Program-made: the position numbers and the translations under genes
Virus record (IMG/VR): IMGVR_UViG_3300045988_179268
Coordinates: 224,001-288,000 of that record
Direction: 5' to 3' (one strand)
Source: a virus
Length of the DNA stretch: 64,000 nucleotides
In this document: positions 1-64,000 of the stretch, one piece after another
Layout of the letters: each line of letters starts with the position of its first letter
How positions within the stretch are numbered: position 1 is the first letter of the stretch
The notes under the pieces: model-generated
Databases searched by the model: none
What the model was told of the DNA's origin: nothing
The model's input: only the letters and a program-made list of their open reading frames with translations

Positions 1-95
1 CCCCAGATTGTGTACAATAGATACATAATCTGGGGTACACTTATGTGACACCCCTACAGTTCACTTATTGCAACCGTACACAAAGGAGGAGTTTC

Positions 96-1277
96 ATGGA
101 AGCCACCGAAAACCAATTCCCTAAAACTGGCGATGTCATCTACAACTACCGCAAGCGAGATAAGCCTACTAATAACGGCTTTAACCTATATGACGATATT
201 CAAGTAATCTACGTCGAATCCGCTGACCCGGAAGGTCAAACAATCACCTACTTCGAGGAAGGTAGGTACTCTAACGAGTTTAGGACAGAAAAGCTTAACC
301 TCTCCACCTACGACGGTTTTAGCTTCTCCAACCGTCACTCTTACTACACTGAGCATTATGTCGTTGCAGGTCACGGCGTGGACGACTACGCTAAGTACAC
401 CAATCTTGCCACAAATGCAGGACTGATTACAGGCAGTAACTACTGGAATAACTCAGTGTATGGCTCTAGCGACTACATTGATGAGTATCGACCTGAGTTC
501 AACATTCTTGATAAGAGTCAGTATCAGTTCTGTATCTCGAACTTCTCGAAGAAAATCTCTTGGGCTCGCGAATCACTGAAGGCTCTCAAAGATACCTATG
601 AGAGTGAGTTCGTACCTTTCGTTAAGTCTCTTAGCTATGACCTGCCCAGGGTTTCAGAGCGTAAAGATTATCGAGCCAGGACATTTAATAAAATAGAGGT
701 TGGCGACGTGCTAGTACTGACAATTCGTGACTTGGGCAACCGACCAGACATGATTGTGCAGGTCAAGGCATTCAACAAGGATTCAGCATCCATTGAGACA
801 GTAGGTGGACTGGAAGGCGTATTGACGGAGTTAAAGCGTGGAGACAACGACTTCAAGGTTGAAATTGATGGTCTTACACTATATGCTGTGAGTGCCGAGG
901 TTACTTCGGCGGCTTCCGTTGAAGATGCTGTATATAACGAGGCAATTAAGAAGCAGTACCAAGCAGACCTGGAGAGTGCAAGCGACTTCTTTAAGAAGCT
1001 GTTTAATTCCAGCGATGCCGACCCGAATGTTAGTGCCCTCTATAGGACAGCCGTAAATCATGACAATAGCCGTTATGAGTGGTGGAGATTTGGACGTGGT
1101 GGAGACGGCGTTGGGCTGTTTAATTACGGCAAGGGGTATGTTCCTGTTGGTCAGCATATACTGCGCCACACCACACGAATGATTGCCAGTATCGAAGATA
1201 CTGTTACAACCATCATTAATGGTACTGAGCAGATGATTGACAAGATGAACGCCGTGTATGGGTACACCTCGGCGTGA
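96..1277 (+). CDS. hypothetical protein
   Basis: Track ORF 45..1277. I moved the start to ATG 96, which follows a GGAGGAG RBS. The stop is TGA (1275-1277), then TAT AGC TGA and an open in-frame continuation. Confidence 0.75.
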   Translation: MEATENQFPKTGDVIYNYRKRDKPTNNGFNLYDDIQVIYVESADPEGQTITYFEEGRYSNEFRTEKLNLSTYDGFSFSNRHSYYTEHYVVAGHGVDDYAKYTNLATNAGLITGSNYWNNSVYGSSDYIDEYRPEFNILDKSQYQFCISNFSKKISWARESLKALKDTYESEFVPFVKSLSYDLPRVSERKDYRARTFNKIEVGDVLVLTIRDLGNRPDMIVQVKAFNKDSASIETVGGLEGVLTELKRGDNDFKVEIDGLTLYAVSAEVTSAASVEDAVYNEAIKKQYQADLESASDFFKKLFNSSDADPNVSALYRTAVNHDNSRYEWWRFGRGGDGVGLFNYGKGYVPVGQHILRHTTRMIASIEDTVTTIINGTEQMIDKMNAVYGYTSA

Positions 1278-1340
1278 TATAGCTGAGTGTTTTTGTGGCG
1301 GGCAACCCCCTTTCTCGCGGTGGAGTTGCCCGCCACAACT

Positions 1341-2603
1341 ATGCACACAACATATGTGGTACAGTATAATTGTATCCATGTTGGAGAAATATTCAGAGAA
1401 ATTAGAGGCAGGAAATTGACCGAACACACCAAGTTCCATGCAGTAGAAGCCCACGAAGTTAAGCCAGGCGACATCCTCATTGAAGCACCTAGTGAAACAT
1501 GGTTGGGGAAGCATTTTCAAGCCGCCCACCTCGTCACCAAGATTACAGACGCTAACGAAATAGTGAGCATCAGCACCCATCAGCCACACGAACCCCTCAA
1601 CATTACAGAAACCCCTATAGCCATCATTAAGGAAGGCAGTGCCAACGGGAGCTGGGAACAGTACAGCAAAGCAGTTGGAGCAGTCGTTGAATATAGTGAA
1701 GAGTTATTCAATATTACTAGTAAGCTTGACTCACTCAAGAACCTCTTCCATGACATCAAATCATGGCGCGAGAAGTTCACCCCCAGTATCCCGCTAACCT
1801 ATGGTGAATACGAATCGCTGGTTGCAAGTCACACCCAGCTTCTAGACACCATAGAAACTGCCATCGAGTATGCCGACAAGCACTTCATTCCCACCATACA
1901 GCACCTATACTCAACTGAGCTTGACGGCATTTCAGAGCGCCAGCAGAAACAGTATACTCCGCCGGTAACTGTTGTGGGCGGAGGTATGACCAAGAACGAT
2001 AAGGTGGCTAAAGCTTTCGAGTCCCTAAAACATGGTAGCTACCTTGCCATCAAACTAGATAACACAGATGGAGAAACAGACTACTGTATTGCAAAATTTG
2101 AAGGCGTTAAGGGCAACATCCGAAAGTTTGCACACCTAAAGTTCCACAATGGAGAAATCGACGGCGACATAGCTTTTGGGCGCAAAAACCTCTACTCCTC
2201 ACGACGAACTCTACATGTAGACGGGCTAGAGAAGAAGGTGGGGGTAATTTTCCTTACTCCAACCAAATCCTACAAATCTGCGTTGGAATACGTGGAAGTC
2301 ATGGATGTACAAGTGAGACTTATGCATTCATTTGATAGCGCGATGCTCTTTTGCCCCAACTCTCTCTGGAAGGACTCTCTGAAAGCCGTAACGCACAACA
2401 AGGCACTCATGGAGCGAAAAGCACACGAAGATAACACTTATGATGGGTGGACATCTGACAGGTTCCTGTGCGCTATAACTGAGACATACGGTAAGCTAAC
2501 TGAAATTGCGGGCAAGCTACGAGCAGTAACACCCCTGCTAGAACAAATGAACCACGCAAACCACAAGTTGCAACCCGAACAGCGACAGCCAAGCATTGAG
2601 TAA
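1341..2603 (+). CDS. hypothetical protein
   Basis: Track ORF 1287..2603, in the same frame as the upstream ORF. The start is uncertain: ATG 1341, or TTG 1416 after GAGGCAGG and downstream of a promoter-like ATGTGGTACAGT at 1354-1365. Confidence 0.65.
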   Translation: MHTTYVVQYNCIHVGEIFREIRGRKLTEHTKFHAVEAHEVKPGDILIEAPSETWLGKHFQAAHLVTKITDANEIVSISTHQPHEPLNITETPIAIIKEGSANGSWEQYSKAVGAVVEYSEELFNITSKLDSLKNLFHDIKSWREKFTPSIPLTYGEYESLVASHTQLLDTIETAIEYADKHFIPTIQHLYSTELDGISERQQKQYTPPVTVVGGGMTKNDKVAKAFESLKHGSYLAIKLDNTDGETDYCIAKFEGVKGNIRKFAHLKFHNGEIDGDIAFGRKNLYSSRRTLHVDGLEKKVGVIFLTPTKSYKSALEYVEVMDVQVRLMHSFDSAMLFCPNSLWKDSLKAVTHNKALMERKAHEDNTYDGWTSDRFLCAITETYGKLTEIAGKLRAVTPLLEQMNHANHKLQPEQRQPSIE

Positions 2604-2772
2604 GGGGCAATGCTGTTGCATCCATCTACTCAGCCATTACCAGAGCGAGGGGTGGGTGTTTGTGAGGTTGCGTGTGTAATACTTCCTTTGCTTGGCGCGA
2701 AGCATTAAATGGGAAATGTGCTGAGGCGAAAGAATAAACTTCTTTTGCCTCAGCACATTTAAAATCGCATCA

Positions 2773-2786
2773 ATATGTGGTACACT
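2773..2786 (+). promoter_or_regulatory. extended -10 promoter motif ATATGTGGTACACT
   Basis: Consensus copy upstream of the RNA ligase gene, preceded by hairpin 2714-2760. Confidence 0.6.
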
Positions 2787-2858
2787 GTATATAGATTGTT
2801 AGTAAGTGGGTGAAACTCACGCCCCCACAACCAAACCAACAAAAAAGGAAGTTCAAGA

Positions 2859-4061
2859 ATGAACCTACTAGAGCATTACCGCGACAACTACAGCCATGTT
2901 GTTCGCCTCAATAAGCATGAGGCAACCGGGCTAACCTGCGTCAAGTACAAGCCTGACGTTTATGACTTTACTGACCCTTACGTCCGAATGGCGCGAGGTC
3001 TAGTCCTCAACGACCAGGGCGACATTATCCTGCGAGGATTCAATAAGTTCTTCAACTGGAAGCAGTACGACCTCAAGACCACGGTAGACCGTAAGTTCAA
3101 GGAAGAGTTTACCCACATGGGGTCATTTGCGCCTGACGAGAAGGTCACCTTCTATGAGAAGCTAGACGGAACCTGCATCATTGTTGGACTCTACGAAGGC
3201 GAATACCTGTTTGCTACTCCCGGCGCTGTTGAAACCCCTAAGTATCAGGAGCCGGTACATCGACTACTAAACGAAGCTCCGCAAGTTAAGGCATGGCTGG
3301 AAGAAAACCCGGACATGTGCCTCATCTTCGAGTACACTTCCCCCTACAACATCATTAACGTGCTGTACGAGGAGGAGAACCTTACTCTCATTGGTCTGGC
3401 AAGTAAGACTTACGGCGACCGTAGCCCCCTGGAAATGCTCGAAGTAGCCGAGAAGCTAAACCTCCCCGCACCGAAGGTCTACCACATGACCATTCCCGAA
3501 GTGTCACAGGTTCAGGAAGAAACCAAGGGCATTGAAGGATTCATTGCTGTAAACCAGTATGGGCACCTCTTGAAGTTCAAGACCGAGGACTGGTTCATGC
3601 ACAGCAACGACTTCCTCCACCCCTATGTGAACAAGTCGTCACGTCCCGCCGTCCGCCGAATCATCCAGGCAGTCGCAAACGGAACGATTGACGACATGCT
3701 GGCACGCCAGGCAACCCTATCCGAGAAGGATATTGAGGATAAGATTTCCGTTGTTGTTGAATGTGTTGAAGAGCTTCTAGCTGAGGGGCAGGAGAAGTAC
3801 CTCCAGCTCAAGCAGGCGCTTGACTCTGCGCCGACCGAGGAAGCTAAGTATGAGGCTCGTGTAAAGTTCTTCGACCCGAAGAGCAAGAGTGCAACGAACC
3901 CTCAGATGGCACTAGTGACCACTCACCTGCGAGGCAAGACGTTCTCCCAGCTTATCGAAGAACACCCGGCACGCCTCAAGTCCTTCACCCAGGACATCAT
4001 GGAGCGACTTATCGCCCGAGGGGTCAGCGTGACCATCGAAAAGCCGCGCCCCAAGCAGTAA
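2859..4061 (+). CDS. ATP-dependent RNA ligase, T4 Rnl1-like
   Basis: Has motif I KLDG (YEKLDGTCII), ARGLVL and FNKFFNW like T4 Rnl1 CRGIMF/MEKFFNL, motif IV EGFIAV and motif V LLKFKTEDW. RBS is AAAGGAAG and a promoter motif sits at 2773-2786. Confidence 0.8.
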   Translation: MNLLEHYRDNYSHVVRLNKHEATGLTCVKYKPDVYDFTDPYVRMARGLVLNDQGDIILRGFNKFFNWKQYDLKTTVDRKFKEEFTHMGSFAPDEKVTFYEKLDGTCIIVGLYEGEYLFATPGAVETPKYQEPVHRLLNEAPQVKAWLEENPDMCLIFEYTSPYNIINVLYEEENLTLIGLASKTYGDRSPLEMLEVAEKLNLPAPKVYHMTIPEVSQVQEETKGIEGFIAVNQYGHLLKFKTEDWFMHSNDFLHPYVNKSSRPAVRRIIQAVANGTIDDMLARQATLSEKDIEDKISVVVECVEELLAEGQEKYLQLKQALDSAPTEEAKYEARVKFFDPKSKSATNPQMALVTTHLRGKTFSQLIEEHPARLKSFTQDIMERLIARGVSVTIEKPRPKQ

Positions 4062-4241
4062 GTGACGCAATAGGGGTAGATAGGAAAGCCTGAAACATAC
4101 GATGAGTGGTTGGAACGGATGGAAGACCTTACCGGCGTAAACCCCGCCACATACCTACCTCTCTAATTTAGGTGCCCATCAAGTACCTCATTCGATATGG
4201 GAGATGTGATAAACTGACCTTGTAACGAGTGAGGTACTTTT

Positions 4242-5444
4242 ATGCCCACTGAAATTTCTGATTCCTACTTGGAGGGAATAATGGCTCTAGCTGACAGCAT
4301 TGGCATGGTTAAAGGAAGCAGGCGTAATGTGAGGGCTTCCTTACCTAAGCGCGTCTCTGACGCTGTGATTGCTAATACTTACGGTATTGACTCCCAGATT
4401 GCGATGTGTGCGGTTGCTACCCGTAAGGCGGAGACTCACATCATGGAGTTGGGCGGACGTTACGCCACGGTAGAAGAATACAACGAATGGCTTGAAACCT
4501 ACCTTAAGCTGGGTGGGACAATTGATGTCTACCATGATTACCCGATGCCACTGAACGCCTTTTTCTTCTTCGCTAACCCATCATGGCTAGACCTTCATAC
4601 AGCATTTGAGTATTCGTTACCTATTAATGTGCTTGCAAGCCCTAACTACAACCTTAAAAGCCACCCCTTCAAAGGCTCCAATAATATTGATTGCATGGTC
4701 AGCTTCTTCGGGTGGGCTCCCACTAGTGAAGGTGACCTCTCCCCGGCGATTAGCGGCAACAACACAGTGCATGTTTGGAGTGACACGGTGGATAGGGTTC
4801 TCATGCGTGAGGATGCCGAAGATGCCGCTCTGTCTGCCCGGCTGAGGACTATGTATGATGAGTGGCATGACGACTCTACCCTTGGGAATATTGATGGGCA
4901 GATGCGTGCCCATCACATGTCAGGGGCAGGCTCGCCGCTTGTGCAGGCGTTGCGTGAATCTGTTGGTACGGTATTTAGTGAACCTGCAACGAGTAGCGAT
5001 TATGCTGAGTGGTTGCAGGAGTATGTGAACTATCTGGACAGCACGGGTGGCAAGCCAAGTGACTCACAGTATGGGAATCTGGTACATTCTGAACCTTACG
5101 CCACCTTAGCGTATATGAACGGTTTCAATCTTGATGCGAGGGCTTTTGTTCGTGTTTACAAGTTTGCTTTGCCGTTCTCTGTGCTACCGTGGGCATACGA
5201 TACTGAATGCTTCCTCTTATTGGATAAGGGCATTGATGCTGTTGAGTATGCAGACAATATTGCCCGGATGCAGGCAAGGTATGGTTTTGACAACCCTCAC
5301 ATCGTTGTTTTTGGATGGAATGCCGAAGGTGTCCCTGTTGTAATTAACGGTATAGCCCCTATTTATCGTGAGTGTCTTGACGCCCCCTCTAGGGCTATTA
5401 TCATGACTGCTTTCGATAAGGATGTTTGGGCATCCTATAGCTAG
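4242..5444 (+). CDS. hypothetical protein with internal duplication
   Basis: Long ORF with RBS GAGG. Two related halves are visible (EEYNEWLETYLKLGGT vs SDYAEWLQEYVNYLDSTGG; EYSLPINVL vs KFALPFSVL). Confidence 0.75.
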   Translation: MPTEISDSYLEGIMALADSIGMVKGSRRNVRASLPKRVSDAVIANTYGIDSQIAMCAVATRKAETHIMELGGRYATVEEYNEWLETYLKLGGTIDVYHDYPMPLNAFFFFANPSWLDLHTAFEYSLPINVLASPNYNLKSHPFKGSNNIDCMVSFFGWAPTSEGDLSPAISGNNTVHVWSDTVDRVLMREDAEDAALSARLRTMYDEWHDDSTLGNIDGQMRAHHMSGAGSPLVQALRESVGTVFSEPATSSDYAEWLQEYVNYLDSTGGKPSDSQYGNLVHSEPYATLAYMNGFNLDARAFVRVYKFALPFSVLPWAYDTECFLLLDKGIDAVEYADNIARMQARYGFDNPHIVVFGWNAEGVPVVINGIAPIYRECLDAPSRAIIMTAFDKDVWASYS

Positions 5445-5592
5445 AGTGAAGTTTCCTCGTTTTTAGAAAGTTCCCCTTTGCGTGACTGCACATAAGGGGA
5501 ACTTTCTTCTTTGTATGGTGGGCATAGCCGGAGCCGCATGTCTTAGATTTGTTTCAATACGCAAATCTGTGGTACGCTTATCCTGTAAGGCA

Positions 5593-6087
5593 ATGACGAA
5601 AGGATTCGCAATGCAGAAAAAGAACCAACCCCTCAGTGGCGATGAAATCTTTTCATACGTGGCGTTGGCGTTTATGCTAACTCTCATGGTAGTAGGCATC
5701 GGGTATGCCGCATGGATTAACCGACCCACCCCTACCATTGACACTAACCACAACTTTCAGGTTACTCGCATCGAAACCCGGAACTTCAAAGAAGGTGAAT
5801 GGCATCGCTACAGCCACTTCGGAGATTGCCGAAACATCGACGGAAGCACTTACACCTGCATCGTAGATGACGACTACTGGGTAGGTGACACCTTTGAATG
5901 GCGCGAAGCTGACAAGTACGAAAACGCCGACGAAGGCTGGGTTAAGGTTGAAAGCGACGTAAAACCAACCGACACCGAATATGCATACCGCAAGGTATCC
6001 GACTGGGACGTTGTGCGAGATGCCCCCGGTGACAGCCGCAACGGTCAGGTAGTCAAGCATGTACACCTTGACGAGTTCTACCTCTAA
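5593..6087 (+). CDS. small membrane protein
   Basis: Track ORF 5482..6087. I moved the start downstream of the promoter-like ATCTGTGGTACGCT (5565-5578) to ATG 5593 (alternative ATG 5611 after AAAGGA). One hydrophobic helix, FSYVALAFMLTLMVVGIGYAAWI. Confidence 0.65.
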   Translation: MTKGFAMQKKNQPLSGDEIFSYVALAFMLTLMVVGIGYAAWINRPTPTIDTNHNFQVTRIETRNFKEGEWHRYSHFGDCRNIDGSTYTCIVDDDYWVGDTFEWREADKYENADEGWVKVESDVKPTDTEYAYRKVSDWDVVRDAPGDSRNGQVVKHVHLDEFYL

Positions 6088-6229
6088 AGCGCCCAAATAA
6101 GCGGCGGACTATGTGTTAATCCGCCGCTTATAGTAATATTTGGAATATGCAACGAACGTTCCTCGAAGAAGAACCTTCTTGCACAACAGAAACACCCATA
6201 ACCAGTAACAAGAAAGGGATAACTACAAC

Positions 6230-7384
6230 ATGCCGTCCAAGGAACTTCCTGTAAAGGTAGGCAAGCTTAAAGTCTACGTTCATCTCAAAGTAAATGACCG
6301 CAAGGTGCAAGACTCCATGCTGGAGTACTACAACGCATACATTAAAGTATGCAACCTAGCCAGCAAAGTCGCATACACCCTCAACACGGTAAGCGTGAAC
6401 CGAATCCACGCCCGCGTAAAGAGCGACGCGCGATTCTACGAAGAACAGCACCCTGGAGTACTAGACCGCGCCATTGACGCAGTAACCAAAGACTACGCAA
6501 ATCACGTGGCAGGCGTGAATAAATTCCCCGAAGCACGCACATACAGCGTCCACGACATCCCTGTATGTCAGGACACTGATTACGACTTCATTCCGCTGGG
6601 CAATAATCGACATGGCGTGGAACTCTACCTTGCTAACCGTAGTAGCGGATTCCCTATCACCGTACAGTTCTTGGCGGAATGGCTAAACCTACCCAATGGT
6701 CACGCATACTCCACAACCGCCTCTACCGCCGAACTGTCGTTCGACCACAAGCTAGGTTGGCTCCTTAAGTACGACATGTACACTGTACAGAATACCGTAG
6801 TGGGCATTGACCTGGGCACACGTTTCCTTGCCGTCACCTACGACGGTAAGGAAACTAAGTTCTATCGTGGCGGTGACACCCCCCTCCGGCATGAGATGGC
6901 GACGTATAGCCGCCGCCGCCTAAGTCTCAAGGAGAAGGGTACTCGTAGCGCCCGTAAGCGACTCAAAGCCCTCTCAGACGACTGGCATAAGCATCTGGAA
7001 GCAAATATTAAGAAGACTGTCAAGGAAATTCTTAAGGGTGCTGAGCCTCATACTGTGTTCGCTCTAGAAGATATTGCCGCATCTCCAGAATTGCGAGAGC
7101 GATTCGCCAAAGAAGACGTGGGTAAGCTACCGACCGTCATCTTTGACATGTTCATCCGAACCCTCCGAGATGAGGCGCAGAAACGTGGACATATTTTTAT
7201 TACCGTTTCTAAGGCAAAAACTAGCACAAGGTGCCCCGCATGTGGTATGATTATTAAAAGCAACAGGAAGCAGGGCAAACACATCTACGGATGCTCCTGT
7301 GGTTTCAGGTCTAACGACGACCGTGTAGCCGCAATTAATATCCGTGAACGTGGCATTGTTCGGCTAACTGAACGCCTAGCATAA
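6230..7384 (+). CDS. tnpB: TnpB-like RNA-guided RuvC nuclease (IS200/IS605 OrfB family)
   Basis: RuvC-I VVGIDLG, RuvC-II VFALEDI, zinc finger CPACG..GCSCG, RuvC-III NDDRVAAINI. Size (~384 aa) is typical of TnpB. No adjacent tnpA. Confidence 0.85.
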   Translation: MPSKELPVKVGKLKVYVHLKVNDRKVQDSMLEYYNAYIKVCNLASKVAYTLNTVSVNRIHARVKSDARFYEEQHPGVLDRAIDAVTKDYANHVAGVNKFPEARTYSVHDIPVCQDTDYDFIPLGNNRHGVELYLANRSSGFPITVQFLAEWLNLPNGHAYSTTASTAELSFDHKLGWLLKYDMYTVQNTVVGIDLGTRFLAVTYDGKETKFYRGGDTPLRHEMATYSRRRLSLKEKGTRSARKRLKALSDDWHKHLEANIKKTVKEILKGAEPHTVFALEDIAASPELRERFAKEDVGKLPTVIFDMFIRTLRDEAQKRGHIFITVSKAKTSTRCPACGMIIKSNRKQGKHIYGCSCGFRSNDDRVAAINIRERGIVRLTERLA

Positions 7385-7480
7385 GCGCCAGGGAACATGT
7401 TTCCTGACGTGGGGTGAGATGCTACCACCCCACCAGGCTTAGGGTAGTAGGTTAAGCGGTAAAACGCTTAACCTCAGCAA
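6230..7480 (+). mobile_element. possible TnpB-only IS200/IS605-like remnant
   Basis: The tnpB-like gene is followed immediately by three strong hairpins (7389-7406, 7408-7432, 7449-7474), as expected for a right-end/omega-RNA region. I did not identify the element ends. Confidence 0.3.
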
Positions 7481-8410
7481 ACACCCTTTAGGGCACATAA
7501 AACATAAGTGCATGATGATAGGTGACGGTAGTCAAGGGTCGAACCGCTTTTATCTGGTAGAGAGGCAAAACTCTCCAGAGCCACTTCTCGGAAGGGGGAT
7601 GCGGCGCGGGAGTCTTGAACGCTTAACTCTATCGGATTGTGTTTATGTTTTCGCCAGCCTGACGAAGTTCCACTCACGCGGGAACCTGATGACTCATGCT
7701 TGCTAGTATGACGAGGGTACCTGCGGCGCGTGTTTGTACACATAAGCGTATAGTAGAAGGGACAAGCTGACCCGCAACTAGCGCCACCGTTAGCTTCATT
7801 GATAGTGCAATAGGCTAATAGCGGCAAAAGGACGCAGGTCAATACAGCAGAATAGCGACATTCGCACAATGCATGTGCAGGGAACACACTTTATAACTTC
7901 CACATGTTCACAACCTGCCCTGTATTTAACGGATGTTAGAGACACCCCAACGGACGTTTGGGTAAGTGGACGGTAAAGCTGAATCAAAGCCCCAATAAGG
8001 CATGACGAAGCATTATCACACCAGAAGCGTGTCACTGTGCAACTATGTTGCCCGCCAGTAAATGAGCAAAGCTGGCATTATCGGGCACCGCCAATAGTTG
8101 CCGGCTGTTTGCCCAGCCACACAGTATTTCATGGGCACACTGGATGTGACAAAAATACCAGCCACTTACAAATGCTCAAACCAACGTCACCACCAGAAGG
8201 TTCAATATAACGAGCCTCACAGTGGTTTGAGGAACGACGACCTACCCCTCTTGCAGGAGGGTGAAGTCGGGCCAACAGTTGAACGCAACACAACGCAGGA
8301 AACTGATTCGTTACTTATCGTTGCGGGTGTCTCTCTTTTTATGTGCAAAAATAGCCTCTCACCTATGGGGGAAACCTCAAACAATTACATCGCAAAGACT
8401 CGCACGAATT
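7385..8410. ncRNA. candidate large non-coding region (omega-RNA plus unknown structured RNA?)
   Basis: About 1.1 kb with TAA/TAG in all plus-strand frames. Track ORFs here lack an RBS and look non-protein-like. It begins with three consecutive perfect hairpins. Confidence 0.3.
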
Positions 8411-8506
8411 AAAATTTGTGGTACAATTAAATTGAAATAAGATTCATGGAATATAGTTACGGTTCCATGCACAACTAACGCACCTACACGGAAAGGCAAA
8501 AACGCA

Positions 8507-9460
8507 ATGACCTGCAACTACTTCATCGAAGCCGGAGAACTACTAGTACTCCCTGCCGACCCCAATGAAAACCCCGGACGACTATACGACACCTACCTTT
8601 GCATCCGAGGTGAAGACGGAATGCCGGGACGTGTCGCATCCCTCAACCCAGAAGACATGGGGAAAGAATGGGACGTCACGAAAGACAAATTCAAGCTGGA
8701 GGAAAGCACGAAGCTCACGCTCTGGTGTACCAAACCTGGTCACGGCTTGTACGCTAACACGCTACACCCGCACAAGAAGGTCTACCCCTGCCGCCCCATG
8801 AGGTTCGATTACTACAAAGCATATGAATGGGTGGAAGCGGGCAATAAAGTTTATGACATGCTAACTAATAAGGATACCCAGCCTTACAATGCTGACCCCG
8901 AAATTAGCTTCTACTTCGACGCGCTTCGTAAACTCATCCTCCAGAACCATAAATATCGAGAGTTCGTTGGGTCTGTAGGCATGGAAAACGGGGCGGTTGA
9001 AACCCTCACCAGTTTCATTACCACTAGCATGAATAATGTGAAATCATTACTACGCGCAGATGCAGGTGCTCTGGAACGTGCCGCTATGAAAACCCAACAC
9101 GCCCTCACCTACGCCCATGATGAGGAAAAGAGTGAACGGGTCACAGATGCACTCAACACCCTCAAGTCAATCCGTAACAAGGGGGCGCTAAACACTTCCA
9201 TTAGCGCCGCCGCTATCGAGAAGGCTTTGGCTTGGGTGGAAGAAGCGGCAGAAATCCACAAGAACACCGACGCACTGTTCCCCAACGATTATATGCCTCT
9301 CACCCTTGCCACCAAGGAACTGCGAAAAGTAGGCACTTCACTTCTTGCACCTGTAGAAGAATGGCATAACACCATTAGCAAGCTCATCACCATTCAGAGC
9401 CCAGAGTACGACGAAGCACGCAAGAAGTACCTCAACAAGCCTTCCAATAGCATCTGGTAG
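8507..9460 (+). CDS. hypothetical protein
   Basis: Long ORF with a promoter motif at 8414-8427 and RBS GGAAAGG. Confidence 0.75.
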   Translation: MTCNYFIEAGELLVLPADPNENPGRLYDTYLCIRGEDGMPGRVASLNPEDMGKEWDVTKDKFKLEESTKLTLWCTKPGHGLYANTLHPHKKVYPCRPMRFDYYKAYEWVEAGNKVYDMLTNKDTQPYNADPEISFYFDALRKLILQNHKYREFVGSVGMENGAVETLTSFITTSMNNVKSLLRADAGALERAAMKTQHALTYAHDEEKSERVTDALNTLKSIRNKGALNTSISAAAIEKALAWVEEAAEIHKNTDALFPNDYMPLTLATKELRKVGTSLLAPVEEWHNTISKLITIQSPEYDEARKKYLNKPSNSIW

Positions 9461-10112
9461 CTAAACCTTGTAGTTTCGTTACACTGGGTGTCGCCAACCA
9501 AAAAAGAATAATCAACGCAAGTAACCCAAAGTCAGCTTCACTGCCAGGTAGCCACAATCATAACCAGCAGTGAACAAAGAAGAGGTGTAGTTGTAGCACA
9601 CTCGCTGTTAAAAACCAGTTGAAGTGTCGCAACTACACCTCAAACTATTTATCAACAAAACCGTTAAAGATAAAAGCCGACTATTGTCCACATCTGGGCG
9701 ATGAACATTCAACCAGAACATGAGTAAGCACTCAATGTGAGCAGTCTCTCACCATGAAAACCAATAAATGCATCCAATGCACTAACACAGCTGGGAAGCA
9801 CCTGTGATATACTTTTTGCAAGCGGGATGAACACGCCGCCTGCACCACGGCACCCAAACTATAGGGTGACTATGATATAGTGCGCAAACCTAACCTTAAC
9901 GGGTAGAAGTGTACCCAGAGAATGCCTACAAGCACCTCCGGTACATGGTGGCAGGCGACAAAACCGCATAATAGGCACACTAATGAGGCACCATTCCCCG
10001 GCAGACAACCCGCCAAACGCCAAACCCAGGCAACACGCCTAAAAAGGTGTGGGGAAGCCTCAATGAAAAGCCTGACAACAAACCATAACTAACATGGACA
10101 TAGGAGAGACAC

Positions 10113-11960
10113 TTGTCTACTACCCCCAACGAAACCCCAGCAACCTTCGCCAGCGCAAAGCGTAAGGTGGCAGGCGCAGTCATGCTGTCCGTTCTCACCC
10201 TTGGTGGTGGCTTCGGTGGCGCGGCAATGCTCAACGTAGCACACGCCGCCGAGGTAGCATCCGCTACCGCAACCACCCAGGCACGCACTGAAAGCACCGT
10301 AAACCTCACCACTAAGGATTTCACTGGCGAGGCACCCAAGGAAACTATTCAGAACTACGTGAACTGGGTTGTTAATCAGGATAAGGTTTCCCCTTTCTCC
10401 GCCGACAACACCACCACCTATAAGGTTAATGTGGCTGACCTTGTTGGCAAGGGGCTCACCATCAAGCCTGGTACACTACAGCTTGGCATTGGTGCTTACG
10501 GTGGTGCAGAGACTAGCTTCGACCTGCCCCTCTATGGCGAGCAGGATACTGCAATCCCCCGCGCTACCACCCTCCAGTATGGTTACGGTGACGGCGCGCC
10601 AATCACCGTAACTGCTAACGCTGATGGAACCATCAGCATCCCCCGCCCGGACGATGCAAAGATGGACATTAACGTCCTCTACTCCGTCGAGGTAGAAGGC
10701 GGTAAGACTGTCACGCAGATGATTACCATTAAGGCACCAAAACCTACTGTTGAGGCAGGTACATTTAGCGCCTCCACCACTCTTGGTGAGCTTGGCACAA
10801 CCAAGGACGCACCTACCGAAGTTAAGGCGAACGAGTCCGGTAAGGTAACTTTCACCTACACTAACAACTCGAAGCTGACTGCAACCACCGCAACGGGTAG
10901 CCCGAAGGATGACCAGAAGATTCATCTGACTATTGCGCGCGACGGTAACAACATTGAGCTTCCTGTAGTTGAGATTGCGCCCGGCGAAACGAAGACCTTC
11001 TCTGTCGAGAATATTGCCGCTTCCAGCAAGTCGGGCGAGGTGACGGGAGCTGACTTCAAGCTAACTGAGGCTTTGCCCCAGAACATTGAGTACATCTCCG
11101 CACGCCCCTGTGACCACCTTGCGGCTTCACCTATCATTGCTCCGTCCACAACAGCAGACTTCTTGAAGCTGTTCACCAGCGGCAATCATGAGCGAGTCGC
11201 ACCTATCCTCCCTGATGGTGCTACCGTGAACCTTCACGACGCTAAGGCTCCCGCAGACTATATCGGAACTTACAAGCTTGGTGGCGCATGTGGCGATGAC
11301 ACCTATGAGAGCTACATTAACCCTTATGATGGTCAAGTGGGCATTGGCTTCGGTGGCAGGGGCGCGTCCAACTACTACGGCTGGAACGACGTTAAGCAGA
11401 ACGTAACCGATTACAGCGTCTACGTTAAGCCTGTCGAGGTTGCAGAGCCTACTCCTGAGCCTACTCCTACGACAACCCCGACTCCTGAGGTAACCCCGGA
11501 ACCCACCCCGTCTGAGACTCCTATCGAGACTCCGGCACCTACTCCCAGCGAGTCTGCTACCCCGCCTGCTCCTACTGTAGAGCCTTCGCCGTCTACTCCG
11601 GCTGAGTCTCCTACCCCTGAGCCGGTTCCGACTAGCCCGACTGCCGTTCCTTCGGTAGACCCGACACCGACCGCTACCACTCCGGTCCCTTCGGCAAGCC
11701 CGTCTGAACCTGCTATTGAGAAGCCTTCGGAGCCTGGCGTGAAGCCGAGTGAGCCTGCTAAGCCTGTTGAGGCTAAAACTGGTCACGAGTTCGACTCTGC
11801 TAAGCCGGTTCTTGGCGGCATCCTTGGTGCCCTGGCTCTTGGCGCTGTAGCTGGTCTTTGGATTTTCGGCAGGAAGAAGAAGGGCGAGGCTGTGAAGCCT
11901 GAGGCTACCACTTCCGAGACTGATACTGAGGCTACTACTGAGGGAACTGACTCTAAGTAG
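10113..11960 (+). CDS. secreted/surface-anchored protein with Pro/Thr-rich stalk
   Basis: TTG start after AGGAGAG. Signal-peptide-like N-terminus (VMLSVLTLGGGFGGAAMLNVAHA), long PTPEPTP-type linker, C-terminal hydrophobic helix followed by GRKKKGE. Confidence 0.8.
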   Translation: MSTTPNETPATFASAKRKVAGAVMLSVLTLGGGFGGAAMLNVAHAAEVASATATTQARTESTVNLTTKDFTGEAPKETIQNYVNWVVNQDKVSPFSADNTTTYKVNVADLVGKGLTIKPGTLQLGIGAYGGAETSFDLPLYGEQDTAIPRATTLQYGYGDGAPITVTANADGTISIPRPDDAKMDINVLYSVEVEGGKTVTQMITIKAPKPTVEAGTFSASTTLGELGTTKDAPTEVKANESGKVTFTYTNNSKLTATTATGSPKDDQKIHLTIARDGNNIELPVVEIAPGETKTFSVENIAASSKSGEVTGADFKLTEALPQNIEYISARPCDHLAASPIIAPSTTADFLKLFTSGNHERVAPILPDGATVNLHDAKAPADYIGTYKLGGACGDDTYESYINPYDGQVGIGFGGRGASNYYGWNDVKQNVTDYSVYVKPVEVAEPTPEPTPTTTPTPEVTPEPTPSETPIETPAPTPSESATPPAPTVEPSPSTPAESPTPEPVPTSPTAVPSVDPTPTATTPVPSASPSEPAIEKPSEPGVKPSEPAKPVEAKTGHEFDSAKPVLGGILGALALGAVAGLWIFGRKKKGEAVKPEATTSETDTEATTEGTDSK

Positions 11961-12175
11961 TAAGTGAAGGGCGACCTTCATTTGTCCACCTGCTGTTGCC
12001 GGGTGGCGGTTAGGTTAGATTTCCGCCCAGTGTCGCGGCGCTAGTTCTGCCTGGTCGCCACCTGGCGTAGGTGGCGGGTGTTGCGGTCTACATTGTAGGT
12101 TGGCTTTAGTAACTTACCTACGTTGCGACGATTTGTGTAGACCGCATGTGCATAATTTCATAAGACACCGTTCAT

Positions 12176-12246
12176 AGGGGCTGAGTGTAATGTTAGGTTC
12201 TCACTGTTTATTGATTATCTAACACATACACTCAGCCCCTATTTTT
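12176..12246 (+). terminator. rho-independent terminator
   Basis: Long stem AGGGGCTGAGTGT..ACACTCAGCCCCT followed by ATTTTT, downstream of the surface protein gene. Confidence 0.75.
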
Positions 12247-12450
12247 GTGCGCACAATATATATCCAGGTGTATTAAACATGTGTGATAGAGATAACATGA
12301 CCGCACCTTCTAGATGGGTGTTTGTCCTGCATGGAGGGCGTATAATGAAAACGCCTGTGAGTATGCTGAAATTATGTATCTCCGCGCATTTTTGAGGTAC
12401 AATATACCTGGAACATCATTTATTTTCCGTCTATAGAAAGGAAGTGTCTT

Positions 12451-13437
12451 ATGGTGCGTAAGAAAAAGGAACAGTCGCAAGAAGATACCCTGCATGTTGA
12501 GCTTACCCCCGCCCGTAAGCTCAGGCAAGAAATCGCACAAAGCAACGCCTTACTGATTTATTCCCGACTAGGTTGGGGTGGTATTGGTCTACCCAAAAAC
12601 AATACGCCGCCTGTAGGTTCGCTAACCTTACAAAACGCCATCGTCCAGTACTACAACACTGTCACCAGTGCAACGACCTTAACGGACATAGAGCGAGCCT
12701 ACGCAGACCTACACCGTGAAACTGAGAACGCACTATATGAGCATTATCAGCACAGCGGCGTAACGAAAGAGGAACTGGCAAGCATCGCATCTGGAGAGAG
12801 GATTCTACAAATCATGACCGCTATCGACAAGAACGTAGGTTCTGACCCGACCATCAGTGAAGCTTTAGACACTGTTATTACCATGCGCAAAGCATTAGGT
12901 AACAGCGCCCTACCCATTATGGCGACCATCACTGACGCTAAACTCCTAGAAGCTGACATTAAGAACCTCAGTGACCGTATCGACTCCAACCTACGTGAAG
13001 AGAAGAGGCTCACCAATAAGGCGACGCTCAGTAACGAAGAGAAGAATCAGCTTGAGGTAATCCGCAAGACACTAACCCTTGACGCAATGCAAATCCGCGA
13101 TAAGGAACACCGCCTCAAGAACAACATCTCCATTCAAGACGGTTACCGTAACCTTATTGACGCGAAATCTGAACTCATCGACAAGGAAGAAGCCGCCCTC
13201 CTAAGCCTGCAAACCTATAAGCAGTACGAAAGCGACCAGGAACAGCTACAGCGAATCAGCCTCGCCCTGAACATGGGTGACAACACTGTAGACGGGCTAG
13301 ACTCGGCTGTGAACGCCGCAAGAGCAAGACTGCAAGCATGGGACGAGGTACGCAACAGCAGTATTGACGAAGCGAACAAAGAGTTTGCCATGATTGAAGC
13401 TGGTAACTACCTAGACGAACGCCGCCGCAACCTCTAA
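12451..13437 (+). CDS. hypothetical coiled-coil protein
   Basis: Long ORF with RBS GAAAGGAAG. Sequence is rich in heptad-like E/K/L/Q stretches. Confidence 0.75.
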   Translation: MVRKKKEQSQEDTLHVELTPARKLRQEIAQSNALLIYSRLGWGGIGLPKNNTPPVGSLTLQNAIVQYYNTVTSATTLTDIERAYADLHRETENALYEHYQHSGVTKEELASIASGERILQIMTAIDKNVGSDPTISEALDTVITMRKALGNSALPIMATITDAKLLEADIKNLSDRIDSNLREEKRLTNKATLSNEEKNQLEVIRKTLTLDAMQIRDKEHRLKNNISIQDGYRNLIDAKSELIDKEEAALLSLQTYKQYESDQEQLQRISLALNMGDNTVDGLDSAVNAARARLQAWDEVRNSSIDEANKEFAMIEAGNYLDERRRNL

Positions 13438-13525
13438 ACAACCAAACCTACTGGTGGGTGCCCGCACATACTTATATGATATGCGGGTGCCCACCACACA
13501 AACAGCCGCATGAAAGGTGGTGACA

Positions 13526-14287
13526 ATGACCAACGAAGAACCAAAAATTACCTTTGAAAGCATCCTGCAAAACTGGAACGCACATTATAACCCTATCGCT
13601 AAGGCGCAGACACAACAGCCCATTAAGGCATTAGAGTTAAGCGCCACCATGCGTAACCCCCAAACACCGGCAGGCACATACCCCGCGTTCGAAACCTACC
13701 TTGGTGTTGATGTACTCGAAAAGAAATGTCAGCTTAGACAAGAGAAGCGGCGAAAGCGTAAGGAAATCAGAGGGAAACTCTTTGACTTCCTGAAAGTTGT
13801 CATCACTATACTGCTTGTAGGTGGCGCAATCATCGGCGGTTTCATGTTCTTCAAGCCCAGCACCCCACAGAACACTAGCAATGGTGATATTCAAAACGTC
13901 CCTCAGGCGGCAGAAACCATTACAATAGCATCACCGACCACCACCACCTCGGCGGCACCCACCCCGACAGCGGTACCCGAAGGAACCGTAACGCCCACAG
14001 CGGACGCCACACCAGAACAGAAACACTGCCTTACCACCCCAACCAAATCTCCATTCTTGGACGGTAACGGTGCGTTACACTATGGAAAAGGCACTGGACA
14101 TGATTCATACTATGTTCCCGCCAATGAGGACTGTGGTGTGCGATACACGGCAGAGGACGGAAGTAGCTACCATGAAGAGGACGACAACTCAGTAGGTAAA
14201 GAGATTGCCAAAGCTATCCTCCTCATTGTGAGTGTAGCTATAGGCATGATTCTTCTCGTGATGTTCATTGCCATCCTCGCCATCTAG
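13526..14287 (+). CDS. membrane protein, paralog A
   Basis: ATG 13526 after AAAGGTGG. Shares RNPxTPxGTYPAFExxLGVxxLEKK, a TM helix, a T/P-rich linker and YYVPxNEDCGVRYT with the next gene. Has a second C-terminal TM helix. Confidence 0.75.
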   Translation: MTNEEPKITFESILQNWNAHYNPIAKAQTQQPIKALELSATMRNPQTPAGTYPAFETYLGVDVLEKKCQLRQEKRRKRKEIRGKLFDFLKVVITILLVGGAIIGGFMFFKPSTPQNTSNGDIQNVPQAAETITIASPTTTTSAAPTPTAVPEGTVTPTADATPEQKHCLTTPTKSPFLDGNGALHYGKGTGHDSYYVPANEDCGVRYTAEDGSSYHEEDDNSVGKEIAKAILLIVSVAIGMILLVMFIAILAI

Positions 14288-14395
14288 ACGACCTCCAAAA
14301 AGAAACCCATATTGCGACTGGGTGCCTAGCACTATAAGTAGTGCAGGTACCCAGTCGCAATAACCTACAAGAAAGAAAGGTAGGACAAGAAACCA

Positions 14396-15106
14396 ATGCC
14401 CAGTAAGAGCAATAAGCGACTAGCCGGTGATACCACTAAAAGCTGTATCAGCCACGGTAACACCAAATCGTTAAACGCCGCTACCCGCAACCCTGCAACT
14501 CCGACAGGAACATACCCAGCATTTGAGAGTCACCTCGGGGTTACTGCGCTTGAAAAGAAACATGAACACAAACAAGCTAAACAGCATAAGTGGGTAGCCC
14601 GCAAAGAAAGCATCTCACTACTCCTCAAAACCGTAGTGCCCGTATTCCTTGTAACCGGGGTACTACTTGGTGGCATTATGCTCTTCGCTGGCAACACTCC
14701 ACGAACCAACACTGATAATCAAGCCACTGTTAGTGCCCAGATGACCGCAACACCTCAACCTACCGCCACTCCCACCCCCGAAGCAACAGCAAAGCCAACC
14801 CCAACAAAAACATCTACCGCCTTTATTCAGAAATTGTGTTCCACCACCCCCACGGCAACCCCTTACAGGGACAGCAACGGAGTTATGCAACACCCGGCGG
14901 GTTCAGGAAGAGACGCATACTATGTTCCCTTCAACGAGGACTGTGGCGTGCGATATACGCAAGCGAAGACTGATAAGCCTGCCTCCTCATCAAGCCTGGG
15001 TGACTACCCTATCCTCTTCATCCCTCTCGTTATCGCAATAATGCTAATCGGTGGCGGCGGAATCGCCATAATGGTTGAGAAAACCATGCAAAATTTAACT
15101 AGCTAA
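14396..15106 (+). CDS. membrane protein, paralog B
   Basis: Same architecture and motifs as 13526..14287. RBS is AAAGGTAGGA. Confidence 0.75.
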   Translation: MPSKSNKRLAGDTTKSCISHGNTKSLNAATRNPATPTGTYPAFESHLGVTALEKKHEHKQAKQHKWVARKESISLLLKTVVPVFLVTGVLLGGIMLFAGNTPRTNTDNQATVSAQMTATPQPTATPTPEATAKPTPTKTSTAFIQKLCSTTPTATPYRDSNGVMQHPAGSGRDAYYVPFNEDCGVRYTQAKTDKPASSSSLGDYPILFIPLVIAIMLIGGGGIAIMVEKTMQNLTS

Positions 15107-15136
15107 CCCCACTCTTGAAGCAAAGGAGAAGTTACT

Positions 15137-15346
15137 ATGAACATGAACGACCTTAAAGAAAAGCTTCCCGATGGAATTTTAGGCAAGTTGCTGTGGCTTG
15201 CCACCATGCTTGTCATTGTCGTTATCGCTTTCCAGCTTGTAAAGGTATTGGCGTACATTCTGAGTATCGTGTTATTGGGTGCGTCTGCTTATCTTCTCTA
15301 CGATTCATGCCGCAAGCTCAAGAAAATGAACTCAGACAAGCATTAG
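15137..15346 (+). CDS. small two-helix membrane protein
   Basis: RBS AAGGAGAAG. Hydrophobic segments LLWLATMLVIVVIAFQLV and LAYILSIVLLGASAYLL. Confidence 0.65.
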   Translation: MNMNDLKEKLPDGILGKLLWLATMLVIVVIAFQLVKVLAYILSIVLLGASAYLLYDSCRKLKKMNSDKH

Positions 15347-15490
15347 CTTCCAATGGAGCCAGGTTAGCACCCATAATTGGGTGGCTAAGTGAAGAATCAA
15401 CATGGGAAAGACATACTCATTAAGGTTCTTTACTTAGTCACCCTTCTTAATACCTTATGCGGCATGTGTGACATGTCACAAAAACTAGGC

Positions 15491-15520
15491 TTGTGCAGTA
15501 GTAAAAATATGTGGTACACT
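15491..15520 (+). promoter_or_regulatory. promoter (TTGTGC -35, ATATGTGGTACACT)
   Basis: Consensus copy upstream of 15586..15996. Confidence 0.6.
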
Positions 15521-15585
15521 TTTTGTAGCAAGTGAAGGGAAAGCCTTCACAGAGAATCAATGCAATCTACCGAAAGGTGCCCACA

Positions 15586-15996
15586 ATGACCAAGCAGACC
15601 ACCGAAACCCCCAAGGTAATCAAGCTCACCGACGAATGGGGCGACCCTCTCATCGACGGAGACGGAAACCTCCTCGTACCCAAGGAAATTAAGGTAGGCG
15701 CAACCATCAAATTCGACACTTTCCGCAACGATGGTACCCGCGTAACCTCAACCCGCTTCATCACCGGCGGCAACAGTACCCGCCTCACCATTAAGGATTA
15801 CACCGGAAAGCCCGACGGCACCCTCAACGTAATCCAGTGCAACCGCGAATGCTTCACCTGCTGGGAAGACACTGACGACGAACTCCACAGCGAAGAAAAC
15901 TGCACCGGAGCCGTAACCTTCGACGGACTCGAATACATCAACGGTCAGGACATGAACTTCGGACAGGCACTCAATATCACTGTAACCAACCCCTAA
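15586..15996 (+). CDS. hypothetical protein
   Basis: Track ORF 15532..15996. I moved the start to ATG 15586 because the -10 of the promoter (15515-15520) lies only 12 nt before 15532. Confidence 0.7.
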   Translation: MTKQTTETPKVIKLTDEWGDPLIDGDGNLLVPKEIKVGATIKFDTFRNDGTRVTSTRFITGGNSTRLTIKDYTGKPDGTLNVIQCNRECFTCWEDTDDELHSEENCTGAVTFDGLEYINGQDMNFGQALNITVTNP

Positions 15997-16021
15997 ATAC
16001 AGGGACTTTGCTTACACGTAA

Positions 16022-16036
16022 GATGTGTGCTACACT
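16022..16036 (+). promoter_or_regulatory. extended -10 promoter variant (GATGTGTGCTACACT)
   Basis: Matches the window-wide motif TGnTACACT and lies about 10 nt upstream of scaffold copy S1. Confidence 0.55.
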
Positions 16037-16046
16037 AAAAATATCA

Positions 16047-16189
16047 CACCTCGCCTGTGAGAGACGGGAGAGGTGGATAATCTAAACGGATAGGTGGCAT
16101 CGGTTACCTGTCAAGACCAGGATAACTGGCATCAGACAGTTTGAGGGTCACCGTTAAGGAAAATCCTTAACTCATCTACCGAATGACTC
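16047..16189 (+). ncRNA. scaffold RNA module S1
   Basis: Full copy: hairpin 1 CACCTCGCC..GGGAGAGGTG, AATCTAAACGG, GTCAAGACCAGGA, TGAGGGTCACCGT, hairpin TAAGGA/TCCTTA, terminal ..GAATGACTC. Confidence 0.75.
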
Positions 16190-16232
16190 TGGGTAATACG
16201 GATTAGCGGGGTAATCACCCTTGCCAGGAAGC

Positions 16233-16333
16233 GTATTCTCCGTACACGCGGGGATGACTCCGGTTTCTGCCCCGTAAATGGGTTAGCCTCATGGCACGCC
16301 GCATCGTATTCTCCGTACACGCGGGGATGACTC
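16233..16333 (+). CRISPR. mini-array: two identical 28-nt type I-E-like repeats
   Basis: GTATTCTCCGTACACGCGGGGATGACTC at 16233-16260 and 16306-16333. It forms a 7-bp stem TCTCCGT/GCGGGGA with a 4-nt loop. The spacer between the two repeats is 45 nt; 43 nt separate the S1 end from the first repeat. Confidence 0.75.
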
Positions 16334-16447
16334 TATAAACGGGTGGGCAACATTCGTGTCGCACGTCAAGACCAGGAGAGTTAGGTAACTAGCTTGAGGG
16401 TCACCGCCTAGTGAAACACTAGACCCACCCCGCGCAGGGGATGGCTC
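16334..16447 (+). ncRNA. scaffold RNA module S2 (hairpin 1 replaced by a CRISPR repeat)
   Basis: Starts TATAAACGGG directly after repeat 16306-16333. Carries GTCAAGACCAGGA, TGAGGGTCACCG and CTAGTG/CACTAG, and ends GCGCAGGGGATGGCTC. Confidence 0.7.
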
Positions 16448-16485
16448 CCCGAGTCAGCAACAGGCAACCCAGACATCTTAACCGC

Positions 16486-16568
16486 GTTCCCTATATACGC
16501 GGGATGACTCACAGGCTCACCCTCACATACTCGCTGGGTGGATTCTCCAACATACGTAGGGCTGGCTC
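16486..16568 (+). CRISPR. two degenerate repeats after S2
   Basis: GTTCCCTATATACGCGGGATGACTC (16486-16510) and GATTCTCCAACATACGTAGGGCTGGCTC (16541-16568). Spacers are 38 and 30 nt. Confidence 0.55.
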
Positions 16569-16604
16569 ATACCAGGTGTGTGACACAGATAACACAAAAT
16601 CAGG

Positions 16605-16634
16605 TTGCGTACCATGAAAAACATGTGGTACACT
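16605..16634 (+). promoter_or_regulatory. promoter (TTGCGT -35, TGGTACACT extended -10)
   Basis: -35/-10 spacing is about 18 nt. Homologous promoters sit at 17288, 18203 and 19933. Confidence 0.65.
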
Positions 16635-16718
16635 TGATATATAAGGCGCGGGGGTTTGAGAAAGCCGCCAATGCAAAGCTCATTGATAACTATATAGGGT
16701 AAAAACTATTGAACATAA
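16635..16718 (+). ncRNA. conserved leader L1 upstream of tRNA-Tyr
   Basis: About 84 nt between the promoter and the tRNA, homologous to 18233-18314 (shared ..GCAAAAGCTCATTGA.AAC..TATAG.GTAAA..). Confidence 0.3.
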
Positions 16719-16802
16719 GCCGCAGTGCCTGAGTTTGGAAAAAGGGGCTGACTGTAAATTAGCTGTCGTTCGACTACGGGGGTTCAAATCCCTCCTGCGG
16801 CA
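16719..16802 (+). tRNA. tRNA-Tyr (GTA)
   Basis: Acceptor GCCGCAG/CTGCGGC, anticodon arm GCTGA-CTGTAAA-TTAGC, long variable arm, T arm GGGGG-TTCAAAT-CCCTC. No encoded CCA. Confidence 0.85.
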
Positions 16803-16833
16803 CGCAACACATCATTAAGATGTGTTCTATATA

Positions 16834-16970
16834 CCTCGCCTGTTGGTGAGATGGGAGAGGTAGTAAAAATAAACGGGTAGGCAACAGTGTTTGTCACGCC
16901 AAAACCTGAAAAGCAGGTTATAGCCACAGGGCAATCTGGGCGCTCCTTGACCGTGCAACAAGGGGTCACC
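16834..16970 (+). ncRNA. divergent scaffold-like module S3
   Basis: Keeps hairpin 1 (CCTCGCCTG..GGGAGAGG), AAATAAACGGG and GGGGTCACC, but the middle differs and no repeat follows. Confidence 0.45.
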
Positions 16971-17030
16971 AAAAATCAAAGCACGGGTATGTTCAACACG
17001 TCAGCATAATTGAGTGCTGTGACCTCGACC

Positions 17031-17174
17031 TGCGAGGGGCGGGGAGGTCGAAAAAATAAATGGGCAGGCGGCTACCAGCTATCCTGTCAAGACCAGGAAG
17101 GCTGACGACAGTCAGCTGGAGGGTTACCGTCTAGTGAAACGCTAGACCCAACTCATATAGAGGAAATCCGGCTC
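17031..17174 (+). ncRNA. scaffold RNA module S4
   Basis: Hairpin 1 GACCTC..GAGGTC, AAATAAATGGG, GTCAAGACCAGGA, GGCTGAC/GTCAGCT, GGAGGGTTACCGT, CTAGTG/CGCTAG. Ends ..CCGGCTC. Confidence 0.7.
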
Positions 17175-17190
17175 AGTATATATCAGGGGT

Positions 17191-17260
17191 CACTTTCCCA
17201 TACACGCGAGGATGGCTCCATAGCGGGATGGTTGAAACCTCCCTACATGCGGGATGGCTC
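17191..17260 (+). CRISPR. two degenerate repeats after S4
   Basis: CACTTTCCCATACACGCGAGGATGGCTC (17191-17218) and CCTCCCTACATGCGGGATGGCTC (17238-17260). Intervening segments are short (16 and 19 nt). Confidence 0.5.
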
Positions 17261-17287
17261 CCGCAACAAAATAATACGAAACCAGGC

Positions 17288-17316
17288 TTGCAAACCACAA
17301 AAACATGTGGTACACT
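17288..17316 (+). promoter_or_regulatory. promoter (TTGCAA-17 nt-TACACT with TGG extension)
   Basis: CTTGCAAACCACAAAAACATGTGGTACACT. The -10 hexamer ends 11 nt before the first base of tRNA(UCA). Confidence 0.7.
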
Positions 17317-17327
17317 GGTTTACATAG

Positions 17328-17398
17328 GCCCATCTAGCTTAATGTAAAGCAACAGTCTTCAAAACTGTGAGATGTCGGTTCAAGTCCGGCGGTGGGTG
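17328..17398 (+). tRNA. tRNA with anticodon TCA (UGA-decoding; suppressor or reassignment tRNA)
   Basis: Acceptor GCCCATC/GGTGGGT (two G-U pairs), D arm GCTT-AATGTA-AAGC (short loop with no GG), anticodon arm ACAGT-CTTCAAA-ACTGT, variable GAGAT, T arm GTCGG-TTCAAGT-CCGGC. 71 nt. Confidence 0.7.
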
Positions 17399-17447
17399 CT
17401 TGCAAGTAACAAAACCGGAGTTCTAGCCGAAAGTGGCGTAACTTGCG

Positions 17448-17529
17448 GCGTGTAATGACCACGAAGGCAAGTGGCGAGCCCAGTTAGAATGGGCACGTAA
17501 TAGTAGGGGTCGGTTCCCTTCTACACGCT
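17448..17529 (+). tRNA. non-canonical tRNA-like element (anticodon-like loop GTTAGAA)
   Basis: Perfect 7-bp acceptor GCGTGTA/TACACGC, hairpin GCCCA-GTTAGAA-TGGGC, T-like arm AGGG-GTCGGTT-CCCT. The D region and junctions do not fit a standard cloverleaf. Confidence 0.3.
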
Positions 17530-17534
17530 CTACA

Positions 17535-17674
17535 CTCCTCGTCTGCGAGAGATTGGGAGAGGAGGATAATAAAAACGGGCGCTAACCGCGTCAAGACCAG
17601 GAAAGCCAACGATAGTCAGCTTGAGGGTCACCGTCTAGTGAAACACTAGACCCAGCCCACGTAAGGGGCGGCTC
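17535..17674 (+). ncRNA. scaffold RNA module S5
   Basis: Full copy ending ACGTAAGGGGCGGCTC. It is fused directly to a 5'-truncated tRNA-like sequence. Confidence 0.7.
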
Positions 17675-17728
17675 AAGAGCAGTGCTTTTACACAGCAAAG
17701 GTCGTGGGTTCAAATCCCTCACGAACCA
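17671..17728 (+). pseudogene. 5'-truncated tRNA-like fragment (Val TAC-like)
   Basis: GCTC-AA-GAGC, then TGCT-TTTACAC-AGCA, then GGTCGTGGGTTCAAATCCCTCACGA. No 5' acceptor strand is present. Its D-stem GCTC is the last 4 nt of S5. Confidence 0.35.
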
Positions 17729-17756
17729 CACTTGGTACCCTTTTATAGGGCATCAA

Positions 17757-17829
17757 GTCTCTTTAGCTCAGATAGTAGAGCGCCCGCCTGAAGAGCGGGA
17801 GGTCGCCAGTGCAAGCCTGGCAGGAGACA
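17757..17829 (+). tRNA. tRNA-Phe (GAA)
   Basis: Acceptor GTCTCTT/AGGAGAC, D arm GCTC-AGATAGTA-GAGC, anticodon arm CCCGC-CTGAAGA-GCGGG, T arm GCCAG-TGCAAGC-CTGGC. Confidence 0.85.
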
Positions 17830-17862
17830 CGTAAGCCCACCTATTTTTTCGGTGGTGCATTA

Positions 17863-18004
17863 CCTCTCGCCTGTGAGAGACGGGAGAGAGTGAAAACGGA
17901 CGGGCGGCTTCGGTTGCCTGTCAAGACCAGGAGAATTAACTTCGGTTAATTTGAGGGTTACCGTCTAGTAAAATACTTAGACCCACCCATGTATGGGAAG
18001 GCTC
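17863..18004 (+). ncRNA. scaffold RNA module S6
   Basis: Full copy with hairpins ATTAAC/GTTAAT and CTAGTA/TACTTAG. Ends ATGTATGGGAAGGCTC. Confidence 0.7.
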
Positions 18005-18037
18005 ATCCAGTCTACAGCTAAGAAAGCGCGCGGTGCA

Positions 18038-18064
18038 GTATTTCTTATATACACGGGATGGCTC
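18038..18064 (+). CRISPR. single degenerate repeat, 33 nt after S6
   Basis: GTATTTCTTATATACACGGGATGGCTC. The spacer 18005-18037 is exactly 33 nt. Confidence 0.55.
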
Positions 18065-18202
18065 TCTTACAGTCTGGTTCCTTTTTTGCGCCCATGTGGG
18101 CTGACTGGGAATTACTTATATGAAGAAAGAAGAGATGTGGCATCACTAACATGCACTGCTTTATCTCTGTTTTTTCAGTGACACAGATAACACAAAATCG
18201 AG

Positions 18203-18232
18203 TTGCAAACCACGAAAAACATGTGGTACACT
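18203..18232 (+). promoter_or_regulatory. promoter (TTGCAA -35, TGGTACACT)
   Basis: GTTGCAAACCACGAAAAACATGTGGTACACT, a paralog of 17288-17316. Confidence 0.7.
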
Positions 18233-18314
18233 TTATATATGAGACGTGAGGGCTTGAAAGAGTCCCCGACGCAAAAGCTCATTGAAAACCTTATAGAGTA
18301 AACTATTTAATCAA
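18233..18314 (+). ncRNA. conserved leader L2 upstream of tRNA-Tyr
   Basis: Homologous to L1 (16635-16718). Confidence 0.3.
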
Positions 18315-18398
18315 GCCGTTGTATCCAAGTGGTCAAAGGAAACTGTCTGTAAAACAGTCGCTATCGAAGCTTCGTGGGTTCGACTCCCTCCGGCGGCA
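18315..18398 (+). tRNA. tRNA-Tyr (GTA)
   Basis: Acceptor GCCGTTG/CGGCGGC (G-U pairs), anticodon arm ACTGT-CTGTAAA-ACAGT, long variable arm, T-loop TTCGACT. Confidence 0.8.
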
Positions 18399-18469
18399 CG
18401 AGACACATTACTAGAATGTGTTTAGCTACATCATCTATACGTGCTATAGTTGTTGCAGTAAATATTTTT

Positions 18470-18540
18470 GGCGTACTAGTTTAGTGGTAAAACCTCAGTC
18501 TTCCAAACTGATGATACGGGTTCGATTCCCGTGTACGCCT
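18470..18540 (+). tRNA. tRNA-Trp (CCA)
   Basis: Acceptor GGCGTAC/GTACGCC, D arm GTTT-AGTGGTA-AAAC, anticodon arm TCAGT-CTTCCAA-ACTGA, T arm ACGGG-TTCGATT-CCCGT. Confidence 0.85.
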
Positions 18541-18544
18541 CTAT

Positions 18545-18683
18545 GCTCCTCGCCTGTGAGAGACGGGAGAGGAGCTAAATCTAAACGGACACTCACGTGT
18601 CAAGACCAGGAGAGTTGGGCAACCTACTCAAGGGTTACCGTCAAAGTAAAGCTTTGGCACGCTCCGCATAAGGTCGATGACTT
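18545..18683 (+). ncRNA. scaffold RNA module S7
   Basis: Begins 5 nt after tRNA-Trp. Short hairpin 2 ACAC/GTGT and hairpin CAAAGT/GCTTTG. Ends GCATAAGGTCGATGACTT. Confidence 0.7.
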
Positions 18684-18751
18684 AGAGTAAGTATCTACAT
18701 GTTCTAAGTCATCGTGCGGGATTCGCGTCTCACTAAATCCTGCGTGTCTAA

Positions 18752-18777
18752 GGATTCTCCTTCTCATTAGAGAGACT
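18752..18777 (+). CRISPR. single highly degenerate repeat
   Basis: GGATTCTCCTTCTCATTAGAGAGACT keeps ATTCTCC and a TCTC/GAGA stem. Confidence 0.35.
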
Positions 18778-18818
18778 ATAGATGCGTTTTACATAATCTG
18801 AAATAACTAACACTTTAA

Positions 18819-18900
18819 GCGCTTGTGGCGGAATTGGCAGACGCGGCAGACTTAGAATCTGTTGTCAGCAGACGTGTGGGTTCGAGTCCCACCAGGCGCA
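18819..18900 (+). tRNA. tRNA-Leu (TAG)
   Basis: Acceptor GCGCTTG/CAGGCGC, anticodon arm GCAGA-CTTAGAA-TCTGT, long variable arm, T arm GTGGG-TTCGAGT-CCCAC. Confidence 0.85.
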
Positions 18901-18930
18901 CTTGGTGTCCACAAGTGCATGTGGGTGCCC

Positions 18931-19052
18931 GCTTCCGTATCCAAGCTAGGTTAAGGGGAGCGTCTTTCATGAGCCTTCTGCACATAACGGCTATGGGAGC
19001 GCTTGCGGTGCATGAGAGTGCCCGCGCGCCGGTTCAAATCCGGTCGGAAGCA
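18931..19052 (+). tRNA. atypical 122-nt tRNA-like RNA
   Basis: Perfect acceptor GCTTCCG/CGGAAGC, T arm GCCGG-TTCAAAT-CCGGT, D-like TCCAAGCTAGGTTAAGGGGA. The interior has two long hairpins and I found no standard 7-nt anticodon loop. Confidence 0.35.
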
Positions 19053-19083
19053 CGTAACGCCACCTACTATGGTGGCTTGTTAC

Positions 19084-19227
19084 TCACCTCGCCTATGAGA
19101 GATGGGAGAGGTGAATAATCTAAACGGACACTAACCATGTCAAGACCAGGAGAACTAGCTTACGCTGGTTAGAGGGTCACCGTCTAACAAAATGTTTAGA
19201 CCCGCCTCGTATTTATGGGGTAGGCTT
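19084..19227 (+). ncRNA. scaffold RNA module S8
   Basis: Full copy with hairpins AACTAGC/GCTGGTT and CTAACA/TGTTTAG. Ends TATGGGGTAGGCTT. No repeat follows. Confidence 0.7.
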
Positions 19228-19327
19228 TCAGCCTCATTAGGTAACCTATTGAGGCACCCTTATTGCAATAGGGGAGCCTTCGGGCTTCTGGCTTTTATCA
19301 CTCATTCTTTTGCGAGATTGAGTGTTG

Positions 19328-19339
19328 GTGTGGTATACT
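19328..19339 (+). promoter_or_regulatory. promoter-like extended -10 (GTGTGGTATACT)
   Basis: Variant of the motif, about 20 nt upstream of tRNA-Leu(TAA). Confidence 0.45.
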
Positions 19340-19358
19340 TATCATGCTTACTCTTTAG

Positions 19359-19438
19359 GCGCTTGTGGCGGAACTGGCAGACGCGGCGGACTTAAAATCC
19401 GCTTCTTCGGAGTGTGGGTTCGAGTCCCACCTGGCGCA
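19359..19438 (+). tRNA. tRNA-Leu (TAA)
   Basis: Acceptor GCGCTTG/CTGGCGC (one T-T mismatch), anticodon arm GCGGA-CTTAAAA-TCCGC, variable arm, T arm GTGGG-TTCGAGT-CCCAC. Confidence 0.8.
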
Positions 19439-19468
19439 CGCAACCACCCTTAACTGGGAGGTTTATAT

Positions 19469-19542
19469 TCCCTTGTAGCTCAATTGGCAGATGCGCCCGA
19501 CTGTTAATCGGGAGGTTACTGGTTCGAGTCCAGTCTGGGGAG
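19469..19542 (+). tRNA. tRNA-Asn (GTT)
   Basis: Acceptor TCCCTTG/CTGGGGA (one mismatch), anticodon arm CCCGA-CTGTTAA-TCGGG, T arm ACTGG-TTCGAGT-CCAGT. Confidence 0.8.
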
Positions 19543-19594
19543 CTTACGTCACTTATGCGTGGCGTTGATACCTTAGCTTTTTTGTTAAGGTTCT

Positions 19595-19670
19595 GGTCTG
19601 TTAGCTCAGTGTTGGTTAGAGCACCGCCCTGTCACGGCGGAGGCCGCGGGTTCGAGCCCCGTACAGACCG
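19595..19670 (+). tRNA. tRNA-Asp (GTC)
   Basis: Acceptor GGTCTGT/ACAGACC, anticodon arm CCGCC-CTGTCAC-GGCGG, T arm GCGGG-TTCGAGC-CCCGT. Confidence 0.9.
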
Positions 19671-19691
19671 CGTATAGTTTTTTTGGCTATG

Positions 19692-19831
19692 CCTCTCGCC
19701 TGTGAGAGACGGGAGAGAGTAAAAACGGACAGGTAGCTTCGGTTACCTGTCAAGACCAGGATAGCGGGGTAACCTGCTTGAGGGTCACCGTCTGACAAAA
19801 TGTTAGACCCAGCCCACGTAGGGGATGGCTC
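19692..19831 (+). ncRNA. scaffold RNA module S9
   Basis: Full copy with hairpins AGCGGG/CCTGCT and CTGACA/TGTTAG. Ends CCCACGTAGGGGATGGCTC. Confidence 0.75.
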
Positions 19832-19864
19832 CTTGGACTCGAAGTTTTGACGAATAGGGAGTCC

Positions 19865-19892
19865 GTTTTCCCAGCACACGCGGGAGTGGCTC
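19865..19892 (+). CRISPR. single repeat, 33 nt after S9
   Basis: GTTTTCCCAGCACACGCGGGAGTGGCTC (28 nt). The spacer 19832-19864 is exactly 33 nt. Confidence 0.65.
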
Positions 19893-19932
19893 ACCGTGAC
19901 CTCCTGTGTGATACAGGTAACATAAAAACGGC

Positions 19933-19962
19933 TTGCATACCATAGAAACTATATGGTACACT
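19933..19962 (+). promoter_or_regulatory. promoter (TTGCAT -35, TGGTACACT)
   Basis: GCTTGCATACCATAGAAACTATATGGTACACT upstream of the Thr-Ala-Lys tRNA block. Confidence 0.65.
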
Positions 19963-20029
19963 TGCTATATATGGTTCGGGGAAACCTGAAAGACCGATAC
20001 GCTATTTCTTAATTGAATGAATTTTTTTT

Positions 20030-20103
20030 GCCTCCTTAGCTCAGTTGGTTAGAGCATCTGTCTTGTAAACAGAGGGTCGCCGGTTCGACTCCGGCAGGAG
20101 GCT
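20030..20103 (+). tRNA. tRNA-Thr (TGT)
   Basis: Acceptor GCCTCCT/AGGAGGC, anticodon arm TCTGT-CTTGTAA-ACAGA, T arm GCCGG-TTCGACT-CCGGC. Confidence 0.9.
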
Positions 20104-20139
20104 CGCTAAAGTAGATAGTTTTACTGTTTGCTTTTATGA

Positions 20140-20212
<73 letters not shown>

Positions 20213-20242
20213 CTCACACGCCTGTTGCAGGTTGTGTGTTAA

Positions 20243-20315
20243 GCGCCTTTAGCTCAGTCGGTAGAGCAGTGGACTTTTAATCCTCGGGTCGCGGGTTCGA
20301 GCCCCGCAGGGCGCA
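20243..20315 (+). tRNA. tRNA-Lys (TTT)
   Basis: Acceptor GCGCCTT/AGGGCGC, anticodon arm GTGGA-CTTTTAA-TCCTC (one mismatch), T arm GCGGG-TTCGAGC-CCCGC. Confidence 0.8.
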
Positions 20316-20552
20316 CGTAGCATGAAGGGATGTAGCTAATCCTTTCGTAATACACCGGATAAACACTATTCAGAAGGTCGTAGGTTAAAATCCTGCCACG
20401 TGCCACATTGCACGTGTAGCTCGGTGTTATAAGAGCGTCTGGACGGTGCCGGTTTAAGCCATACACAGGGGAAGTGACCTACACACTTCCATAGGGGTAG
20501 CGCCCCGGCTGTCTTGTAGGATAAGGGTACCTCTTAGCGGGGGTGCTCTCAT

Positions 20553-20628
20553 GGTCTGTTAGCTCAGTGTTGGTTAGAGCACCGCCCTGTCACGGCGGAG
20601 GTCGCGGGTTCAAGTCCCGTACAGACCG
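20553..20628 (+). tRNA. tRNA-Asp (GTC), second copy
   Basis: Near-identical to 19595-19670. T-loop is TTCAAGT. Confidence 0.9.
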
Positions 20629-20666
20629 CTTATATGGCGCACTGACCGCCTAAATAGTCAGTCTAA

Positions 20667-20740
20667 GCCCTTGTAACTCAGCTGGTTAGAGTGCCGCTCT
20701 GATAAGGCGGATGCCGGTGGTTCAAGTCCACCCAAGGGCA
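20667..20740 (+). tRNA. tRNA-Ile (GAT)
   Basis: Acceptor GCCCTTG/CAAGGGC, anticodon arm CCGCT-CTGATAA-GGCGG, T arm GGTGG-TTCAAGT-CCACC. Confidence 0.9.
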
Positions 20741-20742
20741 CT

Positions 20743-20814
20743 GTGTGTGAAGCCGGATAGCGAGGCGCTTGCTTGTGGCGCAAGTAGTAGCGGGTGCGAT
20801 TCCCGTCACACACC
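20743..20814 (+). tRNA. tRNA-His (GTG)
   Basis: Acceptor GTGTGTG/CACACAC with discriminator C, anticodon arm CTTGC-TTGTGGC-GCAAG, T arm GCGGG-TGCGATT-CCCGT. Confidence 0.8.
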
Positions 20815-20816
20815 CC

Positions 20817-20891
20817 GCTCCCCTAGTTCAGTCTGGATAGAACGCCGTGCTACGAACGCGGAGGTGGCAGGTTCAAATCCTGCGGGGAGCA
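20817..20891 (+). tRNA. tRNA-Arg (ACG)
   Basis: Acceptor GCTCCCC/GGGGAGC, anticodon arm CCGTG-CTACGAA-CGCGG, T arm GCAGG-TTCAAAT-CCTGC. Lies 2 nt after tRNA-His. Confidence 0.9.
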
Positions 20892-20924
20892 CGTAACAGC
20901 ACCTATTATGGTAGTGTGTTATAT

Positions 20925-21080
20925 ACCTCGCCTGTGAGAGACGGGAGAGGTGGTAAATCTAAACGGATAGGTGGCATCGGCTACCTGTCAAGACCAGGAT
21001 GGCGGGGCAACCTGCTTGAGGGTCACCGTCTAGTGAAACACTCAGACCCAACCCACATAAGGGAAAACGTAAGGTGAATC
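20925..21080 (+). ncRNA. scaffold RNA module S10
   Basis: Full copy nearly identical to S1 in its 5' half. The terminal part is extended (..CACATAAGGGAAAACGTAAGGTGAATC). Confidence 0.7.
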
Positions 21081-21121
21081 TATTTTGCGGCTTGACCCGG
21101 TATTAAGCCTAGTCAGGAAGA

Positions 21122-21205
21122 TTTTTCCCTACGCATGTGAGGCTGGCTCTACTCAGCCTAACATGCGTAGGCGACGTTTTCTCCGTACACGCGAGGGGAT
21201 GGCTC
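21122..21205 (+). CRISPR. two repeats after S10
   Basis: TTTTTCCCTACGCATGTGAGGCTGGCTC (21122-21149) and GTTTTCTCCGTACACGCGAGGGGATGGCTC (21176-21205). The 26-nt spacer is largely the reverse complement of the first repeat. Confidence 0.55.
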
Positions 21206-21288
21206 CGGCTAGGATACGCCCTTCAAGGCGGCGCTACTTTCTTTACATACATAGAAAGTCAGCTTTTATCAATATGCTCACAACATAT

Positions 21289-21361
21289 GCCCCCATCGTC
21301 TAGATGGTTAGGATACTACCCTTTCAAGGTAGAGATGCGGGTTCGAGTCCCGTTGGGGGTA
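21289..21361 (+). tRNA. tRNA-Glu (TTC)
   Basis: Acceptor GCCCCCA/TGGGGGT, anticodon arm CTACC-CTTTCAA-GGTAG, T arm GCGGG-TTCGAGT-CCCGT. Confidence 0.85.
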
Positions 21362-21496
21362 CGCAAGCTTCAAGAGTTATATTTGTAGCTTTTGGAAGCT
21401 GGCATGGGGTCATGCTGTTTTTATAGTTATGGTCACAATTTAACCTTTCGTTACATCGAGTAGCGGCTCGCCGTCTTGTTGGTTGCCGCTATTCTT

Positions 21497-21570
21497 ATCC
21501 CAGTAGCTCAGTGGATAGAGCGCCCGCCTCCTAAGCGGGGTCGTCACAGGTTCGACTCCTGTCTGGGATA
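21497..21570 (+). tRNA. tRNA-Arg (CCT)
   Basis: Acceptor ATCCCAG/CTGGGAT, anticodon arm CCCGC-CTCCTAA-GCGGG, T arm ACAGG-TTCGACT-CCTGT. Confidence 0.8.
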
Positions 21571-21604
21571 CTTTTAGGTAAACCTGTTTTTTAGGTTTAC
21601 CGTT

Positions 21605-21677
21605 GCCTCCTTAGCTCAGCGGATAGAGTACCCGATTCCGAGTCGGGTGGTCACAGGTTCGATTCCTGTAGGAGGCG
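21605..21677 (+). tRNA. tRNA-Arg (CCG)
   Basis: Acceptor GCCTCCT/AGGAGGC, anticodon arm CCCGA-TTCCGAG-TCGGG, T arm ACAGG-TTCGATT-CCTGT. Confidence 0.85.
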
Positions 21678-21678
21678 C

Positions 21679-21750
21679 GTCCCCGTGGTCTAATCGGGAG
21701 GATGCCGCTCTCTCAAGGCGGCGATGCGGGTTCGAGTCCCGTCGGGGGTA
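21679..21750 (+). tRNA. tRNA-Glu (CTC)
   Basis: Acceptor GTCCCCG/CGGGGGT, anticodon arm CCGCT-CTCTCAA-GGCGG, T arm GCGGG-TTCGAGT-CCCGT. Lies 1 nt after tRNA-Arg. Confidence 0.8.
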
Positions 21751-21874
21751 CGCTCATGCGCGGCTTTTTGTTGCGTGTGTTGTGGTGACTTTCGGTAGTT
21801 ACCTTTTTTGTACGGCTTGGGCTGGGTTTGGTTTTTCCTCACTTTTGCCTTACTCAGGTTTCTGGTCGTGTTTC

Positions 21875-21947
21875 GCGCTTTTAGCTCAGTTGGTAGAGCA
21901 AGGGACTCTTAATCCCTGGGTCGCGGGTTCGAGCCCCGCAGGGCGCA
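21875..21947 (+). tRNA. tRNA-Lys (CTT)
   Basis: Acceptor GCGCTTT/AGGGCGC, anticodon arm AGGGA-CTCTTAA-TCCCT, T arm GCGGG-TTCGAGC-CCCGC. Confidence 0.9.
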
Positions 21948-21976
21948 CGTAGCACATTCCTTTTGGGTGTGTTTAC

Positions 21977-22128
21977 TCACCTCGCCTGTGAGGGACTGGG
22001 AGAGGTGGCTAATCTAAACGGATGGGTAGCTTTGATTGCCTGTCAAGACCAGGAGAATCTGCCTTTGGTGGGTTTGAGGGTCACCGTCTAATAAAATATT
22101 AGACCCAACCCTGTGCAGGGGATGGCTC
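21977..22128 (+). ncRNA. scaffold RNA module S11
   Basis: Full copy (hairpin 1 variant ..TGTGAGGGACTGGGAGAGG, hairpin CTAATA/TATTAG). Ends TGTGCAGGGGATGGCTC. Confidence 0.75.
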
Positions 22129-22147
22129 GACAAAAAAGTCAGGCGGT

Positions 22148-22175
22148 GTTTTCCCTGTATACGCGGGGATGACTC
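22148..22175 (+). CRISPR. single repeat after S11
   Basis: GTTTTCCCTGTATACGCGGGGATGACTC. It is 19 nt after the S11 end, and 31 nt separate it from the 5' end of tRNA-Arg(TCT). Confidence 0.65.
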
Positions 22176-22206
22176 ACCGCTAATATGTACAATTCCATAC
22201 CTTTTT

Positions 22207-22279
22207 GCCCTAGTAGCTCAGGGGATAGAGCAGTCGCCTTCTAAGCGATTGGTCGCAGGTTCGAATCCTGCCTGGGGCA
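22207..22279 (+). tRNA. tRNA-Arg (TCT)
   Basis: Acceptor GCCCTAG/CTGGGGC, anticodon arm GTCGC-CTTCTAA-GCGAT, T arm GCAGG-TTCGAAT-CCTGC. Confidence 0.85.
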
Positions 22280-22306
22280 CGCTATATGCCTCAAGGTGTG
22301 TCGCAA

Positions 22307-22456
22307 CACCTCGCCTGTGAGGGACTGGGAGAGGTGGTTAATCTAAACGGGTGGGTGGCTTTGGTTGCCTGCCAAGACCAGGAAAGCTGGCTTCGGTCAG
22401 TTTGAGGGTCACCGTCAAAGTAAAACTTTGGCTCATCTACCGCATAAAGTGAATGG
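22307..22456 (+). ncRNA. scaffold RNA module S12
   Basis: Full copy with hairpins AGCTGGC/GTCAGTT and CAAAGT/ACTTTG. The terminal part is S1-like (CTCATCTACCGCATAAAGTGAATGG). Confidence 0.7.
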
Positions 22457-22496
22457 GAAATGTGGGTTGGCGAGGTGTTTATCCTTGTCAATAAGG

Positions 22497-22638
22497 ATTT
22501 TCCCCGTACACGCGGGGATGGCTCCTGGACCCTCAAACTTGCTAGAGTAGAGCACGTATTTTCCCCGTACACGCGGGGATGGCTCTAACGTCAAGCCTAT
22601 TAGCGTTTACGTTTTCCCTTGTATGCGTGGGGTGACTC
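22497..22638 (+). CRISPR. three-repeat mini-array after S12
   Basis: ATTTTCCCCGTACACGCGGGGATGGCTC twice (22497-22524, 22558-22585) with a 33-nt spacer, then GTTTTCCCTTGTATGCGTGGGGTGACTC (22611-22638) after 25 nt. 31 nt separate the last repeat from tRNA-Glu. Confidence 0.75.
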
Positions 22639-22669
22639 ACAATAACCCTTTTATATATTCACAACATAT

Positions 22670-22743
22670 GCCCCCGTGGTCTAATTGGTCAGGATGCCAC
22701 TTTCTCAAGGTGGGTGGTACGGGTTCGAGTCCCGTCGGGGGTA
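22670..22743 (+). tRNA. tRNA-Glu (CTC), second copy
   Basis: Acceptor GCCCCCG/CGGGGGT, anticodon arm CCACT-TTCTCAA-GGTGG, T arm ACGGG-TTCGAGT-CCCGT. Confidence 0.8.
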
Positions 22744-22775
22744 CGTTCATGCGCGGTTTTTGTTGCGTGTGTTTT

Positions 22776-22848
22776 GCGCTTTTAGCTCAGTTGGTAGAGC
22801 AACGGACTCTTAATCCGTGGGTCGCCGGTTCGAGTCCGGCAGGGCGCA
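22776..22848 (+). tRNA. tRNA-Lys (CTT), second copy
   Basis: Acceptor GCGCTTT/AGGGCGC, anticodon arm ACGGA-CTCTTAA-TCCGT, T arm GCCGG-TTCGAGT-CCGGC. Confidence 0.9.
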
Positions 22849-22877
22849 CGTAGCACATTCCTTTTGGGTGTGTTTAC

Positions 22878-23029
22878 TCACCTCGCCTGTGAGGGACTGG
22901 GAGAGGTGGCTAATCTAAACGGATGGGTAGCCTTTGGGTTGCCTGTCAAGACCAGGAAAATTAGCTTAGGCTGATTCGAGGGTCACCGTCTGGCAAAATG
23001 GCAGACCCACCCTTTGTAGGGGGCGGCTC
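22878..23029 (+). ncRNA. scaffold RNA module S13
   Basis: Near-duplicate of S11 in its 5' half. Hairpins AATTAGC/GCTGATT and CTGGCA/TGGCAG. Ends TTGTAGGGGGCGGCTC. Confidence 0.75.
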
Positions 23030-23062
23030 AGTGTTTGAGAATGAGGGTTGCGCCCTCAGCGA

Positions 23063-23076
23063 GTATTTCCCGTAAA
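23063..23076 (+). CRISPR. truncated repeat, 33 nt after S13
   Basis: GTATTTCCCGTAAA matches only the repeat 5' half. The spacer 23030-23062 is exactly 33 nt. Confidence 0.4.
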
Positions 23077-23098
23077 TATAATTACTATTTCACATTGT

Positions 23099-23172
23099 TC
23101 CCTTGTAGCTCAATTGGCAGATGCGCCCGACTGTTAATCGGGAGGTTGTAGGTTCGAGTCCTTCCGGGGGAG
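23099..23172 (+). tRNA. tRNA-Asn (GTT), second copy
   Basis: Acceptor TCCCTTG/CGGGGGA, anticodon arm CCCGA-CTGTTAA-TCGGG, T-loop TTCGAGT. Confidence 0.8.
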
Positions 23173-23188
23173 CTTTTAATATTGTGTT

Positions 23189-23224
23189 ACGCCCTTGCTG
23201 GTTTTTGCCGGTGAGGGCGTTTTT
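23189..23224 (+). terminator. rho-independent terminator closing the tRNA/scaffold region
   Basis: ACGCCCT..AGGGCGT stem followed by TTTT. Confidence 0.65.
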
Positions 23225-23274
23225 GTTGTATAATTGGTGTACCACATATTTTTTAGTTGAAAGGTTTTCATAGA

Positions 23275-24309
23275 ATGTTTGTTTGCGAGGATGTGTCCCC
23301 TGTTGGTTCTGGCAAGGTTCAGTCTATTTCTTTGGGGGAGTCATTTTTGCCTGGTGACGTGATGGATGTATTGAATCCGTCTATTCCGAGTGCGGCGGCG
23401 CGTATGGTATTGATTTATAAGCGTGATGTTGTCTCTGCTGGTGCGCAGTTGGTGGGCGTTTTCACTGTTTCTGCCGACCCTGCTACTTTTGCGGGTGGTG
23501 TTGATGGTCAGGGTATTATTCCAGGTGTTGCCTCTGGTTCGCTTGTTGAGCGTGTCGTTGAGAGTGTTCCTGTGCAGGGTGGTGATTACGCCTCACATGC
23601 GTTGAAGGTTGCGTCCTGGTTGTCTAATTCTGGTGTGCCGCTGGGTTATGGTGGTGATTTGCGCAATGGTTTTGCTTTTACTGCGTTTGAATCTGCTGAG
23701 GGCGCATGTGCTGTGCCTGATGCGTTTGAGTTTTTGGATGCGGCGGGTGTGTCTGTCCCTTGGTATAACGAGGGTAACTATTTCGGGTACACTGTTTCTG
23801 GTGTTAGTAAGATTAGTTCCCTTAAGGGTGTGGGTTCTGTGTTGGGCGACCTTGGTGACGTTGGTGTGGACTCCCGCGCGCTGAGTCAGGGGGTTGATGG
23901 TGCTGGCGACAATGCTTATGTCGCGTGGTTGCTGTGGGGTGTTGATGATGGTGGTCGTGTTGGGGATGTGCATCTTGTGGCTGGTGACCCGACGCTAAAT
24001 GGGTTCCCGACTGTGGGGTTGCCGTTTATTAAGGGCGCTCCTCAGCTTGTGGGTGTCCCGGTTGAGGAGTATGGTTATCGTTTGGTGACGAAAATGTTCA
24101 CTAATTTCACTTCTGTTTTTGTCACTATTAAGTCCCCTTTGTTTAATGCTAATCGTGTTTGTTATGATGCTGGTAAGGGTTTGTATTCTTTGCCTGTTGT
24201 GGTGACTTTGGGGTCTGAGTCGCCATTGTGGGTGCCTGGCGATTTGGGGGCGCGTATGCGCTATGTTAAGGCTGTTTTGGGGCGCGATGGGGCTTTAAAT
24301 ATCTTGTAA
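23275..24309 (+). CDS. G/V-rich hypothetical protein, paralog 1
   Basis: ATG 23275 after GAAAGG (track 23257..24309). The C-terminal motif NxxRxxYDxxxGLYSLPVVV is shared with the next two ORFs. The coding strand is strongly G+T rich, so stop codons are rare in every frame and the ORF length itself is weak evidence. Confidence 0.55.
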   Translation: MFVCEDVSPVGSGKVQSISLGESFLPGDVMDVLNPSIPSAAARMVLIYKRDVVSAGAQLVGVFTVSADPATFAGGVDGQGIIPGVASGSLVERVVESVPVQGGDYASHALKVASWLSNSGVPLGYGGDLRNGFAFTAFESAEGACAVPDAFEFLDAAGVSVPWYNEGNYFGYTVSGVSKISSLKGVGSVLGDLGDVGVDSRALSQGVDGAGDNAYVAWLLWGVDDGGRVGDVHLVAGDPTLNGFPTVGLPFIKGAPQLVGVPVEEYGYRLVTKMFTNFTSVFVTIKSPLFNANRVCYDAGKGLYSLPVVVTLGSESPLWVPGDLGARMRYVKAVLGRDGALNIL

Positions 24310-24474
24310 ATAGCCTTTTTGGGGAGCTTGTCATACTTTTGTGTGGCAGGCTCCTTTTTGTGTGTTTTCCGGGTTTTGGGCGGGTTGGTGTGGTAGACTG
24401 GTGGTGGGGTTGCGTCGGGTCTTGACGTTGCCCCCTTTTTTCTATCTTTTTCTACTATTTTTTTGGAGGTTGTT

Positions 24475-25455
24475 GTGGCTTTTGATTGGTTGAGGGGCAT
24501 TTTTGGTGGTTCTGGTGATGGTGAGCCTGTTGAGGGTGGTGCTTTTAGGGAGTCGGGGGTTTCTGATGCTGATGTGATTGCTGAGTTGGAGGCTTCGTTG
24601 GGTGCGCCGTCTGGTGGTGTTGATGTTTCGCGTCTGGTTAGTTGTGAGTTTGGGTTGCCGGGGCATGTGTTGTTTTTGTTTAAGCCTGTGGGTGGTGGGT
24701 TTGTTTTGGATGGTGTGGTGTGTGTTGGTGTGAGTGGTCGTGGTGTTGGTGGTGTTGGTAATGGTCGTGGGGTGGTTTGTTTTGGGCAGGAGCCTGTGTT
24801 GGAGGTGTTGGGTGGTTCTAGGGTTTATTCTGTGGAGGATAATTTTAGTGAGGTTGGGCGTGGGTTGTATGGTGAGGTTTTGAGTGAGGGGTGTTTGTTT
24901 GTTGGGGTTGGTGAGTCTGGTGGTTTGGATTTGTTGAGGGTTGTTGAGTCGGATGGTGTTGATTTTATTTTGGGTGACCCGTCGTTGGTGGGTTTGGAGG
25001 TGGAGTCTTTTGATGGGGGTGAGTTTGTGTGTGTGATTGCGCATAATGTGCGTGTTGATTTGTCTGCTTCGGTTTCTGTTGGTGAGGCTGTTGGTTCTGT
25101 GGGTGATGTGGGTTCTGTGGCGCGTGAGTATGTTGGTGTTGAGGGTGCTATGGTCGGTTGGTTCTGTTGGTGGGCTTCGGCGGCTGGCGTTGAGTGGGGG
25201 TATGTTTTGGGTGACCCGCGTGGGGGTGGTTCGCCGGTGATGGATGTTCCGCTTGGCGGTATTTCGGGGTTGTTTAGTGGGCTTATTGCTGGTGTTGGCA
25301 GTATTGAGGATGTTGGTGTTAGGGTTGCTGGTTCGTTTAGGAATACTCGTTTCGGTAATGTTGAGTGGGTTGCTCCTTTGTATGATGATGGTCGTGCTTA
25401 TTATGATGAGGCGGCGCAGTTGTATGCGATGCCGGTGGTGACTGTTCTGCATTAG
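24475..25455 (+). CDS. G/V-rich hypothetical protein, paralog 2
   Basis: GTG 24475, 5 nt after GGAGG (track 24463..25455). Ends LYDDGRAYYDEAAQLYAMPVVTV like its neighbours. Extreme G+T composition. Confidence 0.5.
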   Translation: MAFDWLRGIFGGSGDGEPVEGGAFRESGVSDADVIAELEASLGAPSGGVDVSRLVSCEFGLPGHVLFLFKPVGGGFVLDGVVCVGVSGRGVGGVGNGRGVVCFGQEPVLEVLGGSRVYSVEDNFSEVGRGLYGEVLSEGCLFVGVGESGGLDLLRVVESDGVDFILGDPSLVGLEVESFDGGEFVCVIAHNVRVDLSASVSVGEAVGSVGDVGSVAREYVGVEGAMVGWFCWWASAAGVEWGYVLGDPRGGGSPVMDVPLGGISGLFSGLIAGVGSIEDVGVRVAGSFRNTRFGNVEWVAPLYDDGRAYYDEAAQLYAMPVVTVLH

Positions 25456-25577
25456 CGCCTTTACCCGCTTTCGGGGGTATGGGTTTTGCGCTGTGGGGTG
25501 TTAGAATAAGGTGTGTTGCTTGTCCCCTTTTTGGGGTTCGGTGATGCACCTTATTCTTTTTTGTTTTTGGGAGGTTT

Positions 25578-26585
25578 TTGTTGTCTTCGTCGTTCATGAA
25601 GGACCCGAATGTTGCTAGTTCGCCTGTTGATGGTCAGGTGTACAATATTGTTCCTTTGGAGGATTTGAATGAGTTTGACCGGGTGGATACGAGTCATTTC
25701 GTGTCTGAGCCTACGTTGGATTCGTTGGATGGGTTGGCTAATTTTGCGTTAGGTTCATCGTCTGAGTTCCTGTTCTTGTTTGAGGATTTGGACGGGGTTC
25801 CGGTTCTTTCTGGGATTGTGTTTGCGGTGACTACGCCTAACGGTGTTGGTCGAGCTATCTTGCCTGCGCATGACCGTATTGTGTCTAGCGTGTGGGATGA
25901 GGTTTGTAAGCGTTCCTCTTCAACTTCGCGTGAGCGTCTGTCTGTGGCGTGTGCCGAGGTACTGGTTGAGCGTGGCACAGCGTTCATGTCTGCTTATACT
26001 GATGCGTTGCCTATTGGTGTTGCTAGGAAGTTGCGTGGTAAGAATAATGGGCGTGAGGTGACAGCCCAGTATGTGTTGGATAACTATGGTTTGATGCCTC
26101 AAGATGCTGTGAAAGCACATGCTGTTGGGGTGTCTGCTGACTTCATGGTTTCGGATGCGGTGAAGGTTCTTTATCGGAAGGATTCTGAGGCTATTAACCC
26201 GGTGTCTGCGGGTCGTCCTGGGTGGGCGCATGTGGGTTGGTTGCAGTGGCGTATGAGTCCGACTACAGGTCTTGAGTTAGGATTGGGCTTTGGTGCTCCT
26301 TTTGGGGAGGCTGATTCTTTGCCTTACGTGCCGCTGGTTCCCGTCTTTAAAGACACCTTTAAGCGTATGGTTATGGCGTATTCTCCTTCTGAGGGTGCCG
26401 TCGGTGCTACATTTATGTCCATCATTCAGGATGGCACGTTTAAGGGTAACGGTGACGAGTTCACTATTGGTGGCGCACTTTATAATGACGGCAGGTACGC
26501 TTATGATTCCGCTTCGGGGGTTTATGCTATGCCTATTATTATTGAACAGCCGCGCGCCACGGCTAAGGTGTTCATGGTGAACTAG
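25578..26585 (+). CDS. hypothetical protein, paralog 3
   Basis: TTG start after GGGAGG. More ordinary composition. Ends LYNDGRYAYDSASGVYAMPIIIE. Confidence 0.65.
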   Translation: MLSSSFMKDPNVASSPVDGQVYNIVPLEDLNEFDRVDTSHFVSEPTLDSLDGLANFALGSSSEFLFLFEDLDGVPVLSGIVFAVTTPNGVGRAILPAHDRIVSSVWDEVCKRSSSTSRERLSVACAEVLVERGTAFMSAYTDALPIGVARKLRGKNNGREVTAQYVLDNYGLMPQDAVKAHAVGVSADFMVSDAVKVLYRKDSEAINPVSAGRPGWAHVGWLQWRMSPTTGLELGLGFGAPFGEADSLPYVPLVPVFKDTFKRMVMAYSPSEGAVGATFMSIIQDGTFKGNGDEFTIGGALYNDGRYAYDSASGVYAMPIIIEQPRATAKVFMVN

Positions 26586-26813
26586 TAGAAGTGCCAGTTA
26601 AGTGATATGTTTCACACTGGAAATGGTTGTTTTGAAGTGAAATAGCCTTTTGAGTGTGCTAGACTAGTGTTATCCACAAGTGGTGCGAGGATAAACGCCC
26701 TTCGTGCCACTGCTTAGGTGGTAAAAATTATTCATTTTAACCTACTATTTATGCATTGTGGATGACTGTATGCTGGGGAGGCTTTATAGTGCTCTTTTAA
26801 AGCCTCCCCTCTA

Positions 26814-26894
26814 GCGCTTGTGGCGGAATTGGCAGACGCGCCTGGCTCAAAATCAGGTTCCTTTGGAGTGTGGGTTCGAGTCCCACCTGGCGCA
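26814..26894 (+). tRNA. tRNA-Leu (CAA)
   Basis: Acceptor GCGCTTG/CTGGCGC, anticodon arm CCTGG-CTCAAAA-TCAGG, variable arm, T arm GTGGG-TTCGAGT-CCCAC. Isolated from the main cluster. Confidence 0.8.
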
Positions 26895-27013
26895 CTCCTG
26901 TAACGGCGTAAAACCGTGTCCCAAGTCTTTCTGGGATGTGGGTATCAGAAGGGGTTTTTAAAGGTTTCACTCTTCTGTAAACAACATTCATGATTGATGA
27001 ATGCCTTTCTGTT

Positions 27014-27055
27014 GCATGACCCTCTTACCTTCGGGTGAGAGGGTCATGCTGTTTC
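27014..27055 (+). terminator. rho-independent terminator
   Basis: GCATGACCCTC..GAGGGTCATGC stem followed by TGTTT. Confidence 0.7.
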
Positions 27056-27058
27056 CAT

Positions 27059-27088
27059 TTTGCAAGCCTGCTAGATATGTGGTACACT
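27059..27088 (+). promoter_or_regulatory. promoter (TTGCAA -35, ATATGTGGTACACT)
   Basis: Consensus motif upstream of 27142..27648. Confidence 0.65.
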
Positions 27089-27141
27089 TGAGTTAATAGC
27101 TTATTTTGTTTATTAATCTACAAGAAGGAATTACAAACCTT

Positions 27142-27648
27142 ATGCGCCCCTACGCCCGTACCTCTTCCCCTCGCACTCAGCTCCAGTCTCTTAAGGCACC
27201 TGTGTATCGAGAGATGAATAAGGTTAAGAATCGTATTGCTACTGAGAATACCCGCAATAACAATATTCTCATTAATACTCTTACCCCCTTGCTGTTTAAT
27301 TACCCTGAGTCTGAGGAGCGAACTCAGAAGACTCGCCTTCTGTTGGATGCGTCCGGCATTCATACTGCTAATATTGCTGTTCTGAGTAAGAAGAATGAGA
27401 AGTTGATGACTCTCTATGGGCAGTTGGTGACTGCTGAGCATCGAGCTTTGGTTACTCAGGTTTTTGTGGATGGACTCAATGATGAGTTTCAGAAGATTTT
27501 GAAGATGGATGGTGATTTGCGTTCGCCGTCTGCTGAGCTTCGTCGGTCGGTTGAGGATGTGCGCGCGCTAGTTTCTCCCGCTAAGACCAAGTTTAACCTG
27601 CCGCCCGTTCGGGCTTATGTATTGCCGCGTGAGTCTGTTGCGGCGTAA
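27142..27648 (+). CDS. hypothetical protein
   Basis: Track 27106..27648. I moved the start to ATG 27142 after AAGAAGGAA. Confidence 0.7.
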   Translation: MRPYARTSSPRTQLQSLKAPVYREMNKVKNRIATENTRNNNILINTLTPLLFNYPESEERTQKTRLLLDASGIHTANIAVLSKKNEKLMTLYGQLVTAEHRALVTQVFVDGLNDEFQKILKMDGDLRSPSAELRRSVEDVRALVSPAKTKFNLPPVRAYVLPRESVAA

Positions 27649-27765
27649 GGGCTTTACAGTACGCAAAATATGTGATATACTATAAATAAATTTATTCTAC
27701 TAGGCTGACTACATTCCGCATATAGGGTACTGAGTCAGCCCGCCAAAACAAGGAGATATTAAAAT

Positions 27766-28986
27766 ATGGAAACCACTGTTAAGCGAACTCTCGAAACTCC
27801 GCTGGATGCAACCGTCCGAGGTAATATTATTGCCGCCCGTAAGAATCAGGAAACCGGCACCGAATTTTACAACCTGTCTGCATATTACAAGGAACTGCTT
27901 GGGTTCCCTTATGCTTTTTCTACCCCGTCGCCACAGCATGTCGTTATTGACGAGAATCATTACCGCACTACAACTCTTAGCCCCCTAGATAGTGCGACTG
28001 TAGAGCATCTGACCCTGACTGCTTCCGAGAAGACCCCTGTCATTATCGAGGGCGTAGCTATCACTGGTCAGTATGTTGTAGGTTCAACTGGTGCTGTTCA
28101 CAGTCTGGTTGATTTGGGTAGTGTGGATGAGAACTACCTTATTGGCACTGGTCGTAGCATCTTCTATGCGCCGGTTAAGACCAAGGTCTTCTATTCGGTT
28201 GGTAACCTTGCGGCGAAGTATGGTCACCTGGGGGGCGTTGCAATGATTAACACTCTTGTGACGATGTACCGCGACTCCCACCCTGGCTATAAGAACGCTA
28301 TTGAGAAGGGTGAGTTGGAGGATTTTATTAAGTTTGCGGAGGCTCAGCCTAAGGGTGCCCGCGCTTTGGCTCTAAATGCTCCTAAGAGTGATGAGCCGCC
28401 TGCCGATTTCACTCTAGTCCCTTCCCTTGATGGCGCTGTTGTTGATAACCCTGCCGTGGTTTACAGTAATGAGCTTCTTTGTCGCTCCCTGTACCTTTCT
28501 CCTGAGCGTCACCGCGCCCTGGGTGGTACTGGTAAGCTCCCCGTATTCCTTGCCGCTGATGTCCGCCCTCGCGTAGAGGTGCTATTGAAGGCGGCGGGCC
28601 GTTCGCTGACTTATGATTTTGCGTGGCGTAAGGGTGTGCCGACTTCTCCGCTGTACACGGCAGAGCAGTACACTATGATTCGCTCTTGGATTCGCGCTGA
28701 GGGCGACAAGAAAAAGCCGTCTGATGAGTGGGTTGAACAGGCACGCGAGGTTTTCCCTGCCACTAAGCCGACCACCATGTATGCTTTGAGCCGACCCTTG
28801 CGCACTATTGTCGTGAATCAGGGTGAGGATATTGTGGTTGATGCCATTAAGAAGCATAAGGCTGAGATGGTGAAGATTGTCCGATTCAATAGTAAGGGCG
28901 TGGAGCCTATTAAGCTCCCTAGCTTGCTGTACACCAAGGAAACCGCTGATGCTCTTATGGGGGAGCTGACAGGTAAGGGTATCTAG
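27766..28986 (+). CDS. hypothetical protein
   Basis: Long ORF with RBS AAGGAGA. Promoter variant AATATGTGATATACT at 27668-27681. Confidence 0.8.
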   Translation: METTVKRTLETPLDATVRGNIIAARKNQETGTEFYNLSAYYKELLGFPYAFSTPSPQHVVIDENHYRTTTLSPLDSATVEHLTLTASEKTPVIIEGVAITGQYVVGSTGAVHSLVDLGSVDENYLIGTGRSIFYAPVKTKVFYSVGNLAAKYGHLGGVAMINTLVTMYRDSHPGYKNAIEKGELEDFIKFAEAQPKGARALALNAPKSDEPPADFTLVPSLDGAVVDNPAVVYSNELLCRSLYLSPERHRALGGTGKLPVFLAADVRPRVEVLLKAAGRSLTYDFAWRKGVPTSPLYTAEQYTMIRSWIRAEGDKKKPSDEWVEQAREVFPATKPTTMYALSRPLRTIVVNQGEDIVVDAIKKHKAEMVKIVRFNSKGVEPIKLPSLLYTKETADALMGELTGKGI

Positions 28987-29135
28987 ATAGATTAAGTGGG
29001 GGTGTTAGGCGTATTACCTAACACCCCCACTTGTATCCCATTGCAATATGTGGTACACTTTAATTAATATGCAAGAAAGTTGGAGGCAATGAATACAGCC
29101 TTCCAGTAAAATAACTAACTTAAAGGAGAAACCTT

Positions 29136-29738
29136 ATGACCCCCACCCCGCTTATTATGGCAAAGACTGCGCCTAAGCCGCGCCCGCCAAAGAGTCGCCC
29201 TCAGTACGCGAATAAGACTTCTAAGAAGGAGCCTCGTGAACTGGGCGTAGAGGCAACCCTGGCATACCCTGACTGGTATGCAGGGCACAATATGCGTGAG
29301 TATTTCCGAGCCGTAGAAGCAACCCTCAAGGGAATTAAGGAAAAGGGTATTAAGGTAACCTATACGGCGGCATATAACGCATACAGTAACCGTTACACCA
29401 TTAGCTTGCGCCTTAAGAACAAGCGAAACAGCCTACTGACCACCAATGTACGGGGCGCATCATACCCGATTAAGTTCACCACCAACCCCTACACTGCTGT
29501 TGCCGACCACGGGCGCGAAGCACCTTACGAACTTTCCGCCTTTGCGGGTGTCCTAGATAAGGTTGCTCTAGCGAACCGAACCGAAGTGTCTCGCATTGAA
29601 ACACCTATTACCAGCAACAACCCTAGCGACAAGGCTCTTACTAACGGCGTGTACCGTCTGCACCTCAAGCTTCACCCTAAAAGTGGGGCTCAGCGTCGGG
29701 TAGAAAAGCTTAAGCGTGACGCACGTGAACAGGGGTAG
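29136..29738 (+). CDS. hypothetical basic protein
   Basis: RBS AAAGGAGAA and promoter motif at 29046-29059. Lys/Arg/Pro-rich N-terminus. Confidence 0.75.
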   Translation: MTPTPLIMAKTAPKPRPPKSRPQYANKTSKKEPRELGVEATLAYPDWYAGHNMREYFRAVEATLKGIKEKGIKVTYTAAYNAYSNRYTISLRLKNKRNSLLTTNVRGASYPIKFTTNPYTAVADHGREAPYELSAFAGVLDKVALANRTEVSRIETPITSNNPSDKALTNGVYRLHLKLHPKSGAQRRVEKLKRDAREQG

Positions 29739-30637
29739 TGGGCACGATGCTAGATTGGCTTAACAGTAATGGCACAACAACTGTTGTCAATACTGCGTTC
29801 ACTATCGTCCTCCTACTGATATTTCTTTTTCTTCTTATTCTGCACCTGCTAAGTAAGCGTGATAATGAAGGGGCGCTAGGTGCGCCTATCGACTTGACTG
29901 AGGTAGAGGAGGAAAGCGACCACGATTACGGAAGCTGGCTAGACCTCACCCCCGAGGAACCCATACTCGACACCGATGACACTAAAGACATCCCCCTTGA
30001 TTGGTCATACACTCCGATTCGTCGTGATGCAAGCGATTGGGCAAAGGAACTCGACTTAACTTTAGGTAGGCGCGCCACAACGTTCCGTACAGCCGGTTCA
30101 CAGCGGCGAACCTACACGAAGTACAACCCTCGTTCTGCACGACCGCAAGGCATTATTTATGCGCGAACTGAACAGGTCAGTGAGGCACGAAATATCAACC
30201 TGTATGTAGGCGTGGATACCTCAGCGTCTATGAATGAGTATGCACAGTCGCGTCGTGCCGCGCAAGCGCTTGATGAGATTATCCGTAAGGACAACTACCA
30301 CACGCTAGTGACATGCGTAGATACCGTTTTTAAGGGGTGGCAGAGCGGCAGTAAGGTTGAAGAGATTTTCGTATCCGGTGGCGGCGGAACCTACATGACT
30401 TCCTTCTTTGAAGAACTCGACAAGATTCGCTGTAACCCTAGCGAGAAACTTACCACCCCTGACGCGGCAGTACTGATTACCGACGGCGAGCTGAATGACT
30501 GCGACTGGGAGAACATTATTGGGCACACACAAACTTTCAGTAGGCAAGAAATGCCCGTATTCATTATCATCACTAACCCGAAGATTAATCCGCCGGAACC
30601 TTTAAAGAACTTCGCCTACGTTTACCACGCTGAATAA
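29738..30637 (+). CDS. von Willebrand factor A (vWA) domain protein with N-terminal TM helix
   Basis: MIDAS-like VGVDTSASM and downstream GGGGTYM. The start overlaps the upstream stop (alternative ATG 29747). Confidence 0.75.
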   Translation: MGTMLDWLNSNGTTTVVNTAFTIVLLLIFLFLLILHLLSKRDNEGALGAPIDLTEVEEESDHDYGSWLDLTPEEPILDTDDTKDIPLDWSYTPIRRDASDWAKELDLTLGRRATTFRTAGSQRRTYTKYNPRSARPQGIIYARTEQVSEARNINLYVGVDTSASMNEYAQSRRAAQALDEIIRKDNYHTLVTCVDTVFKGWQSGSKVEEIFVSGGGGTYMTSFFEELDKIRCNPSEKLTTPDAAVLITDGELNDCDWENIIGHTQTFSRQEMPVFIIITNPKINPPEPLKNFAYVYHAE

Positions 30638-30664
30638 CTAGCTAACCAGAAAGAGTTAAACCTT

Positions 30665-32125
30665 ATGCTTGAAGTGCAGGATGTAAACCTTGCCGATGCA
30701 ATTGACATCATTGAAGATACCGCGTTTCCACAGTACGACGAAATCACTGGGGAATTTGTGGCACCTGGAGAGAACGTCTTCCTTATCGGTCCCGCCGGTG
30801 TAGGTAAGACACAGGCTATCAATGCCCTTGCCGAGAAGATGGGGTACGAACTTATCACCCTTATTACCTCACAGATGAACGCTGAACAATTCCAAGGCAT
30901 CCCGTCTGTAGGGTCTATCACCGCCACGAACAGTAAGGGTGAGAGCGTAAAGTACCCGTCGGTCGAGTACCTGCTTGACGCATGGCAGGCGAAAACATTC
31001 ACTCTAGCAGACAGCGGCAAGCCGGTCGTACTATTTTTTGACGAATTGCGTAACGCGCCACTGGATGTACTTGCCGCATCTCTTAACATCCTGGCAGACC
31101 GCAAGGTGAACGGCATTGACCTCCCCAAGGAAACGGTTATCATTGCCGCATCAAACTCTGGTAAGGATTCTGTGAATCCGTCTAGGTTTAGCACGCCCAT
31201 TCAGGGGCGCTTTACCTGGTATGCGGTTCGCCAGACTGTCGAAGATTGGTGTGCGGGCGCTGAAACTAATTGGGGCAAGCGACTCACCTATAAAGAAAGT
31301 ATTATCCGTACAGCAATTGTGGACGCGATTCGTGACGGCAAGGCTACGCTTATGGAGCCTACCGGAAACGGTGGTGCTCCCGCAAACCTAAGTGTTGGAG
31401 GCTCCAGCGTTGAGGCTCGTGAGGTGGCTGAGTTTGCGTGGCGTTCCCCACGAAGCTGGAACAGGCTTATTTCTCAGCTGAGCGCTATTCGCACTAAGGG
31501 TCGTTCAGCGGCTGTCTGGTCGCAACGTGCAACTACTGTTACTACTGGAACTGTTGGACTTTTGGGTTTTCGGGAGATTGAAGGCATCCTTAAGTCGCTT
31601 TCTGCTTCTGTGTGCGATATTCAGAAGCAGGTTGCTTCGGCTCAGGGACAGCGTGACTTAGCTAAGACGTTCGGTCAGAGAATCTATAATGAAGGTCGCT
31701 GTACCGCAACTTTAAGGAGCATGTTCCGTGAGTACAAGGGACTTCTTGGCTCATGGACGGCATTGCAGGACTTAACTGGTGCTGTTTCATCAGGTTTCCT
31801 GGAGCGTGTTAATGAGCGCTTGACTGACATGAATCTAAGCGATAATGACCATGCTAAGAAGCAGGTGGCTGATGAAATTTGGCGGGCTGTTTCTATCCTT
31901 AAGAATTTCCATGAAGACCTTGCATCTGAAAGTGAAAATAACTTTGATATTGACTTGATGGTTACTTCCGACATTACCACTAAGCTTGTTGAAGATTGGA
32001 ATGCGTTCTGGCACGCAAGCTTGGGGCTGGAGTTCTCTGGGTCGGGAACAGATTTTTCTCCCAATAATTTGAAGGATTCCGCAATGAATATGTTGAAGAA
32101 TGTGCGTAAAACTTTAGCTTCCTAG
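30665..32125 (+). CDS. AAA+ ATPase, MoxR/CobS-like
   Basis: Walker A GPAGVGKT, Walker B VVLFFDE. AWRSPRSWNRLI is shared with the 43940..45490 paralog. Confidence 0.8.
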   Translation: MLEVQDVNLADAIDIIEDTAFPQYDEITGEFVAPGENVFLIGPAGVGKTQAINALAEKMGYELITLITSQMNAEQFQGIPSVGSITATNSKGESVKYPSVEYLLDAWQAKTFTLADSGKPVVLFFDELRNAPLDVLAASLNILADRKVNGIDLPKETVIIAASNSGKDSVNPSRFSTPIQGRFTWYAVRQTVEDWCAGAETNWGKRLTYKESIIRTAIVDAIRDGKATLMEPTGNGGAPANLSVGGSSVEAREVAEFAWRSPRSWNRLISQLSAIRTKGRSAAVWSQRATTVTTGTVGLLGFREIEGILKSLSASVCDIQKQVASAQGQRDLAKTFGQRIYNEGRCTATLRSMFREYKGLLGSWTALQDLTGAVSSGFLERVNERLTDMNLSDNDHAKKQVADEIWRAVSILKNFHEDLASESENNFDIDLMVTSDITTKLVEDWNAFWHASLGLEFSGSGTDFSPNNLKDSAMNMLKNVRKTLAS

Positions 32126-32291
32126 ATTAAGTGCCTGGCATCCCATGCAAATGTGTCGGGGCACCAAACCCATGTTTACCTGTGGGGTTTAATTCATTCA
32201 TTAACCCCCACAGGTAAACGGTTGCATATGCCATACAATATGTGATATACTATCTTTGTAATATATTTTTTTGAAATGTTATAGAAGGAAC

Positions 32292-32927
32292 ATGCAGACT
32301 ATCCCTATCGCCACCCGTGAACAGGTGGACATTCCCGCAGGTAGCTACCTAGCCATCCATTCGGAGAATACCAACCCAAAGGTGCCGCCGCATATCGCAG
32401 ACTTGTTCGCGCACTTCATTACCCACCCTGGACAGGAACACTACCCCGCACTCCTACACACCCCTGACGGTCAGACCATTAAGAACATCGACACTGGTGA
32501 AGCAGTAGGAATCATTAAGCCCCGGAAAGAGAAGAATGGTAACTACCTTCTAGTTTTTCATACGGATGCCCCAAAGACAGAAACCGTGCTTCTCACCGTG
32601 CTCATCTTCGATGTTGAGTCAAAACATGATGCCCAGAAGCTATTGGAGGAGCATTTTTCCAATCTGGTAGCCGAAAATCGCGTCAAGGTTTGGGAAAGCT
32701 ACGCGCGCACTCTCGTTGAGAAGGGCGTGAGTACTGAACGTGTCCAGCAGATTAGCGACCTTATCCGTAAGTCTATTCGGGAGGGCAACACTGCTGAGGG
32801 CCTTGCCGCCGCTGAAACTGCACTGCAAGAGGCAGTGATTGAGGCTTCAAAGGTCTTGCAAGCGCAGGCTGATGCGGCAATGGAAGCACACCATAAGATT
32901 CAGGAGGAAGAGAACTATGGCAACTAA
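32292..32927 (+). CDS. hypothetical protein
   Basis: Track 32271..32927. ATG 32292 follows GAAGGAA. Promoter at 32222-32251. Confidence 0.7.
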   Translation: MQTIPIATREQVDIPAGSYLAIHSENTNPKVPPHIADLFAHFITHPGQEHYPALLHTPDGQTIKNIDTGEAVGIIKPRKEKNGNYLLVFHTDAPKTETVLLTVLIFDVESKHDAQKLLEEHFSNLVAENRVKVWESYARTLVEKGVSTERVQQISDLIRKSIREGNTAEGLAAAETALQEAVIEASKVLQAQADAAMEAHHKIQEEENYGN

Positions 32928-33294
32928 CGACATTAATTTCATTAACTATGTTGTCGCTGAATGTGTGATTGCTGATTATGGGCACATTATGAGCGCCCGC
33001 TTCGAGGAATGCACGCCAACCCCCGGCGTGACAAAGAAACTTCCTCGTGAAGTTTACGCCGCCGCTTACGGCGCGTTTAAGGGAACGTGGTCTGTTGGTA
33101 GTGAAATTCATACCTGGCAGTTTGAGTACGACATGTTAAATCCTCTCATTGAGGCTTTCAGTATTAAGACTAACGGTAAGTATAAGATGACTGCCGTTAT
33201 TCACGACAGGATTACGCTCAAAAAGGGCGCATCACACCACCGTATCCTTTTTGAAGTTGCCGCTGTTCCTGAGATGGGAGACACTGATGAGTAG
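32917..33294 (+). CDS. hypothetical protein
   Basis: ATG 32917 after AGGAGGAAG. Overlaps the upstream stop by 11 nt, suggesting translational coupling. Confidence 0.7.
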   Translation: MATNDINFINYVVAECVIADYGHIMSARFEECTPTPGVTKKLPREVYAAAYGAFKGTWSVGSEIHTWQFEYDMLNPLIEAFSIKTNGKYKMTAVIHDRITLKKGASHHRILFEVAAVPEMGDTDE

Positions 33295-33544
33295 CACAGA
33301 TAATGTAACTCTCGCTTTGAACGCCATTAAGCGGCGCTACCGCTACAGCCTTAAACTTACTGAGGCGGCACCACTATTGGCAAGAGAGCTTAAGGGCATT
33401 ACCCTCAATAAGCCTGTCGAGTACGAAATTTGGGCGGCTCATAAGAAAATGGAAGAACTGCTTATTGAACGTGCAGGTGACGGGCACGAAACCCTTACTG
33501 AGTGGTGCTTCGCCCCTGTTAATAAAACCCACACCAAGAACTAG
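33287..33544 (+). CDS. hypothetical protein
   Basis: ATG 33287 overlaps the upstream stop (ATGAGTAG). RBS GGGAG. Confidence 0.65.
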   Translation: MSSTDNVTLALNAIKRRYRYSLKLTEAAPLLARELKGITLNKPVEYEIWAAHKKMEELLIERAGDGHETLTEWCFAPVNKTHTKN

Positions 33545-33560
33545 CCAGAGGAGAGAAATT

Positions 33561-34220
33561 ATGGGTTTCCTTGATGAAAATGTAACTACCCCCGCAAACC
33601 GCAAACGCCCAGCAGACCGCGATAAAATTGCCGCCCTGCCGAAGATGTATAATGCGAAGGCTGTGATGGCGCGCATTCAGGATAGTCGCGAAGACCTTAA
33701 TGGCGATGGTACACTTACCCCTGATGCTATCACGAGCCTGTACCGACCTGACGCGGTAACCCTACGCATGAGCAAAGGCGCTAAACGAACTATGCCGCCT
33801 ATGCTATGGTCGGAAGACACTGTAAACGCCATCATTGACGCATACCCCAACCCTCTGCCGAAGTCTGAGAAAGAGTTAGAGGTTTTAGTTGTTCCCACTG
33901 CGTTAAGTAATAATTATGTGTCTTATCCACCAAACGATTCCACTAATAATTATCGCTCTAGAATGTGGGAAGCGCTGAATCTGCATCCTGTGTACAGTAA
34001 GATTGGTTCGCAGGGCATCGCAGGCTCCCTATACCGTGTTGCTGATGTCATTGAGGGCGTCTCTGACAGTGGCAAGGCGAGGGCAGAAATGGGTCTTGAA
34101 CCTATCTATAAGTTCCATAAGGATTGGGAAAAGGCTCTGTCTATCACTAATGGGCTAGTAGAGTCCATGAATACCCATTTTGATACTTTGGATAAGGAGC
34201 GAATCAATGACGGCAAATAA
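33561..34220 (+). CDS. hypothetical protein
   Basis: ATG 33561 after GAGGAGAG. Confidence 0.7.
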   Translation: MGFLDENVTTPANRKRPADRDKIAALPKMYNAKAVMARIQDSREDLNGDGTLTPDAITSLYRPDAVTLRMSKGAKRTMPPMLWSEDTVNAIIDAYPNPLPKSEKELEVLVVPTALSNNYVSYPPNDSTNNYRSRMWEALNLHPVYSKIGSQGIAGSLYRVADVIEGVSDSGKARAEMGLEPIYKFHKDWEKALSITNGLVESMNTHFDTLDKERINDGK

Positions 34221-35001
34221 GTACGCAGAAGTGTCGAATATCTCTGCTGAGGTGGCGGCGGTACTAACCGTTCTCACACCTGTCGGTGGAGGCGAGTACG
34301 CTGTTAAGAGGCATCTACTTGCCCTCCCTGATGTCTCAGATAGCCAGGCTTCACTTCTTGCCAACATTCCCCAGAACGGTAGCAAGAAGGGTTTCGGTGA
34401 GGTGACGGGTGCTAATCTGAATGATAAGGTGTATCACCTGGTGAAGGGCATCATGTTTTCAAACCCTGGAATCATTCATTCAGGCACCTCGACTATCGCC
34501 CGCATTGTAGGTCTGCATGGCTCACGCCAGGTAGACACAGATGGAACGGTTACTCTCAATGAGAAGTTCTACAGCGAAGGCGACCTGGTGTTCGTCACTC
34601 CTGTCAAGGTGGCGACTGTGCCATACGTGCGTAAAGATGCACTATCTATCTCCGGCTGGGTCGTGTGTGACACAAAGCAGAAGGACACTCACAACACTTT
34701 TGTGGTATTAGGTAAGCCTCCGCTGACTATTGACGATATGCCTCGCGGTCACGCCCCTATCATGCGTCTCACCAAGAGCCTACCCCATAACGCTCTTTTC
34801 GAAGCAGATGGCTCTCTGCGCATTGCATCACATGCGAAGGGGATTGCTGACGCTAAGGGTAGCTACCCGTTTACTAGGGTTGATAGCAAGTTCAGCACCA
34901 TTTCTGCGATTACTGACCCCGAGTTTGAGGTATTGCAGGATGATGACGGCATGATTGCTTACCCGGTATGGGTGACTCTTACTGACCGTGTTAATAATTA
35001 A
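34207..35001 (+). CDS. hypothetical protein
   Basis: ATG 34207 after AAGGAG. Overlaps the upstream gene end. Confidence 0.7.
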   Translation: MTANKYAEVSNISAEVAAVLTVLTPVGGGEYAVKRHLLALPDVSDSQASLLANIPQNGSKKGFGEVTGANLNDKVYHLVKGIMFSNPGIIHSGTSTIARIVGLHGSRQVDTDGTVTLNEKFYSEGDLVFVTPVKVATVPYVRKDALSISGWVVCDTKQKDTHNTFVVLGKPPLTIDDMPRGHAPIMRLTKSLPHNALFEADGSLRIASHAKGIADAKGSYPFTRVDSKFSTISAITDPEFEVLQDDDGMIAYPVWVTLTDRVNN

Positions 35002-35097
35002 ATTCTTTTACTTGTAGAGAAGTAGTGCGTTGCTGGCTCCAAATTATGCCCGTAGCGCGCTACTTCTCTAATGCTGTCCTATAGTATAATTTCTGGC

Positions 35098-36087
35098 ATG
35101 ACTGACAATATTTCCGAAGAACTTGCCAGGACTGGCACACGATACGCACCGCTGTTTGTCAGCTTCGCAAGCCTGCTACAGCATTGGGAGTGGCTTGACA
35201 TGGCGTGGCAAGCCCAAGTGAACGACTGGGAGGGTAACCCTACTGATGAGTCTGCTAAAGCATTTTGGGACTCTAGATACAAGTTACCTAACCAGTATCT
35301 TGACCTGGATTCGCTAAATAAAATTGATTCTTCTAGTGCGACAGTTGAGCTTCGCCTCGCGCGACATAATTGTTCTAAAGATGACTGTGACTCGTGCCTC
35401 CTACTGCATAAAGGATATGCTCATCTTATTGTAGAATCACCACAGCTGGACGTGCCCGCTTACTTAATGGAGCGTGCCCCATCACATAAAAGCATTGAGG
35501 TTGATGGTGATTTTTGGGAATTTAAGCCACGCGAATATCCACCTTTGAAGCTTACACCTGCGACAGGCGACGGATTTGATGTCCCTAAATCTATTTCTCG
35601 CGCCAATTACTCAAAGATGGATAAGGTTAGCGAAGCCCTGCAAATAACAGGATACTTTGTCATTCAAGATTCCGTATCGAAAGCTACTCCAACGATTTTA
35701 ACGGGTGATGATGACCCTCACCTTGTCATTACTGTCCCTTATCGCTCATACGTGCCTCGCGAAAGGGAAATTATGGTCGCATACATGGACAATTTGCCTA
35801 TACCTTATGCAAGACTTGATGGTGGCGAAGAGAAGCCGGTGGAAGTGTATTCCCCGGAGTCGCAGGTTGCACCTTACGGCACATACCCTCATTGGGAGCG
35901 GTGGTTCTGGGATTTGGAAGAGCGTCAGATTGCGCAGATACGTGCCGAGGCGGAGAAATCAAAAAGGCAGACTAAAGAAGAGTTGCCCACTAATGAAGAG
36001 GTAGCAGTTAATAATACCCAAGAAGTTGCCGAAGGGGAGAAGCTGTCATTTGGGCAGAAGTTCTTTAAGTTCATGTTCAATATTTAA
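35098..36087 (+). CDS. hypothetical protein (possibly leaderless)
   Basis: Track 35071..36087. No RBS precedes either ATG. A TATAAT at 35085-35090 places a start site at or near ATG 35098. Confidence 0.6.
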   Translation: MTDNISEELARTGTRYAPLFVSFASLLQHWEWLDMAWQAQVNDWEGNPTDESAKAFWDSRYKLPNQYLDLDSLNKIDSSSATVELRLARHNCSKDDCDSCLLLHKGYAHLIVESPQLDVPAYLMERAPSHKSIEVDGDFWEFKPREYPPLKLTPATGDGFDVPKSISRANYSKMDKVSEALQITGYFVIQDSVSKATPTILTGDDDPHLVITVPYRSYVPREREIMVAYMDNLPIPYARLDGGEEKPVEVYSPESQVAPYGTYPHWERWFWDLEERQIAQIRAEAEKSKRQTKEELPTNEEVAVNNTQEVAEGEKLSFGQKFFKFMFNI

Positions 36088-36092
36088 TAGAT

Positions 36093-36146
36093 AAATATTT
36101 CAGGCGAGACGCTAACTTTCTATTTAGCGTCTCGCCTGAAATATTT
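36093..36146. terminator. bidirectional hairpin terminator between convergent genes
   Basis: AAATATTTCAGGCGAGACGCTAA..TTAGCGTCTCGCCTGAAATATTT. Confidence 0.8.
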
Positions 36147-36148
36147 GT

Positions 36149-36535
36149 TTAGAAGCCGCCTACGCCTCTGTGAGAGGTTTTTAGGTGCGTAACGGGTTCT
36201 CCGTGCGCCTCGACACCCAGTAGTTCTATAATAGCCGCTTTCACTGTCTTTAACGTGCTGGCGGCTTTACGCCAGATAATGAGTGTGGAGTCCCTTACGA
36301 CAAGCGCGGCAACAAGCATCACGGCGGCGATACCTTCGCCAATAAACCATGCTGTCGCTAACATGATAAGGTGAACCTCTTGACCATTAGGGGCTGTGAA
36401 TAGGTATAAGTCCTCTGGAACGACTCTAAGGGCATGACTATAGATAAGCCAGGCAACAAATAGCAGTCCCGGCATATTTAACCCCACGAAGGTGGCGACT
36501 TTCTGAATGAGTGATAGTTCTTGGAGTTTCTGCAT
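36149..36535 (-). CDS. small multi-pass membrane protein
   Basis: Track ORF trimmed to ATG (36535) after GAAAGGA. Three hydrophobic helices. It is the only minus-strand gene in this stretch. Confidence 0.7.
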   Translation of the reverse strand: MQKLQELSLIQKVATFVGLNMPGLLFVAWLIYSHALRVVPEDLYLFTAPNGQEVHLIMLATAWFIGEGIAAVMLVAALVVRDSTLIIWRKAASTLKTVKAAIIELLGVEAHGEPVTHLKTSHRGVGGF

Positions 36536-36688
36536 AGTTCCTTTCAGTATTTTTAGATGATTTGCAGTATTGAGTGTATCACATATGTTGGCTGGTGGTC
36601 GAGGAGCCGTTTTCAGATGTGGTACACTCGACTTACTAGGCGTGCAGGTGGCGCACCAATAAATGAAATCTCTCAAGAAGGACAATTT

Positions 36689-37216
36689 GTGACCTACAAA
36701 TTCAATAAGCACCGCAAGTATGTGATGACTGACATCACTAAAGAGTTTATGCACCCCCGCTGGCATAACAAGCTGGTTACCGTACACCGGATTAGGGCAA
36801 CGCGAGACATTCCCGAGCGACATGTTGTAGCAGGACAGCTGGGAGGGTGGATTGAGTCGGAGCATAACCTCACGCAGGGTAATAACTCGTGGGTTGCCGA
36901 AGACGGCATGGTTTTCGATAACGCTGTGTGCATGGTAAATGCTCTAGTGTCGGGTAATGCGATGCTGTATGAGGATGCCGTACATCGCGGGATGTCGCTA
37001 CTTACTGACAATGCTCAGCAGTACGGATATAGTCAGACAGGTGGGGCTAGTGCGCTAGGTGGCAATATGACCGTTTCAGGTGGAGCCACGGTCACTGGAA
37101 CCTATAAGGATGTGCGTGACGCGACAATTTCAATGGGAACATACCATCACAATCCTTTATATGAACCTCACCTCATGCTTGAAGAGGAAAACATCTCCCC
37201 TGTATTCAGCTGGTAG
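36689..37216 (+). CDS. beta-helix repeat protein
   Basis: GTG 36689 after AAGAAGGA, downstream of promoter 36615-36628. Has left-handed beta-helix / bactofilin-like repeats (VSGNAMLYEDAV.., GGNMTVSGGATVTG). Confidence 0.6.
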   Translation: MTYKFNKHRKYVMTDITKEFMHPRWHNKLVTVHRIRATRDIPERHVVAGQLGGWIESEHNLTQGNNSWVAEDGMVFDNAVCMVNALVSGNAMLYEDAVHRGMSLLTDNAQQYGYSQTGGASALGGNMTVSGGATVTGTYKDVRDATISMGTYHHNPLYEPHLMLEEENISPVFSW

Positions 37217-37224
37217 TCGTTATC

Positions 37225-37254
37225 TTGCATGTAGCAGTATTTTTGTGCTACACT
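37225..37254 (+). promoter_or_regulatory. promoter (TTGCAT -35, TGTGCTACACT)
   Basis: Upstream of the isolated tRNA-Met. Confidence 0.55.
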
Positions 37255-37288
37255 TTAGGTTGTGGCGCTCTTTGAGAGTGACCACTTT

Positions 37289-37362
37289 GCGCCGTTAGCT
37301 CAGCAGGTTAGAGCAAGGGACTCATAATCCCTGGGTCGCGGGTTCAAGCCCCGCACGGCGTA
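37289..37362 (+). tRNA. tRNA-Met or Ile2 (CAT)
   Basis: Acceptor GCGCCGT/ACGGCGT, anticodon arm AGGGA-CTCATAA-TCCCT, T arm GCGGG-TTCAAGC-CCCGC. It lacks initiator features. Confidence 0.85.
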
Positions 37363-37410
37363 CTCCATGCAAGCAATACATAAACAAACTATCAGAAATC
37401 TGGAGGGGAC

Positions 37411-37545
37411 ATGCTTAATAACAGATACACGCGCGAAGAACCGCACACAGACAGCGGCAGTCACAAGCATCACCACTATATTGCACTCATCATTATTGCC
37501 GCACTAGCACTACTAGGCGTGGCAGAGTACCACGACTGGAATTAA
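37411..37545 (+). CDS. small membrane peptide (44 aa)
   Basis: Not in the track (<60 aa). ATG follows GGAGGGGA. His-rich N-terminus followed by IALIIIAALALLGV. Confidence 0.45.
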   Translation: MLNNRYTREEPHTDSGSHKHHHYIALIIIAALALLGVAEYHDWN

Positions 37546-37563
37546 CTAATTCAAGGACAAGAT

Positions 37564-38748
37564 ATGAGCTTCATTGTTAAAGGTAACAACTATAAGTACA
37601 CGGTAGCTACCCCGCGCTACATCACCAGTACTTACGCTATCCCCGAAGGTATCCAGCCAGCCCTATATAAGCTGACTGAGCAGGACGTTCCGCTTACTTA
37701 CGTTACGCGCAAGACGCATAACGCCGCAACCCGTAAGCCTGAGGAACGTATGCACCCTGTACTGTACAGCAACCCTGAGTCTCAGGCACCCTGGATGGTA
37801 TTGGGTGAAGAAGACCCTTACCTCATTAAGAAGGAGGGGCAGATTCGTCGTGGACCCGTTACGGTAGATATTGCCCCTGATGCTTTCACCAACCAGCCTG
37901 CACCTCTAGCCGTAGTTCTTGACGATACTGTTATCGAAAGCCCCTCGTCGTTAGGCTTTTCTCTCCCCAATGAACTTGGCTTCCTCTCAAGCTTTACATA
38001 CGCGACAGAGCCGTATGTGCTTCGTGGAGACACCTATGTTGGAGAAGAAGCGTTCCTCAATGGTGGCGTGTCTACTAAGGGGAAGGTTACTATCGGCAAT
38101 GCTTACATTGAAGCATCCTCACTCAAGGGCGGGAACATTAAAGTTGGCGGCGGCGCATACGTTGCCAAAAGCCGCATCAAGGGGAATGTGACCATCAACG
38201 GTATTGTCTTGGAAAACTCAACGCTAGACGGAAATATCAACTTCACCGTTCCAGGCAAGACATTCGACTACCAGAATGGAAACCGCCCAGACATGGATAA
38301 GGAACCCGTCATCGAAGGTTCCCGATACGTGTCTGACTTCATCAACCATAAGAAGGCACAGACGTTCTTCCAGCCGGAAACAGTCGAAGCACTATTCACA
38401 GTAAGCCGTGAAATTGTAGACAGCAACCAGCGACAAGCTACTTTCTGCCTCGATTCTGCAAACCACCGCAGTTTTTGTCGTTGTGCCATCTACTTGCCGC
38501 TGTACATTATGGCGCGTCCGGCGGCTATCCAGTACAACGCAATCATGAGTGGTGAGAGCAGTGTGAGTAAGCTCCCCGCCTGTCACCCCTACGAGTTTAT
38601 GACCGTAAACAGCCTCGAACCTCTACTGGACGCTGAAATTATGGCTAACTATAGTTCTAGTGCTATTGCTAAAGCTACCCCTGCTGATGCGACTGCATGG
38701 CGTAAGGCAGTTAAGAAGGTTACTGGCATCAAGCCGGTATGTGCGTAA
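37564..38748 (+). CDS. beta-helix + CHCC-motif family protein (paralog 1 of 8)
   Basis: Repeats GKVTIGNAYIEASSLKGGNIKVGGGAYVAKSRIKGNVTINGIV, then TFCLDSANHRSFCRCAIYLPLYIM. Confidence 0.8.
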   Translation: MSFIVKGNNYKYTVATPRYITSTYAIPEGIQPALYKLTEQDVPLTYVTRKTHNAATRKPEERMHPVLYSNPESQAPWMVLGEEDPYLIKKEGQIRRGPVTVDIAPDAFTNQPAPLAVVLDDTVIESPSSLGFSLPNELGFLSSFTYATEPYVLRGDTYVGEEAFLNGGVSTKGKVTIGNAYIEASSLKGGNIKVGGGAYVAKSRIKGNVTINGIVLENSTLDGNINFTVPGKTFDYQNGNRPDMDKEPVIEGSRYVSDFINHKKAQTFFQPETVEALFTVSREIVDSNQRQATFCLDSANHRSFCRCAIYLPLYIMARPAAIQYNAIMSGESSVSKLPACHPYEFMTVNSLEPLLDAEIMANYSSSAIAKATPADATAWRKAVKKVTGIKPVCA

Positions 38749-38755
38749 GGCGAAA

Positions 38756-39220
38756 ATGCGAGTAAACAGCATGGATAACCTCAATTGGACACCTGTTAAA
38801 ACGCATCGCCTAACACGTCACCGACTGCCTGTGAGCATTCAAACATCTCAACACGACATGCACCACACAGAGCCGATGCTGGAGCCATTCATCGGGGCAA
38901 CCACTATGGAGGCACTGTGTGTAGCATTGGGGGATGGTAAACCTTCAAGGTTTACTATCCTTCCCGTGACAGGCGATAACGAGTTCGGCACGATTACATT
39001 GCTTCCATCTGAGAATGTTTTAGCTGAACTAAACGATAACAATTTGTCGCTTCTAGTTCGGGTTGGCTCTACAGCTACCAAGTTTGTACACGAAGCTCAA
39101 ACTCGTGACGGCATGTCTCTAGTTATGTTTGCATCCCTTATTGCCCCTAAACAGGGTGGGGAGACATATGTGTTAGAGGCGTACAATATTATCGCAACTG
39201 GAGGCAACGGTCGCCGCTAA
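38756..39220 (+). CDS. hypothetical protein
   Basis: Track 38660..39220. I moved the start to ATG 38756, beyond the upstream stop. Confidence 0.65.
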   Translation: MRVNSMDNLNWTPVKTHRLTRHRLPVSIQTSQHDMHHTEPMLEPFIGATTMEALCVALGDGKPSRFTILPVTGDNEFGTITLLPSENVLAELNDNNLSLLVRVGSTATKFVHEAQTRDGMSLVMFASLIAPKQGGETYVLEAYNIIATGGNGRR

Positions 39221-39256
39221 AGATACTTACAATGGACATGTAGAGAGGAGGAGTAT

Positions 39257-39616
39257 GTGGGCACGATGAAAGCGTCAGATGTAGACCATCTACGCCATGC
39301 AGGTACACCGTGGCAACCAATCGCAACGAACTACAGCAGTAAAACAGTGCTTGTCCCCACTAATAACCCAAAAATCTACACAGTTTTCGATACAACAGAA
39401 GAACCCCATAAGCCCCTCGCTCACATTACTCGAAGATATACCAAAACAAAGGAAACTTGGATAGTTTATCCTGCCCCGGAAGTGGTAAAATATGAGAGTA
39501 TGCGGCATCGAATATCCCAAGGTATCCCTAACACCGAAAGTGTTAGTCTTGGAGTGGCGTATGCTAAATACTGTGGGTACCTAGAGTACATCCGTAACTC
39601 ACCCACCTTAAAGTAA
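39257..39616 (+). CDS. hypothetical protein
   Basis: RBS GAGAGGAGGAG. GTG 39257 or ATG 39266. Confidence 0.7.
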   Translation: MGTMKASDVDHLRHAGTPWQPIATNYSSKTVLVPTNNPKIYTVFDTTEEPHKPLAHITRRYTKTKETWIVYPAPEVVKYESMRHRISQGIPNTESVSLGVAYAKYCGYLEYIRNSPTLK

Positions 39617-39627
39617 GGAGTGATGTC

Positions 39628-39924
39628 ATGTCACGTTTCGGTTATTCTGCCCTTAAGAAGAACTCTCGCGTCTCTGGCGCATCGGCGGCAACCCGCCGTA
39701 ATTCCATCCGCCGCACATCTTCATCTGGTAGCTCTTCTAGTAGCTACTACTCAGGTGGCAATGACTGGTACGACGATAGCTACTCTAGTTATGATGATTC
39801 TTCTTCCAGCTACAGCTCTTCGAGTAGTTCATCTAGTGATTACTGCTCTTCCTCTGACTCATCTTGGAGTTCCAGCTCATCTTACGATTCTGGCTCCTCT
39901 GACTGTGGCTCTTGGAGTGACTAG
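39628..39924 (+). CDS. Ser/Asp/Tyr-rich low-complexity acidic protein
   Basis: ATG 7 nt after AAGGAG. About two thirds of the sequence is S, D, Y or W. An overlapping frame (39620..39928) is also open but lacks this RBS spacing. Confidence 0.6.
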   Translation: MSRFGYSALKKNSRVSGASAATRRNSIRRTSSSGSSSSSYYSGGNDWYDDSYSSYDDSSSSYSSSSSSSSDYCSSSDSSWSSSSSYDSGSSDCGSWSD

Positions 39925-39943
39925 CTAGACAACATATAATAGT

Positions 39944-39996
39944 TCGCCTGCAAACATGCTCTCTTTAGTTATACGGCATGTTTGCAGGCGAGTTTC
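39944..39996 (+). terminator. hairpin terminator
   Basis: TCGCCTGCAAACATGC..GCATGTTTGCAGGCGA followed by GTTTC. Confidence 0.65.
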
Positions 39997-40109
39997 ATCT
40001 CTAGAAAGGTTAGCTGACTGTCGCCAACTTTATTGATATTGCACCCATGCTTTAATATTGGTAATATTAGATACATTAGCAGTATTTTACGGATACCAGA
40101 TAGGAGGGC

Positions 40110-41711
40110 GTGTTGGCAAAAAATCAGACGTATAAAGCTTTCACTGTGCGCCCATCCTACATCCTAGACTTGAATGGCGAACTACTGGATAGCGCGCCTA
40201 CCATGTCTCGGCTTGTCTCTGAGGTTCGGGGCATCTCGACGTATGCAACCTATACGGTTCGTAATGATACTCAGCTTGCGGCTGACCTGGCTCAGGTTAC
40301 TGTTTCTCAGCCTGCGGTTGCTGGTCGTCGGGCTGGCGTTACTATTCCCCCTGAACTGGTAGTGAAGGGCAAGGTGTACAAAAACAAGGCGGGTAAGCTT
40401 GTAGAGGAAAAGGTTTTTGGTAGGTCGCGTAAGGAGTTGCTGTTTAGGCATCGCGTGGTCACTGAGCATCGTTCCTGGAAGGAGCGCGTTAAAGCCGCTA
40501 AGGGCACTTCTTCTAAGTATGTTTCGCAGGGCTGGAAGCGCACGGTGGATGCATCTGCCCCGTCGTATGGTGACGGTGATTTCATCAACTTAGGGGCTGT
40601 TGATAAGCAGTACGCGGTCATCGAGAACAACCCGGTTGTGGATGGTGAGATTGTTCTCAGGATGGTCATTCAGGGTCAGTGGTATCGACTAATTTTCACC
40701 TTCGACAACAAGCGGTTCCCTGAGGGAAAAGTCACTCTGCCTGTGGTAAAAGTAGAAAACAATCAGCCTGTTTTCATTTTCACCGTCGTGACCGATAATC
40801 CTATTGTCCAGTTTTCCGGCGACTACACTATCGGCGTAGACGTGGGTATCAACGATTACGCTACTGTCGTGGTTCGCAACACCAAGACTGGATGTATAGT
40901 CAAGGAAACCACCCTCTCACAGCGAGTCCACTCGCTCTGGAATAGTGTTCGTGCGTCTGAGAAGCAGGTAAAACAGCTCAACAAGAAAGCGGATAAGCTT
41001 CTTTATGACCGTCAGGCTCATATGTGTGCGTTTGATGAGGCGCAGTTGCACCGTGAAGCCGCATCTCGCAAGAAAAGGGAGCTGGCGATTCTTGCCGCAC
41101 AGGAAATCGCCTACTTGTCGCATCAGTACGACAACGCTGTTGTGGCTGTGGAAGACCTTGGTTGGGTTAGCAATACCATGCAGAACGGACGCTGGAATCG
41201 CGGCGCGTTCACCCAGTGGCTCAACCACTACGTCACTCAGAATGGCGGCTGGGTCGTTGCCGTAAACTCTGCAAACACGTCACAGTTGTGTCATATTTGC
41301 AATGAAAAAGTGACGCACCCTACTCATAGGGTTTCCCTCTGTCCTAAACATGGCGAGATGGATAGGGATGTTAATGCCGCCGCGAATATTGCCGCCCACG
41401 CCGCACCCAAGGTGGGGAAGGCGCGCAAGACTCGCGCGAAAAACCGCAAACTACAGGGCAAGGCACCGCTTAAAACCCCTGTCATCAGGGAAACCCTAAA
41501 GTATCCTGGGCGGGACAGGACTAAGAACTGCCCTACCCCAAAGAGAAAGAAACGCACTTCTAAGGGGGTGAATCTTCCCATTAGCCCCGCTAGAGTCGTT
41601 GTGACTACCGTACTAGCGGACTGGGATGCGTTCGGCATCTTGGAGACCGATATGGCGGCTATCAATCGCGGTAACGTAACTTACAAATGTAGGCTATGTA
41701 ACCTAAATTGA
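40110..41711 (+). CDS. large TnpB/Cas12-like RuvC nuclease
   Basis: RuvC-I TIGVDVGIND, RuvC-II VVAVEDLG, zinc finger CHICN..CPKHG, RuvC-III DRDVNAAANIA, and a Lys/Arg-rich C-terminal tail. The stop is TGA, followed by an open in-frame ORF. Confidence 0.8.
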   Translation: MLAKNQTYKAFTVRPSYILDLNGELLDSAPTMSRLVSEVRGISTYATYTVRNDTQLAADLAQVTVSQPAVAGRRAGVTIPPELVVKGKVYKNKAGKLVEEKVFGRSRKELLFRHRVVTEHRSWKERVKAAKGTSSKYVSQGWKRTVDASAPSYGDGDFINLGAVDKQYAVIENNPVVDGEIVLRMVIQGQWYRLIFTFDNKRFPEGKVTLPVVKVENNQPVFIFTVVTDNPIVQFSGDYTIGVDVGINDYATVVVRNTKTGCIVKETTLSQRVHSLWNSVRASEKQVKQLNKKADKLLYDRQAHMCAFDEAQLHREAASRKKRELAILAAQEIAYLSHQYDNAVVAVEDLGWVSNTMQNGRWNRGAFTQWLNHYVTQNGGWVVAVNSANTSQLCHICNEKVTHPTHRVSLCPKHGEMDRDVNAAANIAAHAAPKVGKARKTRAKNRKLQGKAPLKTPVIRETLKYPGRDRTKNCPTPKRKKRTSKGVNLPISPARVVVTTVLADWDAFGILETDMAAINRGNVTYKCRLCNLN

Positions 41712-41729
41712 TACGGTGCAGATTTCTGT

Positions 41730-41960
41730 ATGGATAACAACAATAATTTCCCGGTGTACGAGTCGGATAAGTACCCACGCCCAGCAGTAACCCCGGAAGA
41801 AGCTCTCGCCGTTGTGGAAGCTGGTATGGGTCTTGCGGGATACACATGCACCGACCCATACCTCAAGGAGCTACTGAGGCAGAGCGCGTATGGCGAAATT
41901 ACATTTGAGGAATACAGTGAGGCGTGTACTAAGTACATCCTTGGTGATGACCGCGCCTAA
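41730..41960 (+). CDS. small protein, possible VbhA-like antitoxin fold
   Basis: LAVVEAGMGLAGYTCTDPYLKELLRQSAYGEITFEEY resembles the VbhA pattern ..S.RLEG.ep.p......vvGEls.ed, but it lacks the inhibitory Glu. It is in the same frame as 40110..41711, with no stop after the TGA. Confidence 0.5.
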   Translation: MDNNNNFPVYESDKYPRPAVTPEEALAVVEAGMGLAGYTCTDPYLKELLRQSAYGEITFEEYSEACTKYILGDDRA

Positions 41961-42018
41961 ATAATTCCGCATATAGACGCTATTAGCGAGAGGGCATTTA
42001 CATATCTACCGCCAAAAA

Positions 42019-42054
42019 GCCTGGTGTGAGTGATAGAACTCACGCCAGGCTTTT
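42019..42054 (+). terminator. rho-independent terminator
   Basis: GCCTGGTGTGAG..CTCACGCCAGGC followed by TTTT. Confidence 0.8.
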
Positions 42055-42120
42055 AACATGGAATTTCACAACCATCTAAAAATGTGGTACAGTATAAGTA
42101 TTGGAAAGGAGGGTAACGGA

Positions 42121-43887
42121 TTGCCCACTCAGATTATTATGGCACCCCCGCCGGGTGCTCCCGCAGTAAACAGCATTACAGGTCAGCCCATCAATGGCGA
42201 AAAGCCTGAAAAGCCGCCTATTAAGGTGCGCAAGCTAACCCCTAAAGAGCTTGAGAGGTATATTCACTATATCCAGGAGCTTGTTAAGATTACCCCATAC
42301 TTCGCACCTATCCTTCGACAGTTGCGCCCCGCAATTATCAACACGGACAAGGCGTATATTGATAAGCATTGGCGAATCGCGCTCCCTGAGGGCTCCCTAG
42401 ATGACTATCTGGATTTTGAGACGTTTACGAAGATAATGCGTGAAGCGTTGCGTATCGTTATTATTCAGCGAGAACGCGCCGCCCGCGCAGGATACCGTGA
42501 CGACGAAACCGCCCGCGCATCGTTTGACCTGGAAATTAACCAGCGCCTTAGTGGTCTTGGTGGACGAATCAAGCTCGACCCTGAGAATGACTTTGTTCCT
42601 GCCGACTACGACCTCCCCCCGTTCGGTGTCGCGGAGGAGTTCTACGACACCATTCTCCAGTATTTCGAAGAGGAGGAACCCCCTTCGGGTGGCAACTCTT
42701 CTAATTCTAATAATGGTCAGCAGGGCGGGAAGTCTACCAACGGTAGCGGCAACGGAACCCCTACCTCTTCTAACGGGAATAAGGGCTCTGGTACCGCTTC
42801 TAAGGGCGGTTCAAGCTCCAACCAAGAAGAAGGTGGCGACAACCAGGAAGACCCCAACCAGGAAAACACTGGCGATAACGATACTAGCGATTCTGGTAAT
42901 GGCAACGGTGACGTTGAAGATAGCCAGGGTGATGAGAGTCAGGATTCTGGCAACGGGGCACCGCCTGACACTTCCGACGAGGAAGGTGGTGACGGCGGCG
43001 GCGGTAGTGACACAGGAGAAGATGGTGAAGAAGACGGAAGCGGTGGGATTACCGACGAGTTCGTGACCAACCACAACCTCCAGGCACTAATGGACGGCGC
43101 AGGCATCCAGGCGGCAAGCGAAATGGTCAAGCGTGAATCTCGTAAGGACATGCTCGCCAAGGTTCGCCAGGAACAGGCTAAAAAGAGCCGAGGCAAGGGT
43201 CACAACGAAAGCATCCTTGATTGGGTTACGAAGACCGAAGCAGGAAACACTGTTCACTGGACTGCATTGCTCAAGCGAACCCTGGCGACGGCTTCTAGCC
43301 AGCGAACCGCCGGTGAGACTTACCGAACATTCCGCAAGTACAACCGTCTAAACGTCATCATGCCGGATAACCGAGTCATGTTCCCTACCTACTATGACAC
43401 GAAGCCTCATGTTTACGTGGGTGTGGACACGTCAGGCTCCATGCTGAACGAAGTAGACTCCGGTCGCGCATTGGGTAATATCGACCGCATCTTGAATGAT
43501 TTTAGGAATCGCGCTGAAATGCGAATCTGCGCCATTGACACAAAAATGGGCGAGTTCCAGAATGTGAGGGACATCTCCGAAATTAATTTCGTTGGTGGTG
43601 GTGGCACTGAAATGGCTCCCTTCGTCAAGGCTCTCAATGAGTATGACAAGGGTACTGACAGCAAGCACCCGCCCGCCGCGCTAGGAATCCTTATTACGGA
43701 CGGATACATCGACTGGAAGGCTGTAGCTAGGGAACTTGGTCAGCGCCACAATTACAAGCTGGCTATCGTCCTCACCTCAGACCACAACAGAAACTCTGTG
43801 GTGGAGATGAACAACTACTTTTCCCACCTGCCGCTTAACGCACGACCTACCATCATTAAGATTGAGCGCCCGCGAAGCAACTTCTAA
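42121..43887 (+). CDS. vWA-domain protein with acidic low-complexity linker (CobT-like architecture)
   Basis: TTG 42121, 8 nt after AAGGAGGG and downstream of promoter 42080-42093. G/S/N/D/E-rich middle region. C-terminal MIDAS VGVDTSGSM and GGGGTEM. Confidence 0.75.
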   Translation: MPTQIIMAPPPGAPAVNSITGQPINGEKPEKPPIKVRKLTPKELERYIHYIQELVKITPYFAPILRQLRPAIINTDKAYIDKHWRIALPEGSLDDYLDFETFTKIMREALRIVIIQRERAARAGYRDDETARASFDLEINQRLSGLGGRIKLDPENDFVPADYDLPPFGVAEEFYDTILQYFEEEEPPSGGNSSNSNNGQQGGKSTNGSGNGTPTSSNGNKGSGTASKGGSSSNQEEGGDNQEDPNQENTGDNDTSDSGNGNGDVEDSQGDESQDSGNGAPPDTSDEEGGDGGGGSDTGEDGEEDGSGGITDEFVTNHNLQALMDGAGIQAASEMVKRESRKDMLAKVRQEQAKKSRGKGHNESILDWVTKTEAGNTVHWTALLKRTLATASSQRTAGETYRTFRKYNRLNVIMPDNRVMFPTYYDTKPHVYVGVDTSGSMLNEVDSGRALGNIDRILNDFRNRAEMRICAIDTKMGEFQNVRDISEINFVGGGGTEMAPFVKALNEYDKGTDSKHPPAALGILITDGYIDWKAVARELGQRHNYKLAIVLTSDHNRNSVVEMNNYFSHLPLNARPTIIKIERPRSNF

Positions 43888-43939
43888 CGCATCAATCCCC
43901 AATACCACTTAACCCACCTACAGATAGGAAATAATCACT

Positions 43940-45490
43940 ATGTCTGCAACCTCTAACAAGGCGACTGGAAACATCTCTGTCGCACCCCTGCCCCTCAAGA
44001 AGGCAATGAATTTCGTGAAGACCCTTGCCTTCCCGAAGAGCAACACTGACGGCTCCCTGCGCCCCGGCTTGTCCGTAGCGCTGATTGGCGAACCCGGTAT
44101 CGGTAAGACTGCCGCTATTCACGCTCTCAAGGATGAAATGAACTATGAAGGCGTTGAGGTACTTATCGGTTCTCAGCTGTCCCCTGAAATGATTGGTGGC
44201 ATCCCATCGGTGGGTGAAACCACTGTCACTAATGCTGACGGTGTTGTAGAACACATCCCTTCTACCGCATACCTAAACGAGCCGTTCCAGGTTCGTATCC
44301 GCGAGAAGAAGAAGGTTATTCTACTGCTGGATGAGTACAGCAACTCTGGTCCTAACGTCCAGGCGGCTATGCTGTACATCTTTAATGAGCGCCGCTTCCC
44401 GGATGGCACTGAAATTCCCGCAGAAACCGTTATCCTTTTGGCGACGAACTCTGCTAACTCTTCGGTGAACCCGAACCCCATTGCTCCGCCTACTCAGAAC
44501 CGTGTCGCATGGCTTCCTGTGACGCAGGATAAGGACGGCTGGGTTGAAGGCGCTATTGATAACTGGGGTAAGCCTATGCTTGAGCATGAGCCTGCTATCC
44601 GTAAGATGGTAGTCAAGTACATGTCTGACCGTGACGGCGCACTGCATGAGGACGACCGCGATTCCCGCCTTGACCGCTTTGCGTCGGATATGGATAACAA
44701 CTGCCGCGATGCCGCTACTTACGCATGGCGTTCACCTCGAAGCTGGGATAACCTCATTCACGCACTGGCTTTGGCACCTCATGACGACAAGGACACGTTT
44801 ATTGATTATGCGGAGACTGTTGCGACTGCCATTATTGGTTTTGACGGTTACAATGCGTTCAGGGGCGCACTTAGCCGCTACGCAGAGTCGCTGAATAGTG
44901 ATAATTCTGTCGCCATGATGACCATTGAAGAGATGTTCGCAGACCCCGGCAAGCTGTCTAAGGGCGTTAAGGAGAACGACCAGAACCTTGCATCTGATGT
45001 TGCTGAGCGTCTGGCTGATTACATTCAGGATAAGATTGACGGCGTGCCTAAGTCTGGCGCTTCCAAGAAGCAGAAGGATGCCCTGGGTGAGGATATTGCG
45101 AAGGCATGTAGCTTCATCTACACCCTTGTGGATGCTTCGTCTCCGTTGAACAATGTTGCATTCCGCGCACCTCTGCATGTGACGCTTACCAAGATTATTG
45201 ATGCACTCGGTAAGCGAATGGACATCTTGGGTATTGACCCGGCTAAGCCTGGTCTTCACGTCCCGCACTCCGCACTCTCTGACATGTACTCTAAGTACCT
45301 GCTGAATAACCTGCCGCTGGCTTCTATGGGCCTTCCTGCTGACACGAATGTGAATCCTCAGAGTGCCAAGGAGGAGAAGGAGCTTAAGAAGAAGCTAGAA
45401 AAGGTGATGTGGCACCCGCTGTCTATCCCTACCACTTTGATGGCTCAGGCATACTCTAGCCTGCATGATGTAGATAACAATAAGCGTTAA
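43940..45490 (+). CDS. AAA+ ATPase, MoxR/CobS-like
   Basis: Walker A GEPGIGKT, Walker B ILLLDEY, AWRSPRSWDNLI. Paralog of 30665..32125. Confidence 0.8.
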   Translation: MSATSNKATGNISVAPLPLKKAMNFVKTLAFPKSNTDGSLRPGLSVALIGEPGIGKTAAIHALKDEMNYEGVEVLIGSQLSPEMIGGIPSVGETTVTNADGVVEHIPSTAYLNEPFQVRIREKKKVILLLDEYSNSGPNVQAAMLYIFNERRFPDGTEIPAETVILLATNSANSSVNPNPIAPPTQNRVAWLPVTQDKDGWVEGAIDNWGKPMLEHEPAIRKMVVKYMSDRDGALHEDDRDSRLDRFASDMDNNCRDAATYAWRSPRSWDNLIHALALAPHDDKDTFIDYAETVATAIIGFDGYNAFRGALSRYAESLNSDNSVAMMTIEEMFADPGKLSKGVKENDQNLASDVAERLADYIQDKIDGVPKSGASKKQKDALGEDIAKACSFIYTLVDASSPLNNVAFRAPLHVTLTKIIDALGKRMDILGIDPAKPGLHVPHSALSDMYSKYLLNNLPLASMGLPADTNVNPQSAKEEKELKKKLEKVMWHPLSIPTTLMAQAYSSLHDVDNNKR

Positions 45491-45510
45491 GGTGTAGTTT
45501 GACACGAAAA

Positions 45511-45572
45511 GCCGTACCAATTTAAGTAAATCCACGGGGTTAATACTTAAATTGGTACGGCTTTCGTCTTTT
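45511..45572 (+). terminator. rho-independent terminator
   Basis: GCCGTACCAATTTAAGTA..TACTTAAATTGGTACGGC followed by TTTCGTCTTTT. Confidence 0.8.
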
Positions 45573-45678
45573 CCCTTAATAATTAGTGCATTGATAGCGG
45601 CTTGCAAAATATGTGGTACAATATCTATATACAGTTTTTCGTTTACTCACTAGAGAATCCACAGAGAGGTAACTGGCA

Positions 45679-46596
45679 ATGAGCCTCACAGACCCGCGCA
45701 ATCAAGAAACCACTGGCAAGCTTTGCGCCGCCTCCCCAAGCATTTCTGACAACGCAAAAGTCACGGGTGAATCCACCTTCACCGGAAACCCTAGCTCCCT
45801 ATCGGGAAACGCACATGCCCACAACGTAAACCTTACGGCGTGTACCCTGTCTGGCAATGCAGAGGTTGCCAACGGTATCCACATGGGGCTTACCGCAACC
45901 GGTAATGCATCTCTTCACGGGTGTACAACAATGCTTAAAAGCGCCATTTCGGGGAATGTGAAGGTTCGCGGGAACATTCTTGTATGTGGCGGAAAGCTTA
46001 GCGGCAACGTTGAAATTAACGACTTTGGAGCCGCCGGTGACCCGTGCCCCGTCTTCCCCTGCAACAACGGAGACAGACTATATGACATCGCCCACCTTGC
46101 AAGCACTACGGCGGCTTCCGGCAAAGCCGTCATTAAAGAGCTAGCCTATAGTTCTTTGGCAATAATCAACGCTAATGGCGACTACAGTAGCCTGCGTATC
46201 TGCCTCAACGGTGAAGCTCACACGGAAAACAATCCTCGATGCCACTGCCTCCTCTGGCTCCCCCTCCTACTTGTATGCGACCCTATCGCTACGCACTATT
46301 TCCTCCGCGTAGGTGGTAAGCTACAGCCTATGGGTGAAGGTCATAAGAGCGTGTATGCCGAAGATAGTATCCGCAACCCCTATAATGCATTTAGCTACAC
46401 CAGCCTTGAAACGCTCATGCGGAAGTCTCTGGAAGAGCTACCGGATAAATCCTCTGATGATATTTGTAGCCTACTGCTAACGAACATTGAGGCACACAAT
46501 ATGGGCGACAGCATCCCCGATGAATACCCTGAGAGCCTATTAAGTCAGTGGGCAGACATCATCAAGGTAGCAACCGGAACCAATATCTTCGATTAA
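45679..46596 (+). CDS. beta-helix + CHCC-motif family protein (paralog 2)
   Basis: GN-type repeats (SGNAHAHNV, SGNAEVANG, TGNASLHG, SGNVKVRGN, SGNVEIN), then RICLNGEAHTENNPRCHCLLWLPLLLV. Promoter at 45609-45622. Confidence 0.8.
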   Translation: MSLTDPRNQETTGKLCAASPSISDNAKVTGESTFTGNPSSLSGNAHAHNVNLTACTLSGNAEVANGIHMGLTATGNASLHGCTTMLKSAISGNVKVRGNILVCGGKLSGNVEINDFGAAGDPCPVFPCNNGDRLYDIAHLASTTAASGKAVIKELAYSSLAIINANGDYSSLRICLNGEAHTENNPRCHCLLWLPLLLVCDPIATHYFLRVGGKLQPMGEGHKSVYAEDSIRNPYNAFSYTSLETLMRKSLEELPDKSSDDICSLLLTNIEAHNMGDSIPDEYPESLLSQWADIIKVATGTNIFD

Positions 46597-46617
46597 GAGC
46601 TAAGGAAAGAACCACCT

Positions 46618-47865
46618 ATGCCTGAACAGACCGTCGTTGAGCCTTATGCTCACGTTTACACTGTCCTTGATTACTCCAAGGCAGATACCGAGAAAATCAC
46701 CACACCCACAGGTAAAGCACCAGCAGTTATTACCAAGGTTCAGAAAGCTGGCGGTAAGCTTATTGCCATCAATGAACGCCGGTGTGAAAATGTTGCTAAG
46801 GGTGCGCAATTTGTCGTGGAATCTCCCGCCAATATGCCGGATGTGAATTTTGGCAATACTGATGAAATTGCCCCTACTGAGTTTTGGGCACCCACCAACG
46901 GAGAGGTTCGCCACCCGGCACGCATGGGCTGGCTTTACGCCACCAGCCCTAAAACTATTGTGGCTGTGGTTGATGAGGCTGTACTGGAGGGGCGCTCTAG
47001 CTTTGATGGCGTGAACGTCGTTAAGGGGCGTGCTGTCGTGAAGGATGCCCGCCTGGAAGGAAAATGCTCCGTAGAAGATGACGCAACCATTAATGGCGGC
47101 TGTCATACATTCCTCAAGATGTTCAATAAATCAGCAATTACTGGTAATGTAGTCACTGACTGCGTAAAGCTTACAGGCAATGCCCGGATTATGGGTAATG
47201 TCAGTGTCCACAATCTACATTTATCTGGCAATACCCTGATTGACGCACGTGGCTGTGTCCCCGAAGGAGAGCATGTTAATGTTGGTCCTTGGTTTGGCAG
47301 GCTCATTAATGACCTTACCGAGTTTGACACGTTGCAACTTTTTGGATACTCAGACGAGATGAGCCTTAAGAACTTGTGTCGCATTGCAGAAGCGGTGGGT
47401 GGCAATCTTATGCCACCTGATTCACGTGGAGAGAACCCTTGGCTGAGGGAGGTGACGTTCTGCCTCGACCCGGAGGTTCATGCCCAACATATTGACCGTT
47501 GCCGTTGTGCCCTATGGAACCCCTTGGCGCTCCTTGGCAACGCCGCCGCGATTCATTATATTGTTCGAGCTGAGGGTCTTCTTAAGCCCCCTGGTGAAGC
47601 CGTAACACCGTATCTGGACAGTTCAATGAGTAACCCTTTTAGCTCATTTTCAATTCTCCAGCTGGAAGACTTAATGAGTGAAGTGTATTCTGGCATGTAT
47701 GTTGCAGACCGTTATTACGGCAGTAGCTTCGAGAAAGATAGGGTTACGGAGATGTACATTGAGAACTACGATGCATTCGGAGTGGATATTCCTAGTGAGG
47801 ATGTTATTACTTCTGAATGTCTCCAACAGTTACGGAGCATCATCTTAGGCAAGCCCTGGCTGTAG
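46618..47865 (+). CDS. beta-helix + CHCC-motif family protein (paralog 3)
   Basis: ITGNVVTDCVKLTGNARIMGNVSVHNLHLSGNTLI, then TFCLDPEVHAQHIDRCRCALWNPLALL. RBS AAGGAAAG. Confidence 0.8.
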   Translation: MPEQTVVEPYAHVYTVLDYSKADTEKITTPTGKAPAVITKVQKAGGKLIAINERRCENVAKGAQFVVESPANMPDVNFGNTDEIAPTEFWAPTNGEVRHPARMGWLYATSPKTIVAVVDEAVLEGRSSFDGVNVVKGRAVVKDARLEGKCSVEDDATINGGCHTFLKMFNKSAITGNVVTDCVKLTGNARIMGNVSVHNLHLSGNTLIDARGCVPEGEHVNVGPWFGRLINDLTEFDTLQLFGYSDEMSLKNLCRIAEAVGGNLMPPDSRGENPWLREVTFCLDPEVHAQHIDRCRCALWNPLALLGNAAAIHYIVRAEGLLKPPGEAVTPYLDSSMSNPFSSFSILQLEDLMSEVYSGMYVADRYYGSSFEKDRVTEMYIENYDAFGVDIPSEDVITSECLQQLRSIILGKPWL

Positions 47866-47981
47866 GTGCTGGGTGTAGTGGCATATATCTCCCGATATGT
47901 GCCACTACTTTTATGAGTTCCATACATATCCAAGCAATATGTGGTACACTATTTGTAGTTAATTATTTTTTAGGAGGAAGA

Positions 47982-49193
47982 ATGAGTGACACTCAGATTA
48001 CTATCACCTGCGAAACTGTAGCTCCGAGTGAGGGGCGTAACCCAAAGGAGGATACGCTCGTCATTGGTGCTACTAAGGTAAAGGCGCTAAATCAGCTCAT
48101 CGAATCGGATAAGAGCCTGATTTACGCATATGCGCCCGGCAATACGCCTGAAAACAACTATCCCGTAATCGTAGCCACCAGTGAAGGTAATCTCCCTGAC
48201 GTGGACTTCGATAACCCCACAGGGGTAGACGGCAATGAGTATCCTGCCACCAGTAAGTTCATGCGTGCCAACAGCTACTCTGACTACACTTCGCTAGTCA
48301 TTGACAACGCGCGCGTATTTGGCGATGTAACTTTCAATGAAACATCTCTCATTGAAAACAATGCCACCGTTCGCGACACTACCCTAAACAATGTGACCGC
48401 ATCCGGCAACTCCAGTATTACTGGCGGCTCCCACGATAGGCTGACCATCAAGAATAAGGCGACCATTAATGGCGTGACGACCGAGAAGTGCACCATCAAG
48501 AACAACGCCTATATTAGTGGAAACATCAGGTTTAGCAATGTGACGCTTGAGGGAGATATTAAGATTGACATCCCCCATTCAGACACCGCACTTAATCTCG
48601 CAGAGAACACCGAGAAGCTTCTTTATAACATTAAGGAAACTAAACCTAACCGTAAGACTAGGCAATTCTACAACGCGGGAAAGTCTTTCGATAGGAAGAG
48701 TCTGCTAAACATGCTGTACATCACGAAGACGGTACTTGAAGACTCGAACGCCCTAAGTGGCGTATGGTGTATCGACCACGCCACACACAAGGAAAACATG
48801 GGACTCTGCCACTGCATGTTGTGGTACCCGCTGTACCTTATGGGTAACGGAATCGCAATGCAGTACTTCTTCCGCGCAGACGGCATCCTACAGCCTGCCG
48901 GTCATGCCCTAAGTGTAAATGTGGAAGACTCTATCCGCAACCCTTACAGCGCGTTCACAAACGTAATGATGGAAGACCGTATGCGCCTCGTCATTGATGA
49001 AATCCTTCAAAGCGACGCTCACCCTACCGCATCTTACGGAACTGAGACTGAAACATCTAAGCGATGGAAGGAAGCGGTTACCACATATATTCCTGAAACG
49101 AAGAACTTTCCTGTAGTGCTAAGCCGCACAAAGTGGTGGAACTACAGGTGTGACATCATTGGCGCATCTGAGCTTCGGTTTGGAACACTCTAA
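47982..49193 (+). CDS. beta-helix + CHCC-motif family protein (paralog 4)
   Basis: ATG 47982 after AGGAGGAAG, downstream of promoter 47937-47950. ASGNSSITGG, ISGNIRFSNVTLEGDI, then VWCIDHATHKENMGLCHCMLWYPLYLM. Confidence 0.8.
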   Translation: MSDTQITITCETVAPSEGRNPKEDTLVIGATKVKALNQLIESDKSLIYAYAPGNTPENNYPVIVATSEGNLPDVDFDNPTGVDGNEYPATSKFMRANSYSDYTSLVIDNARVFGDVTFNETSLIENNATVRDTTLNNVTASGNSSITGGSHDRLTIKNKATINGVTTEKCTIKNNAYISGNIRFSNVTLEGDIKIDIPHSDTALNLAENTEKLLYNIKETKPNRKTRQFYNAGKSFDRKSLLNMLYITKTVLEDSNALSGVWCIDHATHKENMGLCHCMLWYPLYLMGNGIAMQYFFRADGILQPAGHALSVNVEDSIRNPYSAFTNVMMEDRMRLVIDEILQSDAHPTASYGTETETSKRWKEAVTTYIPETKNFPVVLSRTKWWNYRCDIIGASELRFGTL

Positions 49194-49287
49194 AGACGAG
49201 TCATAACCAGGTTGGGGGTGCTAAAGTTTTTTATTAAATTTTGGCACCCCTAACATAACTACCTTATAGAAGTAAGGAGCCTCAGCT

Positions 49288-50292
49288 GTGAATCACGGAA
49301 CCGTAAGCACTGTTTCTGTAAGCGGCGTGACAACGAACGGCACCTGTTCCTTTAGAGGTAACGCTCAAGTGTCGGGCGGAACACACACGAATCTAGTTGC
49401 TAATGATGACACAAAAATTCTTGGCAATGTCAGTACTTATAGAGTGACTGCAACAGGTAAAACCACCATCTCAGGGAACATTCACGTGTACAAAGCGCAG
49501 ATTGGTGGGGATACCGTTATTGAGGTTCCTGACGATTTGCCTGAGCCTGCTATTCTTGCGGCTAAAAACAGCGCTAATGGAGTATCTGAGTATAACCAAC
49601 TGCGTTATGACTTCAAAGACATTACACCACACCCTACACGCCAGGGTACGGTGTGGGATAGCTCGTATCTAGCTCCAGCCGCCGGTATCTTACGCGGATT
49701 AACCGCAACATACGGACTATTGAAAAGCGCCTCATGGAGAGAGTTCACTATGTGCCTCAAAGCATCTAAGCATAAGGCACATAATTTACACTGTCGTTGC
49801 CTCATGTGGTATCCGCTCATCATGGCTGGCGACCCACTGGCGTTACAGTATTTGTTCCGGGTAGAAGGTTTGTGTGTTCCGTCAGTCGAGAATGTGGGTT
49901 ATCCATCCCTTGATGGCACTATCAGGAACCCGCTTAGCGCACTTAGCTTCTCAGCTTTAGAAAACCTCTTGTCAGAAACAATATCCAGCATCATGGAAGA
50001 TTGCCTACAAGATGACGTGGACACTACCGATGCAGACCTATACCCGTGGGGCGTATATGTTGCAGAGGACGAACTAGAGAGTGCAGATGCGCAAAGAGTG
50101 ATGAATAACATCTATTTGAATTTATGTCGAAACATTCAACCTATCTATCACCCTGTTACAGTGAGCCAGCATCAAATAAAGTCAAATTTTAATACCGAGT
50201 ACCACACCACCTGGTATAAATATGTTAGACAGTTGCCAGAAAGCTGGCTAACACACTACAGGAATATTGCTGGTACATCCCCCACCATTTAA
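49288..50292 (+). CDS. beta-helix + CHCC-motif family protein (paralog 5)
   Basis: GTG start after AAGGAG. RGNAQVSGG, LGNVSTYRV, ISGNIHVY, then TMCLKASKHKAHNLHCRCLMWYPLIM. Confidence 0.75.
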   Translation: MNHGTVSTVSVSGVTTNGTCSFRGNAQVSGGTHTNLVANDDTKILGNVSTYRVTATGKTTISGNIHVYKAQIGGDTVIEVPDDLPEPAILAAKNSANGVSEYNQLRYDFKDITPHPTRQGTVWDSSYLAPAAGILRGLTATYGLLKSASWREFTMCLKASKHKAHNLHCRCLMWYPLIMAGDPLALQYLFRVEGLCVPSVENVGYPSLDGTIRNPLSALSFSALENLLSETISSIMEDCLQDDVDTTDADLYPWGVYVAEDELESADAQRVMNNIYLNLCRNIQPIYHPVTVSQHQIKSNFNTEYHTTWYKYVRQLPESWLTHYRNIAGTSPTI

Positions 50293-50294
50293 AG

Positions 50295-51392
50295 ATGAAG
50301 AAGGAGACAATGGAAGAGTTTATTGCGCCTTTCACAGTGAGCTACACTGACCGCCGCCGCAACCCCAAGAAGCACACCTTATATATTTCGACAACAGAGG
50401 AGAATGCTCCTACCGGCGAAGGATTCAATATTTCGCCAGATGCCCAATTGGGCACTATTAAGCATCTAACTCTTAATCACTGCTCCGTTGATAGTGGTGC
50501 TGTGGTGCTTAGTGGCAAGCATAGGGATTCATCTTTTGATAGCGGTACTTATATTGATGGCAACGTTGATAGTGTTGGAGTAAGCTTTCAGCCGTCACAT
50601 GAGGGACGTATCTATATCGAGGGTGACATTACTATTGTGGGGCGTAATATTTGCGGGGATTTCACTCTCAAGGCAACCACTAGTGGCGAAACAAAAATTT
50701 CGTTCGGTCAGCCGCGACTGCTTTATTTTCAAAATAAAGGAGACGGCGACTTACTTTACCATCTGCCATCCCTCCTTGCTGTTGAAGGTGAAGATTATGA
50801 AGTTGGTATCATTCGCCCGCACACCACTGATTTAAGCAGGGGAGACGCACAGAAAAAGCTAAGCGCACTTGAGAAGAACACTGAAAACCTCTCTCAAAGT
50901 GGTGTGACAGTGAAAACTTTCTGTGTCGCTTCTAAAATTCACAACTCTGATAGTTGCCGCTGTGGAATGTACTACCCGCTATTGCTGTTGCGCCACCCAC
51001 TTGCAATTACATATTTCATCAAAGCTGTTGATGGGCTGGAGCAGTATATCCCCGAGGCGTACAGTAACCTCACCTGGGCACAGCTCACTCAGATGCTTAA
51101 TGATGTTAATGAACGTAATGATTATCTGATTGATAAAATTGCGGATGAGTTGGGAACTAATATTGGCGAGGACAGTTTGAGTGTCAAGCTTTACGAAACT
51201 CTCAAGCGTGACTATGGGCTACACGACCTGACATTATTGTTTGGTGAGTTAAAGCCTGCGATGAAGGCAGATATTACGCGGGCGCTTACTATTGATAGCG
51301 ACCGTGGCGTGTATTTCATGCATAGTGTCGCGGGTAGTGACAAGTTACATAAACGTTCCTATCGGAAGATTCTAGAAGGAGAGGTCTTCTAG
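50295..51392 (+). CDS. beta-helix + CHCC-motif family protein (paralog 6)
   Basis: ATG 50295, or ATG 50313 after GAAGGAGA. Weaker repeats. TFCVASKIHNSDSCRCGMYYPLLLL. Confidence 0.75.
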   Translation: MKKETMEEFIAPFTVSYTDRRRNPKKHTLYISTTEENAPTGEGFNISPDAQLGTIKHLTLNHCSVDSGAVVLSGKHRDSSFDSGTYIDGNVDSVGVSFQPSHEGRIYIEGDITIVGRNICGDFTLKATTSGETKISFGQPRLLYFQNKGDGDLLYHLPSLLAVEGEDYEVGIIRPHTTDLSRGDAQKKLSALEKNTENLSQSGVTVKTFCVASKIHNSDSCRCGMYYPLLLLRHPLAITYFIKAVDGLEQYIPEAYSNLTWAQLTQMLNDVNERNDYLIDKIADELGTNIGEDSLSVKLYETLKRDYGLHDLTLLFGELKPAMKADITRALTIDSDRGVYFMHSVAGSDKLHKRSYRKILEGEVF

Positions 51393-51532
51393 CGGTAGGA
51401 TAGGTATTGAAGTGTCCCCTTGCGATTTATTATCTCAAGGGGACACTTTGCGTCACGCCGCTACTGGACAACAATTTAAATATGTGGTACACTTTTAGTG
51501 AAATTACTTATCTACTACCATAAGGAAGCATT

Positions 51533-53134
51533 GTGACCACCCAGCACACCACTAAGGCACTGCTGAAATACAGCCCCGGTTGGACACCCATCACGAACAC
51601 AACCAGCCTCCCCATCTGGCAACATGGTGGTTCTAACGTCATCCCTAAGAAGAAGCAACGAACCATCCAGGAACCTGATGGTGTTTGGCGTATCCCTCTT
51701 AGTGAAACCTTAAAAGACGGACGCGGAACCCTGCACACCCCTTTCACGAACGTTTGGAGCGAAGTAGACAGAAAGGTTCGCCCTGAGAATTGGCAGTACC
51801 TATCCGTTCTCTACAGTACTGCCGGAAAATACAATAAGGATAGTGGCGCAATGGAGCCAAATCCTGACGCACCCCTACCGACCGTAATTCGTGACCCTAA
51901 CGTCAATATTCCCGCCGTTTTTAGTGATGCAGAACAGGTTCTCTACAAGTATGATAATGTGTATTCACTGCCCGGATGTGTTGAAAACCTTCTAGGTGGC
52001 AACTATATCTACGGTCGAGCTACCGTAAACCCATATGAGGTTGATATGCGCAATGCAGGTTGTCGAATCTCGGGGGATGCCACTATTGAAAGCGGTGTAA
52101 TTACTAAAAACTCTATGCCACATGGAGTGTTTGACGGTCTGCCGCTAACGTCATATTCCAGCAACTCGAAGCTGTTCATTAAAGGTAAAACTGTCGTTCG
52201 CAACAGTGCCATCTACCGTGACTGCGCATTGACAGGAAATACTCTTATTGAAGACAGTTTGCTAGAGAGCGTCCACGTGACCAGTGATAATATCGACCTA
52301 CATCTCAGCGATGTAAAAATTCTGGGTGCTGATTTTGCAAGTGAAGGCAATATCGGCATCTCTGGAGCTAAGGTTAAGGGTCTTCATGCCAGGCGAGACG
52401 CAAACCTCAGCCTGTCTGGTCAGGCAAACATTGAACATGTCTGGCTTGAAGGCGGAAATGCTCACATTGAAGGAAATATTGGCTTCATGCTTAGCGCTTT
52501 TGGTGGTTCCTTCAAGCTTCGAGCAACAGCCCCCAAGGATGGTCGTGGTAGTGACTACCTTTTTGACCGCGTGAACGGATACTACATCCTGCCTCTCATG
52601 TTGTCTCAGCGCGACTTTGAATCCTGTATCCACTGGGATGATGGCTGGACTTCGCCAGAGACAGTTTTCTCTATTAATGTGCTGGGGACGCTTAACCTGA
52701 GCACTCAATTGCTACGGAAGCCGCATAATATTGAGCAGTTCTGTTGTCTGCCGGACACTCACTTGAACGACCAGTGCCGTTGCGCATTGTACTACCCGCT
52801 GTTTCTGATGTGTCACCCGATGGCTGTTACATACTTCCTTAAGACGGGCGGCTTGGATAATTCGGTTCCTGTACAGTATCAGAGCTTGTCTATTGCCCAG
52901 CTTGAAAGCAGTATGGATAACCTTATTGTTGAGGTGGGAGAGAATCTGGATATGCGCCAGTCTGTCATTCATTTTATTGGACTCATGAACGGATATGTGC
53001 CCGATATTGGAAGTGTGCAAGAGATGAAAGATACTATTTGTAAAATTTACGGTGTAGACGTTGCTGATATTGTGCGGGACAAGTGTGATTATCGACTGCC
53101 ATTGGGTCGTAACACGCGGTTTTTCCGCCGTTAG
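51533..53134 (+). CDS. beta-helix + CHCC-motif family protein (paralog 7)
   Basis: GTG after AAGGAAG and promoter at 51480-51493. Long repeat region (LTGNTLIEDS.., SGQANIEHVWLEGGNAHIEGNIGF), then QFCCLPDTHLNDQCRCALYYPLFLM. Confidence 0.8.
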   Translation: MTTQHTTKALLKYSPGWTPITNTTSLPIWQHGGSNVIPKKKQRTIQEPDGVWRIPLSETLKDGRGTLHTPFTNVWSEVDRKVRPENWQYLSVLYSTAGKYNKDSGAMEPNPDAPLPTVIRDPNVNIPAVFSDAEQVLYKYDNVYSLPGCVENLLGGNYIYGRATVNPYEVDMRNAGCRISGDATIESGVITKNSMPHGVFDGLPLTSYSSNSKLFIKGKTVVRNSAIYRDCALTGNTLIEDSLLESVHVTSDNIDLHLSDVKILGADFASEGNIGISGAKVKGLHARRDANLSLSGQANIEHVWLEGGNAHIEGNIGFMLSAFGGSFKLRATAPKDGRGSDYLFDRVNGYYILPLMLSQRDFESCIHWDDGWTSPETVFSINVLGTLNLSTQLLRKPHNIEQFCCLPDTHLNDQCRCALYYPLFLMCHPMAVTYFLKTGGLDNSVPVQYQSLSIAQLESSMDNLIVEVGENLDMRQSVIHFIGLMNGYVPDIGSVQEMKDTICKIYGVDVADIVRDKCDYRLPLGRNTRFFRR

Positions 53135-53295
53135 TAATCATGCCTGACAGTGGCATTGAATGGGGGTGTACTTGGCGACATAAATCGCCAAGTACACCCC
53201 CATTCTTAAGTATCTACCCAATCTTGCAACACTTCTAATTTGTGGTACAATAAACTTGATAAGCTATTTTTGCATTAACAAAAAGGAGAATACTA

Positions 53296-55002
53296 ATGAC
53301 TTCCACTTCAATGGACTGCCGCCACCTTATCAAGTATGCGCGAAACCTTAGCAAGAATACTCGATTCCCTGTTTTTCAGCACGCTTACCCTCAAGTAACT
53401 AAAGACATTCAGCCCTTTACCTTCGAGTCAGTCCCTAAGGAGCTTGTCTTGTCCGTTAAGGGTGATGACCTGGCTCCTAGAACTGGCCCCTACTATTATA
53501 CGGGGGAATGGTATGAGTCTAATCAGGCGCACCCATACTTTCACTACGTACTCTACGACACCCTGTTTTGGGGTAGTAGAGTTTATAATGAAGACTACTC
53601 TTACCCCTCAGTCTTTGAAGATATTGAGAAGAACCTTCCAAGCCTTCATAAGCACCTCACCATTGCTGGACGAAAGGGACGCAACACCTACTCCCTTCCG
53701 CCGGAAGTCTCTAGGAATATCATTGGCGGCAATAAGATTTACGAAGATGCGAAGGTAGACCCTTTCACCGTAAACATGCGCAATGCTAGGGCGACAATTA
53801 GGGGAAAAGCATCTATTGTAAATACTACTATTAGCAATGAATCCTCTGAGGACGACTTCGAGATTCCTCGCGGCAGAACCTCTTCCGACTATAGAATCAA
53901 TATCGGTGGAGACGTTGAAATTAAGGACTCCGCTATTTATCATGGTACACAGATTGAAGCCTCTGGAATTATTGCCGGTAGCACCATTGATTCCTTTTGG
54001 CACTATGACAAATACGAGGAATACCCTAAGCTTACATTAGATGTAGCCAATAGCACCTTAAAGGGTATTGTTGCTAATAATTATGATGAAGATAATTTCC
54101 CAAACCAATCCATTAAAGTCATTGCAAAGGATGCAACTATTGATGGGGGCTCTATTAAGGGTTCTTCTTTCCTCAGCATTGAGGGCGCTAGTTGCACTGG
54201 CATAGAGGTGTGGAACAGTTCTGTATCAATCCTTACCCCTGGTGTAGCACTAAGCTCAACTTCCTTCTATGATGGGAGTAGCTTCACTCTGAGTGGCAAT
54301 TTTTCATCATTCTGTACGTCATTCTATGGTGCTGGAGTTATTGATATTGAGAGCGACGACCACTGGCTACCTGGAGATAATGCATGGGGGGAGGGTCGCA
54401 AGATGGCAACCTTCAACCTGTTATACTCCGTCCCCTATCTCGCTTCCGCTATTTTTAACCAACCCATTGAAGAGATTGAGAGGCGGTTTCATGTAAATGG
54501 CGAGCTGGATACATATAACTACTCTAAGGTTTTGGAGAAGTCTATCTCGGGAACATTGCGTGCCGCACGTTCAGTTATTCAAACCGGCGCTACTATCAAT
54601 AGGTTCTGTGTTGCCCCCGATGCACACGTCTACGATGACTGCAAATGTGCGCTGTACTACCCACTTCTCCTTGAAGGTGATACAGCCGGGATTCTCTACT
54701 TCCTTAAGGTGTCAAACTTAGAGGAACATATTCCGCTCCCGTACAAGTATTTGTCGTTTGCACAGCTACGAGACATGATGACCAGCATTGTGAATGAGCG
54801 AACAGATGCGTCTTGGGATGGAAACTGGTGGGAATTGTCCTCAGAGTATTCTAAGAAAATTTCAATGCAGACTCTTAATGACACTATCCGTACACCACAG
54901 GATGTTCGCGATGCCGTGACTGGATTTTGTGGACTAACTGATTTCAGTAAACTTGTTGGACATGCAACGGATGGTTTCAACTTCTCCAATCTTACTGAGT
55001 GA
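53296..55002 (+). CDS. beta-helix + CHCC-motif family protein (paralog 8)
   Basis: RBS AAAGGAGAA and promoter at 53224-53251. Repeats, then RFCVAPDAHVYDDCKCALYYPLLLE. The stop is TGA, with TAA four codons later. Confidence 0.8.
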   Translation: MTSTSMDCRHLIKYARNLSKNTRFPVFQHAYPQVTKDIQPFTFESVPKELVLSVKGDDLAPRTGPYYYTGEWYESNQAHPYFHYVLYDTLFWGSRVYNEDYSYPSVFEDIEKNLPSLHKHLTIAGRKGRNTYSLPPEVSRNIIGGNKIYEDAKVDPFTVNMRNARATIRGKASIVNTTISNESSEDDFEIPRGRTSSDYRINIGGDVEIKDSAIYHGTQIEASGIIAGSTIDSFWHYDKYEEYPKLTLDVANSTLKGIVANNYDEDNFPNQSIKVIAKDATIDGGSIKGSSFLSIEGASCTGIEVWNSSVSILTPGVALSSTSFYDGSSFTLSGNFSSFCTSFYGAGVIDIESDDHWLPGDNAWGEGRKMATFNLLYSVPYLASAIFNQPIEEIERRFHVNGELDTYNYSKVLEKSISGTLRAARSVIQTGATINRFCVAPDAHVYDDCKCALYYPLLLEGDTAGILYFLKVSNLEEHIPLPYKYLSFAQLRDMMTSIVNERTDASWDGNWWELSSEYSKKISMQTLNDTIRTPQDVRDAVTGFCGLTDFSKLVGHATDGFNFSNLTE

Positions 55003-55017
55003 TATGTGAGACAATAA

Positions 55018-55060
55018 CGTAAACCCGCCCATATTTTTTGGGTGGGTTTACGTTTGTTTA
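55018..55060 (+). terminator. rho-independent terminator
   Basis: GTAAACCCGCCCA..TGGGTGGGTTTAC followed by GTTTGTTT. Confidence 0.75.
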
Positions 55061-55150
55061 CCCAAAAAAATATGGGGTTGCGCAAGTTTCCTAATCTGTG
55101 GTACACTATCCATATAGCAAGCGTTGAAGTACCACAGAGAGGAAGAACCG

Positions 55151-55471
55151 ATGACCGCAAAGGACTTCACCCCCGCAATTGAAGCAGACCTCAACAACGA
55201 GGTAGCCAAAGAGGAAAGCCTGCTCCAAATCGCTACTTCCTGGGCAAACTACTGGGCTGAGAAGCTTGAAGATGCCAAGACTGCCTACGACCGCGCCCTA
55301 GAAGCAATCCAGACCGTCGGCGTACAGGCACTTGCCATTGCCCGCAAAACCTACGAGAAAGCAACCAAAAAGTTTAAGGAAGCCAAGAGCCGTGTTGAAG
55401 AGCATGTAGAAGCACTCAAAGCTCTCTACGTCCTCTATTACGAGTTCGTAACCCCTTACACCGCAAAGTAG
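55151..55471 (+). CDS. hypothetical helical protein
   Basis: ATG 55151 after GAGAGGAAG. Promoter at 55095-55107. Confidence 0.7.
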   Translation: MTAKDFTPAIEADLNNEVAKEESLLQIATSWANYWAEKLEDAKTAYDRALEAIQTVGVQALAIARKTYEKATKKFKEAKSRVEEHVEALKALYVLYYEFVTPYTAK

Positions 55472-55477
55472 CCCACA

Positions 55478-55666
55478 ATGAACTACTTCACCGCATTGTC
55501 AAACAAGCTTGACGAGGCGTACACCCTAAAGCCCGGCGAAACCTACCACGTCGAATCCGCCACTAACGCGGTCATCGCACACCTCGCCAAGGCTCAAAAG
55601 ACCTACAACCAGCTCACCCACACAGAACTAACCACCATCATTCAACGCCACATCAGCAACAGCTAA
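55478..55666 (+). CDS. hypothetical small protein
   Basis: ORF tightly packed after the previous stop. Confidence 0.55.
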   Translation: MNYFTALSNKLDEAYTLKPGETYHVESATNAVIAHLAKAQKTYNQLTHTELTTIIQRHISNS

Positions 55667-55687
55667 GACACCTACAGGAGGCACAAA

Positions 55688-55942
55688 ATGAAGATTAGTG
55701 GATACGCCATTGAACGCATTCACAAGAACATGTACCGCATTATCAACGCAGATGGTCAGCAGGTAGGCATTATCGAACGAAACAAGCAGGCATCTATCCG
55801 CCCTGGCACTGGGCGCTGGCACGCACGCGGAACCTCAAAGATTACCAGCTACAAGGGACTCACCGCACAGGGCAACAACCTTCGTGAAACACTCACCATC
55901 TTCATTGAGTGCCCTTGCCGAACCTACATCATTAGCGCCTAA
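55688..55942 (+). CDS. hypothetical small protein
   Basis: ATG after AGGAGGCACAAA. Confidence 0.65.
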   Translation: MKISGYAIERIHKNMYRIINADGQQVGIIERNKQASIRPGTGRWHARGTSKITSYKGLTAQGNNLRETLTIFIECPCRTYIISA

Positions 55943-56108
55943 TCGAGCCAATGTTGCGCCTAGTGGGAGGAACCTCACAGCCTCCCCACTAGGCGCAACT
56001 CATTAAAGATTGATATACTGGGTGATGCCTCAAGAGTAAGGCAAAACCTTTGAAGTTAAAAACGGTGACTTCGCTAGGTTCATTCACTCTAACACGAAAG
56101 GAAACAGT

Positions 56109-56717
56109 ATGTCTCATGGCTCACGTTTCATCTACACCGTAACCCAGACCAGCCCAGCTAACGAAGACAATGCGGTCGCGTCTGTTACTGTCCTCGTGAC
56201 CGACAAGCCGCATATCGGCAAGGATGGTAATGTTTCAGAGAATCAGAACCACACCGCATTACATGGAACTGCGTTCACTTTCAAGCCGCGTTCGTTCGCC
56301 GTCACGAACACATACTCTTACACCCCTAATGGTCGTAAGTACACCTTCACTCTCTTTAAGAGTGAGCCTGGCAATCGCATCGGTGGCGCAGACGGTCTGC
56401 TAGACGGCGGTATGCACAGTGGTACCGCCGCGAGTCGCTGGATTACTAACAGCACTGCCGTGCTCGAATTTGTTCGTGACTTTGTTGAAGTAAATCAGTT
56501 TGAGCTGAATACACTTATCTTGAGTAGCCGCGCTTGGGGTAAGGACAATGAGGAGTTGCTTAATGAGGCGCACACCGTGACGGGCATTTCAGTGCTTTCT
56601 GAAAATGTTCAGACGGCGTTCCTTGCAAGCCTGGAGGTTCAGTCGAATCTTGCGAACAGTCTTGTAACGAAGTATGTTGCCACGGCGCGACCTGAACTTA
56701 ATAACTCCAACGACTAA
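56109..56717 (+). CDS. hypothetical protein
   Basis: RBS GAAAGGAAA. Promoter variant TTGATATACT ending at 56019. Confidence 0.75.
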   Translation: MSHGSRFIYTVTQTSPANEDNAVASVTVLVTDKPHIGKDGNVSENQNHTALHGTAFTFKPRSFAVTNTYSYTPNGRKYTFTLFKSEPGNRIGGADGLLDGGMHSGTAASRWITNSTAVLEFVRDFVEVNQFELNTLILSSRAWGKDNEELLNEAHTVTGISVLSENVQTAFLASLEVQSNLANSLVTKYVATARPELNNSND

Positions 56718-56732
56718 AAATAGGTGCAAAGA

Positions 56733-56772
56733 AAAGGTGGAATCCCCAAATGATTTAAGGGGTTCCACCTTT
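56733..56772. terminator. bidirectional terminator between convergent genes
   Basis: AAAGGTGGAATCCCC..GGGGTTCCACCTTT flanked by A and T runs. Confidence 0.8.
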
Positions 56773-56784
56773 TCTTTTCCCTAC

Positions 56785-57408
56785 CTAAACATGTCCTTTA
56801 TTGACCCAGGTGCACATCTCCATCATATCTGGAACATGGTTGTGTGTTGCTTTGACACAGGGCTTCCCATCTAGACCTGGGCACTCCACGGAATTTGTTG
56901 CCGCCGGGCTAACTAAGCCGTGAATCTCTTTCACTAAATCTACCCACAGTGAAGGGTTGATAGTTTCCCTGTTTGCCGCATTGTTTAGGATGGCGCAGGC
57001 GGCATCATGCGGGGTAATCCCCGCTGGGAACGTGTAGGCACCCTTTACAGCATACGCATTCGCGGGGTTAGCGTCATGGTAGAGAGATAGCAGGCGCTTG
57101 TCGTCATTAGGTACACGGTCAAATACGGCTTCCAGATAACCTTGCAGATGTTCGTCATGAACAACTCTGGTGATGACTCGCGCCGTAATATTTACATCTT
57201 CACCAGCCGCCGTATGCGTGCTCAAATGGATACTTTGAGACGAAGTGACTGGCAAGTCTGTAGGTTTCAAATCTTTTGGCGCTTCACTGAGTGTCATGAC
57301 TCGGTAAAACCTTACAGGTTTACCTTCCACTTCCCGATTTTGCGGGTATGGTATAATGGTAGCCTCAATGAAAGTTGTGATGGTCATGTTGCCTGACAGT
57401 TCTTCCAT
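56785..57408 (-). CDS. hypothetical protein
   Basis: Minus-strand ORF with RBS GAAGGAG. Minus-strand promoter motif ATGCGGTACAAT at 57450-57461. Confidence 0.75.
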   Translation of the reverse strand: MEELSGNMTITTFIEATIIPYPQNREVEGKPVRFYRVMTLSEAPKDLKPTDLPVTSSQSIHLSTHTAAGEDVNITARVITRVVHDEHLQGYLEAVFDRVPNDDKRLLSLYHDANPANAYAVKGAYTFPAGITPHDAACAILNNAANRETINPSLWVDLVKEIHGLVSPAATNSVECPGLDGKPCVKATHNHVPDMMEMCTWVNKGHV

Positions 57409-57488
57409 ACCAAACTCCTTCTCTGTAGGTATTTAGGGGCTTCCCCCTTATTGTACCGCATGTAGGGAGTGCGCAACAGCAACCCTTC

Positions 57489-57606
57489 TTGCATTAATCA
57501 GCAATCTGTGTTACACTTTAGGTATGATTAACCTTTAATTCAACTCGTGCAAATTTGTATGTTTCTGTCATCTATTGTTGCAAAATTTGACGGCTTGTGT
57601 CATACT
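57489..57606 (+). promoter_or_regulatory. two tandem plus-strand promoters
   Basis: TTGCAT-17 nt-TGTGTTACACT (57489-57517) and TTGCAA-17 nt-CATACT preceded by TGTGT (57578-57606). They diverge from the minus-strand promoter at 57450-57461. Confidence 0.55.
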
Positions 57607-58089
57607 ATAAGTACGGGCTCAGAATAACCCGACGTAGTTATACGCTGTGTTATTCTGAGCCATAATCGAATCAGTGTTAAGTGTAGTTGTTGCTACCTGA
57701 GTTCTGTGGGACAGTTAAATCCATCCACCGTCCAGGTTACGGTATATCCGTGACCGCCCCATATTTTTGACGAGATGCAGATTTAGCCCATCTTCACAAG
57801 GGCACAAAAATTGGAAGTAAGGATTATTACCTTGGCTACTTGGTTCGTTTACACGTAACCCTAAGCGTTATGCGAGGGGCTAGAGGTATCGTAGGGTGCC
57901 TATAACAGATGTAAATCTGTTATAAATTAAATGCAACGGATAGTTGTTTTTGCAACAATTCGATACACCATTTAAACCTATGCGTCCTTGTAAGGTGAAA
58001 CTGAGGCACATGACCCACCCCTTACATTGAGGCACACTTAATAACTAACTTATCACAAATATACTTTTGGAAAGGATTTTTTCTTTCTC

Positions 58090-58857
58090 ATGACTGACAA
58101 CGCCAACGTCCCCCGCATTGCCCTGCACACGGAAATTCCTGCTGACGCACCACAGTCGTTCATCGACTCCATGAAGCAGATGCGTGAACTTGACGGCGCA
58201 TCCAAGGAAGCCGCCCTCAAGACCCTCGAACGCAACGGTATCACAGCACAGGAAATTGCCGCACACCTGGGCATGAGCGAAGAAGAGCTTCTGAGTGATA
58301 ATTTTGACTTCCCGCTAGATGTTTACCCTGAGCATATTGAGTCTGCTATCCGCAAGGTTCACACTCAGTATATTGGTGCAGGTACTTATAGTACCCGCAT
58401 TGGTGGTCATACTTACACTGTTGGCGGCAAGGTAACTCTCAAGGTGTTCCCGCGCAATGACCCGCATTGGCATGAAATTGACGACTGGGAAACTACTCTG
58501 GAAGCTGTCGTGTATCAGATTCGTGGTGGCGAGGTTCAGCTGATGCCCGTCATCACCTATGAGCCGGGCACTCTGGAGCTTATGGATTTTGAAGAGTGGC
58601 AGGCGCGTCAGGCTGGTTTCAGTGGCTCGCCGGTAGTCATTAAATCCGAAGCCGCGTTCAACCGTTTCGGTACCCGTAACATCGCTGTTGTTCGCTCTGA
58701 ACAGCCTCGTGAGCAGGATAAGCCGACCGTTGATGAGTTCCGCAATGCCGATTTCACGTGCCTTTTCAATATGGAAGATACTGTTTCTCCTATGGATTGG
58801 CGACGTATGCACGCTCTCAATGGGTGGATTTCCACTCAGGGTACTTATACTGAGTAG
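58090..58857 (+). CDS. hypothetical protein
   Basis: Long ORF with RBS GGAAAGGA about 20 nt upstream, preceded by a leader of about 480 nt. Confidence 0.75.
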   Translation: MTDNANVPRIALHTEIPADAPQSFIDSMKQMRELDGASKEAALKTLERNGITAQEIAAHLGMSEEELLSDNFDFPLDVYPEHIESAIRKVHTQYIGAGTYSTRIGGHTYTVGGKVTLKVFPRNDPHWHEIDDWETTLEAVVYQIRGGEVQLMPVITYEPGTLELMDFEEWQARQAGFSGSPVVIKSEAAFNRFGTRNIAVVRSEQPREQDKPTVDEFRNADFTCLFNMEDTVSPMDWRRMHALNGWISTQGTYTE

Positions 58858-58973
58858 CGGCAGAAGTTGCGCCTTTGCGCTATAAGTTTAGGGAGGCTAT
58901 CGGGCTGGATGTAATGTTTAGCTTGGTAGCCTCCCTAAACTTTTTATATGCCTCGAAAGGGTCTTTACTAACC

Positions 58974-59495
58974 ATGTCTGTAAATCCTGCTGAATATGAC
59001 GCTGAATACGCGATTGATGATGCTTATGAGACGTTGCCGTTCTCTGAGCTTGAGCTTCGCGTTGCGATGATGAGTGCCCCGTCCTACCTGTATGGAACGA
59101 TTGATTTACCTGAGCCTTTACCGTTCCCGCTGGAAGCTAACACGCTTGTACGCCCGCTACTGAATATCTCCAGCGTCAACGAAGAAATTTCGGCAGACGG
59201 TTCATACTCCATGAAATGCGACGTTACAGACATTAACACTGGTGAGGGTTTAGAAGACCTCAACGGGCATCTGCATACCCGCAATGTCGCTGACATTATT
59301 CCTCGCGCTGTAGCCCACAGTATTAACGCGCACACTAGCGAAATCCCAGGTCATTCATGGATTTACGAAAATCCCTACTGGGCACTCTACCAGCCGGAAC
59401 TTAATCGCATCCAGTTCGCTTACCCCCTTGCAGGTACTCAGACTGACCTGGACATCCCCACTTTGGAAGACTTAAACGCCGGATACGAAAGCTAA
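58974..59495 (+). CDS. hypothetical acidic protein
   Basis: Track 58875..59495. I moved the start to ATG 58974. Confidence 0.65.
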   Translation: MSVNPAEYDAEYAIDDAYETLPFSELELRVAMMSAPSYLYGTIDLPEPLPFPLEANTLVRPLLNISSVNEEISADGSYSMKCDVTDINTGEGLEDLNGHLHTRNVADIIPRAVAHSINAHTSEIPGHSWIYENPYWALYQPELNRIQFAYPLAGTQTDLDIPTLEDLNAGYES

Positions 59496-59504
59496 AGCGT
59501 CCTT

Positions 59505-59546
59505 CACACATGGAAAAGCCCCTAGAAACACCTCTCATTGAGGCTC
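59505..59546. terminator. bidirectional terminator between convergent genes
   Basis: AAAAGCCCCTAG..CTAGGGGCTTTT. Confidence 0.8.
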
Positions 59547-59580
59547 TAGGGGCTTTTCTGTGCCCTTATACAGCTTCTAC

Positions 59581-60381
59581 CTAAAACAGTGCCATGTCGG
59601 TAAAATGCTTCGTTTCAGAAGCTTCCACTGCCACATAGCCTGGGAGGGCTTCACGGACAGCAATAGGGGCATCTAGGGTATCCCACTCTTCGGCAGGATG
59701 AGTGAGGAACCAGCCAATGCGGGCAATTGACTCAGGCATCGCCATCATATCCGCCAAAGTTGAGTCCATCACATCGAACGCCTCAGTGAGAATGCGACCA
59801 AGCGGCGAGTCCGCCACCTGAGAAGGCTTGAGAGGCACAAGCGACTCAACACCCTCAGAGTCAATAAGGCGCGACAAGTCAGCATAGCCGTAACCATCAA
59901 TAAACTCAATTGCAGGCAAGAAACCTAGCATCGCATCAATACCGACAGCTGAAATTAGTTTCTTCATATGCGGGCTGACTAACAGATTCAACGTTGCCTG
60001 CTGTTCGGCTGTGAACTTACGGACACCATGCGTGAACAGTGGCGCTAGTGGGTGCGCATGGGCAGATGCGGAGATGCGCTTCAAGTCTTCAAGTCCAGTA
60101 TTCGCATTGAAAGCTTCTGCAACACCTAACGCCTCCAAAGCAAGACTGTAAGAACCGGCAGATAGTGCCGCCTTATGCCACATCCCAGGCGACATGCCGT
60201 AGTTGTCAAAGCGGCTAGTGGGCGCAGGCGGAATTTCTAGCCCATCAGGAAGCCCTAGCGTGCGGTAGACACGTCGCATATAAGAATCCCAGGGGGTAGA
60301 AGCGCAGTCCTTCAAGATGTATCGAGCGAACTGCTGGAAGTTAGGTGCTGACAACTGCATGACTTCGGGTTTTTCAGACAT
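59581..60381 (-). CDS. hypothetical protein
   Basis: Minus-strand ORF with RBS AAGGAAGGA. Confidence 0.75.
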   Translation of the reverse strand: MSEKPEVMQLSAPNFQQFARYILKDCASTPWDSYMRRVYRTLGLPDGLEIPPAPTSRFDNYGMSPGMWHKAALSAGSYSLALEALGVAEAFNANTGLEDLKRISASAHAHPLAPLFTHGVRKFTAEQQATLNLLVSPHMKKLISAVGIDAMLGFLPAIEFIDGYGYADLSRLIDSEGVESLVPLKPSQVADSPLGRILTEAFDVMDSTLADMMAMPESIARIGWFLTHPAEEWDTLDAPIAVREALPGYVAVEASETKHFTDMALF

Positions 60382-60445
60382 TTCTGTAACATCCTTCCTT
60401 AATTCTTAGTGGATTATGTTGAAGTGTTAAGTGAGATAGGCTGGT

Positions 60446-61210
60446 TTACCGGAAGAACGAAGAGCTAGTCTTGGCTTTGCCGCCAATTTCGGTTGGTAAA
60501 TTAAGGCTGGACAGGTTGTAGCGTGAGCCAGCTGTATTAGCGACTTTCTTCGCACGTTCTTGGCGACGCTTTTCTTTACGGTTCGGGACACTGACCGGGC
60601 GTGACATGTTAGCGCGGATAGCCATCTCACGCATTTCTTCCGGGGTATAATTCACAGAGCGACAACACGAGGTGAACAGCGCCACCAACATATCCGGCGG
60701 GATGGTAAGCGTAATGTCTTCCCCATCTGTAGTAAATGTGAAGTCTACCAGCCCAGGGACACCCTTCCGAGGCTTAGATGTTAGCATGTCACCATAGGTG
60801 TCCCCGATGCGGCATGTCCTATCCTTGGGTGGTGATGGTGGGTCAATCTTAATATGAGCCGTCCCGCCGCTAGACTTTAACCTCGCCTGAGTACCTTCCA
60901 CGTCTGCCACAAGCCCGCTATCAAAAGCTAAATCTCGCAACTGCCGTTCATTATACCCAGTCATGGGGATAGTTGCGGTGAAGAACGCAATAATCTGCTT
61001 CGGGTCAAGAATTACCTGCGCCGTCCTATATCTTTCTTCACCGCTATCTGTAGATGGCAGTACTTCTACGACCTCTAGAAACGCGCCGTGAATATCCCCA
61101 CCAGCCGGGGACACTAAAATCATATTTCCATTAGTGAAGGTGAACTCGATAGGTTCTCCTGCCTTGAATGGTTTACGGGCATGAATAGCCATGTGAGCCT
61201 TTCCAAACAT
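60446..61210 (-). CDS. hypothetical protein with internal domain duplication and basic tail
   Basis: Two related modules (PIEFTFTNGNMILVSP..IIAFFTA..YNERQLRDLA vs LVDFTFTTDGEDITLTIP..LVALFTS..YTPEEMREMA). C-terminus RKEKRRQERAKK. Confidence 0.75.
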   Translation of the reverse strand: MFGKAHMAIHARKPFKAGEPIEFTFTNGNMILVSPAGGDIHGAFLEVVEVLPSTDSGEERYRTAQVILDPKQIIAFFTATIPMTGYNERQLRDLAFDSGLVADVEGTQARLKSSGGTAHIKIDPPSPPKDRTCRIGDTYGDMLTSKPRKGVPGLVDFTFTTDGEDITLTIPPDMLVALFTSCCRSVNYTPEEMREMAIRANMSRPVSVPNRKEKRRQERAKKVANTAGSRYNLSSLNLPTEIGGKAKTSSSFFR

Positions 61211-61303
61211 AACAACTGTTACATAAAATTATAACAGGCCCAGGGGACAAAAACGGCGGTACGCCTGCTTTATACAGGGCGTACCGCCGTAAATATTGAG
61301 GGC

Positions 61304-61636
61304 TTACTTGGAGCCGTTAGCCTCAGCAATCTCATCCTTAGTCAGCTTAATAGCGCCGACCACCTTATTAACACTCTTCGACACCTTAGCAGTGACAGTC
61401 TTATGAGCGGGCTTAGTGATGACCTCGCCGTTTCGCGGGTTCTTGTGGTCACGCTCACCACGCAGAGCAATATCAAAGTTCACAAAGCCAAGAATCTGGA
61501 GGGGCTTACCCTCTGCCAGATGCGACTTAATGCCCTCAATCAGCTCCTTAGCGAACTTACGACCAGCGGTTAGCGAAATGCCAGCCTTCTCTGCCGCGTC
61601 ATCAACAATGGTCTGCCAAGCGTTCTTCTCAGCCAT
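61304..61636 (-). CDS. HU/IHF-family DNA-binding protein
   Basis: Start at MAEKN after GAGG. LQILGFVNFDIALRGERDHKNPRNGEVITKPAHKTV matches the HU beta-arm (R-N-P-x-x-G-E). Confidence 0.8.
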   Translation of the reverse strand: MAEKNAWQTIVDDAAEKAGISLTAGRKFAKELIEGIKSHLAEGKPLQILGFVNFDIALRGERDHKNPRNGEVITKPAHKTVTAKVSKSVNKVVGAIKLTKDEIAEANGSK

Positions 61637-61973
61637 AAGAGTTACCTCAATCATATAGAGTTATTATTTACAGGTGCATTGCAGTGCCAGGGCAACATCT
61701 AGGACGCTACCTTTATATGGCATGTTCATGCACCGCGACAGTGGAAAATCCGCCTGTCATGGCAAGATATAGCGCGTTACGCATCTTGACCAGTAGAACC
61801 TAGATGCTTAGGAGTATCCTTGAGGCACCCAAGACGCGAAAGATAAATCTCAGCGCCGAAACAGGTTCGATACCTCAAGTTTAGCATAACCACTCGCCAA
61901 AACTTGGTTTTTCAAAAGATTTAACAGTGAAACACCTCACACAAAAAAATAATATAAATCCGGTATAATGGGC

Positions 61974-62001
61974 TTGCAACCCACCTGGACTGTGCTATAC
62001 T
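61974..62001 (+). promoter_or_regulatory. promoter (TTGCAA-16 nt-TATACT with TGTGC extension)
   Basis: GCTTGCAACCCACCTGGACTGTGCTATACT. Confidence 0.55.
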
Positions 62002-62007
62002 TGTGTT

Positions 62008-62240
62008 ACGGGGCGACTTAACCCGCCGCTCCCTAACATAACCCTTGCAGGTCTAACCCGCCTGCATCCCATTGCTTAGAAACTCTCCTGCACTACCTGA
62101 ATCCATCACCAACAGGTAAGAGAGTATCATCTAAGTAAGTAGGGGCACGCCTAACACCACCATAACCACCCGGCGTGCCCCTACATCACCCCAAGTGGAG
62201 TCGCATAAACAAACCCCGTTTATGTGACTCCACTTTTTTG
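62008..62240 (+). ncRNA. candidate small RNA or attenuating leader
   Basis: Lies between promoter 61974-62001 and two hairpins, AGGGGCACGCC..GGCGTGCCCCT (62142-62183) and GTGGAGTCGCATAAAC..GTTTATGTGACTCCAC followed by TTTTTT (62195-62240). No ORF. Confidence 0.4.
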
Positions 62241-62309
62241 CTATGTACGCAATATGCCTACCATTAAACTGTAGGACACACATAAATAGAAGAAGAAAGA
62301 CCTAAAAAC

Positions 62310-63545
62310 ATGACAACACAAACAACAGGGACAGATTCTCCTCCGAAATACCATCTCAACAACGATAACGACTTCGGTAAATGTGACGCGAAAGAAGCAG
62401 AGAGGTGCCCTTACCGAGATAATCCGCATGGGTCACTGAACCACGTCTGCACCATTGCTGAACAGATGTCCAATGATAAGTTTGCCCCAAAGTATGCTCG
62501 CGAAAAAGCAAGACGTGAAGCATATGAAGCGAAACGTGCGCAAAAGATGGCATCGGAAAAGGCAGACGCGAAAAAAGTTGGTTCAGACACCACTCCAGCC
62601 ACTCAACCAAATGCTGACGCTAAGCCCAAACCATCAGCCACCAAGCCGCCATCTCCTAAGCCTGGCATCCCTAAACCAGGTAGTATGCCGCACCCAACGC
62701 CACCCAACGCCAGTAAGCCACGCACATTACCTAACGCTAAGTCGATAGCTGATACGCCTCTCCAGCCTGGCGACATAAAAGTTTCAGGTCTTAATGGGCG
62801 CACTTATATTCTTCCTTCACCGAAAGAGCGAACACCTCAGACGGAAGAAGAGTACTTAGTTGAACTGGAAAAGCAACGCATCTACCTAGATAGGGCAAGG
62901 TACATCACTGACCGTGATGCAAAGATGCGTGACCCTAAGACTCCGGCGCGGGAGGTTCGTAGATTACAGCGTGAACTTGACCGGGAGAAGTCTAAGGCTG
63001 AGGAAAATGGTGTGCCGTGGGATGTTCCTCAGATTCTTTCATTGTGGGCTTTTAAACAGAGAACTGCCCGTAAAAAGGGTACTCGCGCGCATTGGCCCCG
63101 TCTCACGAAGGGTCAAAGGCAAATCACTTATCAGCAGATGGATGAGGCAAGCATCGAAAGGTTCCATCAGCATGTGAAAGCCATCAACCCGGTCACACTT
63201 GATTTCAGTCAGCATGTGTATGAGAAACTAGCCACGGGGAAACTGGCAGGGCTGACGGCGGAAGATGTATACTTCACGCTTCAATCGTATAACCCTGGCA
63301 CATATTCCATCACAGAATACGACGATAAACGTAAATCTGGGCGGTCTATCAGTATTCGTTCAAAGGAGTATAGTCGTGTTATCGCCCCTGAGAAGGGTGC
63401 ACCGCCGGAAGAGTGCAACCTCATCCTAGTTATCAGTATCGACCCGCCACATCAGCAGGTAGTTACCGCGTATTGGAAGCCTGTGAATCAGTTCCCGAAA
63501 GAGTCCGGTATTCGATTTAAAGACCGTTGGCTCAAGGTCACATAA
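62310..63545 (+). CDS. hypothetical protein with Lys/Pro-rich linker
   Basis: Long ORF. N-terminal Cys/His cluster (CDAKEAERCPYRDNPHG), then a basic P/K-rich region. Confidence 0.75.
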   Translation: MTTQTTGTDSPPKYHLNNDNDFGKCDAKEAERCPYRDNPHGSLNHVCTIAEQMSNDKFAPKYAREKARREAYEAKRAQKMASEKADAKKVGSDTTPATQPNADAKPKPSATKPPSPKPGIPKPGSMPHPTPPNASKPRTLPNAKSIADTPLQPGDIKVSGLNGRTYILPSPKERTPQTEEEYLVELEKQRIYLDRARYITDRDAKMRDPKTPAREVRRLQRELDREKSKAEENGVPWDVPQILSLWAFKQRTARKKGTRAHWPRLTKGQRQITYQQMDEASIERFHQHVKAINPVTLDFSQHVYEKLATGKLAGLTAEDVYFTLQSYNPGTYSITEYDDKRKSGRSISIRSKEYSRVIAPEKGAPPEECNLILVISIDPPHQQVVTAYWKPVNQFPKESGIRFKDRWLKVT

Positions 63546-63602
63546 CAATGATAGCTATATGTTATGCAACACGAACTTAATGTGAAGGAATAATTACGAA
63601 AA

Positions 63603-64000
63603 ATGGCACGCCCCCAATACCCAGTCATCACGCTTACTTACGAGAATAGGCGAACAGGCACATATCGAGTTATCATCGCTCCCGGTGTAACTGTTCAATC
63701 GGAAACGGGCGACATTCCCTTAGAGGATGTAGCGGCGAAAGCACGCATCACATTCAAAATGAGGGAAAGACTCACCAGTGACAGGGATAGCCTCTACAAA
63801 ACGTTAGAAGACGTTTGTACAAACCCGAACATTCGCAGTAAGCCCGAGTTGTGGCGCATTATCGTACTTAGCGACGATGACCTAGAAACTGTATCCGACT
63901 TGTGTACAAGTGAGAACGTCGAAGTTGCGGAGATGACGCTTCGTGAAATTGGTCAGCGGGCTAAACAGGTGTATGATGGTTCCTTGGAACCTGTTAGAAA
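63603..64000 (+). CDS. hypothetical protein (3' end beyond the window)
   Basis: ATG 63603 (MARPQYPVITL..). The frame stays open to the window end. Not in the track because it is incomplete. Confidence 0.55.
   Translation, partial: MARPQYPVITLTYENRRTGTYRVIIAPGVTVQSETGDIPLEDVAAKARITFKMRERLTSDRDSLYKTLEDVCTNPNIRSKPELWRIIVLSDDDLETVSDLCTSENVEVAEMTLREIGQRAKQVYDGSLEPVR

What the first reader, a model, noticed from the sequence alone, without database searches (positions are those of the whole stretch)
7385..8506. A 1.1 kb ORF-free, hairpin-rich region immediately downstream of TnpB-like gene 1
The gene density of this window is otherwise very high. Yet 7385-8506 has stops in all plus-strand frames, and its only ORFs lack an RBS and are compositionally implausible. 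It opens with three back-to-back perfect hairpins: CAGGGAACATGTTTCCTG, GTGGGGTG..CACCCCAC and AGGTTAAGCG..CGCTTAACCT. These could be the omega-RNA/right-end of the TnpB element. About 900 nt remains unexplained before the next promoter at 8414. Large ornate phage RNAs (GOLLD- or ROOL-type) are known to sit near tRNAs in phage genomes, but I cannot recognise one from memory.
Basis: partly seen in the sequence, partly recalled or inferred. Interest (0 to 1): 0.65.

Follow-up and report, generated by a model that had tools for sequence, protein, structure and literature searches.

The report
Giant TnpB-linked structured phage RNA
The "empty" kilobase after this jumbo phage's TnpB nuclease gene encodes a conserved, tightly folded RNA of about 1 kb that looks like a greatly expanded version of the guide RNA such nucleases use, and no RNA catalogue lists it.

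Summary
Window 7385-8506 has no credible gene and starts with the hairpins described. The real unit is 7385-8342. The stretch 8343-8506 is the promoter and leader of the next gene.

This unit is a + strand structured RNA. Its MFE z-score is -8.4, against -0.5 to -3.4 for 12 coding controls. It carries significant covariation and is as conserved as, or better conserved than, the neighbouring genes.

Homologous RNAs of 425-960 nt directly follow every TnpB of this clade in five lineages (49-96% protein identity) on phage contigs of up to about 367 kb, with one exception. I found no copy without a TnpB.

All versions share the same core:
- two hairpins
- a long-range helix enclosing a variable domain
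- the motifs GUUCCAC, GGGACAAGCU and GCAGAAUAGCG
- a terminal hairpin plus U run

In the window's lineage a 366-nt domain sits inside that terminal hairpin. The core motifs resemble the omegaRNAs of distant TnpB relatives, and the canonical scaffold end falls at 7803. Unlike omegaRNAs, the RNA then continues as conserved structure rather than ending in a flank-derived guide. Rfam 15 has no match (not GOLLD, ROOL, HEARO or an intron).

Best reading: an expanded omegaRNA-derived partner of TnpB. Where its guide lies, and what it targets, is unresolved.

The parts
6230..7384 (+). tnpB gene (384 aa). RuvC D194/E280/D364 and the CxxC...CxC zinc finger are intact.
   Evidence: Pfam and PHROGs. Catalytic residues and Cys are invariant in 8 clade members. 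PDB sequence match 8iaz_A, ISFba1 TnpB. AF2 plus Foldseek match Cas12f/TnpB/Fanzor2 over the full length.
7241..7251 (+). Promoter-like extended -10 motif TGTGGTATGAT inside the tnpB ORF. It is the candidate start signal for the RNA (inferred TSS about 7258, roughly 125 nt before the stop codon).
   Evidence: It matches the phage promoter consensus TGTGGTAYAMT. TGTGGTAT and the final T of the -10 are invariant in all lineages. In residues 321-345, 5 of 7 invariant degenerate amino acids use one codon in every lineage, against 7 of 81 in residues 1-320. No such motif lies upstream of tnpB in any lineage.
7385..8342 (+). The structured RNA element as a whole: the part downstream of the tnpB stop codon, 958 nt.
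   Evidence: z = -8.4 against coding controls. 274 consensus pairs, of which 18 have compensatory changes, against 9.3 +/- 2.0 in shuffles and 0-2 in slid controls. 96-98% identical to L001, where the tnpB 5' part is 89.7% and the upstream spacer 88.7%. The 3' boundary is set by the indel in L006.
7387..7408 (+). Hairpin H1.
   Evidence: 5 of 10 pairs show compensatory changes across lineages.
7409..7433 (+). Hairpin H2 with the conserved loop GAGAYGCUACC. A similar hairpin follows the stop codon in the omegaRNA regions of P. macerans and phage iLp1308.
7434..7661 (+).
   Evidence: P3 is CAGGCU/AGCCUG here, GUGAAC/GUUCAC in lineage B and CAGGU/ACCUG in lineage C. The enclosed domain is about 95 nt in C/F and 215-290 nt in A/B/D. 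In P. macerans the GUUCCA motif follows H2 directly.
7661..7673 (+). Conserved motif a1 (GAYGAMGUUCCWC).
   Evidence: Present in all lineages. It pairs with a2 (GUUCC.CYC with GRG..GGGAC): 95.5% of cells paired, with one compensatory pair.
7756..7803 (+). Motif a2 (GAAGGGACAAGCUGAC, 7756-7771), then a subterminal hairpin (7764-7771 with 7789-7796) and the tail CAUUGAU (7797-7803). This is the canonical omegaRNA scaffold 3' module.
   Evidence: Same layout as P. macerans ACAAGCUCGUGAC..GUCAUGAGUUGUUGAC, iLp1308 and RM378. The descriptor ACAAGC + stem >= 6 bp + TTGAY occurs once in the whole window on both strands, here. A subterminal hairpin within 10 nt of the scaffold end is the one consistently conserved omegaRNA feature (PMC10278001).
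7804..7841 (+). Segment at the position where canonical omegaRNAs carry the guide (AGUGCAAUAGGCUAAUAGCGG...).
   Evidence: Mostly unpaired in the consensus fold and moderately variable among close relatives. No target found: no >= 13-nt match for this segment elsewhere in the window and no hit for its first 18 nt in IMG/VR. That it serves as a guide is inference only.
7842..7937 (+). Conserved, predicted-unpaired motif a3 (AUACAGCAGAAUAGCG, 7842-7857), followed by a hairpin domain closed by 7857-7864 with 7930-7937.
   Evidence: The motif is identical in lineages A, B and D, and is GCAGAAUAGCG or GGAAUAGCG in F and C. The closing helix covaries: ACAUUCG/CGGAUGU here, ACAUUCAUC/GAUGAAUGU in B, GCAUUUGCAY/RUGYRAAUGU in D.
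7938..8342 (+). Terminal hairpin (7938-7952 with 8319-8334) followed by a U run (8335-8342). A 366-nt multi-branched domain (7953-8318) sits in its loop.
   Evidence: The closing helix covaries with lineage B (AGGGAACACCUUC / GAAGGUGUCCCU). In lineage D the same hairpin has about a 10-nt loop and is followed by UUUUGU. Lineage F ends in a strong hairpin plus U run, and lineage C in a strong hairpin with a weaker U-rich tail (UUGUU). The internal helices have compensatory changes.
8343..8506 (+). NOT part of the element. This is the start of a separate cassette: promoter TGTGGTACAAT at 8417-8427 and the leader of the 317-aa gene at 8507-9460.
   Evidence: Window 8343-9641 is absent in L006. The promoter motif recurs across the window.

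Best explanation
The region encodes an RNA descended from a TnpB omegaRNA (right-end RNA) that has been greatly enlarged and fixed in place.

It is made from the + strand, either as the 3' part of the tnpB transcript or from a promoter-like site inside tnpB (7241-7251). It ends at a hairpin plus U run at 8342.

The segment from inside the ORF to 7803 keeps the omegaRNA scaffold: the H2 hairpin, the GUUCCAC:GGGAC closing helix, and a subterminal hairpin followed by UUGAU. I infer that this scaffold binds the catalytically intact TnpB. A 215-nt structured domain has been inserted into it.

A canonical omegaRNA would end here in a 16-20-nt guide copied from the DNA flanking the transposon. This RNA instead continues as fixed, conserved sequence and structure: 7804-7841, the invariant motif ACAGCAGAAUAGCG, a hairpin domain, and a terminator hairpin that carries a 366-nt domain in this lineage.

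The most likely working model is a non-transposing TnpB ribonucleoprotein. Its targeting segment would be hard-wired and internal, starting at 7804. The 3' appendage would define and protect the RNA's 3' end, and may add another function.

Shown: conservation, structure, strand, strict linkage to tnpB, boundaries, and an intact nuclease.
Inferred: binding to TnpB, the promoter, termination, the position of the guide, and the target.
For: 1. Real structured RNA on the + strand. z = -8.4, against -0.5 to -3.4 for 12 coding controls and -4.9 for the - strand. 274 consensus pairs, 98% paired, with 18 compensatory pairs against 9.3 +/- 2.0 in shuffles (0/500) and 0-2 in slid controls. The independent consensus fold of lineage B gives the same architecture. 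An anchored A+B alignment gives 44 compensatory pairs against 4-9 when slid.

2. Purifying selection. The RNA is 96-98% identical to L001, where the tnpB 5' part is 89.7% and the upstream spacer 88.7%.

3. Strict linkage. In the lineages that have the RNA (A, B, C, D, F), each TnpB is followed by exactly one copy, starting at the stop codon. No copy of the core or of the 3' half occurs anywhere else in the window or in about 100 fetched loci. The motif pair is absent from 185,579 species genomes apart from chance hits.

4. omegaRNA ancestry. The H2-like hairpin, GUUCCA, and ACAAGC + subterminal hairpin + UUGAY appear in the same order after the stop codon in P. macerans, phage iLp1308 and RM378 TnpB loci. 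The composite descriptor occurs once in 128 kb of window sequence, at 7762. A subterminal hairpin within 10 nt of the scaffold end is the hallmark of omegaRNAs (PMC10278001).

5. Overlap with the ORF. Synonymous variation is suppressed in codons 321-345, around an invariant TGTGGTAT that matches the phage promoter motif.

6. The nuclease is intact. D/E/D and the zinc finger are invariant, and the fold is full-length TnpB/Cas12f.

7. The end is defined. A terminal hairpin closes every lineage's RNA, followed by a clear U run in A, B, D and F and a weaker U-rich tail in C, and an indel boundary falls exactly at 8342/8343.
Against: - No guide or target was identified. The segment at the guide position has no match elsewhere in the window or in IMG/VR. 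It is partly conserved between lineages that sit at different genomic loci, which is unlike a flank-derived guide.
- The homology to canonical omegaRNAs is at motif level only. nhmmer profiles do not detect it. The ACAAGC-hairpin-UUGAY descriptor fits lineage A but not B, C, D or F.
- Lineage F keeps an intact RNA although its tnpB is split by a frameshift in at least 24 contigs. That could mean the RNA has a function independent of TnpB.
- Lineage E keeps a full-length tnpB with no such RNA.
- In A and B the 'terminator' stem encloses 366 nt. That is atypical, and the simple terminator scan did not flag it.
- There are no expression data.
Confidence: 0.6

Rival explanations
1. An independent large 'ornate' non-coding RNA of the phage, in the spirit of GOLLD or ROOL. 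Its function would have nothing to do with RNA guidance. It would sit next to tnpB because the TnpB element once inserted beside or into it, or because both hitch-hike as one cassette.
For: Size, ornate multi-branch structure and phage origin fit. Lineage F retains the RNA with a frameshifted tnpB in at least 24 contigs. Lineage E retains tnpB without the RNA. The 366-nt 3' domain is lineage-specific and sits beyond the canonical scaffold end.
Against: No stand-alone copy of the core or of the 3' half was found in any fetched sequence, in IMG/VR pattern scans or in 185,579 species genomes. The RNA always begins at the tnpB stop codon. Its 5' two-fifths carries omegaRNA-type motifs. There is no Rfam match.
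Confidence: 0.15
2. A purely cis-acting 3' UTR of the tnpB mRNA. The structure would stabilise the message, terminate transcription and perhaps throttle TnpB activity or translation, with no role as a separate RNA.
For: It is contiguous with the ORF and ends in a terminator-like hairpin. tnpB has no phage-type promoter of its own and follows the upstream gene's terminator. [quoted passage not shown]
Against: A stabiliser or terminator does not need 425-960 nt with invariant, predicted single-stranded motifs kept across lineages whose proteins are only about 50% identical. The conserved promoter-like motif inside the ORF suggests a separate transcript. The RNA is kept where tnpB is frameshifted.
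Confidence: 0.12
3. A self-splicing intron or other ribozyme associated with TnpB (IStron-like), or a self-cleaving element that matures the guide RNA.
For: IStrons combine TnpB with a group I intron (10.1101/2023.11.20.567912 and PMC13521648; listed). The RNA is large and highly structured. CUGAUGA-like strings occur near motif a1.
Against: No group I/II intron or small-ribozyme family matches at Rfam gathering thresholds, or at E <= 10 on any of three diverged versions. In IStrons the intron core lies upstream of tnpB. Here the upstream spacer is about 140 nt and is not conserved. No host gene is interrupted.
Confidence: 0.03
4. Decayed or unrecognised protein-coding sequence, for example the 137-aa - strand ORF or a TnpB remnant.
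For: A 119-149-codon open frame on the - strand is present in all close relatives. There is a weak tblastn match of TnpB residues 223-287 to 7743-7552 on the - strand (31% identity, E = 0.001 in a 64-kb database).
Against: Substitutions are even across codon positions. Frame-shifting indels occur between relatives. The frame is absent in lineage B. There are no Pfam or PHROG hits. The translations are Cys- and Arg-rich. Compensatory base-pair changes and G.U pairs support an RNA on the + strand.
Confidence: 0.02

Closest known systems
TnpB omegaRNA / reRNA of IS200/IS605-family elements (for example ISDra2, ISFba1; survey in PMC10278001)
   Same: It is encoded on the tnpB strand and appears to overlap the 3' end of the ORF. 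It has a hairpin-rich scaffold. A subterminal hairpin lies 7 nt before the inferred scaffold end (7803). It shares the H2, GUUCCA and ACAAGC...UUGAY motifs with the nearest TnpB relatives that have recognisable right ends. The partner protein is a full-length, catalytically intact TnpB.
   Different: The RNA does not end in a flank-derived guide. It continues for 120-540 nt of conserved structure and ends in a terminal hairpin, usually followed by a U run. Total length is about 0.55-1.1 kb, against 79-466 nt for processed omegaRNAs. A structured domain of 95-290 nt is inserted in the scaffold. There is no TnpA and no conserved left end. Sequence profiles do not detect the homology.
TldR guide RNAs (TnpB-derived RNA-guided transcription factors with fixed guides; PMC10705468, listed)
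   Same: Both are domesticated, non-transposing TnpB relatives, often phage-borne, whose RNA carries a fixed targeting sequence rather than one derived from a flank.
   Different: By the published description (paper not read here) TldR proteins are repurposed as transcription factors rather than nucleases. Here D/E/D is invariant. By my recollection, TldR gRNAs are small (about 100 nt of scaffold plus a short 3' guide). Nothing comparable to the 3' appendage is known to me.
IStrons (IS605/IS607 elements carrying a group I intron together with TnpB and its omegaRNA)
   Same: A large catalytic-size structured RNA is physically fused to a tnpB unit, and the RNA functions overlap at the right end.
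   Different: No group I intron signature was found (Rfam negative). The extra RNA lies downstream of tnpB, not upstream. No interrupted host gene is present.
GOLLD, ROOL and OLE large ornate RNAs (PMC12286853, listed)
   Same: Size of 0.5-1 kb, a many-branched conserved structure, occurrence in phage genomes that carry tRNA arrays, and unknown biochemical role.
   Different: There is no covariance-model match to any of them. This RNA is strictly tied to a TnpB gene, and its 5' part is omegaRNA-like.
IscB/IsrB omegaRNAs (HEARO RNA): RNA-heavy OMEGA ribonucleoproteins
   Same: Both pair a compact nuclease with an unusually large structured RNA that may take over roles played by protein domains elsewhere. 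This is my inference from established knowledge of IsrB and IscB structures.
   Different: The protein family is different (TnpB, not IscB). The guide is at the 5' end in IscB. The HEARO model (which I recall as Rfam RF02033) does not match.

Membership tests
TnpB omegaRNA (reRNA) | Encoded on the same strand as tnpB, at or overlapping the 3' end of the ORF | tested here: met
   The RNA starts at the stop codon in all five lineages. There is nucleotide-level constraint and a promoter-like motif in codons 321-345.
TnpB omegaRNA (reRNA) | Subterminal hairpin within about 10 nt of the scaffold's 3' end (PMC10278001) | tested here: inconclusive
   Lineage A has ACAAGC + an 8-bp hairpin + CAUUGAU, like P. 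macerans, iLp1308 and RM378. The same descriptor fails in lineages B, C, D and F. The hairpin competes with another predicted helix.
TnpB omegaRNA (reRNA) | Detectable homology to the omegaRNAs of related TnpBs | tested here: inconclusive
   There is motif-level resemblance in order and position. nhmmer finds nothing, with or without the inserted domain.
TnpB omegaRNA (reRNA) | 3'-terminal guide of about 16-20 nt copied from the DNA flanking the transposon end, differing between insertion sites | tested here: not met
   The sequence after the scaffold end is conserved structure shared between lineages at different loci, and it ends in a terminal hairpin, usually followed by a U run.
TnpB omegaRNA (reRNA) | Length in the known range (processed species 79-466 nt) | tested here: not met
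   The RNA is 958 nt after the stop codon here and 425-530 nt in the smallest lineages, plus about 125 nt if it starts inside the ORF.
TnpB omegaRNA (reRNA) | Binds TnpB and directs DNA cleavage next to a TAM | not testable with these tools
   This needs RIP-seq and cleavage assays.
IS200/IS605 transposon | TnpA (Y1 or serine) transposase, and conserved left and right ends with subterminal hairpins | tested here: not met
   No transposase domain is found in the neighbouring ORFs. The sequences upstream of tnpB are not conserved between lineages.
TnpB protein | RuvC D-E-D triad, zinc-finger TNB domain, and WED/REC/RuvC fold | tested here: met
TldR (nuclease-dead TnpB transcription factor) | Loss of the RuvC catalytic residues | tested here: not met
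   D194, E280 and D364 are invariant in 8 clade members.
GOLLD / ROOL / OLE / HEARO / raiA and other Rfam large RNAs | Match to the family covariance model | tested here: not met
   There are no hits at gathering thresholds, and none at E <= 10 on the window's version. Lineages B and C gave only three sub-threshold chance matches (E 1.5-7.4; ST7-OT3_4, mir-252, Spot_42).
Group I / group II introns and small self-cleaving ribozymes | Match to the Rfam intron or ribozyme models; interruption of a host gene | tested here: not met
   The flanking genes are intact and each has its own terminator or promoter.

The most novel reading that the evidence does not exclude
This would be a previously unrecognised class of TnpB ribonucleoprotein in jumbo phages. 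The omegaRNA would have become a 0.5-1.1-kb RNA with an internal, hard-wired targeting segment and a large, lineage-specific 3' domain. That domain would do something no known guide RNA does, for example gate R-loop formation, recruit another factor, or oligomerise. The system would serve the phage in phage-phage or phage-host conflict, or in homing, rather than a transposon.
Probability: 0.3. Interest if true: 0.8.

Novelty: new variant of a known kind. Interest (0 to 1): 0.68.

Why it matters
TnpB-omegaRNA systems are the ancestors of Cas12 and serve as compact genome editors. So far their RNAs are described as short scaffolds, 79-466 nt once processed, that end in a flank-derived guide.

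This RNA keeps omegaRNA hallmarks but is two to ten times larger. It carries inserted and appended structured domains and ends in its own terminator. It is conserved with an intact nuclease across phage lineages whose TnpB proteins are only about 50% identical. That combination would show that the RNA half of these systems can expand and become fixed.

It gives a concrete candidate for testing several questions:
- how guide position and 3' extensions are tolerated
- whether phages use nuclease-active TnpB with hard-wired guides
- what a 366-nt appendage on a guide RNA does

It also adds a well-supported family to the small set of bacterial and phage RNAs larger than 500 nt with unknown function. 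About 20 distinct sequences in five lineages are in hand.

Tried and rejected
1. Reference phages (INPHARED). DNA and protein searches with the region and its neighbours found no match, apart from distant TnpBs.

2. IMG/VR. Protein-seeded locus searches with TnpB and the neighbouring proteins gave nothing, or only a contig I already held. Exact-protein look-ups of the window's own proteins were not on record.

3. Motif-pair scans. The metagenome scan gave 51 loci, of which about 20 were real. The rest had no TnpB and no profile match, so they are chance hits. All 18 genome-contig hits were chance, including three orthologous coding genes in Ruminiclostridium MAGs.

4. Search for an 'empty' allele using the a3 motif. 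This returned only the two known contigs and one chance hit in a GC-rich coding region.

5. Search for a target of the guide-position segment. There is no >= 13-nt match for it elsewhere in the window (the whole RNA gives one 13-mer chance match), and no IMG/VR hit for its first 18 nt.

6. nhmmer profiles of the core, with or without the inserted domain, against canonical omegaRNA loci found no hits. I did not build a covariance model from only three canonical examples, because it would have been too weak.

7. The weak tblastn similarity of TnpB to the - strand ORF was rejected as compositional.

8. The cross-lineage consensus fold suggested that a2 pairs with the 3' strand of the terminal hairpin. 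I rejected this because it is not possible in lineages C and F.

9. The 100-nt block shared after the RNAs of lineages C and D is the next gene's promoter and leader, not part of the RNA.

10. The P. macerans relative occurs at one orthologous locus only, so its right-end boundary could not be mapped from multiple copies.
Full report
**1. The observation**

The window is part of a large phage-type genome. It holds 27 tRNA genes, a T4 Rnl1-like RNA ligase and a recurrent extended -10 promoter motif, TGTGGTAYAMT. Relatives sit on contigs of 300-367 kb, two of which are catalogued as viral genomes in IMG/VR.

The ORF at 6230-7384 is a TnpB.
- Pfam gives the TNB domain at 6e-14 and PHROGs gives a transposase family at 1.5e-24.
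- The RuvC D/E/D residues and four zinc-finger cysteines are invariant in eight clade members.
- An AlphaFold2 model (pLDDT 86, pTM 0.80) matches Cas12f, TnpB and Fanzor2 structures over its full length, at E 1e-15 to 1e-10.

Downstream, 7385-8506 contains only mechanical ORFs, and none hits Pfam or PHROGs. The longest is 137 aa on the - strand. It stays open in close relatives, but substitutions fall evenly over codon positions, indels shift the frame between relatives, and the frame is missing in the next lineage.

The three hairpins are present. The first has a G.T wobble. The third lies 14 nt beyond the second.

**2. Boundaries**

Relative L006 is collinear with the window up to 8342 and then resumes at 9642. 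So 8343-9641 is a separate cassette, made of the promoter at 8417-8427 and the 317-aa gene. The element ends at the U run 8335-8342.

**3. Is it more than chance?**

- The 958-nt + strand folds at -345 kcal/mol, against -288 +/- 6.7 for dinucleotide shuffles (z = -8.4).
- Twelve coding segments of the same length from the window give z from -0.5 to -3.4. The - strand gives -4.9 (searches agree).
- Against L001 the RNA is 96-98% identical, while the 5' two-thirds of tnpB is 89.7% and the spacer upstream of tnpB is 88.7%.

**4. Relatives**

A protein search with TnpB found a clade of about 22 proteins at 48-96% identity. I fetched their contigs. A motif-pair scan of IMG/VR and of metagenome contigs added more. 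This gave five lineages with a long ORF-free stretch directly after tnpB:

| Lineage | Note | RNA length after the stop codon |
|---|---|---|
| A | the window's; nine distinct sequences | about 958 nt |
| B | TnpB 60% identical | about 950 nt |
| C | TnpB 51% identical | about 430 nt |
| D | TnpB 53% identical | about 530 nt |
| F | tnpB split by a frameshift | about 425 nt |

A profile of the core finds exactly one copy after each of these TnpBs and none anywhere else, in the window or in about 100 fetched loci. The same holds for a profile of the 3' half. The roughly 40 other motif-scan loci are chance hits. All 18 hits in 185,579 species genomes are also chance.

One lineage, E, has a C-like TnpB whose last 12 codons differ. 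It is followed by only about 200 nt of unrelated sequence before a 23-tRNA array. It appears to have lost the RNA.

**5. Architecture**

Consensus folding of lineage A and of lineage B, run independently, gives the same layout. The anchored comparison of all lineages and local folds extend it. In window coordinates:

1. H1, 7387-7408.
2. H2, 7409-7433, with the loop GAGAYGCUACC.
3. Long-range helix P3, 7434-7439 with 7656-7661, closing a variable domain of 95-290 nt.
4. Motif a1, GAYGAMGUUCCWC, 7661-7673.
5. One or two hairpins.
6. UAGAAG followed by motif a2, GGGACAAGCYRAC, 7756-7771.
7. A variable stretch.
8. Motif a3, (ACA)GCAGAAUAGCG, 7842-7857.
9. A hairpin domain closed by 7857-7864 with 7930-7937.
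10. A terminal hairpin, followed by a U run (weak, UUGUU, in lineage C).

In lineage D the terminal hairpin has a loop of about 10 nt. Lineage F also ends in a simple strong hairpin plus U run, and lineage C in a strong hairpin with the weaker tail. In A and B the homologous stem (7938-7952 with 8319-8334) encloses a 366-nt multi-branched domain.

**6. Covariation**

- On the lineage-A alignment, 274 pairs are 98.1% paired. Eighteen pairs have changes on both sides, against 9.3 +/- 2.0 in column shuffles (0/500) and 0-2 when the partners are slid.
- H1 has five compensatory pairs out of ten across lineages.
- P3, the a3 helix and the terminal helix each change sequence between lineages while keeping their pairing.
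- An anchored A+B alignment gives 44 compensatory pairs out of 120, against 4-9 when slid.
- a1 and a2 can form an 8-bp closing helix. It is 95.5% paired, with one U-A to C-G swap in lineage D, but it is otherwise invariant and so only weakly tested.
- Many G.U pairs and the U run point to the + strand.

**7. Relation to omegaRNAs**

Rfam 15 gives nothing at gathering thresholds, and nothing at E <= 10 on the window's version. The lineage B and C versions gave only three sub-threshold chance matches (E 1.5-7.4; ST7-OT3_4, mir-252, Spot_42).

The right ends of the nearest TnpB relatives that have recognisable omegaRNA regions show the same motifs in the same order after the stop codon. Those relatives are P. 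macerans, Lactobacillus phage iLp1308 and Rhodothermus phage RM378, and they show:
- an H2-like hairpin (GGGGCG-AGGUCAAC-CGUCC);
- GUUCCA (P. macerans);
- near the end, ACAAGC running into a hairpin, followed by (G/A)UUGAY.

The window has ACAAGCUGAC...GUUAGCUU-CAUUGAU at 7762-7803. A descriptor for this composite occurs once in both strands of the 64-kb window, and it occurs here.

Nety et al. report that a subterminal hairpin within 10 nt of the scaffold's 3' end is the only consistently conserved omegaRNA feature. [quoted passage not shown]

So the canonical scaffold end maps to 7803, and the guide position begins at 7804. Two caveats apply. nhmmer does not detect the homology. The descriptor also fails in lineages B, C, D and F.

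**8. The 5' end**

The last 190 nt of tnpB are 81% identical across lineages. In codons 321-345, five of seven invariant degenerate amino acids use a single codon in all lineages, against 7 of 81 in codons 1-320. The constrained bases spell TGTGGTAT...T, which matches the phage's own promoter motif. No such motif precedes tnpB, which instead follows the upstream gene's terminator.

I infer that the RNA has its own start about 125 nt before the stop codon. That is the usual place for an omegaRNA to begin.

**9. What it most likely is**

It is an omegaRNA-derived RNA that has gained three things: an inserted domain in the scaffold, a fixed and conserved 3' extension in place of a terminal flank-derived guide, and a built-in terminator. 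It is co-inherited with a nuclease-competent TnpB that shows no sign of transposing, with no TnpA and no conserved left end.

The segment 7804-7841 is mostly unpaired and moderately variable among close relatives. It is my candidate for a hard-wired internal guide, but I found no target for it.

**10. Observations that cut the other way**

- The RNA is retained with a frameshifted tnpB in at least 24 contigs (lineage F).
- One lineage keeps tnpB without the RNA (lineage E).
- The terminal stem in A and B encloses a very long loop, and the simple terminator scan did not flag it.

These keep a TnpB-independent ornate RNA and a cis-acting 3' UTR alive as rivals.

**11. Literature**

Full-text searches found no description of such an RNA. 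The terms covered TnpB with jumbo, huge or gut phages, omegaRNA with large structured RNA, and ROOL/GOLLD-type phage RNAs.

**12. Verdict**

This is a real, conserved, TnpB-linked structured RNA family. It is a new variant of the omegaRNA kind rather than a member of any catalogued family. The mechanism is inferred and the guide is unresolved.

Noticed in passing
window 5568, 8417, 15510, 16624, 18222, 19329, 27078, 29049, 45612, 51483, 53241 (+ strand): A recurrent promoter-like motif, (TTGCNN)-N18-TGTGGTAYAMT, precedes genes and tRNA clusters. It is probably the phage's main promoter class. The same motif precedes genes in related contigs (L004 7697, L007 8113, L076).
   Followed up: partly
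window 8343-9641: A cassette made of a promoter and a 317-aa gene is present here but absent in relative L006, which is otherwise about 90% identical. The 317-aa protein is 32% identical to a 306-aa protein encoded two genes upstream of tnpB in lineage-C phages.
   Followed up: partly
window 40110-41711: A second, longer TnpB-like gene (533 aa) is 70% identical to a TNB-domain protein in related contig L010. It has no copy of the large RNA downstream.
   Followed up: partly
L072-L075, 4535-5687: In lineage F the tnpB is split into overlapping ORFs of 170 and 228 aa (+1 shift). The identical 228-aa product is on record in at least 24 contigs, and the downstream RNA is intact. This is either a programmed frameshift or a widespread pseudogene.
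   Followed up: no
L076 5001-11149: Lineage E has a C-like tnpB whose last 12 codons differ. It lacks the large RNA and is followed after about 200 nt by a promoter and an array of 23 tRNA genes.
   Followed up: partly
L024 1274-5306 (- strand): Two tnpB-RNA units of different lineages (F/C-like and D) lie close together in the same orientation in one phage, separated only by a 114-aa gene. These phages also carry other TNB-domain genes nearby (L007, L010).
   Followed up: partly
alignment A3 columns ~195-325 (L003/L014/L025/L030 versus L018/L035/L039/L044/L064): Within lineage B, a sub-domain of about 130 nt inside the P3-enclosed region exists in two unrelated sequence versions, each able to form its own helices. 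This looks like a swapped module in an otherwise 88-96% identical RNA.
   Followed up: no
L053 versus window 6230-8342: Mosaicism inside the unit. L053's TnpB is 99.7% identical to the window's, but its RNA is only 88-91% identical and its upstream spacer 68%. This implies recombination breakpoints near the tnpB/RNA junction.
   Followed up: no
window 16719-23172, 26814, 37289: There are 27 tRNA genes, most in one array at about 16.7-23.2 kb, 8 kb downstream of the element.
   Followed up: no
window 2859-4061 and 4242-5444: A T4 Rnl1-type RNA ligase (Pfam 4e-13) is followed by a second ORF of exactly the same length (400 aa) with no family match. Both are conserved upstream of tnpB in lineage A.
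   Followed up: no

Follow-up and report, generated by a model that had tools for sequence, protein, structure and literature searches.

A structured RNA module repeated among the tRNA genes of a jumbo phage as a probable guide-RNA scaffold of a type V-N CRISPR-Cas12n system

Introduction

Huge phages reportedly encode CRISPR arrays together with compact Cas systems, as Al-Shayeb and colleagues are said to have described in 2020; Cas-phi and Cas-lambda are compact Cas systems of such phages. Polycistronic tRNA-gRNA arrays were reportedly engineered by Xie and colleagues in 2015. Closest to the locus described here is the type V-N system (formerly V-U4, c2c9) with its effector Cas12n, for example that of Rothia dentocariosa (PDB 9J09; PMC12216341). 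The Cas12n tracrRNA overlaps the ORF, and the sgRNA comprises five stems and a pseudoknot (PMC12216341); the PAM of C2c9 (Cas12n) is that of co-occurring type I systems (10.1101/2024.04.09.587696). For the omega RNAs of TnpB, a tracrRNA fused with half a repeat and then duplicated into arrays targeting several sites has been described (PMC10691335).

Here we analyze a 64,000-nt stretch (the window) of the virus record IMGVR_UViG_3300045988_179268, in which a structured RNA module is interleaved with tRNA genes. We propose, with a probability of roughly 0.78, that the modules are guide-RNA scaffolds of a phage-borne type V-N CRISPR-Cas12n system.

Results

A covariance model (R1) built from 11 copies of the module matches the window exactly 13 times, the number given in an earlier note on this DNA, always on the plus strand and nowhere in the rest of the 64 kb (Table 1), with scores of 40-151 bits and E-values from 1e-9 to 5e-42. 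The joining segments are nearly invariant, as had been described: GTCAAGACCAGGA occurs 12 times and is confined to the module region. The copies were said to carry no credible ORF, and the longest ORF across 16.0-23.2 kb is at most 101 aa. Double changes affect 16 of 30 RNAalifold pairs in the window copies alone. In a set of 48 distinct copies that also includes those of relatives, such changes affect 35 of 41 base pairs (318 cells), a result matched by none of 500 shuffles, and 94.3% of cells are paired, against 79.3% after shuffling and 37-52% with the partners slid, in an alignment that is biased towards structure because it was fitted to the model. When S5, S6 and S9 are folded independently as single sequences, the same five stems form (z -3.0 to -5.5; the minimum-free-energy fold of S9 contains all five at z -5.5); the fold of S11 did not yield the five-stem structure. 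The covariation bears out the earlier reading of compensatory change as selection on RNA structure, and supports the module being a structured non-coding RNA whose pairing is under selection.

The architecture previously described as shared needs some correction. S3 is strongly divergent (40 bits); an ortholog of it is kept in one relative (locus L106, 17339-17501). Hairpin 1, assigned to all copies, is missing from S2. Nor does every copy end in a final small hairpin with GATGGCTC: three kinds of 3' end are found, and GATGGCTC is not part of a small hairpin but a repeat-derived handle ahead of a spacer. GGGTC..GACCC, thought to close the fourth hairpin, is compatible (90% paired) yet no better than shuffles (457/500); GACC:GGTC, which encloses hairpin 3, pairs in 99% of cells. 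Downstream of modules lie 14 short repeats of ~28 nt (a hairpin plus ATGGCTC) with spacers. The earlier note overlooked these repeat-spacer units, and therefore the guide function.

Scaffolds occur in three forms, each scaffold with five stems. In class A, a loop of 5-6 nt connects an anti-repeat (CCANCCC) to a remnant of the repeat (GGGRUGGCUC), and the spacer starts immediately after; class A is a natural single-guide RNA. Classes B and C have, after the scaffold, a linker of ~45-70 nt, leader-like and conserved in several copies (that of S10 also in L105, L106, L102 and L003), and then a mini CRISPR array whose 28-nt repeats are type I-E-like. Intact arrays have 33-nt spacers, giving a 61-nt period, which is seen in the window, L003, L005, L105 and L106; several window arrays are irregular and look decayed, showing degenerate repeats and spacers ~15 to 45 nt long. 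Spacers mostly begin with C, which would fit a first base taken from an AAC PAM. A 3-bp pseudoknot probably joins GAG in the loop of stem 1 to the last pre-guide bases, CUC. Its partners switch together by lineage, from loop GAG and handle CUC in the phage family to loop GGC and handle GCC in Rothia and L111.

Table 1. Scaffold copies and associated features by window position (bits are R1 scores)
Feature	Position	Strand	Remarks
Promoter-like motif ATGTGTGCTACA	16023-16034	+	more copies at 16621, 17303, 18219; variant at ~19949
S1, class B, tail AACTCATCTACCGAATGACTC	16047-16189	+	R1 match 16047-16194, 150.9 bits
Two identical 28-nt repeats, 45-nt spacer	16233-16333	+	16233-16260, 16306-16333; second abuts S2
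S2, single-guide class A, lacks stem 1, ends CCCCGCGCAGGGGATGGCTC	16334-16447	+	R1 match 16309-16447, 85.9 bits
Spacer, degenerate repeat, spacer, degenerate repeat	16448-16568	+	repeats end at 16510 and 16568
S3, strongly divergent scaffold	16832-16969	+	40.1 bits
S4, variant class A	17021-17260	+	scaffold to 17174; R1 match 17021-17170, 119.7 bits
Two degenerate repeats after S4	ends 17218, 17260	+	spacers ~15-18 nt
S5, class A	17535-17674	+	124.3 bits
S6, class A	17863-18064	+	scaffold to 18004, 135.7 bits; 33-nt spacer 18005-18037, repeat 18037-18064
S7, variant class-B-like, ends GGTCGATGACTT	18546-18683	+	R1 match 18546-18681, 119.2 bits
S8, variant class A, ends GGGGTAGGCTT	19085-19227	+	R1 match 19085-19226, 120.8 bits
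S9, class A	19692-19892	+	scaffold to 19831, 142.8 bits; 33-nt spacer 19832-19864, repeat 19865-19892
S10, class C	20924-21205	+	scaffold to ~21053; R1 match 20924-21070, 147.7 bits
S10 leader-like linker GAAAACGTAAGGTGAATC...TAGTCAGGAAG, then two repeats	linker to ~21121; repeat ends 21149, 21205	+	
S11, class A	21978-22175	+	scaffold to 22128, 139 bits; spacer ~19 nt, repeat 22148-22175
S12, class B	22307-22638	+	R1 match 22307-22455, 144 bits; linker with TTTATCCTTGTCAATAAGG
Three repeats after S12	22497-22524, 22558-22585, 22611-22638	+	first two identical, 61-nt period
33-nt spacer, recA protospacer	22525-22557	+	33/33, 5'-AA|C PAM
S13, class A	22879-23029	+	146.6 bits; last unit ahead of tRNA-Asn and terminator
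25 tRNA genes, modules interleaved	16719-23173	+	
Strong intrinsic-terminator-like hairpin	23189-23220	+	14 bp and T run; closes cluster

In related jumbo phages, the module lies directly beside a gene of 521-523 aa that matches R. dentocariosa Cas12n (PDB 9J09). In L106, the 521-aa gene stands within the tRNA array and its protein matches RdCas12n (PDB 9J09_A) over the full length (E 2e-175); a module starts 20 nt past the stop codon, and after it come five identical repeats and their 33-nt spacers. IMG/VR contig 174689 (L003/L113) is arranged in the same way, and the module lies 20-23 nt downstream of the gene in L106 and L113. L136, a relative 94% identical to the window, has a module immediately ahead of cas12n, and the locus ends within the gene. 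On the chromosome of Rothia mucilaginosa, R1 matches the 3' end of the cas12n ORF plus 41 nt, a modest match (30.1 bits, E 1.5e-7, model E-values being rough); this Cas12n (P0167) matches 9J09 with an E-value of 5e-204. The match is followed by an anti-repeat ACTCATCCCC, a linker and an array in which the repeat GTATTCCCTGTATGCGCGGGGATGAGCC occurs 7 times with a period of 61 nt, and L111, an independent phage locus, is built like the Rothia locus (R1 23 bits). Because the module adjoins cas12n in relatives and R1 matches the position of the Rothia tracrRNA, we identify it as a Cas12n scaffold, a homolog of the type V-N CRISPR-Cas12n tracrRNA/sgRNA scaffold. Although no Rfam family matches it, the view that it falls outside every known kind of RNA is not supported.

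The spacer between the first two repeats after S12 has its protospacer in recA of contig SKEH01000117.1. The genes surrounding this recA look phage-like, homologs of the neighboring recX are confined to contigs of which the longest examples measure 279-339 kb, and the target contig is another jumbo-sized phage. Spacers of relatives match related phages with the same PAM as the window spacer: six relatives carry a match to L106b3 on the antisense strand of tRNA-Tyr (29/32, PAM AAC), and L003g matches that of the relatives' tRNA-Asp, with 19/19 PAM-proximal bases at window 20551-20569. Among ~24 candidate window guides, a target was found for one; scans of IMG/VR with spacers and BLAST against GenBank phages gave none.

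The window contains the motif AWRTGTGGTACA 19 times, where 1.2 occurrences are expected. With five promoter-like motifs in the cluster, one of them 13 nt ahead of S1, and one strong terminator, the tRNA/scaffold polycistron suggested earlier gains support, and the motifs may start tRNA/guide transcription units. The order of the 25 tRNA genes is conserved in relatives with few or no modules, and a hairpin trailer of ~30 nt separates most modules from the upstream tRNA.

Where is the nuclease? No cas12n was detected in the 64-kb window by tblastn (E<1). L136, the nearest relative, carries the gene at the head of the array, exactly where the window lacks it. S1 is a chimera, identical up to ~16090 to the module preceding cas12n in L136 and beyond that point resembling modules that follow cas12n, as judged by alignment and colinearity with L136. 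The gene was probably lost from the window through recombination between flanking modules. The window RNAs must rely on another source of Cas12n, which could be a copy elsewhere in the genome, a co-infecting relative or the host, or else be recently orphaned.

Discussion

We propose the following model for the function of the modules. The units between tRNA genes would be transcribed from the phage's own promoters, and the guide RNAs would be released as RNase P and RNase Z, the enzymes of tRNA processing, cleave the polycistron. Scaffolds of classes B and C would serve as tracrRNAs in trans. Loaded onto Cas12n, the guides would direct cleavage of DNA bearing a 5'-AAN PAM, and the host's type I-E Cas1-Cas2, acting in trans, would probably be the source of new spacers. 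Since the known targets are other jumbo phages, competition between phages is the likely role.

There is a small chance that the modules are orphaned relics, with cas12n deleted by recombination between flanking modules and the scaffolds and arrays functionless and decaying. The window lacks a gene present at the same site in 94%-identical L136, and its degenerate repeats and irregular spacers differ from the pristine arrays of cas12n-positive L106; in addition, S2 has lost stem 1, and the S5 handle GGCTC is joined directly onto a 5'-truncated tRNA-Val (17670-17745; a partial tRNA match) that is intact in relatives. Yet the window scaffolds score as those of cas12n-positive relatives do (120-151 bits), the recA spacer combines a perfect target and the right PAM with two perfect flanking repeats, and L105, L103, L101 and L102 keep intact modules with no cas12n in the ~10 kb sampled per side. 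Moreover, the genome comprises ~270 kb besides the sequence analyzed here.

We consider it improbable that the RNAs are decoys, mimicking scaffolds and repeats to titrate host Cas12n and/or type I-E Cas6e/Cascade and so blunt immunity. Genuine PAM-flanked targets lie in other phages, close relatives encode their own Cas12n beside the same RNAs, and the arrays have a regular 61-nt period and diverse spacers, pointing to real spacer acquisition. These points weigh against the many copies in a window devoid of the nuclease gene, the chromosomal Cas12n, homologous tracrRNA and similar repeats of Rothia, the likely host genus, and a precedent from Camara-Wilpert and colleagues, who in 2023 reportedly showed phage solitary repeat units to act as RNA anti-CRISPRs.

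It is very improbable that host type I-E Cascade-Cas3, not Cas12n, uses the repeat-spacer units and that the scaffolds are leftovers or leader elements. The repeats are identical at 19 of 28 positions to the E. coli type I-E repeat, GAGTTCCCCGCGCCAGCGGGGATAAACCG, and share its hairpin-plus-handle layout, and both the 61-nt period and the apparently PAM-derived first spacer base would fit. However, a scaffold stands upstream of every window repeat and of every array in the sampled relatives, none of which occurs alone in the sampled loci; bona fide Rothia Cas12n loci have the same kind of repeat; and class A joins scaffold directly to handle, an arrangement sensible only for a tracrRNA-dependent effector. 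Type I cas genes were found neither among window ORFs of at least 150 aa (Pfam scan) nor in the precomputed Pfam calls of the sampled loci.

We give hardly any credence to the modules being omega RNAs (TnpB guide RNAs) that serve in trans the window's 384-aa (6230-7384) or 533-aa (40110-41711) TnpB-like protein, both with a Cas12f1-like TNB domain: the 384-aa gene is syntenic across the phage clade (49-96% identity) shortly before the tRNA array, its D-E-D residues look intact and in L098 a module follows its stop codon by 19 nt, but that junction arose by recombination, since ~10 terminal codons and the DNA beyond them derive from cas12n; the gene has no adjoining module in the window (filters off), L096, L100, L101 or L102, has its own conserved downstream hairpins and is split in a lineage whose modules remain intact; the RNA-binding N-terminal half of its product lacks similarity to Cas12n; and the 533-aa protein is only distantly TnpB-like.

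How do the modules, taken as Cas12n guide scaffolds, compare with known systems? With type V-N, of whose effector the relatives encode a full-length homolog, they share a scaffold at or just past the gene's 3' end, five stems, the probable pseudoknot between stem-1 loop and repeat end, the anti-repeat:repeat stem, a downstream array of ~28-nt repeats, the absence of adaptation genes nearby and the 5'-AAN PAM. They differ in their jumbo phage carrier, in having 13 scaffold copies instead of one, scattered among tRNA genes, in the fusion of many copies in cis to a repeat remnant and spacer as natural sgRNAs, in a scaffold that starts past the stop codon whereas the Rothia counterpart overlaps the ORF, and in a window without the nuclease gene.

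TnpB omega RNAs and omega-RNA arrays (Altae-Tran et al. 2021; PNAS 2023, PMC10691335) likewise combine a scaffold of ~130-150 nt, a 3' guide and an adjoining TnpB-family gene. Unlike them, the phage RNAs lie outside any IS element, include true repeat-spacer arrays of 61-nt period, are dispersed among tRNAs and not tandem, and belong with an effector that looks like an active Cas12n and not a nuclease-dead TnpB. Huge-phage CRISPR systems, as reported, resemble this one in a phage-encoded array against competing phages, a miniature type V nuclease (here in relatives) and the absence of adaptation genes; the present system involves another Cas12 subtype, with a tracrRNA and with several scaffold copies placed within tRNA operons. 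Engineered tRNA-gRNA arrays alternate guide RNAs and tRNAs in one transcript from which RNase P and RNase Z could release the guides; they are synthetic, whereas the arrangement here is natural, its processing is predicted, and the hairpin trailer follows the upstream tRNA for most modules. Finally, type I-E repeats are alike in length (28-29 nt), CCCCG...CGGGG hairpin, 7-8 nt 3' handle, 61-nt period and an apparently PAM-derived first spacer base, but here a Cas12n-type scaffold precedes each repeat in the window, or each array in the sampled relatives.

Homology of the Module to Cas12n Guide RNA Scaffolds

By homology, the repeated module is a predicted tracrRNA/sgRNA scaffold of a type V-N CRISPR-Cas12n system and not a new RNA class, which revises the earlier note's description of an RNA of no recognised kind. 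The tRNA array of the related phage locus L106 harbours a 521-aa gene. A module begins 20 nt beyond its stop codon, and behind the module stand five repeats of identical sequence, with spacers of 33 nt and a period of 61 nt; the protein encoded by the gene matches Rothia dentocariosa Cas12n (PDB 9J09) over its full length (E 2e-175). IMG/VR contig 174689 (loci L003/L113) shows the same gene–module arrangement, the module starting 20–23 nt past the stop codon in L106 and L003/L113. Modules stand on both sides of cas12n in L106 and L113, and in L136, a close relative of the window, one lies just upstream of cas12n in a locus that ends within the gene. The nearest non-phage homologs of the phage protein (55–60% identity) are annotated as TnpB of Rothia mucilaginosa and R. 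dentocariosa, and the R. mucilaginosa "TnpB" is Cas12n itself (E 5e-204 against 9J09).

The RNA points to the same partner. The covariance model of the module, R1, was built from 11 copies and a hand-drawn five-stem structure. It finds a match at the 3' end of the chromosomal cas12n of R. mucilaginosa plus 41 nt (30.1 bits, E 1.5e-7), where an authentic Cas12n locus has its tracrRNA, and a second one (23.2 bits) at L111, a more distant phage locus built like that of Rothia. The motifs in common are UCUAAACGGAC, GUCAAG.CCA and GGUCACCGU. The Rothia match is followed on its 3' side by an anti-repeat (ACTCATCCCC) and, after a linker, by seven repeats (GTATTCCCTGTATGCGCGGGGATGAGCC) whose period is again 61 nt; the Rothia anti-repeat CUCAUCCCC and repeat GGGGAUGAG are perfectly complementary.

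In Cas12n systems (type V-N, once named V-U4 or c2c9), the tracrRNA overlaps the ORF of the nuclease, the sgRNA folds into five stems and a pseudoknot that joins the stem-1 loop to positions -4 to -2 of the repeat, and the PAM is 5'-AAN (PMC12216341). The phage modules share the five stems and an anti-repeat complementary to the 3' part of the repeat, and arrays lie downstream, a few of whose spacers have targets with a 5'-AAN PAM. A position at or just after the cas12n 3' end is found in L106, L003/L113 and the Rothia chromosome, not in the window. The loop GAG and the handle CUC are invariant in the phage family and read GGC and GCC in Rothia and L111; this joint switch of the partners, between two lineages only, is consistent with a stem-1 loop/repeat-end pseudoknot.

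Copies, Structure, and Covariation

R1 matches the window exactly 13 times (40–151 bits), always on the + strand and within the 16.0–23.2 kb cluster, which confirms the number of structured modules reported in the earlier note. Each copy is about 140–150 nt long. The same region holds 25 tRNA genes on the + strand and no ORF longer than 101 aa, in agreement with the view that the copies carry no credible reading frame. Near-invariance of the joining segments is likewise borne out: GTCAAGACCAGGA occurs 12 times in the cluster and nowhere else in the window. Pairing has been preserved by compensatory change, as had been proposed, with double changes in 16 of 30 RNAalifold pairs for the window copies alone and in 35 of the 41 pairs that make up six helices (stem 3 consisting of two parts) among 48 distinct copies from the window and its relatives. 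In the 48-copy alignment, which was fitted to the model and is therefore biased towards the structure, 94.3% of cells pair, versus 79.3% in shuffles and 37–52% with partners slid. Single-sequence minimum free energy folds of S5, S6 and S9 yield the same five stems independently of the alignment (z -3.0 to -5.5); S11 folds differently.

Other parts of the original description need amendment. Stem 1 is missing from S2, and S3 has diverged strongly. The 3' ends fall into three classes instead of sharing a single final hairpin, and the GGGTC:GACCC helix is compatible with the sequences without gaining covariation support. The Rfam search suggested in the earlier note assigned no module to any family: in the window, tRNA alone reaches the gathering score, and a scan of positions 5800–23300 at E<=1 returned only tRNAs and noise, with no match on any module.

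Module Classes and Their Arrays

Fourteen short repeats of about 28 nt (consensus GTTTTCCCCGTACACGCGGGGATGGCTC), separated by variable spacers, had been missed in the window; each of them has a module upstream. Their 61-nt period is seen once in the window and repeatedly in relatives. We interpret the class A unit (see table) as a natural single-guide RNA, in which the anti-repeat pairs in cis (CCA.CCC with GGG.UGG in the S9 fold) and the first spacer is exactly 33 nt in S6 and S9. The class B tail contains ACUCAUC, which by inspection pairs with the repeat (GAUGACU/GAUGGCU) with one mismatch or wobble; no repeats follow S7. Behind tRNA-Arg ACG, one orthologous site holds class C in the window and in the related locus L105 but class A in L103 and L101. 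This fits an origin of class A from class C through a deletion that removed the leader together with the greater part of the first repeat.

Where do the spacers come from? The window repeats resemble type I-E repeats such as that of E. coli. The first spacer base is mostly C, as expected if a Cas1-Cas2 of I-E type takes up AAC-flanked protospacers, and it was probably the type I-E adaptation machinery of the host that filled the mini-arrays. Cas12n systems lack adaptation genes, and their PAM is the one used by type I systems that occur alongside them (10.1101/2024.04.09.587696). In the window, several arrays have a decayed appearance, yet scaffold scores match those of cas12n-positive relatives.

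Spacer Targets

The window spacer between two identical repeats matches metagenome contig SKEH01000117.1 at 33 of 33 positions, preceded by AA|C (AAC-flanked target sequence CTGGACCCTCAAACTTGCTAGAGTAGAGCACGT). The target was found by a scan with a 20-mer, which by itself could plausibly match by chance in so large a collection; chance could not account for the 13 further matching bases and the PAM. The protospacer lies within a recA gene followed by recX, and genes for DNA polymerase III, a PD-(D/E)XK nuclease and a kinase surround it. RecX homologs are confined to seven protein clusters whose longest contigs measure 279–339 kb, and the targeted genome looks like that of a jumbo phage.

Relatives appear to aim at tRNA genes. 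In six relatives, spacer L106b3 finds a match (29/32, AAC PAM) on the antisense strand of tRNA-Tyr; spacer L003g (L003 4879–4910; IMGVR_UViG_3300045988_174689, cas12n-positive) finds one on that of tRNA-Asp in relatives, again with an AAC PAM. Since both tRNA-Asp genes of the window match L003g in antisense with 18–19 perfect PAM-proximal bases and an AAC PAM, the window phage may itself be a target of the Cas12n system of relative 174689. No target was found for the other window spacers in the window, GenBank phages or IMG/VR: 12-mers of the candidate guides gave only chance-level matches to the window, GenBank phages gave no meaningful match, and five window spacers gave 0 matches in IMG/VR, so that one metagenome scan alone yielded a target.

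The tRNA Operon

The promoter-like motif AWRTGTGGTACA (A(T/A)RTGTGGTACA) is found at 19 sites in the window, where 1.2 would be expected, and almost all of them lie on the + strand upstream of genes. Four copies and one variant lie inside the module cluster, one of them 13 nt before S1, and a strong terminator closes the cluster. The order of the tRNA genes is kept in relatives with 0–2 modules in the sampled part of the array, and the guide units therefore look like insertions into an older tRNA operon. RNase P and RNase Z would release the guide RNAs from the tRNA polycistron.

Several features of this region deserve mention in their own right. The tRNA with anticodon UCA has, at its position in relatives, a tRNA-Trp (CCA) gene (near-identical in L106), and so could be an opal suppressor through one C-to-T change. 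TGA terminates just 4 of 43 long + strand reading frames in the window. UGA recoding was rejected: reading TGA as sense lengthens ORFs no more than reading through the other stop codons. The RNA ligase gene, together with an AAA_33 plus Metallophos protein near the related locus L100, suggests a tRNA-repair module near the tRNA array.

Features of the window and their positions.
Feature	Position	Remarks
Further promoter-like motif sites, window-wide	e.g. 1352, 2773, 15507, 27075, 29046, 45609, 47937, 51480	
T4 Rnl1-type RNA ligase gene beside equal-sized ORF	2859-4061 and 4242-5444	ORF of 400 aa, no Pfam match
TnpB-like gene	6230-7384	384 aa
Conserved hairpins and 1.1-kb non-coding stretch	7385-8507	includes weak reverse-strand TnpB-like fragment, 7552-7743
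GATGACTC	7688	downstream of 384-aa gene
Modules S1-S13	16047-23029	+ strand
Class A modules		S2, S5, S6, S9, S11, S13; variants S4, S8; anti-repeat CCANCCC, short loop, GGGRUGGCUC, then spacer directly
Class B modules		S1, S12; variant S7; tail ACTCATCTACCG...; linker and repeats after S1 and S12
Class C module		S10; scaffold, ~68-nt conserved leader-like linker, repeats
~60-nt leader (..GGGGTTTGAGAAAGCCGCCAATGCAAAGCTCATTGA..)	16640-16700, 18240-18300; weaker 19960-20010	between promoter-like motif and first tRNA of unit; also conserved in L106 and L102
tRNA with anticodon UCA	17328-17399	called SeC by ARAGORN
5'-truncated tRNA-Val fused to S5 handle	17670-17745	intact tRNA-Val (TAC) in relatives; joint resembles microhomology, GGCTCA vs tRNA D-arm AGCTCA
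122-nt tRNA-like gene	18931-19052	long internal insertion; Rfam tRNA 35.7 bits, no ARAGORN call; 90% conserved in L003
L003g matches in tRNA-Asp genes	19594-19611, 20551-20569	antisense
Structured tRNA-like element	20352-20458	between tRNA-Lys and tRNA-Asp; T-arm-like GGTTAAAATCC; weak YrlA (Y RNA-like) Rfam match far under gathering score
61-nt repeat period	22524 to 22585	
Spacer with recA target	22525-22557	
Terminator	23189-23220	
Strongly skewed coding strand just after array	23257-28000	GC skew +0.29, AT skew -0.35, unlike rest of window
DUF2201 (VWA-like) protein and AAA_5 ATPase, two pairs	29738-32125 and 42058-45490	possibly paralogous modules
Second, distant TnpB-family ORF	40110-41711	533 aa, TNB domain only

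The Missing Nuclease Gene

No cas12n was found in the 64-kb window. Positions 1–16167 are colinear with L136 at 94.2% identity, and L136 has the same promoter and a module, followed by cas12n. S1 appears chimeric: it follows the module before cas12n in L136 almost base for base up to about 16090 and then resembles the class B modules that come after cas12n. The simplest account is that cas12n was lost by recombination between its flanking modules; a collapse in the assembly is a possible alternative. The window RNAs could be served by a copy in the unseen ~270 kb, by a co-infecting relative or by a host Cas12n. It is conceivable, if rather improbable, that the phage is a guide-only parasite: having lost its own nuclease gene, it would arm a Cas12n provided in trans, by the Rothia chromosome or a co-infecting relative, with about 24 crRNAs and natural single guides, all tRNA-processed, against competing jumbo phages. 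Were this so, the cluster would be a polycistronic tRNA-sgRNA operon found in nature and functioning with no cas gene of its own.

Alternative Partners and Functions

An RNA anti-CRISPR would consist of solitary units that mimic repeats, lack functional spacers and block a Cas complex of the host; the PAM-flanked spacer targets argue against it.

A TnpB-like partner was a further candidate. The 384-aa protein has, by Pfam, a Cas12f1-like TNB domain with apparently intact D-E-D residues, its gene keeps the same position across the jumbo-phage clade at 49–96% identity, GATGACTC lies downstream of it, and in the related locus L098 a module lies 19 nt past the stop codon of its homolog. We rejected this gene on several counts. 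With filters off, no R1 match adjoins it in the window, nor does one in four other relatives. In L098 gene and module became neighbours through recombination with cas12n: the final ~10 codons (REAERLYAEA) and the DNA beyond them are an almost exact match to its 3' end. The downstream region is conserved independently, with conserved hairpins of its own. Finally, the gene is split in a lineage with intact modules. In this lineage (24 contigs) it reads as 170 + 228 aa. The 533-aa ORF shares 69% identity with two copies in the related locus L097, which face opposite ways and are 83% identical to each other, and with a fragment in L106; neither a module nor an evident guide RNA adjoins it.

A transposon omega RNA (OMEGA/TnpB) would sit in an IS200/605 or IS607 element, at its right end, and draw one guide from flanking DNA. 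This reading is disfavoured, as arrays or spacers with targets elsewhere follow the copies and no module lies beside the TnpB-like genes of the window. A pattern search through 185,579 genomes of bacteria and archaea gave 89 matches, close to a chance estimate of ~68, none confirmed by the covariance model, and megablast of the phage against GenBank gave no match.

Relation to Known Systems

What is the relevance of scaffolds scattered through a tRNA operon? Two ideas of engineering, the fusion of tracrRNA and crRNA into a single guide and the alternation of guides with tRNAs, seem to have been reached by a phage in nature. With compensatory changes in stems 2–4, the natural scaffold variants, at least 13 in number, offer a ready mutational scan for minimising Cas12n sgRNAs, and the missing nuclease gene suggests that repeated scaffolds can themselves delete their effector by recombination. 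With at least one spacer against recA of another jumbo-sized phage, and spacers of relatives against tRNA genes of related phages, the system would be an instance of CRISPR-based phage–phage warfare. The three module classes at orthologous sites appear to represent steps between a tracrRNA with an array and an omega-RNA-like single guide, and bear on the interconversion of type V systems and TnpB guide RNAs.

Type V-N is known from Actinomycetota chromosomes and is here placed in jumbo phages of human-associated metagenomes. Arrays of omega RNAs and the re-fusion of a tracrRNA with half a repeat have already been described in other TnpB/Cas12 lineages (PMC10691335); what is new is the setting: a jumbo phage with 13 scaffolds dispersed in tRNA operons, natural single-guide fusions, mini-arrays, targets in other jumbo phages and, in the window, loss of the nuclease gene.

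Follow-up and report, generated by a model that had tools for sequence, protein, structure and literature searches.

The window analyzed here, a stretch of 64 kb from the ~300-400 kb genome of a huge uncultured phage, contains a tRNA operon with small CRISPR-like arrays. A structured RNA of ~150 nt, hereafter called the scaffold, is present there in 13 copies, and the arrays lie behind these. We counted ~15 copies, remnants included, of a 28-nt repeat with the consensus GTTTTCCCCGTACACGCGGGGATGGCTC, all on the + strand between 16.2 and 23.1 kb, including indel-bearing copies that were read from the sequence; a preliminary description of this DNA had given ~16. A degenerate repeat pattern matched seven times in the window (0.00 expected), and the handle GGRKGRCTC matched 15 times (3.3 expected), 14 of them on the + strand between 16.2 and 22.7 kb. 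The features are as follows.

16047-16201, +: scaffold copy 1, long form (CM R1 149.8 bits; sequence), starting ~10 nt past a TTGCTT-N17-TACACT promoter-like site
16221-16232, +: leader-repeat junction motif TTGCCAGGAAGC, directly 5' of the first repeat (comparison with bacterial I-E leader ends)
16233-16260, +: repeat GTATTCTCCGTACACGCGGGGATGACTC (3 mismatches to the clade consensus; fold)
16306-16333, +: repeat of the same sequence; the 45 nt between these two copies contain a degenerate repeat
16309-16449, +: scaffold copy 2, short form ending GGGGATGGCTC (CM 88.8 bits), without helix P1 and joined directly behind the repeat at 16306
16483-16510, +: degenerate repeat CGCGTTCCCTATATACGCGGGATGACTC after a 35-nt spacer (sequence, pattern search)
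16541-16568, +: degenerate repeat GATTCTCCAACATACGTAGGGCTGGCTC (10 mismatches)
16832-16971, +: divergent scaffold copy (CM 37.8 bits, E 2e-8)
17021-17172, +: scaffold copy (CM 126.6 bits)
17191-17218, +: repeat CACTTTCCCATACACGCGAGGATGGCTC
17240-17260, +: 5'-truncated repeat TCCCTACATGCGGGATGGCTC after a 21-nt spacer (sequence, pattern search)
17535-17676, +: scaffold copy, short form (CM 132.5 bits), with a tRNA-like fragment and no full repeat downstream
17863-18006, +: scaffold copy, short form (CM 142.3 bits)
18005-18037, +: 33-nt spacer, no target found
18038-18064, +: repeat GTATTTCTTATATACACGGGATGGCTC with a 1-nt deletion (sequence, pattern search)
18546-18685, +: scaffold copy without array (CM 122.5 bits)
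19085-19228, +: scaffold copy without array (CM 125.6 bits)
19692-19833, +: scaffold copy, short form (CM 146.8 bits)
19832-19864, +: 33-nt C-initial spacer, also present in the syntenic array of relative L239
19865-19892, +: repeat GTTTTCCCAGCACACGCGGGAGTGGCTC
20924-21072, +: scaffold copy, long form (CM 151.4 bits)
21108-21121, +: leader-repeat junction motif CCTAGTCAGGAAGA (comparison with bacterial leader ends)
21122-21149, +: degenerate repeat
21176-21205, +: repeat with a 2-nt insertion, then a 33-nt C-initial spacer (21206-21238)
21978-22130, +: scaffold copy, short form (CM 144.9 bits)
22148-22175, +: repeat after a 19-nt spacer
22307-22457, +: scaffold copy, long form (CM 147.9 bits)
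22497-22524, +: repeat ATTTTCCCCGTACACGCGGGGATGGCTC, 1 mismatch to consensus
22525-22557, +: 33-nt C-initial spacer without any match in sampled loci or IMG/VR
22558-22585, +: repeat ATTTTCCCCGTACACGCGGGGATGGCTC, 1 mismatch to consensus
22611-22638, +: repeat GTTTTCCCTTGTATGCGTGGGGTGACTC after a 25-nt spacer (sequence, pattern search)
22879-23031, +: scaffold copy, short form (CM 148.0 bits)
23030-23062, +: 33-nt spacer, shared with the syntenic arrays of relatives L253 and L201
23063-23079, +: truncated repeat GTATTTCCCGTAAATAT (sequence)
23189-23220, +: strong intrinsic-terminator-like hairpin (14 bp plus T run) at the end of the tRNA/array region

All sequences and coordinates quoted in the preliminary description proved correct, including its best repeat copies (GTATTCTCCGTACACGCGGGGATGACTC at 16233 and 16306, ATTTTCCCCGTACACGCGGGGATGGCTC at 22497 and 22558) and its four spacers of exactly 33 nt (18005-18037, 19832-19864, 22525-22557 and 23030-23062). 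Two of its statements needed adjustment: the other spacers measure 14-45 nt instead of 16-45 nt, and most scaffold copies, though not all, terminate in the repeat 3' half (..ACGTAGGGGATGGCTC). The window arrays are partly decayed, with only four canonical spacers and many degenerate or truncated repeats.

Kinship with bacterial type I-E arrays

The repeat folds into a 4-nt flank, a 7-bp stem, a 4-nt loop and a 6-7-nt tail, and its bracket string is the same as that of the E. coli I-E repeat. Transitions in the repeat stem preserve the pair in 118 cases and break it in 45. Compensatory covariation in the stem is no better than independent columns predict. Comparison with bacterial CRISPR repeats, a check proposed earlier, placed the repeat 4-7 mismatches from the 28-nt, 61-nt-period repeats of actinobacterial I-E arrays in Streptoalloteichus, Streptosporangium, Nocardia, Nocardiopsis, Streptomyces and Actinomadura; no identical repeat is present among the bacterial genome matches listed. 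The Actinomadura array with a related repeat directly adjoins cas3 and cse1 (Cse1 Pfam E 2.6e-100).

The kinship extends into the leader. The phage junction motif GTCAGGAAG before the repeat is the same as in actinobacterial I-E arrays; GTCAG[GC]AAG lies directly 5' of the first repeat in six bacterial arrays and, in the phage loci, directly 5' of a repeat in 15 of its 22 scaffold-strand occurrences. The Actinomycetota arrays, such as those of Actinomadura keratinilytica (L140) and Streptoalloteichus tenebrarius (L053), share with the phage units the 28-nt repeat, the 61-nt period, the same hairpin, the GGGGATGG handle and the GTCAG[GC]AAG leader end. The phage arrays differ in having no adjacent cas operon, a repeat 5' half that is AT-richer, and the phage-specific scaffold, which takes the place of the upstream leader or extends it. 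This ~150-nt RNA has a covarying structure, and a search of 28 bacterial loci did not find it. Comparison with long-form copies shows that the repeat 3' half at the end of most scaffold copies is a scaffold hairpin fused to the first repeat. In the phage clade, 124 of 221 scaffold copies are without a full repeat, and the scaffold therefore probably has a function beyond that of an array leader.

Spacers and targets in the phage clade

Hundreds of copies of the element are spread over a clade of 250-410 kb phage contigs, where 166 repeats lie on the scaffold strand and one on the opposite strand. Repeat spacing in the clade peaks at 61 nt (28+33; 41 of 70 pairs). Among 69 clade spacers, 58 are 33 nt long and 49 (71%) begin with C. 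Nine have matches outside arrays in related phages, at 0-4 mismatches, including a perfect 33/33 match between a spacer of L173 and a site in L253, two phages from different samples; shuffled (5x) and reversed control spacers gave 0 matches. The protospacers carry AA at positions −2 and −1 in 8 of the 9 cases, and homologous sites in the carrier's own genome have 2-6 mismatches. The "type I-E-like" label given earlier is thus supported by repeat length, fold, actinobacterial kinship, the leader-repeat junction, the 61-nt period, C-initial spacers and the AA 5' of protospacers. Spacer content at conserved positions varies among relatives, and several window spacers are inherited at syntenic positions in close relatives. 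The target search suggested earlier succeeded for the relatives' spacers, with AA-flanked protospacers in related phages, but the window's own spacers found no target in the sampled loci or IMG/VR.

From these observations, we think it probable that the units are cas-less I-E mini-arrays of the actinobacterial family, placed in a huge-phage tRNA operon and using host Cascade and Cas1-Cas2 against related phages. Each unit would be transcribed on the + strand together with the tRNAs from repeated phage TTGC-N17-TACACT promoters, in the order structured leader RNA of ~150 nt, bacterial-I-E-type junction motif and one to five 28-nt repeats. Host Cas6e would cut at the base of every repeat hairpin, giving a ~61-nt crRNA in which a 32-33-nt guide lies between an 8-nt handle AUGGCUC(C) (expected 5' end AUGGCUCC) and a 3' hairpin. 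Host Cascade would take up such crRNAs and send Cas3 against co-infecting related phages, with targeted protospacers preceded by 5'-AA(C), and spacers would turn over through host Cas1-Cas2 at the leader-repeat junction. A role with host Cascade in inter-phage conflict was among the earlier suggestions, and it gains support from relatives' spacers that match related phages while the own-genome copies are more mismatched.

Decayed units and the search for Cas proteins

A less probable reading, though the best placed of the alternatives, is that the units are RNA anti-CRISPRs, either Racr-type single-repeat decoys or Cracr-type crRNA-like regulators with short pseudo-spacers. In this role they would sequester host Cas6e and Cascade subunits or turn Cascade into a repressor of the host cas promoter, shielding the phage from the I-E immunity of its host. 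Many units are degenerate, more than half of the scaffolds end in a pseudo-repeat and handle only, and the window holds spacers of 14, 19, 21, 25 and 26 nt. In the clade, handle-to-handle spacing has, beside 82 cases at 58-63 nt, a second class of 34 cases at 42-52 nt, and pseudo-spacers of 21-24 nt, together with a repeat lacking 1 nt, are known from a published I-E Cracr array (10.1101/2024.10.29.618823). The dominant class, however, is that of canonical 33-nt spacers, for which related phages contain PAM-flanked protospacers, and at least one of the short spacers derives from a 32-nt spacer by internal deletion, which suggests decay rather than design. The anti-CRISPR reading is also compatible with the mini-array reading, and the decoy idea raised earlier may hold for the degenerate and short-spacer units.

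It is unlikely that the window phage carries merely decaying relics of once-active mini-arrays, or of recombined host-array fragments, with no present function. The degenerate, truncated and indel-bearing repeats, the absence of any target found for the window spacers and the inheritance of several of these in close relatives would fit such an origin, but every unit lies on the tRNA strand, hairpin and handle are still perfect in the best copies, and both the excess of pair-preserving stem transitions and the variable spacer content at conserved positions speak against it. Part of the window arrays may nevertheless be relics or act as decoys.

We give similarly little weight to the possibility that genes for phage-owned I-E (or derived) Cas proteins lie outside the window, with the arrays as part of a complete phage CRISPR-Cas system. 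CRISPR-Cas systems are frequent in huge phages (PMC7162821), and the window covers ~1/5 of the genome, relatives reaching 250-410 kb. Against this, PADLOC and Pfam found no type I cas genes among the 56 ORFs of the window, and tblastn found no match to Cas3, Cse1 or Cas1 in 1.13 Mb of loci from many relatives, a test of low power because the sampled loci cluster around scaffold copies. The arrays are also small, scattered and leader-bearing, as in cas-less virus mini-arrays.

The earlier statement that the window has no cas genes therefore stands for type I, but it missed two TnpB/Cas12f-like ORFs (6230-7384 and 40110-41711), whose RuvC-type D/E/D motifs are intact and which include a Cas12f TNB domain; across the clade, versions of the 533-aa TnpB-like protein are 75-96% identical. 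In relative L153, the DNA homology of two TnpB copies ends 6 nt past the stop codon (..AAATTGATAC) and the copies flank an inversion, which is ordinary behavior for IS605-type elements, whose 3' omega-RNA is their own. The earlier idea of guides for a phage-encoded effector, for which these self-contained IS elements are the only candidates, is not supported. It is very improbable that scaffold and guide form an omega-RNA/sgRNA-like molecule of a TnpB-type V CRISPR intermediate, even with a long structured RNA before a guide-like stretch as in omega-RNAs, since neither ORF adjoins a scaffold and the repeat sequence, 28+33 period, leader junction and C-initial spacers are I-E hallmarks.

Comparison with known virus-borne arrays

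Cas-less mini-arrays against sister viruses are of a known kind. The Saccharolobus portogloboviruses SPV1 and SPV2 carry interviral-conflict mini-arrays with host-like leaders and sister-virus targets (Medvedeva et al. 2019, PMC6858448). As in these viruses, there are no cas genes in the neighborhood, the repeats and leader are like those of arrays in cells, close relatives contain matches to the spacers, the carrier's orthologous sites are mutated, and targets often lie near arrays. SPV1/SPV2 are 20-kb archaeal viruses with Sulfolobales repeat classes and 1-2 spacers per array, whereas here a bacterial huge phage carries type I-E arrays of 1-5 spacers, in a dozen or more units per genome inside a tRNA operon, each unit preceded by a ~150-nt covarying RNA that is present also without arrays.

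Phage and prophage mini-arrays and single repeat units with spacers against related phages were described by Faure et al. 2019, as cited in PMC6858448 and PMC11656645. According to the account in PMC6858448, those arrays were reported without leader regions; our units resemble them, so described, as phage-borne spacer-repeat units against related phages and differ in the bacterial I-E leader-repeat junction motif. Huge phages have compact arrays (median six repeats) with host-like repeats and spacers against other phages, and those with cas-less arrays lack interference and adaptation genes (Al-Shayeb et al. 2020, PMC7162821). The phages described here share these traits, with the absence of such genes covering the window and the sampled loci of relatives and the phage-directed spacers coming from relatives. 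Their many units, of 1-5 repeats each, are instead scattered between tRNA genes, every one behind a structured leader RNA. Viral Cracr arrays or crRNA-like regulatory RNAs (10.1101/2024.10.29.618823) and Racr include I-E examples and have short pseudo-spacers, degenerate repeats and multiplexed forms, similar to the multiple I-E repeat-like units with short spacers and degenerate repeats seen here. The main spacers of our phages, in contrast, are 33 nt with PAM-flanked phage targets, while Cracr targets are cas promoters.

What is new in these phages is the host-type leader junction, the large covarying leader RNA and the placement among tRNAs. In summary, the phage most likely borrows the CRISPR machinery of its host against competitors.

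Repeat units in the tRNA operon

The region from 16.0 to 23.2 kb is a non-coding, plus-strand operon with 25 tRNA genes, in which a promoter-like motif, TTGC..N17..TACACT (family D18), occurs five times. Thirteen copies of the scaffold, a structured RNA element of ~150 nt, are interspersed among the tRNAs; 12 of them fit the pattern AAGACCAGGA-N-GGGTYACCG, for which 0.00 matches are expected by chance, and the divergent 13th copy was detected with the covariance model R1. CRISPR-like repeats lie downstream of ten of the 13 scaffolds, as the preliminary description had said, with about 15 repeats and remnants in all. The repeat motifs are far more frequent than expected by chance and are found on a single strand only. 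On rechecking, the repeat sequences and coordinates quoted in that description were correct, and its four exact 33-nt spacers were confirmed at their coordinates.

Features of the tRNA/array operon
16221-16232: junction motif TTGCCAGGAAGC
16233 and 16306: repeat GTATTCTCCGTACACGCGGGGATGACTC
18005-18037, 19832-19864, 22525-22557 and 23030-23062: exact 33-nt spacers
21108-21121: junction motif CCTAGTCAGGAAGA
21206-21238: fifth 33-nt stretch
22497 and 22558: repeat ATTTTCCCCGTACACGCGGGGATGGCTC
23189-23220, plus strand: strong terminator-like hairpin that closes the operon

The remaining window spacers range from 14 to 45 nt, the canonical 33-nt length being present in only four or five of about 14, and the window arrays look more decayed and older than those in several relatives.

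The operon also contains a tRNA with the anticodon TCA (17328-17399, +), which would read UGA and was called SeC by ARAGORN. A truncated tRNA-like fragment (17670-17729, +; 28.9 bits) lies directly behind a scaffold copy, and a tRNA-model match of 35.7 bits over 122 nt (18931-19052, +), with no ARAGORN call, corresponds to a tRNA with an insertion of ~50 nt. Between tRNA genes, 20352-20458 (+) gave a weak match to YrlA (Y RNA-like; 28.1 bits with a gathering threshold of 69, E 0.0075). A T4 Rnl1-type RNA ligase gene is located at 2859-4061.

Repeat family, leader junction and phage clade

The preliminary description had called the repeats type I-E-like, and this assignment is upheld by five tests, namely the fold, the actinobacterial repeats, the cas3/cse1 neighbours, the leader junction and the array geometry of the clade. 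Type I-E repeats measure 28–29 nt; they form a GC-rich stem of 7 bp around a 4-nt loop, and their 3' tail of 7–8 nt becomes the crRNA 5' handle. In bracket notation, the fold of the phage repeat is identical to that of the E. coli I-E repeat: a 4-nt flank precedes a 7-bp stem with a 4-nt loop, and a 3' tail follows. An ungapped alignment with the E. coli sequence gives 18 identities over 28 positions; covariation in the repeat stem was no better than independence. We scanned genomes for host repeats with the pattern CCCCGN{5,7}CGGGGATGRCTC. The matches listed are mostly singletons, and among them are actinobacterial arrays (Streptoalloteichus, Streptosporangium, Nocardia, Nocardiopsis, Streptomyces, Kitasatospora and Actinomadura) having 28-nt repeats, a 61-nt period and 4–7 mismatches to the phage consensus. 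The 15-nt 3' end ACGCGGGGATGGCTC is identical in the phage and Streptoalloteichus repeats. In Actinomadura keratinilytica (locus L140), cas3 and cse1 directly follow the array, and because Cse1 is the signature of subtype I-E, the repeat family is genuinely I-E. Beside two other bacterial arrays (L072 and L073), no cas genes were found within the 8-kb slices. The matches listed from the genome scan include no host, and the likeness to actinobacterial I-E repeats is at the family level.

In six bacterial arrays, the leader ends in ..CAGGTCAG(G/C)AAGT and abuts the first repeat, and the phage units contain ..CCTAGTCAGGAAGT in the same register. The motif GTCAG[GC]AAG is common to these six I-E leaders and the phage units, whereas the upstream part of the phage leader differs; 15 of its 22 exact occurrences on the scaffold strand of the phage loci directly abut a repeat. 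The window also encodes an HU/IHF-like DNA-binding protein (61304-61654, −; Pfam Bac_DNA_binding, 1.4e-14), a possible link to the arrays, since in the E. coli I-E system IHF directs the integration of spacers at the leader. On sequence grounds, the repeat and leader family, together with a Pro/Thr-rich secreted protein, suggests an actinobacterial host. This 615-aa protein (10113-11960, +) has Pro/Thr-rich linkers and a C-terminal ..AKTG.., hydrophobic stretch and basic tail, a sortase-type anchor, which is a hint that the host is Gram-positive or an actinobacterium.

No relative of the window turned up among GenBank phages, whether by megablast of 20 kb, by blastn of the region or by tblastn of three proteins; the only matches were to tRNAs and generic ATPases or transposases. 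Pattern scans of IMG/VR and metagenomes yielded related contigs of 160–360 kb, including IMGVR_UViG_3300045988_174689 (306,861 bp), which is syntenic to the window at 70–90% identity, and with the covariance model another 190 scaffold copies were located, spread over 100 loci. When repeats were counted at ≤7 mismatches to GTTTTCCCCGTACACGCGGGGATGGCTC in 113 scaffold-bearing loci (878 kb), 166 were on the scaffold strand and one was on the opposite strand. Their start-to-start spacing shows a sharp peak at 61 nt (28 + 33; 41 of 70 pairs), and 97 of 221 clade scaffolds have one to five full repeats. The array carriers are viral IMG/VR contigs of 306–360 kb, and the content of the window is phage-like.

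Elsewhere in the window, seven paralogous ORFs of 305–568 aa form a run at 45679-55002 (+), with repeat-rich middles, a conserved C-terminal motif (..C.C.LW/YYPL..) and no Pfam match. Genes for MoxR-like AAA_5 ATPases are duplicated (30665-32125 and 42058-45490, +); one of these ATPases is paired with a DUF2201/VWA-like protein, the long insert of which is acidic and rich in Gly, Ser, Asn and Asp.

The scaffold RNA

The scaffold has a six-helix structure that is 96.6% paired over 120 copies, with compensatory changes in 26 of 35 pairs and a covariation score of 0.44, compared to 0.23 for shuffled and ≤0.07 for slid controls. The many G-U pairs indicate that it is a plus-strand RNA. In Rfam searches (gathering thresholds; E ≤ 5 over the region; E ≤ 10 for one unit), nothing matched the scaffold, and the region gave only tRNAs and a sub-threshold CRISPR-DR37 on the wrong strand; the scaffold model had no match in 28 bacterial loci. 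In the long-form unit, the core is followed by a small hairpin (CCC-ACGTA-GGG), a linker of ~60 nt that shows homology to the stretch of the I-E leader nearest the repeat, and the first repeat. In the short-form unit, the small hairpin is fused directly to the handle GATGGCTC, which explains the earlier impression that the scaffold itself ends in a repeat half.

A start 0–39 nt downstream of a same-strand tRNA was observed for 71 of 141 scaffolds, and other copies start directly after a promoter-like site. There are hundreds of copies, a dozen or more per genome, and more than half of the clade scaffolds lack an array. Isolated scaffolds in related phages (L004 10425-10592; L009 3817-3984, −; L022 1722-1868, −; L005 3989-4152) lie far from the tRNA region and upstream of protein-coding genes, such as that of a 432-aa membrane protein, and are conserved between two different huge phages. 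These array-less copies and the position of the isolated ones before protein genes indicate that the scaffold has a function of its own: it may act as a processive antiterminator in the long untranslated operon, contribute to the stability or processing of RNA, or recruit Cas proteins. We suggest only tentatively, and with some doubt, that it represents a novel type of structured RNA in phages, which serves as a portable front end in making crRNAs, always occupies the 5' end of the unit, directly behind a promoter or 20–39 nt behind a tRNA, and terminates in a hairpin resembling the repeat.

Spacers, targets and effectors

The clade provided 69 unique spacers, each preceded by a handle and followed by a repeat; 58 of the spacers are 33 nt long. 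Type I-E protospacers have a 5' AAG-type PAM, and the last base of the PAM is copied into the array (G in E. coli). Since 49 of the 69 spacers begin with C, the sequences suggest that this C comes from the PAM and makes up a 29th base of the repeat, comparable to the E. coli G. Nine of the 69 match non-array sites in the same phage clade with 0–4 mismatches, while spacers shuffled (5×) or reversed as controls gave 0 matches. One match is perfect (33/33), between a spacer of locus L173 and a site in locus L253, from phages of different samples; the homologous window site is at 26322-26345. Among the targets are ORFs of structural type, a gene for tRNA-Tyr and, in one case, a copy of the scaffold itself. 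AA occupies positions −2 and −1 of the protospacer in eight of the nine matches, a small sample that corresponds to eight distinct sites, seven with AA, and position +1 is a C in most targets. Where the carrier has its own homologous site, it shows 2–6 mismatches to the spacer. Spacers that match sister phages, with the carriers' own sites mutated, support the inter-phage conflict that the preliminary description had listed among its explanations. Its proposed check of spacers and PAM was positive for the relatives. The window's own spacers either matched syntenic array positions in close relatives or had no match at all. Neither the related loci nor IMG/VR yielded a target for them, and exact IMG/VR scans with 22-mers of the spacers at 22525-22557 and 18005-18037 gave no match.

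Directly downstream of the tRNA operon are three paralogous ORFs of 330–350 aa (23257-26585, +); in relatives, two distinct spacers carried by phages are directed at the third of them (25578-26585). Of three further phage-borne spacers, one is derived from the scaffold copy of a related phage, with the flank TAAA|CGG.., and two target a tRNA-Tyr gene of related phages; the entries concerned are L189 1837-1869, the L220 and L223 spacers, and L179 5445-5476.

We consider that the arrays are probably cas-less mini-arrays of type I-E, relying on Cas6e, Cascade, Cas3 and Cas1-Cas2 of the host and targeting related phages. Cracr/crlRNA arrays contain a short pseudo-spacer with partial complementarity to the promoter of host cas (or toxin) genes. 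For the degenerate and short-spacer units, a role as such a decoy or regulator (Racr/Cracr) is plausible, given that the repeat spacing has a second mode at 42–52 nt and that published I-E Cracr arrays have 21–24-nt pseudo-spacers (10.1101/2024.10.29.618823). It is far less probable that the phage itself encodes a cas operon beyond the window. When actinobacterial Cas3, Cse1 and Cas1 served as tblastn queries, 1.13 Mb of the relatives' loci, which cluster around scaffold copies, yielded no match; a Cas3-based locus search of IMG/VR, which has low power, gave no pattern match. Within the 64-kb window, PADLOC and Pfam found no type I Cas domain among 56 ORFs, and no cas3, cse1, cse2, cas7, cas5, cas6e, cas1 or cas2 accompanies the arrays. 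The earlier statement that cas genes are absent therefore stands for type I, but it had missed two TnpB/Cas12f-like ORFs.

TnpB-like ORFs in the window and in the related-phage locus L153
6230-7384, plus strand: TnpB/Cas12f-like ORF of 384 aa, D/E/D motifs intact
40110-41711, plus strand: TnpB/Cas12f-like ORF, D/E/D motifs intact
L153 4784-6334, minus strand: TnpB-like copy
L153 10001-11599, plus strand: TnpB-like copy

The 533-aa TnpB-like protein occurs at 75–96% identity in >100 huge-phage contigs, some with two copies. In L153, the DNA shared by the two copies stops 6 nt past the stop codon (..AAATTGATAC), and the segment between the copies has the opposite orientation to its counterpart in the window. 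Such a boundary and inversion are typical of IS605-type elements, which carry their own 3' guide RNA. The scaffold of an omega-RNA or type V guide is encoded where the nuclease gene ends (3'), sometimes overlapping it, or else in a neighbouring array or tracrRNA. The scaffolds here are 9–17 kb from both TnpB-like ORFs and adjoin neither, and we therefore rejected them as TnpB guides. Because of this and the IS605-type behaviour, the TnpB-like proteins are not the partners of the arrays, contrary to the earlier idea of guides for a phage-encoded effector. Downstream of the 384-aa gene, ~1.1 kb (7385-8500) has no convincing ORF and includes, near 7665-7695, the repeat-like stretch GTTCCACTCACGCGGGAACCTGATGACTC; the guide RNA of this element, or another RNA, may be encoded in this interval.

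To our knowledge, the use of host CRISPR against sister viruses by cas-less viral mini-arrays has been validated in archaeal viruses only. Virus mini-arrays for interviral conflict are known (PMC6858448, PMC11656645), as are cas-less arrays of huge phages (PMC7162821). The present arrays resemble the former (PMC6858448) in their one to five repeats per unit, in the lack of cas genes in the window, and in the relatives' spacers that match sister viruses and find the carrier's own sites mutated. Bacteriophage mini-arrays are described as leaderless in PMC6858448, and for this reason they were thought incapable of canonical spacer acquisition. The host-type leader-repeat junction in bacteriophage mini-arrays is new, as are the many units per genome embedded in a tRNA operon and the large covarying leader RNA. 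The many mini-arrays of this widespread clade bear three hallmarks of canonical adaptation, the host-type junction, the strict 33-nt spacer ruler and the PAM-derived first base; canonical adaptation into the phage genome is therefore implied. They offer a natural system for testing phage-phage warfare through host Cascade, and the Rfam-unmatched 150-nt RNA and its tRNA linkage point to an undescribed route of crRNA expression or processing. If the scaffold is indeed such a front end, it could antiterminate the tRNA/crRNA operon or recruit host Cas6e, Cascade or Cas1-Cas2; the phages would then express tRNAs and crRNAs together from natural polycistronic arrays and would keep an adaptive weapon, powered by the host, for use against sister phages.
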